This document shows, in pieces, positions 1-64,000 of a DNA stretch of 64,000 bases. Position 1 is the stretch's first letter. Each line of letters starts with the position of its first letter. Under the pieces are notes generated by a model. The model was given only the letters and a program-made list of their open reading frames with translations. It ran no database searches and was not told the DNA's origin. Source of the DNA: Octopus sinensis (Eukaryota); NCBI RefSeq assembly GCF_006345805.1, contig NC_043023.1, forward strand, positions 12,648,001 through 12,712,000, read 5' to 3'. The position numbers and the translations under genes were made by a program.

Positions 1-1266
1 AATTGAATATTAATTAATAACATCAATTTCGTATGGAGTTTGGCGTTTGGTTCAGCAAATTATGTTTTTGATATACTCTACCGATGATTCGAAAATGATT
101 TGTAAGTAAAATTACACAATCTATTAATGATGAAACAATTGTATAGAGTTAATCCATTTTTTCGTTATTTTTCATTTGTCCTGCCCCCTTACATTCTTGG
201 CATGTTGAATTAATGCTTGAGAACAATTCGTTAGTGGTGGATTCCCTTTGCCGATCTATTTCTAGCGTTAGAGTGACCATATGTGGTCCCTCTCTTAATA
301 CTTGTATGTATATATATATATATATATATATACATGTGTGTGTGTGTGTATACAAATATATTTGCAGTGAATCTGGCACGCATGAAGTAGATTGGATCCA
401 TCCTTGCCAAAATTTTAATTAACCCTTCACCAAATTTTTCCCACGGCAGAATAATAGAGAAATCTCTATACAGAATGTTGTAAAAGTTTCAATGCCTCAA
501 TGGATTCTGACCCCTGCAAACATAGACATTAAATGGATGACAGTGTTGATGTTGTAAGATTTGCAATGTTGAATTTCTATGTCGTTTAATGATTCTCTTT
601 ATCTCACTGCTTCTTTTTTTTTCTATTTCAGAATATTACATCCTGTTGATATGAAAGAAATTACTTCATTCAGATGTGCCTCTAATATTCTATCAGCTCC
701 CATCAACCAAAGGAAGATGATATATTTATACGGAGCATTCATCAATACATCAAACTCATCTTATAAAGGAAATCTGTGAAAAACAACAGCAAAATATTTC
801 TTCTGGACGATGGAATTAACAGCAACAATTTGAAGTCTTTGCTGTCTGGAATATAGAGGAGATGATTGTTTTACAGGTTAATTAAGCTTGGATGACTTTA
901 CAAAGGGGTAGACAATTGTCACCTCTTGATTTAGATATTAAGCAAAATCTCAGATGAAAGAAGCATAGCATTAAATTATTCTCTGAAAATAGCAACACAA
1001 TATATTCATAGAAATGAATTTTTTTCCTATTTCAGAATATACCATGTTGATTTAAAAGAAAATTCTTCATTCAGATGTGTGTCTGATATTTTTATTGACT
1101 TTCATCAATTAAAGGAAGGCCATATATTCATAAGGCACATTCATCAATACATCAGCTTCTTTATATAAATAAAATCTTTGACGAACGATGGGGAAATATT
1201 TCTTCTGGATGATGGAATTAAGAGCAACTATCATTGTGATATGTATAATGAAATTATTCTCTCATA

Positions 1267-2546
<1,280 letters not shown>

Positions 2547-2571
2547 TCGTATCAATATCAAAATTTGTTAC

Positions 2572-3133
2572 AACCCGGCAGGAAAGGTGAGTCTATAACC
2601 CATGGCCTCTACCTGGAATGTAGCCAGTCCACTTATGCATACCTTTCCTTCTTGGGACACAAAACTCTACTTGTGAAGACCTTGTTAAGGCAAGTGAGAA
2701 TCAGGATCAAAATCGAAATCTATCAACATCAATGGAAATTGTAGCTGTGATACCAGTGCTGGTGGCACGTAAGAAGCACCTACAGATTGTGGCCGCTGCC
2801 AGTCTCCCCTGGCACCTGTGCCAGTGGCATGTAAAAAGCACCATCCGAACGTGGCCGTTGCCAGCACCGCTTCAACTGGCTTCCATGCCGGTGGCTTGTA
2901 AAAAGCACCGACTGACCGTGGCCACTGCCAGACTGCGTAGGACCCTGTGCCGGTGGCACGTAAAAAGCATCCACTACATTCACAGAGTGGTTGGCGTTTA
3001 AAAAGGGCATCCAGCTGTAGAAACACTGCCAGATCAGACTGCAACCTGGTGCAGCCTCCTGGTATCCCAGACCCCAGTCAACCGTCCAATCCATGCTAGC
3101 AGGGAAAACAGATGTGATACAATGATGATGAGG
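2572..3133 (+). mobile_element. Sense RTE 3'-end fragment directly after the ZF1 stop (paralogs at about 10800-11465, 23668-24157, 30856-31348, 37475-37972, 46020-46520, 53382-53872, 62142-62497)
   Basis: ACCCGGCAGGA(C/A)A..TGAG.C.ATAACCCATGGCCTCTACCTGG matches the reverse complement of the RT stop region at 27570-27610. It is followed by the ~55-bp repeats and an ATGATG tail. Confidence 0.88.
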
Positions 3134-3202
3134 AGGATTCTCCATTGTTTCCTGTGACAGACAGCTGTTCTTTTGTGTACTGGACATTTTCAATGTTTTG
3201 TT

Positions 3203-3225
3203 ATTAAACATTTTGTAAAAATAAA
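3203..3225 (+). terminator. Candidate polyadenylation signals for the ZF transcript (ATTAAA, AATAAA); paralogs at about 11534, 38042, 46589
   Basis: First canonical hexamers downstream of the ZF stop and the RTE tail. Weak evidence given the AT-rich background. Confidence 0.4.
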
Positions 3226-3245
3226 ATCTTTTGTGCTTGCTTATT

Positions 3246-3660
3246 CTCTCTTTTTCTCTTTCTCTTTTACTTGTTTCAGTCATTTGACTGTGGCCATGCT
3301 GGAGCTCCGCCTTTAATAGTGCATCTCGACCCCGGGACTTATTCTTTTGTAAGCCCAGTACTTATTCTATCGGTCTCTTTTGCCGAACTGCTAGTGACGG
3401 GGACATAGACACACCAGCATCGGTTGTCAAGCAATGCTAGGGGGACAAACACAGACACACAAACACATGCATATATATATATATATATTCATATATACGA
3501 CAGGCTTCTTTCAATTTCCGTCTACCAAATCCACTCACAAGGCTTTGGTCGGCATGAGGCTATAGTAGAAAATACTTACCAAATGTGACACGCAGTGCGA
3601 CTGAACCTAGAACCATGTGGTTGGTAAGCAAGCTACTTACCACACAGCCACTCCTGCGCC
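3246..3660 (-). mobile_element. tRNA-derived octopus SINE (paralogs at about 11577-11970, 38084-38477, 46631-47027; 5' part only at 62497-62746)
   Basis: The minus strand begins GGCGCAGGAGTGGCTGTGTGGTAAG (A box) ...GGTTCAGTC(G/C)CAC (B box), has an internal (TA)/(TG) tract and ends in an (AAAGAG)n tail. Confidence 0.88.
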
Positions 3661-3679
3661 TATATCTATATTGTGATTA

Positions 3680-4300
3680 CATTTTCTTTTGAGTTGTCAT
3701 ATTTTGTCCCATAGTTTCTGGGTAATCGGTAGCTATCTTATTTCTGGTGCCACTACAATCTTTCTATTTTCTTGCCCTGCACTGAAGTGGAAGCCTTGTA
3801 GTGACGCCTGGTCCCAGATGCCATTTTAGGATTTTCATCCACGCATGTGCAGTCATCAGCATCAGCTAGGCTTGACCACAGTCCTCGCTCTCTCTCTTCG
3901 CCCCTGCTTCCAACCAAGCCGGGCGCAACTTGACCAGCTCCATGTGGCTGGAATTCTGAAGGCGATCCATGACTTCAGTGAATCTGAGAAGTATGCCTTC
4001 ACAATCGTGATGAAACTGTCTCTACTGCTTCCGCACCAAGGCGACCTAGCTGCTGATTGTCCAGAGATGTAACGCTTGTACAGACAGAAAAATAAATATT
4101 GTTATTTGTTCAGAGATCCTTGTTCTCTTGATTTTTTAATTGCTTTGCGGGGTGACTGGGGAAATGTAAAGATGTGCACGACCGCCCTTGGACAGTTTTG
4201 AATGATATAGAAAGTGCGAGCCCTCTAACTGAAAAAATGTGGATTTGTATAAAGGACACGCACACACAGACAGACATTTGGCCATTTATATACAGAGAGA
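3680..4300 (-). mobile_element. Possible Helitron-like element, 5' portion (paralogs in units 2, 4, 5 and 7; ~205-bp internal duplication in units 2 and 7)
   Basis: The minus strand starts A|TCTCTCTGTATATAAATGGCCAAATGTCTGTCTGTGTGTG, the same style as the 17861 element. No CTAG/hairpin 3' end was found. Confidence 0.4.
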
Positions 4301-4418
4301 TGTTGATGTAATTCAGCCTAAGGAGACATCTACAGCTGGCTACACGACATGATCTGTTTATATTCACGAGTGCCCGTTCTCCATATTTTATTTGTTAGTA
4401 TAAAATAATTTTTAAAAT

Positions 4419-5190
4419 GCAAGACCAGTGAGAACAGTCAAAATCAAAGCAAATCAATTCATATATCAGAAAGCAGAACCAAATTGAGGTCGATCAACAT
4501 CAGTGGGAATTGCAGCTGTGGTTAAGCGAACCATCCGATCGTGGTCGTTTCCCGCGCCGCACCGTCAAGCCTCCGTGTCGGTGGCACGTAAAAGCACCAC
4601 CCGTTCGGGTCCGTCGCCACCCTCGCCTGGCCCCCGTGCCGGTGACACATAAAAGCACCATCCGTTCGTGGCCGTGTGCCAGCTCTGCCTGGTCCCCGTG
4701 TCGGTGGGAGGTAAATGCACCACCCGTTCGCGTCCGTTACCAGCCTTGTCTGGCCCCGTGCCGGTGACACGTAAAAGCACCACCCGCTCGTGTCCGTTGC
4801 CAGCCTCACCTGGCCCTCGTGCCGGTGACACGTAAAAGCTCCATCTGTTCGTGGCCGTGTGCCAGCTCTGCCTGGTTCCCGTGTCGGTGGCACGTAAATG
4901 CACCACCCGTTCGTGGCCATTTGCCAGCTCTGTGTGGCCCCCGTGTCGGTGGCACGTAAAAGCACCACCCGTTCGTGACCGTTTGCCAGCAATGTCTGGC
5001 ACCTGTGCGGGTGGCGCGTAAAAAGCACCCACTACACTCACGGAGTGGTTGGCATTAGGAAGGGCATCCAGCCGTAGAACCACTGCCAGATCTGACTGGG
5101 CTTGATGAAGCCTTCTAGCTTCACAGACCCCAGTTGAACCGTCCAACCCATGCTAGCATGGAAAGCGGACGCTAAATGATGATGATGATG
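4419..5190 (+). mobile_element. Second RTE 3'-UTR fragment with a ~55-bp minisatellite (paralogs at about 13921-14520, 39290-39804, 47835-48371)
   Basis: About 8 repeats of GTG(C/T)CGGTG(G/A)CACGTAAAAGCACC, then the conserved CCCATGCTAGCATGGAAAGCGGACGCTAAATGATGATG tail. Confidence 0.85.
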
Positions 5191-5446
5191 AATCTTTCTA
5201 ATTTTTTGCAGATTGAAGAATTATCTTTTAAATCTGTAGGTCAAAAGGTAAAAATCCCAGCGCTTCTCTATTTCCTTTCGTAATTGTGCATTATGTTGGG
5301 AGCGGGGCCATCTTTTCCCTCCCCGTTGTCATTGGAAGAATTAATCAACCTTCGAATATTGAACACACGACACTACATTCCATCCACTGACGGTTCTCTC
5401 AAAGTAGCAACTTAATTATACATGAGAGAAAATAGATCACTGTGAT

Positions 5447-5651
5447 CATCATCATCATCATCGTTTAACGTCCGATTTCCGTTCTAGCATGGGTTGTACG
5501 ATTTGATTGAGGACTGGCGAACCAGGAGACAGCACCAGGCTCCAATCTGATCCGGCAGAGTTTCTACAGCTGGATGCCCTTCCTAACACCAACCAGCTGT
5601 AGAAACTCTACCAGATCAGATTGGAGCTTGGTGCAGCCATCTGGTTCGCCA
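5447..5651 (-). mobile_element. Short RTE-type 3' tail fragment with a fold-back (paralogs at 14777-14980, 40061-40265, 48628-48832, 63967-64000)
   Basis: (CAT)n CGTTTAACGTCCG...CTAGCATGGGTTG, followed by a 59-bp inverted repeat with a 19-nt loop. Confidence 0.8.
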
Positions 5652-5670
5652 ACTGTTCTCTGGGAATAAT

Positions 5671-6378
5671 GGGGATCTTTTCGGTTTGAACGGGAGGCTT
5701 TTAAATTTCTAGGTAACTAAAAAAATTTTAAACTTCGTATACAGATAAAATGTATTTATAAAGCATCCTTTTCCTTGGCTTTAATGAGAAAATTCTGTAG
5801 TTTGTAACATACTTGTTTTTTTTCTGCAATTTCAACCAATCAATGACGTCTATTGAGGTAAAAAAAACATTTGCCTTATGACTATGTCCTTCGTTTAAGA
5901 AACAGATTGGGATTATTTACATTTTTGAAGAAAAAAAGATACCCTTCCCCCACCCCTCACCCTACCACAGATTGAAATGCAATAGATCGATACAAGGGTC
6001 ATAATTATGGGTGACAATTTCATAATGACACCGCTACAAAAAACTGCCGGTCAAACCGAAAAGATCCTTTTTTTTTACACAAAGTAAATAATAAGGCGAT
6101 GCTTCGATATATAAGTACACACGTGACTTTGTTTACATTTGGGAAGATAACAGAAAGCCTTTTCTCCCCACTTCTAACCCTAACACGTGGAAATTATTTT
6201 AAAAAACTGCTGTTCAAACCGAAAAGATCCCAAATATCTTACAAACTGTAGAATTTTCTCAATAAAGCAAAGAGAAACAGATGTTTTATAAACACATTCT
6301 ACCAGTATACGAAGTTTAAAAGTGTTTAGTTACGTGGAAATTATTTTCAAAAACTGCCGGTCAAACCGAAAAGATCCC
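5671..6378. mobile_element. Cluster of GGATCTTTTCGGTTTGAAC-family MITEs and half-elements (paralogs at about 15000-15860, 33320-33720, 40286-41000, 48853-49527, 56575-57380)
   Basis: The TIR motif GGATCTTTTCGGTTTGAACGGCAG and its reverse complement repeat, with variable numbers of tandem ~125-bp right halves. CCCTAA-like tracts lie inside. Confidence 0.75.
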
Positions 6379-6436
6379 CAAAAGGTATCCAAGCATTGTT
6401 CTTTAGATGAGAGAGAAGTGTGAAGGAAGGACAATG

Positions 6437-6512
6437 ATTGGACAGGAGAGAAAATGACGTCAGAAACGGATCGGAAGTGCAACGGCCTGACGTCACATCA
6501 GGAAGATATAAG
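6437..6512 (+). promoter_or_regulatory. Putative Pol II promoter upstream of ZF2: ATTGG, CRE, ETS, CRE, TATA-like
   Basis: ATTGG at 6437, TGACGTCA at 6455 and 6488, CGGAAGTG at 6472, GATATAAG at about 6505. CpG-rich, with downstream splice donors GTGAGT (6590) and GTAAGT (6784). Confidence 0.7.
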
Positions 6513-6828
6513 TCAAAGATGCCTTCTTTCTTTCGGTGTCTGCGACGGGGTCCAGTTCGTGCGCTGGAAACGGTCGTAGATTAGAATATGTGAGTGTATA
6601 TATTCTATATTACCTTGAAGGTAAAATCGTTGACAGAATGGAACAAAGAAGACACCGGAACGAAACGAACCAGTCATAGAAAATTGAAGAACTATAACCA
6701 TATAAAGGGATATAACTTTCCTTAATTAATTAATTAAGGTGCTTAATTAACGATCGCTGACTCGTTGTTTGTATCTGAATACGGTAAGTTGACAAAGATT
6801 TATTTTAAGGCTGTAATGATGATGATAA

Positions 6829-7586
6829 GGTACTACTAGCGAACAGAGCTTGCTATCGTAAGTAGTCGATCCTACAATTTTTAAAACGAAGTAAAACATT
6901 ATTTTTGTAAACAAACTAAGGTTAGGGTTTAAAAGTCGCAGGATCGACTACATACGACTAGCTTGCACGAATGCGCGAGTGCGCGCACCTGGACCACTGT
7001 TCGCTAGTAGTACCTCGCACCTCTCCAAGATAATGACACTTACTTGTGAGAAAAAAGTTTTGAAATGGGAAATATATCCAGAATACATAAAGTATGGAGA
7101 AAATTAGAAAGATTAATCTATTTTTTAAATATTTTATACTAAAAAATAAAATACGGAGAACGGGCACTCGCGAATATAAACAAACATATAAGGGTACTAT
7201 TTAAGAAGAGAGGTCCCGGTGGGCGCGCTAGCGTGTCGTGACTAGTCAATCCTTACTTTGCATTTTTGCTTTATTTACTTTGTTTTAAAAAAATGATCGA
7301 AACTTCGGTATAGGTACCGGAATTACCAGATACATTTCAAGATAGTGTATTTTTTTATTCTATATGGGGGGTTGTGGTTAAGGTTTGTGTTAGGGGTGGG
7401 AGAGAAGGGTTTCTGTTGTCTTCAGAAATGTAAACAAAGCCACTCACGGGACTTATACCGAAGGATCACCAAAAAATTATTTATTTTGTGTTTTATTTAC
7501 TTTGCTAGATAGTCGTTGTAGGATCGACTAGTCACTACAAACTAGCGCGAGTGCGCGCACCGGGACCACTCTTTTTAAATCGTACC
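6829..7586. mobile_element. Two adjacent GGTAC-terminal MITE-like elements (6829-7014 and 7193-7586), repeated in every unit
   Basis: Inverted ends GGTACTACTAGCGAACAG...CTGTTCGCTAGTAGTACC and GGTACTATTTAAG...TTTAAATCGTACC. No clear TSD. The second element hosts the Merlin insertion in unit 2. Confidence 0.65.
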
Positions 7587-8067
7587 AGAGAAAATTTGAA
7601 CGATTAATCTATTTTTTAAACTATTTTATACTAAAAAATAAAATACGCAGAACGGGCACTCGCGAATATAAACAAACATGTATGTACGTATACGTATGTA
7701 TTTATGCATATATATGTATTATTATATATACATATATGTGTGTGTGTAAGGGTGAAAGAAATTGAATATTAATTAATAACATCAATTTCGTATGGAGTTT
7801 GGCGTTTGGTTCAGCAAATTATGTTTTCGATATACTCTACCGATGATTCGAAAATGATTTGTAAGTAAAATTACACAATCTATTAACGATGAAACAATTG
7901 TACAGAGTTAATCCATTTTTTCGTTATTTTTCATTTGTCCTGCCCGCTTACGTTCTTGGCATGTTGAATTAATGCTTGAGAACAATTCTTTAGTGGCGGA
8001 TTCCCTTTGCGGATCTATTTCTAGCGTTAGAGTGACCACATGTGGTCCTTCTCTTATTACTTGTATG

Positions 8068-8102
<35 letters not shown>

Positions 8103-9071
8103 ATACAAATATATTTGCAGTGAATCTTGCACGCATGATGTAGATTGGATCCACCATAGCCAAAATTTTAATTAACCCTTCACCAAACTTTTTCCCACGG
8201 CAGAACAATAGAGAAATCTCTATACAGAATGTTGTAAAAGTTTCAATGCCTCAATGGATTCTGACCCCTGCAAACATGGACATTAAATGGATGACAGTGT
8301 TGATGTTGTAAGATTTGCAATGTTGAATTACTATGTCGTTTAATGATTCTCTTTATCTCACTGCTTGTTTTTTTTTCTATTTCAGAATATAACATCCTGT
8401 TGATATGAAAGAAATTACTTCATTCAGATGTGCCTCTGATATTTTATCAGCTCCCATCAACCAAAGGAAGATGATATATTTATAAGGAGCATTCATCAAT
8501 ACATCAAACTCATCTTATAAAGGAAATCTGTGAAAAACAACAGCAAAATATTTCTTCTGGACGATGGAATTAACAGCAACAATTTGAAGTCTTTGCTGTC
8601 TGGAATATAGAGGAGATGATTGTTTTACAGGTTAATTAAGCTTGGATGACTTTACAAAGGGGTAGACAATTGTCACCTCTTGATTTAGATATTAAGCAAA
8701 ATCACAGATGAAAGAAGCATAGCATTAAATTATTCTCTGAAAATAGCAACACAAATATATTCATAGAATTGAATTTTTTTCCTATTTCATAATATCATAC
8801 CATGTTGATTTAAAAGAAATTTCTTCATTCAGATGTGTGTCTGATATTTTTATTGACTTTCATCAATTAAAGGAAGACCATATATTCATAAGGCACGTTC
8901 ATCAAAAGATCAACTTCTTTATATATAAAAAATCTTGGACAAACTATGGGGAAATATTTCTTCTGGATGATGGAATTAAGAGCAACATTTTTTTTGCCAT
9001 CTGGAATGTAGAGATGATGATGAACCTACAGGTTAAGTTTGAGTAACTTTACAAAAGAGTTAACCAATTTA

Positions 9072-9964
<893 letters not shown>

Positions 9965-10148
9965 TTAAGTTTGAGTAACTTTACAAAAGAGTTAACCAAT
10001 TTATATCTTCTGTTTTAGATATTAAGCAAGATCACCAATGAAAGTAACATAACATTTAATTATTCTCTGATGCATTTGAACACAAATATTCATAGAAATG
10101 AAACAGATACTATCATTGTGATATGTATAACGAAATTATTCTCTCATT

Positions 10149-10775
<627 letters not shown>

Positions 10776-12797
10776 TCGTATCAATATCCAAATTTATTAC
10801 AACCTGGCAGGACAAGTGAGACCATAACCCATGGCCTCTACCTGGGATGTAGCCAGTCCACTTTTGCATACCTTACTTTCTTGAGACACAAAACTCTACT
10901 TGTGAAGACCTGTTGAGTCAAGTGAGAATCAGAAATAGAATGAAAATCACTTAACATCAATGGAAATTGTAGCTGAGATACCAGTGCTGGTGGCACGTAA
11001 AAAGCACCATCCGATCGGTGCCGCTGGCAGCCTCCCCTGGCACCTGTGCCAGTGGCATGTAAAAAGCACCATCTGATCGTGGCCATTGCCAGCCTCGCCT
11101 GGCTCCCATGCTGGTGGCACATAAAAAGCAACGAGCGATCTTGGCCGATGCCAGCGCCCCTTGGCACGTAAAAAGCACCATCCGATCTTTGCCATTGCCA
11201 TCCTTGCCTGGCTTCCGTGCCAGTGGCACGTAAAAAGCATCGACCGATCGTGGCCGCTGCCTGCCACTCCTGGCCCCTGTGCCGGTGGCATGTAAAAAGC
11301 ATCCACTGCACTCACAGAGTGGTTGGCGTTTAAGAAGGGCATCCAGCTGCAGAAACACTGCCAGATCAGACTGCAACCTGGTTCAGCCTCCTGGCTTCCC
11401 AGACCCCAGTCAACCGTCCAACCCATGCTAGCAGGGAAAACAGATGTTATACAATGATGATGAGGAGGATTCTCTACAGTTTCCTGTGACAGACAGCTCT
11501 TCTTTTGTGTACTGGACATTTTCAATGTTTTGTTATTAAACATTTTGTAAAAATAAAATTTTTTGTGCATGCTTATTCTCTCTTTCTCTTTCTCTTTTAC
11601 TTGTTTCAGTCGTTTGACTGTGGCCATGCTGGAGCACCGCCTTTAATGCAGCATCTCGACCCCGGGACTTATTCTTTTGTAAGCCCAGTACTTATTCTAT
11701 CGGTCTCTTTTGCCGAACTGCTAACTGACGGGGACATAAACACACCAGCATCGATTGTCAAGCAATGCTAGGGGGACAAACACAATCACATTCATATATA
11801 TACATCTATACAACAGGCTTCTTTCAGTTTCCGTCTACCAAATCCACTCACAAGGCATTGGTCGGCCTGAGGCAATAGTAGATACTTACCCAAGGTGACA
11901 CGCAATGGGACTGAATCCAGAACCATGTGTTTGGTAAGCAAGCTACTTACCACACAGCCACTCCTGCGCCTATATGTATATTGTGATTACATTTTCTTTT
12001 GAGTTGTCATATTTTGTCCCATAGTTTCTGGGTAATCGGTAGCTATCTTATTTCTGGTGCCACTACAATCTTTCTATTTTCAAGCCCCGCACTCAAGGGG
12101 GAGCCGTGTAGTGACACCTGGTCCCTGACGCCATTTTAGGATTTTCATCCACGCATGCACAGGGGTAAGAGCCTGCTGGAAGCCCCTTATGCACATGTGC
12201 AGTCATCAGCATCAGCTAGGCTTGACCGCTGTCCTCTCTCTCTCTTCGCCCCTGCTTCCAACCAAGCCGGACGTCACTTGACCAGCTCCGTGTGGCTGGA
12301 ATTCTGAAGGCGATCCATGACTTCAGCGAATCTGTGAAGTATGCCTTCACAATCGTGATTAAACTGTCTCTGTTGCTTCTGCACCAAGGCGACCTAGCTA
12401 CTGATTGTCCAGAGATGTAACGCTTGTACAGACAGAAAAATAGATATTGTTATTTGTTCAGAGATCCTTGTTCTATTGATTTTTTAATGGCTTTGCAGGG
12501 TGACTGGGGAAATGTAAAGGTGTGCACGACCACCCTTGGACGGTTTTGAATGACCATAGAAAGTGCGAGACCTCTAACTGAAAAATTGTGGATTTGTATA
12601 AAAGACACACACACAGACATTTTGCCGTTTATATATATATTTAATGGCTTTGCGGGGTGACTGGGGAAATGTAAAGATGTGCACGACCACTCTTGGACGG
12701 TTTTGAATGACCATAGAAAGTGCGAGCCCTCTAACTGAAAAATTGTGGATTTGTTTAAAGGACAGGCACACACAGACAGACATTTGGCCATTTATAT

Positions 12798-13780
12798 TGT
12801 TATGGTTTGGCTAGTGCAGTATTTCTTGACCCACTTTTTGGGAGTGGCGCCGGCACGTCTGGAAGAAAAGCAACAGCCCTTTGTTTACTGGAAGAGTAAT
12901 GGCTTTTTTGGAGGGACCTTTTGGCCTTGTGCGGTCGATTGGGGGTCAGAGAGATGTGAGGGCCGAGGAAGAGGAAAGTAGTGAGAAAGATAGAGTAAGG
13001 GCTGAGAGCAGATAGAGAGAGTATAAGGCTAAGAGACAGATTGAGGATAGAGATAGGCAGTTAGGGCTGAGAGCAGTGAGAGAGGATGAGGGGCAGAGGA
13101 AGACAGGCAGAGAGTATAGCAGAGCTAGGGTAGTGGCAAGGACAGAGCAAGTGAGGTTTTTGCACTGTCGGATTTTGGAAGTCAGAGGAAGCGGTTGGGA
13201 TGCGAGAGCTTGGCAGGTTGGAGCTAGCAGCGCAAAAAGGGATATATACAGAGGAATAGGCGACAGAGAGAGAGAAACCACAATATGGGACACTGGCTAT
13301 TCTAATCAGGAATTAAGGTATTTAATTGTATTGATACGTGCTACGATGTAAAGAGACTGTAGAAGGAAAAAAAAGAATTGGTGTATTGAACAGTGAAATG
13401 AACAATGTGAATTGTGTAAAGACATTTTGTACAGTGTTGTGATTTGAACATTGTATAATGTCCTTCGAACTGTATATGACTTGTTGTGTCGTTACCGGAC
13501 TGTTATATTGTTACTTGCATGTTTAAATGCTTTGATCTGTTGTATACCTGTATTGATTTGTTGTTTCCTTTAAATGCTTTGATGTTGTAACAATTAATTG
13601 TCATAAACTAGTTGTTAAATGTAAGCCAGTTGTTGCCTTGCAGTTTTGTGTCTCTCTCGGTTGCCTCTGTGTCTCTCTGTGCTGCTGTTACAGTTGATGT
13701 TGTTGTTCTATCTCTCCTCTCTCTGGGTTCCGTGGCAAACCTGCCCGTTCGGGCGAGCGGCGACGGGTGTTTCCGTAAGA
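12798..13780. mobile_element. Probable solo LTR (983 bp), unit 2 only
   Basis: Termini TGTTATGG...CCGTAAGA form an imperfect TG..CA-type inverted end. ATAT is duplicated at 12794-12797 and 13781-13784. The equivalent site in other units is empty. Confidence 0.65.
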
Positions 13781-15919
13781 ATATATATAGAGATGTTGAT
13801 GTAATTCAGCCTAAGGAGACATCTACAGCTGGCTACACGACATGATCTGTTTATATTCGCGAGTGCCCGTTCTCCATATTTTATTTGTTAGTATAAAATA
13901 CTTTTAAAAATGGAAGACTTAGCAACACCAGTGAGAACAGTCAAAATCAAAATCAAACCAAATCAATTCATATATCAGAAAGCAGAACCAAATTGAGGTC
14001 GATCAACATCAGTGGGAATTGCAGCTGTGGTTAAGCGAACCATCCGATCGTGGTCGTTTCCGGCGCCGCACCGTCTAGCCTCCGTATCGGTGACACGTAA
14101 AAGCACCACCCATTCGTGTCCGTTGCCAGCCTCACCTGGCCCCTGTGCCAGTGACACGTAGAAGCACCATCCGTTCTTGGCCGTGTGCCAGCTCTGCCTG
14201 GTCCCCGTGTCGGTGGGACGTAAAAGCACCACCCGTTCATGTCTGTTGCCAGCCTAGTCTGGCCCTGTGCCGGTGACACGTAAAAGCACCATCCGTTCGT
14301 GGCCGTTTGCCAGCTCTGTCTGGCCCTTGTGCGGGTGGCGCGTAAAAAGCACCCACTACACTCACGGAGTGAATGCTGTTAGGAAGGGCATCCAGCCATA
14401 GAAACACTGCCAGATCTAATTGGGCTTGATGAAGCCTTCTAGCTTCACAGACCCCAGTTGAACCGTCCAACCCATGCTAGCATGGAAAACGGACGCTAAA
14501 TGATGATGATGATGATGATGAATCTTCCTAATTTTCTGCAGATTTAAGAATTGTCTTTTAAATCTGTAGGTCAAAAGGTAAAAATCCCAGCGCTACTCTA
14601 TTTCCTTTCGTAATTGTGCATTATGTTGAGAGCGGCGCCATCTTTTCCCTCCCCGTTGTCATTGGAAGAATTAATCAACCTTCGAATATCGAACACAAGA
14701 CACTACATTCCATCCACTGACGGTTCTCTCAAAGTAGCAACTTAATTATACATGAGAGAAAATTGATCACTGTGATCATCATCATCATCATCGTTTAACG
14801 TCCAATTTCCATTCTAGCATGGGTTGTACGATTTGATTGAGGACTGGCGAACCAGGAAGCTGCACCAGGCTCCAATCTGATCTGGCAGAGTTTCTACAGC
14901 TGGATGCCCTCCTAACACCAACCAGCTGTAGAAACTCTACCAGATCAGAATGAAGCCTGGTGCTGCCATCTGGTTCGCCAACTATTCTCTGGGAATAATG
15001 GAGATCTTTTCGGTTTGAACGGCAGGTTTTTAAATTTCTAGGTAACTAAAAAAACTTTAAACTTCGTATACAGATAGAATGTATTTATAAAGCATCCTTT
15101 TCCTTGGCTTTATTGAGAAAATTCTGTAGTTTGTAACATATTTGTTGTTTTTTTTCTGCAATTTCAACCAATCAAGGACGTCTATTGAGGTAAAAAAAAA
15201 ACATTATGTGCCTTATGAATATGTCCTTCGTTTAAGAAACAGATTGGGATTATTTACATTTTTGAAGAAAAAAAGATGCCCTTTCCCCACCCCTAACCCT
15301 AACAAAGATTGAAATGCAATAGATCGATACTAGGGTCATAATTATGGGTGACAATTTCATATGACACCGCTACAAAAAACTGCCGGTCAAACCGAAAAGA
15401 TCCTTTTTTTTTACACAAAGTAAATAATAAGGCGATGCTTCGATATATAAGTACACACGTGACTTTGTTTACATTTGCGAAGATAACAGAAAGCCTTTTC
15501 TCCCCACTTCTAACCCTAACACGTGGAAATTATTAAAAAAAACTGCCGTTCAAACCGAAAAGATCCCAAATATCTTACAAACTATAGAATTTTCTCAATA
15601 AAGCCAAGAGAAAAAGATGTTTTATAAACACATTCTACCAGTATACGAAGTTTAAAAGTGTTTAGTTACGTGGACATTCTTTTAATAAACTGCCGTTCAA
15701 ACCGAAAAGATCCCAAATATCTTACAAACTATAGAATTTTCTCAATAAAGCCAAGAGAAAAAGATGTTTTATAAACACATTCTACCAGTATACGAAGTTT
15801 AAAAGTGTTTAGTTACGTGGAAATTATTTTCAAAAACTGCCGGTCAAACCGAAAAGATCCCCAAAAGGTATCCAAGCATTGTTCTTTAGATGAGAGAGAA
15901 GTGTGAAGGAAGGACAATG

Positions 15920-15995
15920 ATTGGACAGGAGAGAAAATGACGTCAGAAACGGATCGGAAGTGCAACGGCCTGACGTCACATCAGGAAGATATAAG
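15920..15995 (+). promoter_or_regulatory. Promoter copy upstream of ZF3
   Basis: Same motif set: ATTGG 15920, CRE 15938 and 15971, ETS intact. Confidence 0.7.
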
Positions 15996-16714
15996 TCAAA
16001 GATGCCTTCTTTCTTTCGGTGTCTGCGACGGGGTCCAGTTCGTGCGCTGGAAACGGTCGTAGATTAGAATATGTGAGTGTATATATTCTATATTACCTCG
16101 ATGGTAAAATCGTTGACAGAATGGGACAAAGAAGACACCGGAACGAAACGAACCAGTCATAGAAAATTGAAGAACTATAACCATATAAAGGGATATAACT
16201 TTCCTTAATTAATTAATTAAGGTGCTTAATTAACGATCGTTGACTCGTTGTTTGTGTCTGAATACGGTAAGTTGACAAAGATTTATTTTAAGGCTGTAAT
16301 GATGATGATAATACCAATAATAATAAGGTACTACTAGCGAACAGTGGTCCCGGTGCGTGCACTCGCGTATCCGCGCTTGCTAGTCGTAAGTAGTCGATCC
16401 TACAATCTTTAAAACTAAGTAAATACATTATTTTTGTTAACAAACTAAGGTTAGGGTTAAAAAGTCGTAGGATCGACTACATACGACTAGCTAGCACGGA
16501 TGCGCGCACCTGGACCACTGTTCGCTAGTAGTACCGCGCACCTCTCCAAGATAATGACGCTTACTTGTGAGAAAAAGTTAGGAAATGGGAAATATATCCA
16601 GAATACATAAAGTATGGAGAAAATTAGAAAGATTAATCTATTTTTTAAATATTTTATACTAAAAAATAAAATACGGAGAACGGGCACTCGCGAATATAAA
16701 CAAACTTATAAGGG

Positions 16715-16990
16715 TGTAAGAGTTAGCAGTTCCTTCTCTAAGCTTGGATTCGAAATCGAATCCAAGAATCATCGGTCGTCAAATACCAATGCATGTATAG
16801 GCGCGAAATTAAGAATCCCTTTGTTCTGACAAAAACTGATTGATCATCTCCCTTTGACCTCCGACCTGAGCAATGTCAGGACAAAGGGATTCCTTATTTC
16901 GCGCCTATACATGCATTGGTATTTGACGACCGATGATTCTTGGACTCGATTTCGAATCCAAGCTTAGAGAAGGAACTGCTAACTCTTACA
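16715..16990. mobile_element. 276-bp fold-back MITE, TGT...ACA ends, AGGG TSD (Ginger-like by termini)
   Basis: About 117-bp near-perfect TIRs around a ~42-bp spacer, with AGGG on both sides. The alternative reading is a 6-bp AAGGGT TSD. Empty sites at about 7191, 34575 and 50393. Confidence 0.8.
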
Positions 16991-17231
16991 AGGGTACTAT
17001 TTAAGAAGAGAGGTCCCGGTGCGCAATTCTGCAGTAGCTAGTCGTGACTAATCGATCCTTTCTTTGTACTTTTGTTTTATTTACTTTGTTTTAAAAAAAT
17101 TATATTCTTTGTTTGAAAAAATGAGCGTAACTTCGGTATAGGTACCGGAAGTACCAGATACATTTCAAGAAAGTGTCTTTTTTTCTTATATATGGGGGCG
17201 TTATGGTTAAGGTTTGTGTTAGGGGTGGGAG

Positions 17232-18273
17232 GGTTAATATCTAGATCCGCACCCGGTGGAAAAAATGGAAACGCAAATGTGTAACAGTTGTAAGGCATCG
17301 TATATTGACGTAATAAGACGGAAAAAAGGGGCGCTGACGAACGGGGGTGGGGGGGTGGTGGTGGAAATTCCCAGGATCAACCTGGAATCTAAAATGTGTA
17401 ACAGTTGTAAGGCATCGTATATTGACGGAATAAGACGTAAAAAAAGGGCGCTGACGAACGGGGGTGGGGGGGGGTCGGAAAATTCCCAGGATCAACCGTA
17501 GAGGATCCACGCCCAGGTGGCAAAAATGGAAAAAAATATGTGTAAGAGGTGTAAGGCATCGTATATTGAAGGAATATGACGAAAAAAAAGCGCGCTGACA
17601 AACGGGGGGGGGGGGGAGGGCGCTCGGAAAATTCCCAGGATCAACCGTAGAGGATCCACGCCCAGGTGGCAAAAATGGAAAAAAATATGTGTAAGAGGTG
17701 TAAGGCATCGTATATTGAAGGAATATGACGAAAAAAAAGCGCGCTGACAAACGGGGGGGGGAGGGCGCTCGGAAAATTGCCTACGATTTAAAGAAAAATT
17801 TACCATCAATTTTCACCATTTAAACGCATTGTTGGCATAAGGGAAGTAACTCTCTAAAAATCTCTATATATAAACGGCAGTTTTTCTGTGTGTCTGTCAG
17901 GTTGTACCCTCACCCTGACCACGGCTTTCAACCGATTCTGATGAAACTTGACACACACATAACCCAATGTCATAATTCAAAACTAACGCAGCGAAAATTT
18001 TGAAAAGTTCCCCCAGTTCTGAAAAATATCGATAAATTCGACATGGGGTCGAGAATTTCAATTTTTTTGCTATTTTCAATATTCTTCAATATTTTTGCTA
18101 AAAATGCTTTATAGTTATTTCCCTTACAAACCCGAGCAACGCCGGGCGATACTGCTAGTCTATATATATTTTTTTTTTATTTTACAAACAAAAAGTGAAA
18201 ACTGAAGTAATAGAATTTGAATTTTTGAAGTTGCGATTGATAATTATTCTGTGACAATCAATAATATTGGGAA
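17232..18273 (+). repeat. Left TIR of Merlin (~1040 bp; four ~110-150 bp G-run subrepeats plus an embedded Helitron-like element)
   Basis: Reverse complement of 19566-20463, except for one extra subrepeat and a few substitutions. Confidence 0.9.
17861..18158 (+). mobile_element. Non-autonomous Helitron-like element (298 bp) inside the left TIR
   Basis: 5' end TCTCTATATATAAA after an A. Subterminal hairpin CCCGAGCAACGCCGGG, then CTAG followed by T. No TSD. Confidence 0.75.
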
Positions 18274-18404
18274 AATATAATCTGTACTTACCACATGTGT
18301 GGTAGATTTGCTGATTATTTTCAACAAATCTACCACGCTTCTATTTCAAATTCTTTAACGTTGTCAGTTGTTACAGCAGCCACGTGGAAATTGGTCGAAC
18401 ATCT

Positions 18405-19358
18405 TTATTGCCCAGGATACAAATTCGCAGCTTGCAATAAAAATTCATGAATCCTTTTGGGAGCAGGGCGGAAAGCTTGCATGAATTGGTATGTAGCTAC
18501 ATATTGTTTTAAGTAACACGATTTAATTCCTGCTCTTATGACGTTTTTTTTTAAGCTCCCCCAAAATCTTTCTATTGTCTGTGTATGTATAGATGGGTTT
18601 GTTGGATCTACAAAATTCTGGCTGTGATTTATCTTAAAATGCGTGTAGCCTAATGTATCTAACCTATTATATACGGGCCAACAATCACTATATACAGTTG
18701 AACCAGGTTTAATGTGGCGTCTAATTAATGGAATTAGTGTGGAAGAATCTCGCCTTAGAATTTCACCACATTCTGATGTCAGGGGTATCAAAAAATTTTT
18801 CTTGGAATCTCTTTCGATTCCGCCAAATAGCCAAATAGTTTTCACAAGTCTCCCCCTGTTATATTTCCTCCTAACCAAGACTGTCTCATCTATTTCTACT
18901 TCTATTCCTGGCCCTCCAATTGGTGTTTGGGAATTTGTGGCCCAATGAAGACAGACTTCAGAGCAGAAGGACCTCCAATCAACCGACGTAGCAAGCGATA
19001 TATCTAAATTCTCAATAACTGCTTGGTGCGACCAATCTTCTGTTAAGAAATGGTTTACATACAAAAGAATTTTCCAGGGGGTTAATCTACTCCGATTCAA
19101 AAAGGTGTTCTTAAATATGGAAACAGAAAAACCACATTCTGTCGCCTTCTGTCTTCTTCTGCGAACCATTTTCCTGCAACGAAATATATGTGTTCCATTT
19201 CGTAGAATACACGGTGAATTGCACGTCGGGCAATTCACATTTCTTGGTATCACCCCATGTTCCCGAAAAAATTCTAATGCTGTTTCATCGTTAAGCCGAA
19301 ATCTCGAAACCCCGTCATACAGACTCAGCTCGCACGGAATAACACACGATGCCATCAT
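18405..19358 (-). CDS. Merlin/ISXO2-type DDE transposase, 317 aa
   Basis: N-terminal zinc ribbon (CPTC...CRK), then EVEIDET..RRKYNRGR...WLFGGIER, VYSDCW..Y and HTQTIERFW..LK, which match ISXO2/Merlin motifs. The frame is open. Confidence 0.92.
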   Translation of the reverse strand: MMASCVIPCELSLYDGVSRFRLNDETALEFFREHGVIPRNVNCPTCNSPCILRNGTHIFRCRKMVRRRRQKATECGFSVSIFKNTFLNRSRLTPWKILLYVNHFLTEDWSHQAVIENLDISLATSVDWRSFCSEVCLHWATNSQTPIGGPGIEVEIDETVLVRRKYNRGRLVKTIWLFGGIERDSKKNFLIPLTSECGEILRRDSSTLIPLIRRHIKPGSTVYSDCWPVYNRLDTLGYTHFKINHSQNFVDPTNPSIHTQTIERFWGSLKKNVIRAGIKSCYLKQYVATYQFMQAFRPAPKRIHEFLLQAANLYPGQ

Positions 19359-19565
19359 GCAAATTAAAATGACCAGATTAAAGATAAATTCAAATAATAT
19401 TTTCGTTAAAGGGAAGAGTACGTCTAGTCACTGCGAATACACAAATTTGAAAGGCTTTTCCACGCTGCCTGCGCACGCAATTAGGGCTGGCACTTCACGC
19501 AATTAGGGCTGGCACTTCCGGCAATGTGGTCACTCAATGTGGTCAACCGGAAGTTGGGCTGGCAC

Positions 19566-20463
19566 TTCCCAATATTATTGATTGTCACAGAATAATTATC
19601 AATCGCAACTTCAAAAATTCAAATTCCATTACTTCAGTTTTCACTTTTTGTTTGTAAAATAAAAAAAAATATATATATAGACTAGCAGTATCGCCCGGCG
19701 TTGCTCGGGTTTGTAAGGGAAATAACTATAAAGCATTTTTAGCAAAAATATTGAAAAATATTGAAAATAGCAAAAAAATTGAAATTCTCGACCCCATGTC
19801 GAATTTATCGATTTTTTTCAGAACTGGGGGAACTTTTCAAAATTTTCGCTGCGTTAGTTTTGAATTATGACATTGGGTTATGTGTGTGTCAAGTTTCATC
19901 AGAATCGGTTGAAAGCCGTGGTCAGGGTGAGGGTACAACCTGACAGACACACAGAAAAACTGCCGTTTATATATAGAGATTTTTAGAGAGTTACTTCCCT
20001 TATGCCAACAATGCGTTTAAATGGTGAAAATTGATGGTAAATTTTTCTTTAAATCGTAGGCAATTTTCCGAGCGCCCTCCCCCCCCCCCGTTTGTCAGCG
20101 CGCTTTTTTTTCGTCATATTCCTTCAATATACGATGCCTTACACCTCTTACACATATTTTTTTCCATTTTTGCCACCTGGGCGTGGATCCTCTACGGTTG
20201 ATCCTGGGAATTTTCCGACCCCCCCCACCCCCGTTCGTCAGCGCCCTTTTTTTACGTCTTATTCCGTCAATATACGATGCCTTACAACTGTTACACATTT
20301 TAGATTCCAGGTTGATCCTGGGAATTTCCCCCCCCCTTCCCCCCCCACCCCCGTTCGTCAGCGCCCCTTTTTTCCGTCTTATTACGTCAATATACGATGC
20401 CTTACAACTGTTACACGTTTGCGTTTCCATTTTTTCCACCGGGTGCGGATCTAGATATTAACC
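19566..20463 (-). repeat. Right TIR of Merlin (~900 bp; three subrepeats plus an embedded Helitron-like element)
   Basis: TTCCCAATATTATTGATTGTCACAG at 19566 mirrors CTGTGACAATCAATAATATTGGGAA ending at 18273. Confidence 0.9.
19682..19979 (-). mobile_element. Non-autonomous Helitron-like element (298 bp) inside the right TIR
   Basis: Mirror image of 17861-18158 at the equivalent TIR position. Confidence 0.75.
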
Positions 20464-21158
20464 GGTGGGAGAAAAGGGTTTCTGTTATCTTCAGAAATGT
20501 AAACAAAGCCACTGACGGTACCTATACCGAAGGATCGCCAAAAACTAATTTACTTTGTGTGAAAACAATTATTTATTTTGTGTTTTATTTACTTTGCTAG
20601 GTAGTCGTTGTAGGATCGACTAATCACGACTAACTATCGCGCGTGTGCGCACCGGGACCACTCTTTTTAAGTAGTACCAGAGAAAATTAGAACGATTAAT
20701 CTATTTTTTTAACTATTTTATACTAAAAAATAAAATACGCAGAACGGGCACTCGCGAATATAAACAAACATGTATGTACGTATACATATGTATTTATGCA
20801 TATATATGTATTATTATGTATACATATATGTGTGTGTGTAAGGGTGAAAGAAATTGAATATTAATTAATAACATCAATTTCGTATGGATTTTGGCGTTTG
20901 GTTCAGCAAATTACGTTTTTGATATACTCTACCGATGATTCGAAAATGATTTGTAAGTAAAATTACACAATCTATTAACGATGAAACAATTGTATAGAGT
21001 TAATCCATTTTTTCGTTATTTTTCATTTGTCCTGCCCGCTTACATTCTTGGCGTGTTGAATTAATGCTTGAGAACAATTCTTTAGTGTGGATTCCCTTTG
21101 CCGATCTATTTCTAGCATTAGAGTGACCACATGTGGTCCCTCTCTTAATACTTGTATG

Positions 21159-21189
<31 letters not shown>

Positions 21190-22157
21190 ATACAAATATA
21201 TTTGTAGTGAATCTTGCACGCATGAAGTAGATTGGATCCACCAGAGCCAAAATTTTATTTAACCCTTCACCAAAATTTTCCCCACAGCAGAACAATAGAG
21301 AAATCTCTATAGAGAATGTTGTAAAAGTTTCAATGCCTCAATGGATTCTGACCCCTGCAAACATAGACATTAAATGGATGACAGTGTTGATGTTGTAAGA
21401 TTTGCAATGTTGAATTACTATGTCGTTTAATGATTCTCTTTATCTCACTGCTTCTTTTTTTTTTCTATTTCAGAATATAACATCCTGTTGATATGAAAGA
21501 AATTGCTTCATTCAGATGTGCCTCTGATATTTTATCAGCTCCCATCAACCAAAGGAAGATGATATATTTATAAGGAGCATTCATCAATACATCAAACTCA
21601 TCTTATAAAGGAAATCTGTGAAAAACAACAGCAAAATATTTCTTGATTTAGATATTAAGCAAGATCACAGATGAAAGAAGCATAGCATTAAATTATTCTC
21701 TGAAGTTAGCAACACAAATATATTCATAGAAATGAATTTTTTTCCTATTTCAGAATATCATACCATGTTGATTTAAAAGAAATTTCTTCATTCGGGATGT
21801 GTGTCTGATATTTTTATTGACTTTCATCAATTAAAGGAAGACCATATATTCATAAGGCACATTCATCAAAACATCAGCTTCTTTATATAAATAAAATCTT
21901 CGACGAACGATGGGGAAATATTTCTTCTGGATGATGGAATTAAGAGCAACATTTTTTTTGCCATCTGGAATGTAGAGATGATGATGAACCTACAGGTTAA
22001 GTTTGAGTAACTTTACAGAAGAGTTAACCAATTTATATCTTCTGTTTTAGATATTAAGCAAGATCACCAATGAAAGTAACATTTAATTATTCTCTGATGC
22101 ATTTGAACACAAACATTCATAGAAATGAAACAGATACTATCATTGTGATATGTATAA

Positions 22158-23643
<1,486 letters not shown>

Positions 23644-24295
23644 TCGTATCAATATCAAAATTTATTACAACCCGGCAGGACAAGTGAGACCATAACCCAT
23701 GGTCTCTACCTGGGATGTAGCCAGTCCACTTATGCATACCTTTCCTTCTTGGGACAGAAAACTCTACTACTGAAGACCTGTTGATGCAAGTGAGAATCAA
23801 AATCGAAATCAATCAACATCAATGGAAATTGTAGCTGTGATACCAGTACTGGTTGCACGTAAAAAGCACCATCCGATTGTGGCCATTGCCAGCCACGCCT
23901 GGCCTCTGTGCCGGTGGCACATAAAAAGCAACGGCCGATCTTGGCCGAAGCCAGCCTCACCTGGCCCCTGTGCCGGTGGCACATGAAAAGCATCCACTAC
24001 ACTGACAGAGTAGTTGGCGTTTAGGAAGGGCATCCAGCTGTAGAGACACTGCCAGATCAGACTGCAACCTGGTGCAGCCTCCTGGTTTCCCAGACCCAGT
24101 CAACTGTCCAACCCATGCTAGCAGGGAAAACAGATGTTAAACAATGATGATGATGAGGATTCTCTATTGTTTCCTGTGACAGACAGCTGTTCTTTTGTGT
24201 ACTGGACATTTTCAATGTGGGCGCACTCGCGCAAGCTAGTCGTAAGTAGTCGATCCTACAATTTTTTTTTATTAAACTAAGTAAATAAATTATTT

Positions 24296-24495
24296 ATAGA
24301 TCCGCGCCCAGGTGGCAAAAATGGAAAAAAATATGTGTAACAGGTGTAAGGCATCGTATATTGAAGGAATATGACGAAAAAAAAAAGCTCGCTGACAAAG
24401 GAGGGGGTGGGGACGGGGCTTGGAAAATTCACACGATCAACCGTACTAGATTGGCGCCCGGGTGGCAAAAATGGTAAAAAATGTGTAAAAGGTGT
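24296..24495 (+). mobile_element. Diverged relic of the Merlin TIR subrepeat
   Basis: TAGATCCGCGCCCAGGTGGCAAAAATGGAAAAAAATATGTGTAA...GGCATCGTATATTGAAGGAATATGACG matches 17500-17590. Confidence 0.75.
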
Positions 24496-24599
24496 ATATA
24501 TATACATGTATATATATATCACAGACACACACACACACAGTTACGTGCGCAAACACACATGCACACACACAGACAAACACGCACACACACATATTTCCA

Positions 24600-24810
24600 T
24601 ATCTGTGACTTGTGTTTGTCCCAAGTCAACGCTTCATTTTCGGTTTCGGCTGATTACGTCATCGTAACTTAGCAATTCGACCAAAGGAGAAGGAAGGAAT
24701 GAGTAGCAGTCTGAAGAGAGATAAGCCCAGCCGTCGATGAGTATGAGTAAACACGCTGATGTGGTGCTCCAGCATGGCGGTCGTCCAAGAATCGAAACTA
24801 GCAAACTTCG
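24600..24810 (+). mobile_element. Old, diverged SINE 3' half
   Basis: TGTGTTTGTCCC...GTAACTTAGCAATTCG...GTGGTGCTCCAGCATGGC resembles the SINE body at 3246-3660. Confidence 0.55.
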
Positions 24811-25204
24811 GACGATAAAATCTACTTTGTAGGTAAATGGTGTCAAGGGAGAGAACTCTTATATATATAAACCATATATATTTAAGAGTAGTCTCCCTTA
24901 AGACGTTAAAGACAGATGATAGAACTGAAGCGGTTTCGCAACGTTGTTCAAGGGAGCAAACTCTAGTACCATATATTTGTGAGTATTCTCCCTTGAAACC
25001 AATCGTTATGCCAGCAAACTCGTACAGGGGTTGAGAGACGGAGATGGAGAGAGTCAGACCGACAAGCAGTCGGACGGTCACGTAAATCGGTGAATGAAGG
25101 ATAGAAACGTATTCTGTGTCATTCCATAAATAATTCGGGTTTTTTTTAAAATTTATTTTTCAAGATTAAGATAGGCAGTGTTTTTTTTTTTTAATCTAAA
25201 ATGT

Positions 25205-25210
25205 TCTACC

Positions 25211-25245
<35 letters not shown>

Positions 25246-25328
25246 ATATATATGTGTGTGTGTGTGTGTATATATTTATATATATATGTATATATATATA
25301 TATATATATATGCACTCACACATACACA

Positions 25329-25359
<31 letters not shown>

Positions 25360-25540
25360 TTCATTTCATTTCATCTAATTTCAGCTCATGAGCTGTGGCC
25401 ATGCTGGGGCACCACCATTTAAAACTTTGTCAACAACCAGCCATGGGACTTGAACCCAGATCCCTTGGAGATGCATATTTATATGTATGTATATATATTT
25501 ATGCATACATTCATATATACATACATATATATATATAGGA
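25205..25540. repeat. (TA)n/(TG)n compound microsatellites
   Basis: Directly visible. Similar tracts occur at about 305-350, 8065-8105, 21155-21190, 43070-43100, 50970-51030 and 59415-59450. Confidence 0.9.
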
Positions 25541-26170
25541 GTTGAGGAACCTGTGGAAGAGGTAGACCCAGGAAAACCTGGGACGAGGTGGTGAAGCACA
25601 ACCTTTGAACTTTAGGTCTCACCAAGGAAATGACTAGAGACCGAGACCTATGGAAGTATGCTGTGCGTGAGAAGACCCGGCAAGACCCCTCAGAACAGTC
25701 AAAATCAAACCAAATCAACATCAGTGGAAATTGCAGCTGTGGTTAAGCAAACCATCCGATCGTTTGTCCGTTGCCAGCGTCGCCTGGCCCCGTGCCTTTG
25801 GCATGTAAAAGCACCATCCGCTCGTGTCCGTTGGCAGCCTCGCCAGGTCCCCGTGCCGGTAGCACGTAAAAGCACCATCCCTTCTTGTCCGTTGCCAACC
25901 TCAACTGGCCCCTGTGCCGGTGGCACATAAAAACACCATCCGTTCGTGGCTGTTTGCCAGCGCTGTCTGGCACCTGTGCAGGTCGCACGTAAAATGCACC
26001 CACTACACTCACGGAGTGGTTGGCGTTAGGAAGGGCATCCAGCCGTAGAAACACTGCCAAATCTGACTGGGCCTGATAAAGCCTTCCGGCTTCACAGACC
26101 CCAGTTAAACCGTCCAACCCATGCTAGCATGGAAAACGGACGCTAAATGATGATGATGATGATGATGATG
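25540..26170 (+). mobile_element. RTE fragment: degenerate RT C-terminus plus 3' UTR and tail
   Basis: GGAAGAGGTAGACCCAGGAAAACCTGGGACGAGGTGGTGAAGCAC...GAGAAGACCCGGCAAGAC is homologous to the end of the 27591-29318 ORF. It ends in (ATG)n. Confidence 0.88.
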
Positions 26171-26956
26171 ATTCATCAATACATCAAACCCATCTTATAA
26201 AGGAAATCTGTGAAAAACAACGGCAAAATATTTCTTCTGGACGATGGAATTAACAGCAACAATTTGAAGTCTTTGCTGTCTGGAATATAGAGGAGATGAT
26301 TGTTTTACAGGTTAAATAAGCTTGGATAACTTTACAAAGGGGTAGACAATTGTCACCTCTTCATTTAGATATTAAGCAAAATCACAGATGAAAGAAGCAT
26401 AGCATTAAATTATTCTCTGAAAATAGCAACACAAATATATTCATAGAAATGAATTTTTTTCCTATTTCAGAATATCATACCATGTTGATTTAAAAGAAAT
26501 TTCTTCATTCAGATGTGTGTCTGATATTTTGATTGACTTTCATCAATTAAAGGAAGACCATATATTCATAAGACACATTCATCAAAACATCAGCTTCTTT
26601 ATATAAATAAAATCTTCGACGAACGATGGGGAAATATTTCTTCTGGATGATGGAATTAAGAGCAACATTTTTTTTGCCATCTGGAATGTAGAGATGATGA
26701 TGAACCTACAGGTTAAGTTTGAGTAACTTTACAAAAGAGTTAACCAATTTATATCTTCTGTTTTAGATATTAAGCAAGATCACCAATGAAAGTAACATAA
26801 CGTTTAATTATTCTCTGATGCATTTGAACACAAACATTCATAGAAATGAAACAGATACTATCATTGTGATATGTATAACGAAATTATTCTCTCATAATGA
26901 ATAATTCAACTAAAGCAAAAGTCTCTGATAAAAGAGGGAAGCTATATCACTGTGAT

Positions 26957-29543
<2,587 letters not shown>

Positions 29544-29546
29544 TGA

Positions 29547-29711
<165 letters not shown>

Positions 29712-29714
29712 TGA

Positions 29715-29879
<165 letters not shown>

Positions 29880-29882
29880 TGA

Positions 29883-30122
<240 letters not shown>

Positions 30123-30461
30123 TAAGAAGGCACAGACGTGTTCATACAGGAGAAAAACCATATCAGTGTAATTTCTGTAGTAAATCATTTTCTGAAAATG
30201 GCACTTTAACTCATCACAAATTTATTCATACTGGAGAAAAGCCTCATCATTGTGATATCTGTGGTAAATCATTTTCTCAAAGTGCTAACTTAGCTACACA
30301 CAAACGTACTCATACAGGAGAGAAACCATATCAGTGTGATATCTGTGGTAAATCATTCACTAGAAATAGTAATTTGACTACTCATATACGTATTCATACT
30401 GGGGAAAAACCATATCAATGTGATATCTGTGGTAAATCATTTTCCCAGCATTCTACTTTAA

Positions 30462-30827
<366 letters not shown>

Positions 30828-31379
30828 TAATCGTATCAATATCAAAATTTGTTACAACCCGGCAGGACAAGTGAGACCACAACCCATGGCCTCTACCTGG
30901 GATGTAGCCAGTCCACTTATGCATACCTTTCCTTCTTGGGACACAAAACTCTACTTGTGAAGACTTGTTGAGGCAAGTGAGAATCAGAATCAAAATCGAA
31001 ATCAACCAACATCAATGGAAATTGCAGCTGTGATACCAATGCTGGTGGCATGTAAAAAGCACCATCCGATCGTGGCCATTGCCAGTCTCACCTGGCCCCC
31101 GTGCGGCTGGCACGTAAAAAGCACCATCCGACCGTAGCTGTTTGCCAGCCCCGTGTGGCACCTGTGTCCGGTGGCACGTACAAAGCACCCACTACACTCA
31201 CGGAGTGGTTGGCGTTAGGAAGGGCATCCAGCCGTAGAAACATTGCCAGATCAGACTGGGCCAGGTGCAGCCTTGTGGCTTCCCAGACCCCGGTCGAACC
31301 ATCCAACCCATGCTAGCATGGAAAGCGGACGCTAAATGATGATGATGACAAGAATTATGAATATTTTGTCTGCTAAAAG

Positions 31380-31500
31380 ACAGGGTTTATTCCTCTTCAA
31401 GCTTGACATTATTAACATCAGTTTCTTGGATGTCAACATGAAATTCATGAATCACAACTTCAATATCATTTATATATCTAAATATATCAACACAGAGATG
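31380..31500 (+). mobile_element. Possible degenerate Penelope-like RT fragment (paralog at about 53905-54025)
   Basis: Translates as ...INISFLDVNMKFMNHNFNIIYISKYINT, resembling the PLE RT 'FLDV...VYRK.T.T' motif. Similarity is short and judged by eye only. Confidence 0.3.
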
Positions 31501-31589
31501 ACTTTGGTTTCTGAAGATGATTGTGCTGGATTTTTGAGGAATTTGTTATGAGAGAATAAAGGAATGGGAATAAGGAATAAAAGTTTTAA

Positions 31590-31950
31590 GTGACATTGAT
31601 TTTGTCTTTGTTGTGTTTTCATCATTATCATCCTCATCCTTCTTCTTCTTGTTCTCCGCCTCATCCTCCCTCTTTTTCTTTTTCTTCTTCTTCTCCTCCT
31701 CCTCCTTCTCCTCCTTCTCCGTCTTCTTCATCTTCTCCTCCTTTTTCTTCTTCTTCTTCTTCTTCTCCTTCTTCTTTTTCTTCTTCTTCATTGATTTTGT
31801 CTTTGTTGTGTTTTCTTCCTCATCATCATCCTCATCTTTCTTCTTCTTCTTCTCCTCCTCATCCTCCTTCTTTTTCTTTTTCATCTTCTTCTTCTTCTCC
31901 TTCTTCTCCTCCTCCATCTTCTCCTTCTTCTTCTTTTTCTTCTTCTTCAG
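31590..31950. repeat. (TTC/TCC)n polypyrimidine low-complexity tract with an internal duplication (shorter paralog at 54115-54300)
   Basis: Nearly pure C/T on the + strand. TTGATTTTGTCTTTGTTGTGTTTTC occurs twice here and once in the paralog. Confidence 0.9.
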
Positions 31951-33780
31951 TGTCCATTTCCTTTGCATGCCTGGGTGGGAAATTGTGACCTGAGCTGGCA
32001 AGCCAGAGTGCTGCTCCAGGTTCCGCTCAGATTTTGCTTGCTTTCTTTGGCTGTATGCCCTTAGGATGTCCATTGAGGTGAAAAACATTCTGTGCCTTAT
32101 GAATATGTCCCTTGTTTAAGAAACAGATTGGGTTTATTTACATTTGTGAAGAAAAAAAGATAGCCTTGCCCCCACCCTTAAACCTAAAACAGATTGAAAT
32201 GCAATAGATCGATACTAGGGTCATAATTATGGGTGAAAATTTCAACAGATCAATGACGTCTATTGAGGTGAAAACATTCTGTGCCTTATGAATATGTCCC
32301 TTGTTTAAGAAACAGATTGGGTTTATTTACATTTGTGAAGAAAAAAAGATAGCCTTCCCCCCACCCCTAACCCTAAAACAGATTGAAATGCAATAGATCG
32401 ATACTAGGGTCATAATTATGGGTGACAATTTCATATGACACTGCAAGAAAAAACTGCCGTTCAAACCGAAAAGATCCGAATGTGTGAGTACACTTTATTG
32501 AAAGAATCTTGTAAAAATTTGAAAACCCTTGAAAGTGAAGTTCTTGACAGAAAGGGACAAAGAGGAAACTACAACGAATCCCACCAGTCAGTAGAGCCAC
32601 CTATTGGAGAACTGAAAGAAGACAATCATGTAAAGGGAAATAACTTCTGCTACATTTCAACCCCGGTTCAACATTTAAATTATTAATTAAGGTGCTTAAT
32701 TACTGATTCACTGACTCGTTGCTTATTTGTGAATACGGTAAGTTGATAAAGATTAACTTTAAGGCTGTAAAGGTGATAATACTACTACTACTACTACTAA
32801 TAATAATAATAATGTGAATAATAGAATTCTGTGAACCTCTTTATGTTACAGTAATTACTTTTCGAAGCGGGAACCTGACAACAATTAAGAAAATGTGTCG
32901 GTAGCACGTTAAAAGCACCAACTGATCGTGGCCGATGCCGGACTCCCCTGGCACCTGTGCAGGTGGCACATAATAAGCACCCAATACACTTCTGGAGTGG
33001 TTGGCGTTAGGAAGGGCATCCAGCTGTAGAAACACTGCCAGATCATACTGAGACAACTTACAAATTACAATTTTCTCAAGAAAGCCAAGAGAAAAAATGT
33101 TTTATTTTGACACATTCTCCCAGTAAACGAAATTTTAAAGTGTTTAGTTAACTAGAAATTGTGTTGAAAACTGCCGTTCAAAAGGAAAAGATCCCTCAAC
33201 AATGCTATTGATGAACGAAATATTGTGAAGCATTTTGTCTGGCATGCTAGTGACCCTGCCAGTAAATAATGGGATTATGTGAACCCTTCAATGTTAAAGT
33301 AATCATATAGAAGTGAAAACGGATCTTTTCGGTTTGAACGGCAGTTTTTTCTAGTGGTGCCATATGAAATTGTCACCCATAATTACGACCCTGGTATCAA
33401 TCTATTGCATTTCAATCTGTTTTAGGGGAAGGGTATATTTTTTTTTTCACAAACATAAATAAACCAAATCTGTTTCTTAAACGAGGGACATATTCATACG
33501 GCACAGAATGTTTTTTTTACCTCAATAAACGTCAGTGATTGGTTGAAATTGCAGAAATTGAAGAAAAAAAACAACAAATATCTTACAAACCGTTGAATTT
33601 TCTCAATAAAGCCAAGAGAAACAGATGTTTTATAAACACATTCTACCAGTATACGAAGTTTAAAAGTGTTTAGTTACGTGGAAATTATTTTTAAAAACTG
33701 CCGGTCAAACCGAAAAGATCCCCAAGAGGTATCCAAGCATTGTTCTTTAGATGAGAGAGAAGTGTGAAGGAAGGACAATG

Positions 33781-33856
33781 ATTGGACAGGAGAGAAAATG
33801 ACGTCAGAAACGGATGGAAAGTGCAACGGCCTGACGTCACATCAGGAAGATATAAG
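33781..33856 (+). promoter_or_regulatory. Promoter copy upstream of ZF5; ETS site altered
   Basis: ATTGG 33781, CRE 33799 and 33832. CGGATGGAAAGTGC replaces CGGATCGGAAGTGC. Confidence 0.7.
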
Positions 33857-36563
33857 TCAAAGATGCCTTCTTTCTTTCGGTGTCTGCGACGGGGTCCAGT
33901 TCGTGCGCTGGAAACGGTCGTAGATTAGAATATGTGAGTGTATATATTCTATATTACCTTGAAGGTAAAATCGTTGACAGAATGGGACAAAGAAGACACA
34001 GGAACGAAACGAACCAGTCATAGAAAATTGAAGAACTATAACCATATAAAGGGATATAACTTTCCTTAATTAATTAATTAAGGTGCTTAATTAACGATCG
34101 TTGACTCGTTGTTTGTATCTGAATACGGTAAGTTGACAACGATTTATTTTAAGGCTGTAATGATGATGATAATACCAATAATAATAAGGTACTACTAGCG
34201 AACAGTGGTCCCGGTGCGTGCACTCGCGTATCCGCGCTTGCTAGTCGTAAGTAGTCGAATCTACAATTTTGAAAACTAAGTAAATACATTATTTTTGTAA
34301 ACAAACTAAGGTTAGGTTTAAAAAGTCGTTGTAGGATCGACTACATACGACTAGCTAGCGCGAGTGCGCGCACCGGGGCCACTGTTCGCTTGTAGTACCG
34401 CGCGCCTCTCCAAGATAATGACGCTTACTTGAGAGAAAAAGTTAGGAAATGGGAAATATATCCAGAATACATAAAGTATGGAGAAAATTAGAAAGATTGA
34501 TCTATTTTTTAAATATTTTATGCTAAAAAATAAAATACGGAGAACGGGCACTCGCGAATATAAACAAACATATAAGGGTACTATTTAAGAAGAGAGGTCC
34601 CGGTGGGCGCGCTAGCTAGTCGTGACTAGTCGATCCTTACTTTGTATGTTTGTTTTAAAAAAATTATTTTCTTTGTTTGAAAAAATGAGCGTAACTTCGG
34701 TATAGGTACCGGAAGTACCAGATACATTTCAAGAAAGTGTCTTTTTTATACATATATGGGGGGGGGGTTATGGTTAAGGTTTGTGTTAGGGGTCGGAGAA
34801 AAGGGTTTCTGTTATCTTCAGAAATGTAAACAAAGCCACTCACGGTATCTATACCGAAGGATCGCCAAAAATTATTTATTTTGTGTTTTAATTACTTTGG
34901 TAGGTAGTCGTTGTAGGATCGACTAGTCACGACTCTTTTTAAATAGTACCGGAGAAAATTAGAACGATTAATCTATTTTTTAACTATTTTACACTAAAAA
35001 ATAAAATACGCAGAACGGGCACTCGCGAATATAAACAAACATGTATGTACGTATACGTATGTATTTATGCATATATATGTATTATTATGTATACATATAT
35101 GTGTGTGTGTAAGGGTGAAAGAAATTGAATATTAATTAATAACATCAATTTCGTATGGATTTTGGCGTTTGGTTCAGCAAATTATGTTTTTGATATACTC
35201 TACCGATGATTCGAAAATGATTTGTAAGTAAAATTACACAATCTATTAACGATGAAACAATTGTATAGAGTTAATCCATTTTTTCGTTATTTTTCATTTG
35301 TCCTGCCCCCTTACATTCTTGGCGTGTTGAATTAATGCTTGAGAACAATTCTTTAGTGGTGGATTCCCTTTGCGGATCTATTTCTAGCGTTAGAGTGACC
35401 ACATGTGGTCCTTCTCTTATTACTTGTATGTATATGTTTGTGTGTGTGTATACAAATATATTTGTAGTGAATCTTGCACGCATGAAGTAGATTGGATCCA
35501 CCATAGCCAAAATTTTAATTAACCCTTCACCAAAATTTTTCATATGGCAGAACAATAGAGAAATCTCAATACAGAATGTTGTAAAAGTTTCAATGCCTCA
35601 ATGGATTCTGACCCCTGCAAACATAGACATTAAATGGACGACAGTGTTGATGTTGTAAGATTTGCAATGTTGAATTACTATGTCGTTTAATGATTCTCTT
35701 TATCTCACTGCTTCTTTTTTTTTCTATTTCAGAATATAACATCCTGTTGATATGAAAGAAATTACTTCATTCAGATGTGCCTCTGATATTCTATAAGCTC
35801 CCATCAACCAAAGGAAGATGATATATTTATAAGGAGCATTCATCAATACATCAAACTCATCTCATAAAGGAAATCTGTGAAAAACAACAGCAAAATATTT
35901 CTTCTGGACGATGGAATTAACAGCAACAATTTGAAGTCTTTGCTGTCTGGAATATAGAGGAGATGATTGTTTTACAGGTTAATTAAGCTTGGATAACTTT
36001 ACAAAGGGGCAGGCAATTGTCACCTCTTGATTTAGATATTAAGCAAGATCACAGATGAAAGAAGCATAGCATTAAATTATTCTCTGAAAATAGCAACACA
36101 AATATATTCATAGAAATGAATTTTTTTCCTATTTCAGAATATCATACCATGTTGATTTAAAAGAAATTTCTTCATTCAGATGTGTGTCTGATATTTTGAT
36201 TGACTTTCATCAATTAAAGGAAGACCATATATTCATAAGACACATTCATCAAAAGTTCAGCCTCTTTATATAAATAAAATCTTTGATGAATGATGGGGAA
36301 GTATTTCTTCTGGATGATGGAGTTAAGAGCAACATGTTTTTTGCCATCTGGAATGTAGAGATGATGATGAACCTACAGGTTAAGTTTGAGTAACTTTACA
36401 AAAGAGTTAACCAATTTATATCTTCTGTTTTAGATATTAAGCAAGATCACCAATGAAAGTAACATAACGTTTAATTATTCTCTGATGCATTTGAACACAA
36501 ACATTCATAGAAATGAAACAGATACTATCATTGTGATATGTATAACGAAATTATTCTCTCATA

Positions 36564-37448
36564 ATGAATAATTCAACTAAAGCAAAAATCTCTGATAAAA
36601 GAGAGAAGCCATATCACTGTGATATCTGTGGTAAGTCATTCTCTAAAAGTGGCAACTTAACTAGTCACAAACGTGTTCATACAGGAGAGAAACCATATCA
36701 GTGTGATATCTGTGGTAAATCATTTTCTCGAAGTGCTGACTTACCTAAACACAAATGTACTCATACAGGAGAGAAACCATATCAGTGTGATATCTGTGGT
36801 AAATCATTTACTAGAAATAGTACTTTGACTAGTCATATACGTATTCATACTGGGGAAAAACCATATCAGTGTGATATCTGTGGCAAATCCTTTTCTGAGC
36901 CTTCTTCTTTAAAAGGGCACAAACGTATTCATACAGGTGAGCAGCCATATCATTGCGATATCTGTGGTGTATCATTCTCTGAAAATAGCCATTTAACCAG
37001 ACACCTACGTATTCATACTGGGGAAAAACCATATCAATGTGATATCTGTGGTGCATCATTCTCTGAAAATAGCCCTTTAACCAGACACCTACGTATTCAT
37101 ACAGGAGAGAAGACATATTGTTGTAATATCTGTGGTAAATCATTTTCTCAGCCCTCTACTTTAAAAGGGCACAAACGTATTCATACGGGTGAGAAGCCAT
37201 ATCGGTGTGATATCTGTGGTAAATCATTTTCTCAGCCCTCTACTTTAAAAGGGCACAAACGTATTCATACAGGTGAGAAGCCATATCAATGTGATATCTG
37301 TGGTGAATCATTCTCTTACAGTAGTGACTTACCTAAACATAAACGTATTCATATTGGGGAAAAACCATATCATTGTGATATTTGTGGTGAGTCATTCTCT
37401 CAAAAACGCCACTTAAGTACACATATGAGTATTCATACACAGGTGTAA
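36564..37448 (+). CDS. Intact C2H2 zinc-finger protein (ZF5), 294 aa, 10 fingers, no recognisable effector domain
   Basis: Uninterrupted ORF with ten CxxC-x12-HxxxH units and TGEKPY linkers. Confidence 0.88.
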   Translation: MNNSTKAKISDKREKPYHCDICGKSFSKSGNLTSHKRVHTGEKPYQCDICGKSFSRSADLPKHKCTHTGEKPYQCDICGKSFTRNSTLTSHIRIHTGEKPYQCDICGKSFSEPSSLKGHKRIHTGEQPYHCDICGVSFSENSHLTRHLRIHTGEKPYQCDICGASFSENSPLTRHLRIHTGEKTYCCNICGKSFSQPSTLKGHKRIHTGEKPYRCDICGKSFSQPSTLKGHKRIHTGEKPYQCDICGESFSYSSDLPKHKRIHIGEKPYHCDICGESFSQKRHLSTHMSIHTQV

Positions 37449-40400
37449 TCGTATCAATATCAAAATTTATTACAACCCGGCAGGACAAGTGAGACCATAA
37501 CCCATGGCCTCTACATAGAATGTAGCCAGTCCACTTATGCATACCTTTCCTTCTTGGGACACAAAACTCTACTTGTGAATACCTGTTGAGGGAAGGGAGA
37601 ATCAGAATCAAAATCGAAATAAATCAACATTAATGGAAATTGTAGCTGTGATACCAGTGCTGGTGGCACGTAAAAAGCAACATTAGAACGTGGCCGTTGC
37701 CAGCACCGTCCCAACTGGCTTCCGGGCCGGTGGCACGTAAGAAGCACCAACCGATCGTGGCCGCTGCCAGCCTCTCCTGGCCCTTGTGCCCGTGGCACGT
37801 AAAAAGCATCCACTACATTCACAGAGTGGTTGGCGTTTAGGAAGGGCATCCAGCTGTAGAAACACTGCCAGATCAGACTGCAACCTGGTGCAGCCTCCTG
37901 GCTTCCCAGACCCCAGTCAACCGTCCAACCCATGCTAGCAGGGAAAACAGATGTTATACAATGATGATGAGGAGGATTCTCTATTGTTTCCTGTGACAGA
38001 CAGCTGTTCTTTTGTGTACTGGACATTTTCAATGTTTTGTTATTAAACATTTTGTAAAAATAAAATTCTTTGTGCATGCTTATTCTCTCTTTCTCTTTCT
38101 CTTTTACTTGTTTCAGTCGTTTGACTGTGGCCATGCTGGAGCGCCGCCTTTAATGCAGCATCTCGAACCCGGGACTTATTCTTTTGTAAGCCGAGTACTT
38201 ATTCTATCGGTCTCTTTTGCCGAACTGCTAAGTGACGGGGACATAGACAAACCAGCATCGATTGTCAAGCAATGCTAAGGGGACAAACACAAACACATGC
38301 ATATATATACATCTATACAACAGGCTTCTTTCAGTTTCCGTCTATCAAATCCACTCACAAGGCTTTGGTCGGCATGAGGCTATAGTAGATACTTACCCAA
38401 GGTGCCACGCAGTGGGACTGAACCTGGAACCATGTGGTTGGTAAGCAAGCTACTTAGCACACAGCCACTCCTGCGCCTATATCTATATTGTGATTACATT
38501 TTCTTTTGTGTTGACATATTTTCTGCCACATCTTCTGGGTAATCGGTAGCCATCTTATTTCTGGTGCCACTACAATCTTTCTATTTTCATGCTCCGCTCT
38601 CAAGGGGCAACCTTATAGTGACGTTTGGTCCCAGACACCATTTTAGGATTTTCATCCACGCATGCGCAGGGGTAAGAGCCTGCCGGAAGCCCCTTATGCA
38701 CATGTGCAGTCATCAGCATCAGCTAGGCTTCACCGCTGTCCTCTCTCTCTCCCTCTTCGCCCCTGCTTCCAACCAAGCCGGACGCAACTTGACCAGCTCC
38801 GTGTGGCTGGAATTCTGAAGGCGATCCATGACTTCGGCGAATCTGTGAAGTATGCCTTCACAATCGTGATTAAAGTGTCTCTGCTGCTTCCGCACGAAGG
38901 CGACCTAGCTACTGATTGTCCAGAGATGTAACGCTTGTACAGACAGAACAATAAATATTGTTTTTTGTTCAGAGATCCTTGTTCTATTGATTTTTTAATG
39001 GCTTTGCGGGGTGACTGGGGTAATGTAAAGATGTGCACGACCACCCTTGGACGGTTTTGAATGACCATAGAAAGTGCGAGCCCTCTAACTGAAAAATTGT
39101 GGATTTGTATAAAGGACAGGCACACACAGACAGACATTTGGCCATTTATATATAGAGAGATGTTGATGTAATTCAGCCTAAGGAGACATCTACAGCTGGC
39201 TTCACGACATGATCTGTTTATATTCGCGAGTGCCCGTTCTCCATATTTTATTTGTTAGTATAAAATACTTTTAAAAATGGAAGACTTAGCAAGACCAGTG
39301 AGAACAGTCAAAATCAAAATCAAAGCAAATCAATTCATATATCAGAAAGCAGAACCAAATTGAGGTCGATCAACATCAGTGGGAAGTGCAGCTGTGGTTA
39401 AGCGAACCATCCGATCGTGGTCGTTTCCGGCGCCGCCCCGTCTATCCTCCGTGTCGGTGACACGTAAAAGCACCATCCGTTCATGGCCGTTTGCCAGCTC
39501 TGTCTGGCCTCCGTGTCGGTAACACATAAAAGCACCATCCGTTTGTGGCCGTTTGCTAGCTCTGTCTGGCCACCGTGTCGGTGGCACGTAAAAGCACCAT
39601 CCGTTCATGACCGTCTGCCAGCTCTTTCTGGCACCTGTGCGGGTGGCACGTAAAAAGCACCCACTACAGTCACGGAGTGGTTGGCGTTAGGAAGGGCATC
39701 CAGATCTGAATGGGCTTGATGAAGCCAGCTAGATTCACAGACCCCAGTTGAACCGTCCAACACATGCTAGCATGGAAAGCGGACGCTAAATGATGATGAT
39801 GATGAATCTTCCTAATTTTCTGCAGATTTAAGAATTATCTTTTAAATCTGTAGGTCAAAAGGTAAAAATCCCAGCGCTTCTCTATTTCCTTTCGTAATTG
39901 TGCATTATGTTGGGAGCGGGGCCATCTTTTCCTTCCCCATTGTCATTGGAAGAATTAATCAACCTTCGAATATCGAACACACGACACTACATTCCATCCA
40001 CTGACGGTTCTCTCAAAGTAGCAACTTAATTATACATGAGAGAAAATAGATCACTGTGATCATCATCATCATCATCGTTTAACGTCCGATTTCCATTGTA
40101 GCATGGGTTGCACGATTTGATTGAGGACTGGCGAACCAAGTGGCAACACCAGGCTCCAATCTGATCTGGCAGAGTTACTACAGCTGGATGCCCTTCCTAA
40201 CACCAACCAGCTGTAGAAACTCTACCAGATCAGATTGGAGCCTGGTGCAGCCATCTGGTTCGACAACTGTTCTCTGGGAATAATGGGGATCATTTCGGTT
40301 TGAACAGCAGGTTTTAAAATTTCTAGGTAACTAAAAAAATTTTTAACTTCGTATACAGATAGAATGTATTTATAAAGCATCTTTTTCGTTGGCTCTATTG

Positions 40401-41059
40401 AGAAAATTCTGTAGTTTGTAACATATTTGTTGTTTTTATTTCTGCAATTCCAAGCAATCAATGACGTCTATTGAGGTAAAAAAAAAACATTATGTGCCTT
40501 ATGAATATGTCCCTCGTTTAAGAAACAGATTGGGTTTATTTACATTTTTGAAGAAAAAAAGATACACTTCCTCCACCCCTAACACTAACACTGATTGAAA
40601 TGCAATAGATCGATACTAGGGTCATAATTATGGGTGACAATTTCATATGACACCGCTACAAAAAACTGCCGGTCAAACCGAAAAGATCCTTTTCTTTTTA
40701 CACAAAGTAAATAATAAGGCGATGCTTCCATATATAAGTACGCACGTGACTTTGTTTACATTTGTGAAGATAACAGAAAGCCTTTTCTCCCCACTCATAA
40801 CCCTAACACGTGGAAATCATTTTAAAAAGCTGCCGTTCAAACCGAAAAGATCCCAAATAACTTCCACACTGTAGAATTTTCTCAATAAAGCCAAGAGAAA
40901 CAGATGTTTTATAAACACATTCTACCAGTATACGAAGTTTAAAAGTGTTTAGTTACGTGGAAATTATTTTCAAAAACTGCCGGTCAAACCGAAAAGATCC
41001 CCAAAAGGTATCCAAGCATTGTTCTTTAGTTGAGAGAGAAGTGTGAAGGAAGGACAATG

Positions 41060-41135
41060 ATTGGACAGGAGAGAAAATGACGTCAGAAACGGATCGGAAG
41101 TGCAACGGCCTGACGTCACATCAGGAAGATATAAG
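41060..41135 (+). promoter_or_regulatory. Promoter copy upstream of ZF6
   Basis: ATTGG 41060, CRE 41078 and 41111, ETS intact. Confidence 0.7.
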
Positions 41136-41865
41136 TCAAAGATGCCTTCTTTCTTTCGGTGTCTGCGACGGGGTCCAGTTCGTGCGCTGGAAACGGTCGT
41201 AGATTAGAATATGTGAGTGTATATATTCTATATTACCTTCAAGGTAAAATCGTTGACAGAATGGGACAAAGAAGACACCGGAACGAAACGAACCAGTCAT
41301 AGAAAATTGAAGAACTATAACCATATAAAGGGATATAACTTTCCTTAATTAATTAATTAAGGTGCTTAATTAACGATCGCTGACTCGTTGTTTGTATCTG
41401 AATACGGTAAGTTGACAAAGATTTATTTTAAGGCTGTAATGATGATGATGATAATACCAATAATAATAAGGTACTACAAGCGAACAGTGGTCCCGGTGCG
41501 AGCACTCGCGTATCCGCGCTGACTAGTCGTAAGTAGTCGAATCTACAATTTTTAAAACTAAGTAAATACATTATTTTTGTAAACAAACTAAGGTTAGGGT
41601 TAAAAAGTCGTAGGATCGACTACATACGACTAGCTTGCACGGATGCGTGAGTGCGCGCACCTGGACCAGTGTTCGCTAGTAGTACCGCGCACCTCTCCAA
41701 GATAATGACGCTTACTTGTGAGAAAAAGTTAGGAAATGGGAAATATATCCAGAATACATAAAGTATGGAGGAAATTATAAAGATTGATCTATTTTTTAAA
41801 TATTTTATACTAAAAAATAAAATACGGAGAACGGGCACTCGCGAATATAAACAAACATACAAGGG

Positions 41866-42141
41866 TGTAAGAGTTAGCAGTTCCTTCTCTAAGCTTGGAT
41901 TCGAAATCGAATCGAAGAATCATCGGTCGTCAAATACCAATGCATGAATCGGCGCGAAATTAAGAATCCCTTTGTTCTGACAGAAACTGATTGATCATCT
42001 CCCTTTGACCTCCGACCTGAGCAATGTCAGGATAAAGGGATTCTTAATTTCGCGCCTATAGATGCATTGGTATTTGACGTCCGACGATTCTTGGACTCGA
42101 TTTCGAATCCAAGCTTAGGGAAGGAAGTGCTAACTCTTACA
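41866..42141. mobile_element. 276-bp fold-back MITE (paralogous insertion)
   Basis: Same sequence, length and site as 16715-16990. Confidence 0.8.
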
Positions 42142-44186
42142 AGGGTACTATTTAAGAAGAGAGGTCCCGGTGCGCGCATCCGCAGTAGCTAGTCGTGACT
42201 AGTCGATCCTTACTTTGTATTTTTGTTTTATTTACTTTGTTTTAAAAAAATTATTTACTTTGTTTTAAAAAAATGAGCGTAACTTCGGTATAGGTACCGG
42301 AAGCACCAGATACATTTCAAGATAGTGTATTTTTTTCTTCTATATGGGGGGTTGTGGTTAAGGTTTGTGTTAGGGGTGGGAGAAAAGGGTTTCTGTTATC
42401 TTCAGAAATGTAAACAAAGCCACTCACGGTACCTATACCGAAGGATCACAAAAAAATTATTTACTTTGTGTAAAAAAAAATTATTTATTTTGTGTTTTAT
42501 TTACTTTGCTAGGTAGTCGTTGTAGGATCGACTAATCACGACTAACTATCGCGAGTGTGCGCACCGGGACCGCTCTTTTTAAATAGTACCGGAGAAAATT
42601 AGAACGATTAATCTATTTTTTTAACTATTTTACACTAAAAAATAAAATACGCAGAACGGGCACTCGCGAATATAAACAAACATGTATGTACGTATACGTA
42701 TGTATTTATGCATATATATGTACTATTATATATACATATATGTGTGTGTGTGTAAGGGTGAAAGAAATTGAATATTAATTAATAACATCAATTTCGTATG
42801 GATTTTGGCGTTTGGTTCAGCAAATTATGTTTTTGATATACTCTACCGATGATTCGAAAATGATTTGTAAGTAAAATTACACAATCTATTAATGATGAAA
42901 CAATTGTATAGAGTTAATCCATTTTTTCGTTATTTTTCATTTGTCCTGCCCGCTTACATTCTTGGCGTGTTGAATTAATGCTTGAGAACAATTCTTTAGT
43001 GGTGGATTCCCTTTGTGGATCTATTTCTAACGTTAGAGTGACCACATGTGGTCCCTCTCTTAATACTTGTATATATATATATATGTGTGTGTGTGTGTAT
43101 ACAAATATATTTGTAGTGAATCTTGCACGCATGAAGTAGATTGGATCCATCCTTGCCAAAATTTTAATTAACCCTTCACCAAAATTTTTCCCACAGCAGA
43201 ACAATAGAGAAATCTCTATAGAGAATGTTGTAAAAGTTTCAATGCCTCAATGGATTCTGACCCCTGCAAACATAGACATTAAATGGATGACAGTGTTGAT
43301 GTTGTAAGATTAATGATTCTCTTTATCTCACTGTTTCTTTTTTTTCCTATTTCAGAATATAACATCCTGTTGATATGAAAGAAATTACTTCATTCAGATG
43401 TGCCTCTGATATTTTATCAGCTCCCATAAACCAAAGGAAGATGATATATTTATAAGGAGCATTCATCAATACACCAAACTCATCTTATAAAGGAAATCTG
43501 TGAAAAACAACAGCAAAATATTTCTTCTGGACGATGGAATTAACAGCAACAATTTGAAGTCTTTGCTGTCTGGAATATAGAGGAGATGATTGTTTTACAG
43601 GTTAATTAAGCTTGGATAACTTTACAAAGGGGTAGACAATTGTCACCTCTTGATTTAGATATTAAGCAAAATCACAGATGAAAGAAGCATAGCATTAAAT
43701 TATTCTCTGAAAATAGCAACACAAATATATTCATAGAAATGAAATTTTTTCCTATTTCAGAATATCATACCATGTTGATTTGAAAGAAATTTCTTCATTC
43801 AGATGTGTGTCTGTTATTTTGATTGACTTTCATCAATTAAAGGAAGACCATATATTCATAAGGCACACTCATCAAAAGATAAGCTTCTTTATATAAATAA
43901 AATCTTTTACGAACGATGGGGAAATATTTCTTCTGGATGATGGAATTAAGAGCAACATTTTTTTTGTCATCTGGAATGTAGAGATGATGATGAACCTACA
44001 GGTTAAGTTTGAGTAACTTTACGAAAGAGTTAACCAATTTATATCTTCTGTTTTAGATATTAAGCAAGATCACCAATGAAAGTAACATAACATTTAATTA
44101 CTCTCTGATGCATTTGAACACAAACATTCATAGAAATGACACAGATACTATCATTGTGATATGTATAACGAAATTATTCTCTCATA

Positions 44187-45995
44187 ATGAATAATTCAAC
44201 TAAAGCAAAAATCTCTGATAAAAGAGAGAAGCCATATCACTGTGATATCTGTGGTAAGTCATTCTCTGAAAGTGGTAATTTAAGAAGGCACAGACGTGTT
44301 CATACTGGAGAAAAACCATATCAGTGTGATATCTGTGGTAAATCATTTTCTCAAAATAGCACTTTAACTCATCACAAATTTATTCAAACTGGGGAAAAGC
44401 CGCATCAGTGTGATATCTGTGGTAAATCATTTTCTCAAAATAGCACTTTAACTCAGCACAAATTTATTCATACTGGGGAAAAGCCGCATCAGTGTGATAT
44501 CTGTGGTAAATCATTTTCTCAAAATAGCACTTTAACTCATCACAAATTTATTCATACTGGGGAAAAGCCGCATCAGTGTGATATCTGTAGTAAATCATTT
44601 TCTCAAAATAGCAATTTAACTCATCACAAATTTATTCATACTGGGGAAAAGCCGCATAAGTGTGATACCTGTAGTAAATCATTTTCTCAAAAAATTGAAT
44701 TGACTGTCCATAAACGTATTCATACTGGTGAAAAACCATATCAGTGTGATATCTGTTGTAAATCATTTTCTCAAAGTGCTGCCTTAGCTACACACAAACG
44801 TACTCATACAGGAGAGAAACCATATCAGTGTGATATCTGTGGTAAATCATTTTCTCGAAGTGCTGACTTACCTAAACACAAACGTACTCATACAGGAGAG
44901 AAACCATATCAGTGTGATATCTGTGGTAAATCATTTTCTACAAGTAGCTCTTTAACTCCTCACAAAGTTATTCATACTGGGGAAAAGCCGCATCAGTGTG
45001 ATATCTGTGGTAAATCATTTTCTCAAAGTGCTGACTTACCTAAACACAAATGTACTCATACAGGAGAGAAACCATATCAGTGTGATATCTGTGGTAAATC
45101 ATTTACTAGAAATAGTACTTTGACTAGTCATATACGTATTCATACTGGGGAAAAACCATATCAGTGTGATATCTGTGGCAAATCCTTTTCTGAGCCTTCT
45201 TCTTTTAAAAGGCACAAACGTATTCATACAGGTGAGCAGCCATATCATTGCGATATCTGTGGCGTATCATTCTCTGAAAATAGCCATTTAACCAGACACC
45301 TACGTATTCATACTGGGGAAAAACCATATCAATGTGATATCTGTGGTAAGTCATTTTCTGGTAATAGCAAATTAATCAGTCACAGACGTATTCATACTGG
45401 GGAAAAACCATATCAATGTGATATCTGTGGTGCATCATTCTCTGAAAATAGCCCTTTAACCAGACACCTACGTATTCATACAGGAGAGAAGCCATATTGT
45501 TGTAATATCTGTGGTAAATCATTCTCTCACAGTAGTTACTTGCCTAAACATAAACGTATTCATACAGGAGAGAAGCCATATTGTTGTAATATCTGTGGTA
45601 AATCATTTTCTCAGCCCTCTACATTAAAAGGGCACAAACGTATTCATACGGGTGAGAAGCCATATCAGTGTGATATCTGTGGTAAATCATTTTCTTACAG
45701 TAGTAACTTACCTAAACACAAACGTATACACACTGGAGAAAAACAATATCACTGTGATATCTGTGGTAAGACATTTTCTGATAATAGCAATTTAATCAGT
45801 CACAAACATATTCATACAGGTGAAAAACCATATCATTGTGAAATCTGTGGTAAATCATTCTCTCACACTAGTGACTTGCCTAAACATAAACGTATTCATA
45901 CTGGGGAAAAACCATATCATTGTGATATTTGTGGTGAGTCATTCTCTCAAAAAGGCCACTTACGTACACATCTGAGTATTCATACACAGGTGTAA
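44187..45995 (+). CDS. Intact C2H2 zinc-finger protein (ZF6), 602 aa, 21 fingers
   Basis: Uninterrupted ORF: 14-aa leader plus 21 x 28-aa repeats. Finger 2 ends in Q (FIQT) instead of the second His. Confidence 0.9.
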
Positions 45996-48900
45996 TCGTA
46001 TCAATATCAAAATTTATTACAACCCGGCAGGACAAGTGAGACCATAACCCATGGCCTCTACCTAGAATGTAGCCAGTCCACTTATGCATACCTTTCCTTC
46101 TTGGGACACAAAACTCTACTTGTGAATTCCTGTTGAGGGAAGGGAGAATCAGAATCAAAATCGAAATAAATCAACATTAATGGAAATTGTAGCTGTGATA
46201 CCAGTGCTGGTGGCACGTAAAAAGCAACATTCGAACGTGGCCGTTGCCAGCACCGTCCCAACTGGCTTCCGGGCCGGTGGCACGTAAGAAGCACCGACCG
46301 ATCGTGGCCGCTGCGAGCCTCTCCTGGCCCTTGTGCCTGTGGCACGTAAAAAGCATCCACTACATTCACAGAGTGGTTGGCGTTTAGGAAGGGCATCCAG
46401 CTGTAGAAACACTGCCAGATCAGACTGCAACCTGGTGCAGCCTCCTGGCTTCCCAGACCCCAGTCAACCGTCCAACCCATGCTAGCAGGGAAAACAGATG
46501 TTATACAATGATGATGAGGAGGATTCTCTATTGTTTCCTGTGACAGACAGCTGTTCTTTTGTGTACTGGACATTTTCAATGTTTTGTTATTAAACATTTT
46601 GTAAAAATAAAATTCTTTGTGCATGCTTATTCTCTCTTTCTCTTTCTCTTTTACTTGTTTCAGTCGTTTGACTGTGGCCATGCTGGAGCGCCGCCTTTAA
46701 TGCAGCATCTCGAACCCGGGACTTATTCTTTTGTAAGGCGAGTACTTATTCTATCGGTCTCTTTTGCCGAACTGCTAAGTGACGGGGACATAGACACACC
46801 AGCATCGATTGTCAAGCAATGCTAGGGGGACAAACACAGACACATGCATATATATACATCTATACGACAGGCTTCTTTCAGTTTCCGTCCATCAAATCCA
46901 CTCACAAGGCTTTTGTCGGCCTGAGGCTATAGTAGAAGATAGTTACCCAATGTGACACGCAGTGGGACTGAACCTGAAAACATGTGTTTGGTAAGCAAGC
47001 TACTTACCACACAGCCACTCCTGCGCCTATATCTATATTGTGATTACATTTTCTTTTGAATTGTCATATTTTGTGCCACAGTTTCTGGATAATCGGTAGC
47101 CATCTTACTTCTGGTGTCACTACAATCATTCTATTTTCATGCTCCACACTCAAGGGAGAGCCTTGTAGTGACGCCTGGTCCCAGACGCCATTTTAGGATT
47201 TTCATCCACGCATGCCCATGGGTAAGAGCCTGCCGGAAGCCCCTTATGCACATGTGCAGTCATCAGCATCCGCTAGGCTTGACCGCTGTCCTCTCTCTCT
47301 CTTCGCCCCTGCTTCCAACCAAGCCGGACGCAACTTGACCAGCTCAGTGTGGCTGGAGTTCTGAAGGCTATCCATGACTTCCGCGAATCTGTGAAGTATG
47401 CCTTCACAATCGTGATTAAACTGTCTCTGCTGTTTCCGCACCAAGGCGACCTAGCTACTGATTGTCCAGAGATGTAACGCTTGTACAGACAGAAAAATAA
47501 ATATTGTTATTTGTTCAGAGATCCTTGTTCTATTGATTTTTTAATGGCTTTGCGGGGTGACTGGGGAAATGTAAAGATGTGCACGACCACCCTTGGACGG
47601 TTTTGAATGACCATAGAAAGTGCAAGACCTCTAACTGAAAAATTGTGGATTTGTATAAAGGAGAGGCACACACAGACAGACATTTGGCCATTTATATATA
47701 GAGAGATGTTGATGTAATTCAGCCTAAGGAGACATCTACAGCTGGCTACACGACATGATCTGTTTATATTCGCGAGTGCCCATTCTCCATATTTTATTTG
47801 TTAGTATACAATACTTTTAAAAATGGAAGACTTAGCAAGACCAGTGAGAACAGTCAAAATCAAAATCAAAGCAAATCAATTCATATATCAGAAAGCAGAA
47901 CCAAATTGAGGTCGATCAACATCAGTGGGAATTGCAGCTGTGGTTAAGCGAACCATCTGATCGTGGTCGTTTCCGGCCCCGCCACGTCTAGCCTCCGTGT
48001 CGGTGACACGTAAAAGCACCATCCGTTCGTGGCCGTTTGCCAGCTCTGTCTGGCCCCCGTGTCGTTAACACATAAAAGCACCATCCGTTTGTGGCTGTTT
48101 GCCAGCTCTGTCTGGCCACCGTGTTGGTGGCACGTAAAAGCACCATCCGTTCATGACCGTCTGCCAGCTCTTTCTGGCACCTGTGCGGGTGGCACGTAAA
48201 AAGCACCCACTACACTCATGGAGTGGTTGGCGTTAGGAAGGGCATCCAGCCATAGAAACACTGCCAGATCTGAATGGGCTTGATGAAGCCTTCTAGCTTC
48301 ACAGACCCCAGTTGAACCGTCCAACACATGCTAGCATGGAAAGCGGACGCTAAATGATGATGATGATGATGAATCTTGCTAATTTTCTGCAGATTTAAGA
48401 ATTATCTTTTAAATCTGTAGGTGAAAAGGTAAAAATCCCAGCGTTTCTCTATTTCCTTTCGTAATTGTGCATTATGTTGGGAGCGGGGCCATCTTTTCCC
48501 TCCCCGTTGTCATTGGAAGAATTAATCAACCTTCGAATATCGAACACACGACACTACATTCCATCCACTGACGGTTCTCTCAAAGTAGCAACTTAATTAT
48601 ACCTGAGAGAAAATAGATCACTGTGATCATCATCATCATCATCGTTTAGCGTCCGATTTCCATTCTAGCATGGGTTGCACGATCTGATTGAGGACTGGCG
48701 AACCAGGAGGCAGCACCAGGCTCTAATCTGATGTGGCAGAGTTTCTACAGCTGGATGCTCTTCCTAACACCAACCAGCTGTAGAAACTCTACCAGATCAG
48801 ATTGGAGCTTGGTGCAGCCATCTGGTTCGCCAACTGTTCTCTGGAAATAATGGGGATCTTTTCGGGTTGAACGGCAGGTTTTTAAATTTCTAGGTAACTA

Positions 48901-49591
48901 AAAAACTTTAAACTTCATATACAGATAGAATGTATTTATAAAGCATCTTTTTCTTTGGCTTTATTGAGAAAATTCTGTGGTTTGTAAACTATTTGTTGTT
49001 TTTTGTCTTTTATAAAAAAACATTATGTGCCTTATGAATATGTCCCTCGTTTAAGAAATAGATTGGGTTTATTTACATTTTTGAAGAAAAAATAGATACC
49101 TTTCCCCCACCACTAACCCTAACACAGATTGAAATGCAATAGATCGATACTAGGGTCATAATTGCGGGTGACAATTACAAATGACACCGCTAGAAAAAAC
49201 TGCCGGCCAAACAGAAAAGATCCTTTTTTTTTACACAAAGTAAATAATAAGGCGATGCTTCGATATATAAGTACAAACGTGACTTTGTTTACACTTGTGA
49301 AGATAACAGAAAGCCTTTTCTCCCCCACCCCTAACCCAAACACGTGGAAATTATTTTAAAAAACGGCCGTTCAAACCGAAAAGATCCCAAATATCTTACA
49401 AACTATAGAATTTTCTCAATAAAGCCAAGAGAAAAATGTTTTATAAACACATTCTACTAGTATACGAAGTTTAAAAGTGTTTAGTTACGTGGAAATTATT
49501 TTTAAAAACTGCCGGTCAAACCGAAAAGATCCCCAAAAGGTATCCAAGCATTGTTCTTTAGTTGAGAGAGAAGTGTGAAGGAAGGACAATG

Positions 49592-49667
49592 ATTGGACAG
49601 GAGAGAAAATGACGTCAGAAACGGATCGGAAGTGCAACGGCCTGACGTCACATCAGGAAGATATAAG
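49592..49667 (+). promoter_or_regulatory. Promoter copy upstream of ZF7
   Basis: ATTGG 49592, CRE 49610 and 49643, ETS intact. Confidence 0.7.
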
Positions 49668-50982
49668 TCAAAGATGCCTTCTTTCTTTCGGTGTCTGCGA
49701 CGGGGTCCAGTTCGTGCGCTGGAAACGGTCGTAGATTAGAATATGTGAGTGTATATATTCTATGTTACCTTGAAGGTAAAATCGTTGACAGAATGGGACA
49801 AAGAAGACACCGGAACGAAACGAACCAGTCATAGAAAATTGAAGAACTATAACCATATGAAGGGATATAACTTTCCTTAATTAATTTATTAAGGTGCTTA
49901 ATTAACGATCACTGACTCGTTGTTTGTATTTGAATACGGTAAGTTGACAAATATTTATTTTAAGGCTGTAATGATGATAGTAATGCCAATAATAATAAGG
50001 TACTACTAGGGAACAGTGGTCCCGGTGCGCGCACTCGCGTATCCTCGCTTGCTAGTCGTAAGTAGTCGATCCTACAATCTTTAAAACTAAGTAAATACAT
50101 TATTTTTGTAAACAAACTGAGGTTTGGGTTAAAAAGTCGTAGGATCGACTACATACGACTATCTTGCACGGATGCGCGAGTGCGCGCACCGTGACCACTG
50201 TTCGCTAATAGTACCGCGCACCTCTCCAAGATAATGACGCTTACTTGTGAGAAAAAGTTAGGAAATGGGATATATATCCAGAATGCATAAAGTATGGAGA
50301 AAATTAGAAAGATTAATCTATTTTTTAACTATTTTATACTAAAAAATAAAATACGGAGAACGGGCACTCGCGAATATAAACAAACATATAAGGGTACTAT
50401 TTAAGAAGAGAGGTCCCGCTCGGCGCGCTAGCTAGTCGTGACTAGTCGATCCTTACTTTGTATTTTTGTTTTATTTACTTTGTTTTAAAAAAATTATTTA
50501 CTTTGTTTAAAAAAATGAGCGTAACTTCGGTATAGGTACCGGAAGTACCAGATACATTTCAAGAAAGTGTCTTTTTTATATATATATGGGGGGGGGGTTA
50601 AGGTTTGTGTTAGGGGTGGGAGAAAAGGGTTTCTGTTATCTTCAGAAATGTAAACAAAGCCACTCACGGTACCTATACCGAAGGATCACAAAAAAATTAT
50701 TTACTTTGTGTAAAAAAAAATTATTTATTTTGTGTTTTATTTACTTTGCTGGGTAGTCGTTGTAGGATCGACTAGTCACGACTAACTATCGCGAGTGTGC
50801 GCACCGGGACCGCTCTTTTTAAATAGTACCGGAGAAAATTAGAACGATTAATCTATTTTTTTAACTATTTTACACTAAAAAATAAAATACGCAGAACGGG
50901 CACTCGCGAATATAAACAAACATGTATGTACGTATACGTATGTATTTATGCATATATATGTATTATTATATATACATATATG

Positions 50983-51029
<47 letters not shown>

Positions 51030-52135
51030 ATACAAATATATTTGTAGTGAATCGTAAAGTAGATTGGATCCATCCTTGCCAAAATTTTAATTAACCCTTC
51101 ACCAAAATTTTTCCCACGGCAGAACAATAGGGAAATCTCTATACAGAATGTTGTAAAAGTTTCAATGCCTCAATGGATTCTGACCCCTGCAAACATAGAC
51201 ATTAAATGGATGACAGTGTTGATGTTGTAAGATTTGCAATGTTGAATTACTATGTCGTTTAATGATTCTCTTTATCTCACTGCTTCTTTTTTTTTCTATT
51301 TCAGAATATAACATCCTGTTGATATGAAAGAAATTACTTCATTCAGATGTGCCTCTGATATTTTATCAGCTCCCATCAACCAAAGGAAGATGATATATTT
51401 ATAAGGAGCATTCATCAATACATCAAACTCATCTTATAAAGGAAATCTGTGAAAAACAACAGCAAAATATTTCTTCTGGACGATGGAATTAACAGCAACA
51501 ATTTGAAGTCTTTGCTGTCTGGAATATAGAGGAGATGATTGTTTTACAGGTTAATTAAGCTTGGATGACTTTACAAAGGGGTTGACAATTGTCACCTCTT
51601 GATTTAGATATTAAGCAAAATCACAGATGAAAGAAGCATAGCATTGAATTATTCTCTGAAAATAGCAACACAAATATATTCATAGAAATTAATTTTTTTC
51701 CCATATCAGAATATCATACCATGTTGATTCAAAAGAAATTTCTTCATTCAGATGTGTGTCTGATATTTTGATTGACTTTCATCAATTAAAGGAAGACCAT
51801 ATATTCATAAGGCACATTCATCAATACATCAGCTTCTTTATATAAATAAAATCTTCGCCGAACGATGGGGAAATATTTCTTCTGGATGATGGAATTAAGA
51901 GCAACTTTTTTTTTGCCATCTGGAATGTAGAGATGATGATGACCCTACAGGTTAAGTTTGAGTAACTTTACAAAAGAGTTAACCAATTTATATCTTCTGT
52001 TTTAGATATTAAGCAAGATCACCAATGAAAGTAACATATCATGTAATTATTCTCTGATGCATTTGAACGCAAACATTCATAGAAATGACACAGTTACTAT
52101 CACTGTGATATGTATAACGAAATTATTCTCTCATA

Positions 52136-53276
<1,141 letters not shown>

Positions 53277-55299
53277 TAATGTTGTGATATTTGTGGTGAG
53301 TCATTCTCTCAAAAACGCCAATTAAGTACACATCTGAGTATTCATACACAGGTGTAATCGTATCAATATCAAAATTTATTACAACCCGGCAGGACAAGTG
53401 AGACCACAACCCATGGCCTCTACCTGGGATGTAGCCAGTCCACTTATGCATACCTTATCTTCTTGTGACACAAAACTCTACTTGTGAAGACCTTTTGAGG
53501 CAAGTGAGAATCAGAATCAAAATCAAAATCAACCAACATCAATGGAAATTGCAGCTGTGATACCAATGCTGGTGGCATGTAAAAAGCACCATCCGATCGT
53601 GGTCGTTGCCAGACTCGCCTGGCCCCCGTGCGGCTGGCACGTAAAACGCACCATCCGATTGTGGCCGTTGCCAGCCCCGTCTGGCACCTGTAATGGTGGC
53701 ATGTAAAAAGCACTCACTACACTCACGGAGTGGTTGGCGTTAGGAAGGGCATCCAGCCGTAGAAACATTGCCAGATCAGACTGGGCCAGGTGCAGCCTTG
53801 TGGCTTCCCAGACCCCGGTCGAACCATCCAACCCATGCTAGCATGGAAAGCGGACGCTAAATGATGATGATGACAAGAATTATGAATATTTTGTCTGCTA
53901 AAAGACAGGGTTTATTCCTCTTCAAGCTTGACATTATCAACTTCAGGTTCTTGGATGTCAACATGAAATTCATGAATCACAACTTCAATATCATTTATAT
54001 ATCTAAATATATCAACACAGAGATGACTTTGGTTTCTGGAGAGGATTGTGCTGGATTTTTGAGGAATTTGTTATGAGAGAATAAAGGAATGGGAATAAGG
54101 AATAAAAGTTTTAAGTGACATTGATTTTGTCTTTGTTGTGTTTTCATCATCATCATCCTCATCCTTCTTCTTCTTGTTCTCCGCCTCATCCTCCTTCTTT
54201 TTCTTTTTCTTCTCCCCCTCTTTCTTCTCCTCCTTCTCCGTCTTCTTCATCTTCTCCTTTTTCTTCTTCTTCTTCTCCTTCTTCTTTTTCTTCTTCTTCA
54301 GTGTTCATTTCCTTTGCATGCCTGGGTGTGAAATTGTGACCTGAGCTGGCAAGCCAGAGTGCTGCTCCAAGTTCCACTCAGATTTTGCTTGCTTTCTTAG
54401 GCTGTATCCCCTTAAGACGTCCATTGAGGTGAAAAACATTCTGTGCATAATGAATATGTCCCTCGTTTAAGAAACAGATTGGGTTTATTTACATTTGTGG
54501 AGAAAAAAAGATAGCCTTCCCTCCACCCCTAAACCTAAAACAGATTTAGATGCAATAGATCGATACTAGGGTCATAATTATGGGTGACAATTTCATATGA
54601 CACTGCAAGAAAAAACTGCCGTTCAAACCGAAAAGATCCGAATGTGTGAGTACACTTTATTGAAAGAATCTTGTAAAAGTTTGAAAACCCTTGAAAGTGA
54701 AGTTCTTGACAGAAAGGGACAAAGAGGAAACTGCAACGAATCCCACCAGTCAGTAGAGCCACCTATTGGAGAACTGAAGGAAGACAATCATATAAAGGGA
54801 AATAACTTCTACTACACTTCAACCACGGTCCAAGTAGATTCTTAATTAAGGAGCTTAATTACTGATTCACTGACTCGTTGCTTATTTGTGAATACGGTAA
54901 GTTGATAAAGATTTACTTTAAGGCTGTAAAGGTGATAATACTACTACTAATAATAATAATGTAAATAATAGAATTCTGTGAACCTCTCGATGTTACAGTA
55001 ATTATTTTTCGAGGCGGGAACCTGACAACAATTAAGAAAATATATTTGCTCGTCTTAATTAATAACTTCCAAACTGGAATGTTGATCCGTTGTTTATGAA
55101 AACCTATGATTGACTGTTCCATGTGATATAAGGTAAATTGACATCTAAAGTGAGTGTAATGTAGCATAATTAATTAGTAAAATGAGGGGAAACCGATTGA
55201 AGAATACCACATTAATTAAAGTTGCCCTGTTGCTTAAGAGGCACTAATTAATTGGTGAGTTGATAATGACTTACTTTAAGGTTATATTAAGAATAGTAA

Positions 55300-55620
55300 C
55301 GATGATGATGGTTTCAAATTTTGGATGTGGGCCAGCAATCTTTCATGTGAGCGGGAAGTTGAATACATAGAACCCAGTATTTCCTGAAAGGGTTGAAAGA
55401 CAAAGTCGACCTCGGCCGTATTTGAAGTCAGGAGTTTCTGCCAAGGATGGCTTCGATGTTCATTCGTTTCGGGGTCGATGAATAATGATAATAATAATAA
55501 TAAAATGTTTTCTACACTAGGCATAGGCCCGAATTATTGGGGGAAGCGGACAGTGGATTACTGGTACTTAATCCGTCGACGCTGAAGGGATTAAAGGCAA
55601 AGTCAACCTCTATGGAATTC
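55300..55620 (+). mobile_element. Two degenerate SINE-like fragments
   Basis: Two copies of the AAAG(A/G)CAAAGTC(G/A)ACCTC core separated by an (AAT)n tract. This motif is recalled from mollusc SINEs and was not verified. Confidence 0.45.
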
Positions 55621-55809
55621 CTGCTTCGAGAGCAAAGTAGACAGGGATTTTCACTGTGGTTCGTCCGTAAAAATGGAACGTCTGTTTAGTCGAGAGAGGC
55701 GTCTTGGAGAATTAAATGGTCGATGGTAGCCACCCTCACACTGTGTAGCAAAATAAGCAATAGACCGACACGCCCTTGTTCCTGATTATTTTTATGTATA
55801 GCTCAACAA

Positions 55810-56437
55810 GGATCTTTTCCTTTTGATAGCCAGTTTTCAACACAATTTCTAGTTAACTAAACACTTTAAAACTTCGTATACTGGTAGAATGTGTTAAAAT
55901 AAAACATTTTCTTCTCTTGGCTTTCTTGAGAAATTGTAATTTGTAAGTTTAACGTACTTTAATTTTTCGAATTTTAACCAATGAATCACCTCTATCTAGC
56001 TAAAATCATTTGCTGCGTCTAAAACTGAGACAACATCCTATAGAATTATTTTTTTGTTAATTGTTTAAATTATTTTCCATTGCTTTCGTTTTAGCCTTTC
56101 GTTTTTTTTTTATAATTGTTATCCTTAAATTAATTTAACAATTAAGAAAAAAAAACCGAAAGGCTAAAATTTAGGGTGAGGGTTAGGGTTAAGGTTAGTG
56201 ACAGGATGTTGTCTCAGTTTTAGACGCAGCAAATGACTTCAGCTAAATAGAGGGCATAGGATTGGTTAAAATTCGATAAAATTAAACTACTTTAAACTTT
56301 CAAATTACAATTTTCTCAAGAAAGCCAAGAGAAAAAAAATGTTTTATTTTGACACATTCTACCAGTTATACGAAGTTTAAAAGTGTTTAGTTAACTAGAA
56401 ATTGTGTTGAAAACTGCCGTTCAAAAGGAAAAGATCC
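55810..56437. mobile_element. MITE with ~230-bp TIRs, GG termini and an 8-bp TSD (CTCAACAA), Merlin-like
   Basis: GGATCTTTTCCTTTTG...CAAAAGGAAAAGATCC, with CTCAACAA at 55802-55809 and 56438-56445. The right end alone survives at about 33060-33197. Confidence 0.8.
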
Positions 56438-57437
56438 CTCAACAAAGCTATTGACGAACGAAATATTGTGAAGCATTTTGTCTGGCGTGCTAGTGACCCT
56501 GCTAGTAAATAATGGGATTATGTGAACCCTTCAATGTTAACGTAATCATATAGAAGTGAAAACGGATCTTTTCGGTTTGAATGGCTTTTTTTTCTAGTGG
56601 GGCCATATGAAATTGTCACCAATAATTATGACCCAAGTATCGATCTATTGCATTTCAATCTATTTTAGGGTTAGGGTTAGGTTTGGGGGGAAGGGTATAT
56701 TTTTTTCTTCACAAATATAAATAAACCCAATCTGTTTCTTAAACGCACAGAATGTTTTTTACCTCATTAGACGTCAGTGAATGGTTGAAATTGCAGAAAA
56801 AAAACAACAAATATCTTACAAACTATAGAATTTTCTGAATAAAGCCAAGAGAAAAAGATGTTTTATAAACACTTTCACCAGTATACGAAGTTTAAAAGTG
56901 TTTAGTTACGTGGGAATTATTTTAAAAAACTGCCATTCACATCGAAAAGATACTTTTTTTCTTCAGAAATGTAAATAAACACAATCTGTTTCTTAAACGA
57001 GGGACATATTCATACGAGACAGAATGTTTTTTTCACCTCAATAGACGTCATTGATTGGTTGAAATTGCAGAAATTTAAGAAAAGACAACAAATATCTTAC
57101 AAACCGTTGAATTTTCTAAATAAAGCCAAGAGAAAAATGTTTTATAAACACATTCTACCAGTATACGAAGTTTAAAAGTGTTTAGTTACGTGGAAATTAT
57201 TTTAAAAAACGGCCGTTCAAACCGAAAAGATCCCAAATATCTTACAAACTATAGAATTTTCTCAATAAAGCCAAGAGAAAAATGTTTTATAAACACATTC
57301 TACCAGTATACGAAGTTTAAAAGTGTTTAGTTACGTGGAAATTATTTTCAAAAACTGCCGGTCAAACCGAAAAGATCCCCAAAAGGTATCCAAGCATTGT
57401 TCTTTAGTTGAGAGAGAAGTGTGAAGGAAGGACAATG

Positions 57438-57513
57438 ATTGGACAGGAGAGAAAATGACGTCAGAAACGGATCGGAAGTGCAACGGCCTGACGTCACATC
57501 AGGAAGATATAAG
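57438..57513 (+). promoter_or_regulatory. Promoter copy upstream of ZF8
   Basis: ATTGG 57438, CRE 57456 and 57489, ETS intact. Confidence 0.7.
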
Positions 57514-58240
57514 TCAAAGATGCCTTCTTTCTTTCGGTGTCTGCGACGGGGTCCAGTTCGTGCGCTGGAAACGGTCGTAGATTAGAATATGTGAGTGTAT
57601 ATATTCTATATTACCTTGAAGGTAAAATCGTTGACAGAATGGGACAAAGAAGACACCGGAACGAAACGAACCAGTCATAGAAAATTGAAGAACTATAACC
57701 ATATAAAGGGATATAACTTTCCTTAATTAATTAATTAAGGTGCTTAATTAACGATCACTGACTCGTTGTTTGTATCTGAATACGGTAAGTTGACAAATAT
57801 TTATTTTAAGGCTGTAATGATGATGATAATACCAATAATAATAAGGTACTACAAGCGAACAGTGGTCCCGGTGCGAGCACTCGCGTATCCGCGCTGACTA
57901 GTCGTAAGTAGTCGATCCTACAATTTTTAAAACTAAGTAAATACGTTATTTTTGTAAACAAACTAAGGTTAGGGTTAAAAAGTCGTAGGATCGACTACTT
58001 ACGACTAGCTTGCACGGATGCGCGAGTGCGCGCACCTGGACCACTGTTCGCTAGTAGTACCGCGCACCTCTCCAAGATAATGACGCTTACTTGTGAGAAA
58101 AAGTTAGGAAATGGGAAATATATCCAGAATACATAAAGTATGGAGAAAATTAGAAAGATTAATCTATTTTTTAAATATTTTATACTAAAAAATAAAATAC
58201 GGAGAACGGGCACTCGCGAATATAAACAAACATACAAGGG

Positions 58241-58516
58241 TGTAAGAGTTAGCAGTTCCTTCTCTAAGCTTGGATTCGAAATCGAATCCAAGAATCATCG
58301 GTCGTCAAATACCAATGCATGAATCGGCGCGAAATTAAGAATCCCTTTGTTCTGACAAAAACTGATTGATCATCTCCCTTTGACCTCCGACCTGAGCAAT
58401 GTCAGGACAAACGGATTCTTAATTTCGCGCCTATACATGCATTGGTATCTGACGACCGAAGATTCTTGGACTCGATTTTGAATCCAAGCTTAGAGAAGGA
58501 AGTGCTAACTCTTACA
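58241..58516. mobile_element. 276-bp fold-back MITE (paralogous insertion)
   Basis: Same sequence, length and site as 16715-16990. Confidence 0.8.
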
Positions 58517-60561
58517 AGGGTACTATTTAAGAAGAGAGGTCCAGGTGCGCGCATCCGCAGGAGCTAGTCGTGACTAGTCGATCCTTACTTTGTATTTTTG
58601 TTTTATTTACTTTGTTTTAAAAAAATTATATTCTTTGTTTGAAAAAATGAGCGTAACTTCGGTATAGGTACCGGAAGTACCAGATACATTTCAAGAAAGT
58701 GTCTTTTTTTCTTATATATGGGGGTTTCGGTTAAGGTTTGTGTTAGGGGTGGGAGAAAAGGGTTTCTGTTATCTTCAAAATGTAAACAAAGCCACTCACG
58801 GTACTTATATCGAAGGATCGCCAAAAAATTATTTATTTTGTGTTTTATTTACTTTGCTAGGTAGTCGTTGTAGGATCGACTAGTCACGACTAACTAGCTC
58901 GAGTGCGCTCACCGGGACCACTCTTTTAAAATCGTACCGGAGAAAATTAGAACGATTAATCTAATTTTTTAACCATTTTATACTAAAAAATAAAATACGC
59001 AGAACGGGCACTCGCGAATATAAACAAACATGTATGTACGTATACGTATGTATTTATGCATATATATGTATTATTATGTATACATATATGTGTGTGTGTA
59101 AGGGTGAAAGAAATTGAATATTAATTAATAACATCAATTTCGTATGGATTTTGGCGTTTGGTTCAGCAAATTATGTTTTTGATATACTCTACCGATGATT
59201 CGAAAATGATTTGTAAGTAAAATTACACAATCTATTAACGATGAAACAATTGTATAGAGTTAATCCATTTTTTCGTTATTTTTCATTTGTCCTGCCCGCT
59301 TACATTCTTGGCGTGTTGAATTAACGCTTGAGAACAATTCTTTAGTGGTGGATTCCCTTTGCGGATCTATTTCTAGCGTTAGAGTCACCACATGTGGTCC
59401 TTCTCTTATTACTTGTATGTATATATATATATATATATGTGTGTGTGTATACAAATATATTTGTAGTGAATCTTGCACGCATGAAGTAGATTTGATCCAC
59501 CATAGCCAAAATTTTAATTAACCCTTCACCAAATTTTTCCCACGGCAGAACAATAGAGAAATCTCTATACAGAATGTTGTAAAAGTTTCAATGCCTCAAT
59601 GGATTCTGACCCCTGCAAACATAGACATTAAATGGATGACAGTGTTGATGTTGTAAGATTTGCAATGTTGAATTACTATGTCGTTTAATGATTCTCTTTA
59701 TCTCACTGCTTCTGTTTTTTTCTATTTCAGAATATAACATCCTGTTGATATGAAAGAAATTACTTCATTCAGATGTGCCTCTGATATTTTATCAGCTCCC
59801 ATCAACCAAAGGAAGAGGATATATTTATAAGGAGCATTCATCAATACATCAAACCCATCTTATAAAGGAAATCTGTGAAAAACAACAGCAAAATATTTCT
59901 TCTGGACGATGGAATTAACAGCAACAATTTGAATCTTTGCTGTCTGGAATATAGAGGAGATGATTGTTTTACAGGTTAATTAAGCTTGGATAACTTTACA
60001 AAGGGGTAGACAATTGTCACCTCTTGATTTAGATATTAAGCAAAATCACAGATGAAAGAAGCATAGCATTAAATTAATCTCTGAAAATAGCAACACAAAT
60101 ATATTCATAGAAATGAATTTTTTTCCTATTTGAGAATATCATACCATGTTGATTTAAAAGAAATTTCTTCATTCGGGATGTGTGTCTGATATTTTTATTG
60201 ACTTTCATCAATTAAAGGAAGACCATATATTCATAAGGCACATTCATCAAAACATCAGCTTCTTTATATAAATAAAATCTTCGACGAACAATGGGGAAAT
60301 ATTTCTTCTGGATGATGGAATTAAGAGCAACATTTTTTTTGCCATCTGGAATGTAGAGATGATGATGAACCTACAGGTTAAGTTTGAGTAACTTTACGAA
60401 AGAGTTAACCAATTTATATCTTCTGTTTTAGATATTAAGCAAGATCACCAATGAAAGTAACATAACATTTAATTATTCTCTGATGCATTTGAACACAAAC
60501 ATTCATAGAAATGAAACAGATACTATCACTGTGATATGTATAACGAAATTAATCTCTCATA

Positions 60562-62116
60562 ATGAATAATTCAACTAAAGCAAAAATCTCTGATAAAAGA
60601 GAAAAGCCATATCACTGTGATATCTGTGGTAAGTCATTCTCTCAAAGTGTAATTAAGAAGGCACAGACGTGTTCATACTGGAGAAAAACCATATCAGTGT
60701 GATATCTGTGGTAAATCATTTTCTGAAAACAGCACTTTAACTCGTCACAAATTTATTCATACTGGGGAAAAGCCGCATCAGTGTGATATCTGTGGTAAAT
60801 CATTTTCTCAAAGTGCTTACTTACCTAAACACAAACATACTCATACAGGAGAGAAACCATATCAGTGTGATATCTGTGGTAAATCATTTTCTCAAAGTGC
60901 TGAATTACCTAGACACAAACGTACTCATACAGGAGAAAAGCCCCATCATTGTGATATCTGTGGTAAATCATTCACTACAAATAGTGATTTGACTAGTCAT
61001 ATACGTATTCATACTGGAGAAAAACCATATCAGTGTGATATCTGTGGCAAATCATTTTCTAAGCCTTCTTCTTTAAAAAGTCACAAACGTATTCATACAG
61101 GTGAGAAGCCTTATCATTGCGATATCTGTGGTGAATCATTCTCTGAAAATAGCAATTTCACCAGACACCTACGTATTCATACAGGAGAGAAGCCATATTG
61201 TTGTAATATCTGTGGTAAATCATTTTCTCAGCCTTCTACTTTAAAAGGGCACAAAACTATTCATACAGGTGAGAAGCCATATCAGTGTGATATCTGTGGT
61301 AAATCATTCCCTTACAGTAGTGAATTACCTAAACACAAACGTATACACACTAGGGAAACAGAACATCACTGTGATATCTGTGGTGAATCATTTTCTTGTA
61401 ATAGCCATTTAACCAGACACAAACATATTCATACAGGAGAGAAGCGATATCATTGTAATATCTGTGGTAAATCATTTTCCTATAATTCTACTTTAAAAGG
61501 GCACAAACGTATTCATACAGGAGAGAAACCATATCAGTGTGATATCTGTGGTAAGTCATTTTCTGTTAATAGCAATTTAATCAGTCACAGACGTATTCAT
61601 ACAGGAGAGAAACCATATCAGTGTGATATCTGTGGTAAATCATTCTCTACCAGTAGTGACATAAATAAACACAAACGTACACATACAGGAGAAAAGCCTC
61701 ATCATTGTAATATCTGTGGTAAATCATTTTCTAGAAGTAACATTTTAACTGATCACAAACGTATTCATACAGGAGAGAAGCCATACCATTGTGATATCTG
61801 TGGTAAATCATTCACTATAAATAGTCATTTGACTAGACATATACGTATTCATACTGGGGAAAAACCATATCAATGTGATATCTGTGGTAAATCATTTTCT
61901 CAAAATATTAATTTGACTATCCACAAACGTATTCATACAGGAGAGAAGCCATATCATTGTGATATCTGTGGTAAATCATTTTCTCGCAGTAGTTATTTCC
62001 ACAAACATAAACGTATTCATATTGGGGAAAAACCATATCATTGTGATATTTGTGGTGAGTCATTCTCTCAAAAACGCCACTTAAGTTCACATCTGAGTAT
62101 TCATACACAGGCGTAA
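60562..62116 (+). pseudogene. C2H2 zinc-finger array (ZF8), about 18 fingers, 2-bp loss in finger 1
   Basis: ATG of MNNSTKAK at 60562. CAAAGTGTAATTAAGAAGG versus the paralog CAAAGTGGTAATCTAAGAAGG shifts the frame. The downstream fingers are open to HTQA* (track ORF 60989-62116). Confidence 0.85.
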
Positions 62117-64000
62117 TCGTATCAATATCAAAATTTATTACAACCCGGCAGGACAAGTGAGACCATAACCCATGGCCTCTACCTGGGATGTAGCCAGTCC
62201 ACTTATGCATAGCTTTCCTTCTAGGGACACAAAACTCTACTTGTGAAGACCTGTTGCGGCAAGTGAGAATCAGATTCCAAATCGAAATCAATCAACATCA
62301 ATAGAAATTGTAGCTGTGATACCAGTGCTGGTGGCACATAAAAAGCACCAACCGATCGTGGCCGCTGCCAGCTTCCTCTGGCACCTGTGCCAGTGGCATG
62401 TAATAAGCACCATCCGAACGTGGCCGTTGCCAGCACCGCTTGAACTGGCTTCCATGCCGGTGGCTTGTAAAAAGCACCGACTGACCGTGGCCACTGCTAA
62501 GTGACGGGGACATAGACACACCAGCATCGATTGTCAAGCAATGCTAAGGGGACAAACACAAACACATGCATATATATACATCTATACAACAGGCTTCTTT
62601 CAGTTTCTGTCTACAAAATCCACTCACAAGGCTTTGGTCGGCATGAGGCTATAGTAGATACTTACCCAAGGTGCCACGCAGTGGGACTGAACCTGGAACC
62701 ATGTGGTTGGTAAGCAAGCTACTTACCACACAGCCACTCCTGCGCCTATATGTATATTGTGATTACATTTTCTTTTGAATTGTCATATTTTCTGCCACAT
62801 CTTCTGGGTAATCGGTAGCCATCTTATTTCTGGTGCCACTCCAATCTTTCTATTTCCATGCTCCGCTCTCAAGGGGCAACCTTATAGTGACGCCTGGTCC
62901 CAGACGCCATTTTAGGATTTTCATCCACGCATGCGCAGGGGTAAGAGCCTGCCGGAAGCCCCTTATGCACATGTGCAGTCATCAGCATCAGCTAAGCTTG
63001 ACCGCTGTCCTCTCTCTCTCTCTTCGCCCCTGCTTCCAACCAAGCCAGACGCAACTTGACCACCTCCGTGTGGCTGGAATTCTGAAGGCGATCCATGACT
63101 TCAGCGAATCTGAGAAGTATGCCTTCACAATCGTGATTAAAGTGTCTCTGCTGCTTCCGCACGAAGGCGACCTAGCTACTGATTGTCCAGAGATGTAACG
63201 CTTGTACAGACAGAAGAATAAATATTGTTATTTGTTCAGAGATCCTTGTTCTATTGATTTTGTTATGGCTTGGTGGGGTGACTGGGGAAATGTAAAGATG
63301 TGCACGACCTCCCTTTGACGGTTTGGAATGACCATAGAAAGTGCGAGCCCACGAACTGAAAAATTGTCGATTTGTATAAAGGACACACGCACAGACAGAT
63401 ATTTTTCCGTTTATATATATATTTAATGGCTTTGCGGTGTAACTGGGGAAATGTAAAGATGTGCACGACCACCCTTGGACGGTTTTGAATGACCATAGAA
63501 AATGCGAGCCCTCTAACTGAGAAACTGTGGATTTGTATAAAGGACACGCACACACAGACAGACATTTGGCCATTTATATATAGAGAGATGTTGATGTAAT
63601 TCAGCCTAAGGAGACATCTACAGCTGGCTACACGACATGATCTGTTTATATTCGCGAGTGCCCGTTCTTCATATTTTATTTGTTAGTATAAAATACTTTT
63701 AAAAAATGGATGAATCTTCCTAATTTTCAGCAGATTTAAGAATTATCTTTTAAATCTGTAGGTCAAAAGGTAAAAATCCCAGCGTTTCTCTATTTCCATT
63801 CGTAATTGTGCATTATGTTGGGAGCGGCGACATCTTTTCCCTCCCCGTTGTCATTGGAAGAATTAATCAACCTTCGAATATCGAACACGCAACACTACAT
63901 TCCATCCACTGACGGTTCTCTCAAAGTAGCAACTTAATTATACATGAGAGAAAATAGATCACTGTGATCATCATCATCATCATCGTTTAACGTCCGATTT

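What the first reader, a model, noticed from the sequence alone, without database searches (positions are those of the whole stretch)
2547..3225. Every sense ZF gene has a LINE-derived 3' UTR that starts at the RT stop codon region
Seen: about 25 nt after each of the 8 ZF stop codons, the sequence becomes a sense RTE fragment that begins at the last RT codons (ACCCGGCA.GAC, T-R-Q-D*). It runs through the stem-loop repeats to the (ATG)n tail (ZF8's copy is truncated by a deletion), and candidate polyA signals come only afterwards. The in-window LINE (26957-29354) provides the reference. Established: RTE/BovB-type LINEs and their partner SINEs share 3' ends that RT recognises. Inference: ZF mRNAs carry the cis signal for RTE RT, so they could be retro-mobilised or co-regulated with the LINE (piRNA, editing, localisation). 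The 5' junction is shared by all copies, but ZF4 and ZF7 have a different tail variant and a different flank right after the tail (ACAAGAATTATG versus GAGGAGGATTCTC). That fits ectopic recombination with another RTE copy, or re-priming at the tail.
Basis: partly seen in the sequence, partly recalled or inferred. Interest (0 to 1): 0.72.

Follow-up and report, generated by a model that had tools for sequence, protein, structure and literature searches.

The report
Old LINE tail inside zinc-finger 3' ends
One old, 5'-truncated LINE fragment landed just behind the stop codon of a zinc-finger gene and was then copied eight times along with the whole gene by ordinary tandem DNA duplication, so the pattern is real but ordinary and does not show that these genes are moved by the LINE.

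Summary
All 8 sense zinc-finger (ZF) reading frames end at the same TAA. Each is followed by the same 26-nt spacer and a sense LINE fragment that begins 12 nt before the LINE's own stop codon (T-R-Q-D*). In 7 of 8 it runs through ~62-nt hairpin repeats to an (ATG)n tail.

The shared junction, shared private changes, and 88-96% collinear homology of whole 7-9 kb units (intergenic DNA, a SINE, other LINE relics, leader) point to one ancestral insertion into a short 3' UTR. It then spread by tandem DNA duplication, not retrocopying.

- The terminal double stem-loop conserved across this LINE family is damaged by shared substitutions in ZF1, 2, 3, 5 and 6. It is intact only in ZF4/ZF7.
- The ZF4/ZF7 fragment is a recombinant with a different flank.
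- No transcript or genome-wide data could be reached.

Verdict: a TE-derived 3' region inherited passively. The retro-mobilisation or co-regulation reading is unsupported but not excluded. Low interest.

The parts
2547..2572 (+). 26-nt spacer between the ZF1 stop codon (2544-2546) and the LINE fragment. The same spacer follows all 8 stops (10776, 23644, 30831, 37449, 45996, 53358, 62117). Probably the start of the original short 3' UTR.
2573..3136 (+). ZF1 copy of the LINE fragment (UTR lineage, one extra 62-nt repeat). The tail is ATGATGATG followed by decayed AGGAGG. The ZF1 ORF is broken by several frameshifts.
3137..3225 (+). Post-tail flank with ATTAAA (3203) and AATAAA (3220), probably the end of the original 3' UTR. 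The same flank occurs in ZF2 (hexamers 11535, 11552), ZF5 (38042, 38059) and ZF6 (46589, 46606). A SINE follows immediately.
10802..11468 (+). ZF2 copy of the LINE fragment (UTR lineage, about 2.7 extra 62-nt repeats). The ZF2 ORF is broken.
23670..24158 (+). ZF3 copy of the LINE fragment (UTR lineage). It keeps TTAAAC and (ATG)4. The flank is interrupted at 24218 by other sequence. The ZF3 ORF is broken.
30857..31347 (+). ZF4 copy, a chimeric LINE fragment. The 5' part belongs to the UTR lineage and the last ~250 nt to a canonical subfamily with an almost intact terminal module (one mismatch in the outer stem) and (ATG)4. The breakpoint is at about 31070-31130. A new flank (ACAAGAATTATG...) follows, with AATAAA at 31555. 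The ZF4 gene is split by the 2.4-kb LINE and also frameshifted.
37475..37975 (+). ZF5 copy of the LINE fragment (UTR lineage), with an internal AATAAA at 37618 (+170). ZF5 (36564-37448, 294 aa) is intact.
46022..46522 (+). ZF6 copy of the LINE fragment (UTR lineage), with an internal AATAAA at 46165 (+170). ZF6 (44187-45995, 602 aa, 20 fingers) is intact.
53384..53872 (+). ZF7 copy, the same chimeric LINE fragment and flank as ZF4 (94.6% identical over 963 nt), with AATAAA at 54080. The ZF7 ORF (52136-53203, 355 aa) ends 152 nt before the shared stop because of a frameshift.
62143..62497 (+). ZF8 copy, LINE fragment cut after about 355 nt. A deletion with ACTGC microhomology joins it to the SINE and removes the last repeats, the terminal module, the tail and the poly(A) hexamers. 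ZF8 has a frameshift near its 5' end.
26957..29354 (-). Reference LINE copy, 5'-truncated at 2.4 kb. It has an RT ORF (27591-29318, RVT_1), a ~640-nt 3' UTR with a microsatellite and 62-nt hairpin repeats, the terminal module and (ATG)7. It is inserted antisense in the first finger of ZF4, between CACTGTGAT and ATCTGTGG.
4523..5191 (+). Second, independent sense LINE relic in the standard repeat unit, with a canonical tail. Copies lie at about 14032-14521, 39399-39805 and 47945-48372. Its presence in several units shows that the units are DNA duplicates.

Best explanation
A single 5'-truncated copy of a stringent-type LINE inserted in sense orientation into the short 3' UTR of a founder C2H2 zinc-finger gene. 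The copy comprised the last 12 coding nt, the whole ~0.5-0.6 kb 3' UTR and the (ATG)n tail. It landed 26 nt after the stop codon and about 65-90 nt upstream of the gene's ATTAAA/AATAAA. This lengthened the presumed 3' UTR from roughly 120 nt to 600-780 nt.

The relic then decayed, mostly by CpG transitions. Afterwards the whole 7-9 kb unit (leader, single coding exon, LINE relic, poly(A) region, SINE, further LINE relics) was multiplied head-to-tail by unequal crossing-over.

Later events within the array:
- The number of 62-nt repeats changed.
- One unit recombined inside the repeats with another copy of the LINE family. That gave the ZF4/ZF7 type, which has a canonical tail and a new flank and was itself duplicated.
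- ZF8 lost the distal half by a microhomology deletion.
- Most reading frames broke.

Shown: the junction identity, the collinearity of the units, the chimerism, the decay of the terminal module, and the ORF states. Inferred: that the fragment is transcribed as a UTR, the order of events, and that the relic is carried passively rather than selected.
For: - The spacer and start point are identical in 8 of 8 copies. Private differences from the LINE are shared by all copies, for example a 10-nt ACAAAACTCT insertion.
- Whole units are collinear at 88-96% identity across intergenic DNA. Examples: 45996-50395 matches 37449-41866 at 94.5%, and 57188-62068 matches 40808-45695 at 90.3%.
- The post-tail flank and SINE are 93-100% identical among ZF1, 2, 5 and 6.
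- Acceptor-like leader motifs occur twice upstream of each ATG, 15 hits against 0.37 expected.
- Terminal-module substitutions are shared by ZF1, 2, 3, 5 and 6, so they predate those duplications. Predicted stability is -4.5 kcal/mol (z +1.3) against -8.8 to -14.9 for canonical family members.
- The 5' part of the fragment and its repeats are less conserved between units (84-93%) than the neighbouring intergenic DNA (93-94%). Repeat number also varies.
- The whole presumed UTR folds no better than shuffles (z -0.25).
- ZF4/ZF7 chimerism: the 5' part is 86.7% identical to ZF1, whereas ZF5's 5' part is 83.9% identical to ZF1. The 3' part is 79% identical to ZF1, against 91.5% for ZF5. Diagnostic sites switch at about 31070-31130.
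Against: - No transcript data could be reached, so inclusion in the mRNA is unproven.
- No empty site or target-site duplication was found to prove the insertion directly.
- The last ~236 nt (terminal box, tail and post-tail flank) are somewhat better conserved (95-100%) than flanking intergenic DNA (93-94%). This could mean selection on the 3' end, or on the poly(A) region alone.
- For ZF4/ZF7 homology with the other units ends within the LINE fragment, and the flank beyond its tail is unrelated. Taken alone, that is also what a retro-mobilised 3' end would look like.
- Only one 64-kb window was examined. Dispersed copies elsewhere cannot be excluded.
Confidence: 0.8

Rival explanations
1. 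Because ZF mRNAs end in the LINE's own 3' region, the LINE reverse transcriptase recognises them in trans, as it does partner SINEs. It has copied, or can copy, ZF genes to new sites, contributing to the family's expansion.
For: - The fragment is in sense orientation and complete from the RT stop region to the tail.
- The family has a conserved terminal double stem-loop, kept with different stem letters in a 55%-identical relative. That suits stringent 3'-end recognition, described for RTE, CR1 and L2-type LINEs (PMC3747384, PMC4176376).
- ZF4 and ZF7 carry this module almost intact (one outer-stem mismatch), and unrelated flank begins right after their tail.
Against: - All 8 copies are DNA tandem duplicates. 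Homology extends upstream through the leader and intergenic DNA in all units, ZF7 included, and past the tail in ZF1, 2, 5 and 6.
- The module has one broken pair in each stem, an altered linker and a decayed tail in ZF1, 2, 3, 5 and 6. Mutated stem-loops strongly reduce retrotransposition in tested stringent LINEs (PMC4176376).
- The tail is internal, 68-213 nt before the first post-tail hexamer. ZF5 and ZF6 have an AATAAA before the repeats.
- ZF4 is a broken gene.
Confidence: 0.05
2. The LINE-derived segment has been co-opted as a regulatory 3' UTR. It might be a target for LINE-directed small RNAs, or for RNA-binding, localisation or editing factors, tying expression of this ZF subfamily to the LINE.
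For: - The fragment is retained in sense orientation in every unit.
- The last ~236 nt are 95-100% identical between units, against 93-94% for downstream intergenic DNA.
- TE fragments are common in octopus transcripts, with 26% carrying a retroelement piece (PMC9115989).
Against: - The 5' part and the repeats evolve faster than neutral-looking flanks, and repeat number varies.
- ZF8 lost half of the fragment.
- Six of the eight genes have disrupted frames.
- There is no excess folding stability and no Rfam match.
- The better-conserved stretch includes the poly(A) signals, which would explain its conservation without any LINE-related function.
Confidence: 0.1
3. Independent LINE insertions occurred at a hot spot behind each ZF stop codon.
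For: This LINE family does show repeated use of one site elsewhere in the window. Two antisense insertions both abut CACTGTGAT in a finger.
Against: The 5' truncation point is identical to the nucleotide in all 8 copies. They share indels and substitutions relative to the LINE, and they share flanks on both sides.
Confidence: 0.01

Closest known systems
Transposon-derived 3' UTR segments (a LINE or SINE fragment embedded between stop codon and poly(A) signal of a host gene)
   Same: A sense LINE fragment lies between the stop codon and the canonical hexamers and makes up most of the presumed UTR. Such embedding is frequent in octopus transcripts (PMC9115989).
   Different: Here the same fragment is seen eight times because the host gene was tandemly duplicated. 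Transcription was not verified.
Tandem segmental duplication of C2H2 zinc-finger gene clusters (cephalopod C2H2 expansions, mammalian KRAB-ZNF clusters)
   Same: Head-to-tail units of 7-9 kb, variable finger number, many decayed members, and many TE insertions between and within units. Lineage-specific clustered expansions are described for cephalopods (PMC12513265, PMC9068888).
   Different: Nothing essential. The cited papers do not mention the LINE-derived 3' region.
SINE/LINE pairs with a common 3' tail (stringent recognition, e.g. Bov-tA/BovB, UnaSINE1/UnaL2)
   Same: A non-LINE RNA carrying the LINE's 3' region and tail repeats. The LINE family has a conserved terminal stem-loop (PMC3747384, PMC1636434, PMC4176376).
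   Different: A Pol II gene rather than a small Pol III element. The tail is internal to the presumed transcript. The module is decayed in most copies. No dispersed copies, target-site duplications or tail-bounded homology were seen in the window.
RTE-class LINEs of octopus (RTE-2_OV and the O. bimaculoides element)
   Same: A LINE with a repeat-rich 3' UTR that starts right after the ORF and a non-poly(A) tail. Relatives encode endonuclease plus RT in about 960-1000 aa (PMC9115989).
   Different: Identity with those elements was not tested, because no sequence match was found in the held supplements. Relatives also show a PHD-like motif after the RT. Clade placement was not done.
LINE-LINE recombination and LINE insertion-mediated deletions that leave chimeric elements (known for human L1; from my own knowledge)
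   Same: The ZF4/ZF7 fragment is a chimera of two copies of one family joined in a homologous repeat region, with replacement of about 3 kb of downstream DNA.
   Different: The donor copy and its original flank were not found in the window. The second relic of the standard unit is not the donor.

Membership tests
5'-truncated LINE (non-LTR retrotransposon) insertion | Collinear homology to the 3' end of an RT-coding element, ending in that element's tail repeat | tested here: met
   All copies align from LINE position 1796 to the (ATG)n tail. The reference copy encodes RVT_1 (1.8e-31). Its closest solved relatives are L1 ORF2p and R2.
5'-truncated LINE (non-LTR retrotransposon) insertion | Target-site duplication or an empty site | tested here: inconclusive
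   No duplication is visible between the 5' flank (...ATTTATTACA) and the 3' flank (ATTCTCTATTG). No paralogue lacking the insert was available.
RTE clade of LINEs | Single ORF with an N-terminal AP-endonuclease and an RT | tested here: inconclusive
   The window copy is 5'-truncated and has only the RT. Relatives of 920-1000 aa carry Exo_endo_phos plus RVT_1, and also a PHD-like motif.
RTE clade of LINEs | RT phylogeny places it with RTE/BovB | not tested
   No named clade reference sequences were available. The best database relatives are unnamed.
RTE clade of LINEs | Short simple-repeat tail instead of poly(A), with a repeat-rich or short 3' UTR | tested here: met
   (ATG)7 in the LINE and (ATG)n in relatives L001 and L002. 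In L002 the ORF runs into the terminal module. RTE tails of this type are described in PMC3747384, PMC2887409 and PMC9115989.
RNA mobilised in trans through a shared LINE tail (SINE-like behaviour) | Intact copy of the LINE's terminal recognition structure | tested here: not met
   In ZF1, 2, 3, 5 and 6 one pair is broken in each of the two conserved stems, giving -4.5 kcal/mol (z +1.3). Canonical members give -8.8 to -14.9. ZF4 and ZF7 keep the module almost intact (one outer-stem mismatch, -8.8 kcal/mol). ZF8 lacks it.
RNA mobilised in trans through a shared LINE tail (SINE-like behaviour) | Copies end at the tail in unrelated flanks and start at the transcript's 5' end, without introns or promoter DNA | tested here: not met
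   In the window, homology continues past the tail in ZF1, 2, 5 and 6 (also in ZF3 for about 60 nt), and upstream through the leader and intergenic DNA in all units. The genome-wide situation could not be tested with these tools.
Tandem segmental gene duplication | Head-to-tail units with collinear homology that includes non-genic DNA | tested here: met
   Eight units show 88-96% identity across intergenic DNA, the SINE and secondary LINE relics.
TE-derived 3' UTR | The fragment lies between the stop codon and the poly(A) site that is actually used | not testable with these tools
   Only hexamers could be scanned. In ZF1, 2, 3, 4 and 7 the first hexamer comes after the tail. In ZF5 and ZF6 it comes at +170, inside the fragment. 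No transcripts could be retrieved.

The most novel reading that the evidence does not exclude
The stop-spacer-LINE junction marks a much larger zinc-finger subfamily across the genome. Transcripts that keep an intact terminal module (the ZF4/ZF7 type) are then either reverse-transcribed in trans by the LINE protein or targeted by LINE-directed small RNAs. That would couple a family of putative transposon-binding repressors to the activity of the transposon whose tail they carry.
Probability: 0.05. Interest if true: 0.65.

Novelty: new member of a known kind. Interest (0 to 1): 0.2.

Why it matters
As it stands, it matters little. It is a clean, datable marker: one LINE insertion shared by all members shows that this local zinc-finger array grew by tandem DNA duplication after the insertion. 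It also illustrates how LINE relics lengthen 3' UTRs and seed recombination inside such arrays.

It would matter if the junction proved to be genome-wide, transcribed, and bound by the LINE protein or matched by small RNAs. That would link the expansion or regulation of cephalopod-type C2H2 genes to a specific LINE family. The mechanisms of that expansion are still described as open (PMC12513265).

Tried and rejected
- A protein search with ZF6 was swamped by generic C2H2 proteins of vertebrates and returned no close relative.
- Exact look-ups found nothing on record for ZF6, ZF5, the antisense ORF over the UTR, or the transposase ORF. Neither the source genome nor transcripts could be reached.
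- A search with the 199-aa antisense ORF that spans the UTR, meant as a specific handle for the junction, gave no hit.
- Two metagenome scans gave 0 matches, one for the junction and one for the conserved 31-nt LINE box.
- The supplementary transcript files of the octopus LINE paper hold none of six diagnostic k-mers.
- Rfam gave no match in the window.
- I tested whether ZF4/ZF7 arose by recombination between the UTR relic and the second LINE relic of the same unit. Rejected: the flanks after the two tails show no homology above shuffled controls, and several diagnostic sites differ.
- I tested whether the second relic also begins at the RT stop codon, which would suggest a 3'-UTR-only element or a truncation hot spot. 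Dropped: the alignment is ambiguous and a collinear placement about 100 nt further 3' fits as well.
- A full-text search for the SINE sequence, meant to name the organism, gave 0 papers. 'Octopus-like' remains my inference from the SINE and the CDICGKSFS-type fingers.

Full report
**What the window is.** The 64-kb window is a head-to-tail array of C2H2 zinc-finger (ZF) genes in a TE-rich eukaryotic genome. From the SINE and the CDICGKSFS-type fingers I infer a cephalopod, probably an octopus. No tool could confirm this. The ZF6 product has 20 fingers (zf-C2H2 7.5e-121).

**Check of the observation.** A BLAST of 2547-3225 against the window finds eight sense copies that all start at query position 1. 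They lie at 2547, 10776, 23644, 30831, 37449, 45996, 53358 and 62117. Each follows a TAA that closes the last finger.
- After the stop comes an identical 26-nt spacer and then ACCCGGCAGGAC....
- The in-window LINE has an RT ORF at 27591-29318 on the minus strand (RVT_1 1.8e-31) ending ...REKTRQD*. Its closest solved relatives are L1 ORF2p and R2.
- All eight ZF copies align to this LINE from position 1796, the T-R-Q-D codons, with E-values of 1e-35 to 1e-95.
- The alignment continues through a microsatellite-like stretch, ~62-nt repeats with the hairpin GTGCCGGTGGCAC, a conserved box and the (ATG)n tail.
- ZF8 is cut at 62497 by a deletion with 5-nt microhomology that joins it to the downstream SINE.
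- ZF4 and ZF7 share another tail variant and another flank.

So the description is accurate and far beyond chance.

**Corrections to the observation.**
- The scan for AATAAA/ATTAAA shows the first hexamers after the tail in ZF1, 2, 3, 4 and 7. ZF5 and ZF6 have AATAAA at +170, inside the fragment and before the repeats, created by a C-to-A change.
- Only ZF5 (294 aa) and ZF6 (602 aa) are open from the shared ATG (MNNSTKAK...) to the shared stop.
- ZF1-4 carry frameshifts or stops. ZF4 is also split by the 2.4-kb LINE. ZF7 shifts frame 152 nt before the shared stop. ZF8 shifts frame near its 5' end.
- The two genes most likely to be functional are therefore the two with a possible early poly(A) signal.

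**One insertion, then DNA duplication.**
- The eight copies share the truncation point to the nucleotide. They also share private differences from the LINE, such as a 10-nt insertion.
- A reference unit (37449-45995) aligns collinearly with the other units at 88-96% identity over kilobases of non-coding DNA. This includes the post-tail flank with the hexamers, a SINE, a second sense LINE relic, an inverted LINE relic and the leader region.
- Among ZF1, 2, 5 and 6, the 94 nt after the tail are 96-100% identical and the next 1 kb is 93-96% identical.
- A splice-acceptor-like motif (TTTYCTATTTCAG|AATAT) occurs twice upstream of each ATG, 15 matches against 0.37 expected.
- These are DNA-level tandem duplicates of a unit that already carried the LINE fragment.
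- The post-tail flank with ATTAAA and AATAAA followed by a T-rich stretch looks like the end of the original short 3' UTR, into which the LINE inserted (inference).
- No target-site duplication is visible.

**The LINE's 3' end and its state in the ZF copies.** Three relatives of the RT were fetched from environmental assemblies: L001 (74% aa identity), L002 (58%) and L003 (55%).
- L001 has the same architecture as the window LINE: hairpin repeats, conserved box, terminal module and (ATG)7.
- In L002 the ORF runs directly into the terminal module.
- The module is an outer stem (CGUCC/GGACG) around a hairpin (CCAUG-CUAG-CAUGG), followed by YUAAAY and the tail.
- L003 keeps both stems with entirely different letters (AAGUC/GACUU and CCCCU/AGGGG) and a (GUA)n tail.
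- This is the best candidate for the element the RT recognises. Stringent LINEs behave this way, and mutating the stem-loop strongly lowers their retrotransposition (PMC3747384, PMC1636434, PMC4176376).
- In ZF1, 2, 3, 5 and 6 the module carries five or six substitutions, mostly CpG-type transitions. One pair is broken in each stem, the linker is altered in ZF1, 2, 5 and 6, and the tail has decayed to (ATG)3-4 plus AGG.
- Predicted stability is -4.5 kcal/mol (z +1.3). The ZF4/ZF7 type gives -8.8, and L001-L003 give -10.1 to -14.9.
- Because these changes are shared, the decay predates the duplications that made those five units.
- The whole presumed UTR folds no better than shuffled sequence (z -0.25).
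- Between units, the 5' part and the repeats of the fragment are less conserved (84-93%) than the intergenic flank, and repeat number varies. Only the last ~236 nt, which include the poly(A) hexamers, are slightly better conserved (95-100%).

**ZF4 and ZF7.**
- Their fragment is as close to ZF1 in the first ~360 nt as ZF5's is (86.7% against 83.9%). In the last ~300 nt it is much more distant (79% against 91.5%). There it resembles canonical copies of the family at 85-86%.
- Diagnostic sites switch from the 'UTR lineage' to 'canonical' states at about 31070-31130, inside the second-last 62-nt repeat.
- About 3 kb of the standard unit downstream is replaced by other sequence, which ZF4 and ZF7 share at 94.6% identity.
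- This fits homologous recombination with another copy of the family, or a new insertion whose 5' end was resolved by homology, followed by duplication of the recombinant unit. It does not fit re-priming at the tail.
- The second relic of the standard unit is not the donor.
- The upstream side of ZF7 is collinear with the other units over more than 7 kb, so ZF7 is not a retrocopy either.

**Comparison with what is known.**
- TE fragments inside 3' UTRs are common. In octopus transcriptomes 26% of transcripts carry a retroelement piece (PMC9115989).
- Clustered lineage-specific C2H2 expansions are well described in cephalopods (PMC12513265, PMC9068888).
- RTE-class LINEs with repeat-rich 3' UTRs are described in two octopus species (PMC9115989).
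- I found no paper noting a LINE-derived 3' region in an octopus ZF subfamily. This is still an instance of a known kind.
- The label 'RTE' is plausible from the tail type, from relatives with endonuclease plus RT, and from the published octopus elements. It was not tested by phylogeny.

**Verdict.** The functional inference, a working cis signal with retro-mobilisation or co-regulation, is not supported by anything in the window and is weakened by four findings:
- the DNA-level duplication of whole units;
- the decayed terminal module in five of the seven tail-bearing copies;
- the internal position of the tail;
- the early AATAAA in the two intact genes.

The inference cannot be excluded genome-wide, because neither the genome nor transcripts could be searched.

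Noticed in passing
window 26950-26965 and 29350-29360; 5395-5460 (copies near 14775, 40059, 48626): Two independent antisense insertions of this LINE family abut the same finger motif, CACTGTGAT|. The 2.4-kb LINE splits ZF4's first finger between GAT and ATC with no gain or loss of target bases. The inverted relic abuts a relic finger at the same motif. Counting the reconstructed ATTCTC flank of the UTR copy, 6 of 7 independent tail flanks begin with AT. This suggests priming by microhomology with the (ATG)n tail. C2H2 arrays offer GATATC every 84 nt.
   Followed up: partly
window 37618-37623 and 46165-46170: AATAAA created by a single C-to-A change inside the LINE fragment, found only in the two intact genes ZF5 and ZF6. 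A GU-rich TGTAGCTGTG lies about 25 nt downstream. It may be a short-UTR poly(A) site.
   Followed up: partly
window 17232-20463: A 3.2-kb DNA transposon present in one unit only. It has terminal inverted repeats of about 1 kb (96-99% complementary), an apparent 8-bp target-site duplication, and an intact 317-aa ORF (18405-19358, minus strand) with a DDE_Tnp_IS1595 (ISXO2/Merlin-like) domain. It looks young and possibly active.
   Followed up: partly
window 9070-9960 (minus strand): An inverted internal fragment of a ZF finger array (7 recognisable fingers) sits between the leader and the ATG of ZF2. It is bounded on both sides by the same ~68-nt sequence (cagaagatataaattggttaactc...). It has no 3' end of its own, so it says nothing about the junction.
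   Followed up: partly
L001 1955-2036; L002 3315-3380; L003 3278-3340; window 26965-27020 (minus strand): Terminal module of the LINE family: two nested stems followed by YUAAAY and a trinucleotide-repeat tail. Both stems are fully compensated in the most distant relative, L003. In L002 the ORF ends inside the module. This is a candidate RT recognition element.
   Followed up: partly
window 5445-5655 (copies at 14775-14980, 40059-40259, 48626-48832): A short LINE relic with a head-to-head inverted duplication of its conserved box. This is the kind of structure twin priming produces in L1.
   Followed up: no
window 31590-31960 and 54100-54400: A long purine/pyrimidine-biased low-complexity tract of (CTT)n/(CCT)n type, found only in the ZF4/ZF7-type units. 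It gives long spurious ORFs on both strands.
   Followed up: no
window 37149-37448 compared with 45696-45995: The last 300 coding nt of ZF5 and ZF6 are only 82.7% identical, while their adjacent 3' regions are 98-100% identical. This points to finger shuffling, gene conversion or diversifying change within the arrays.
   Followed up: no
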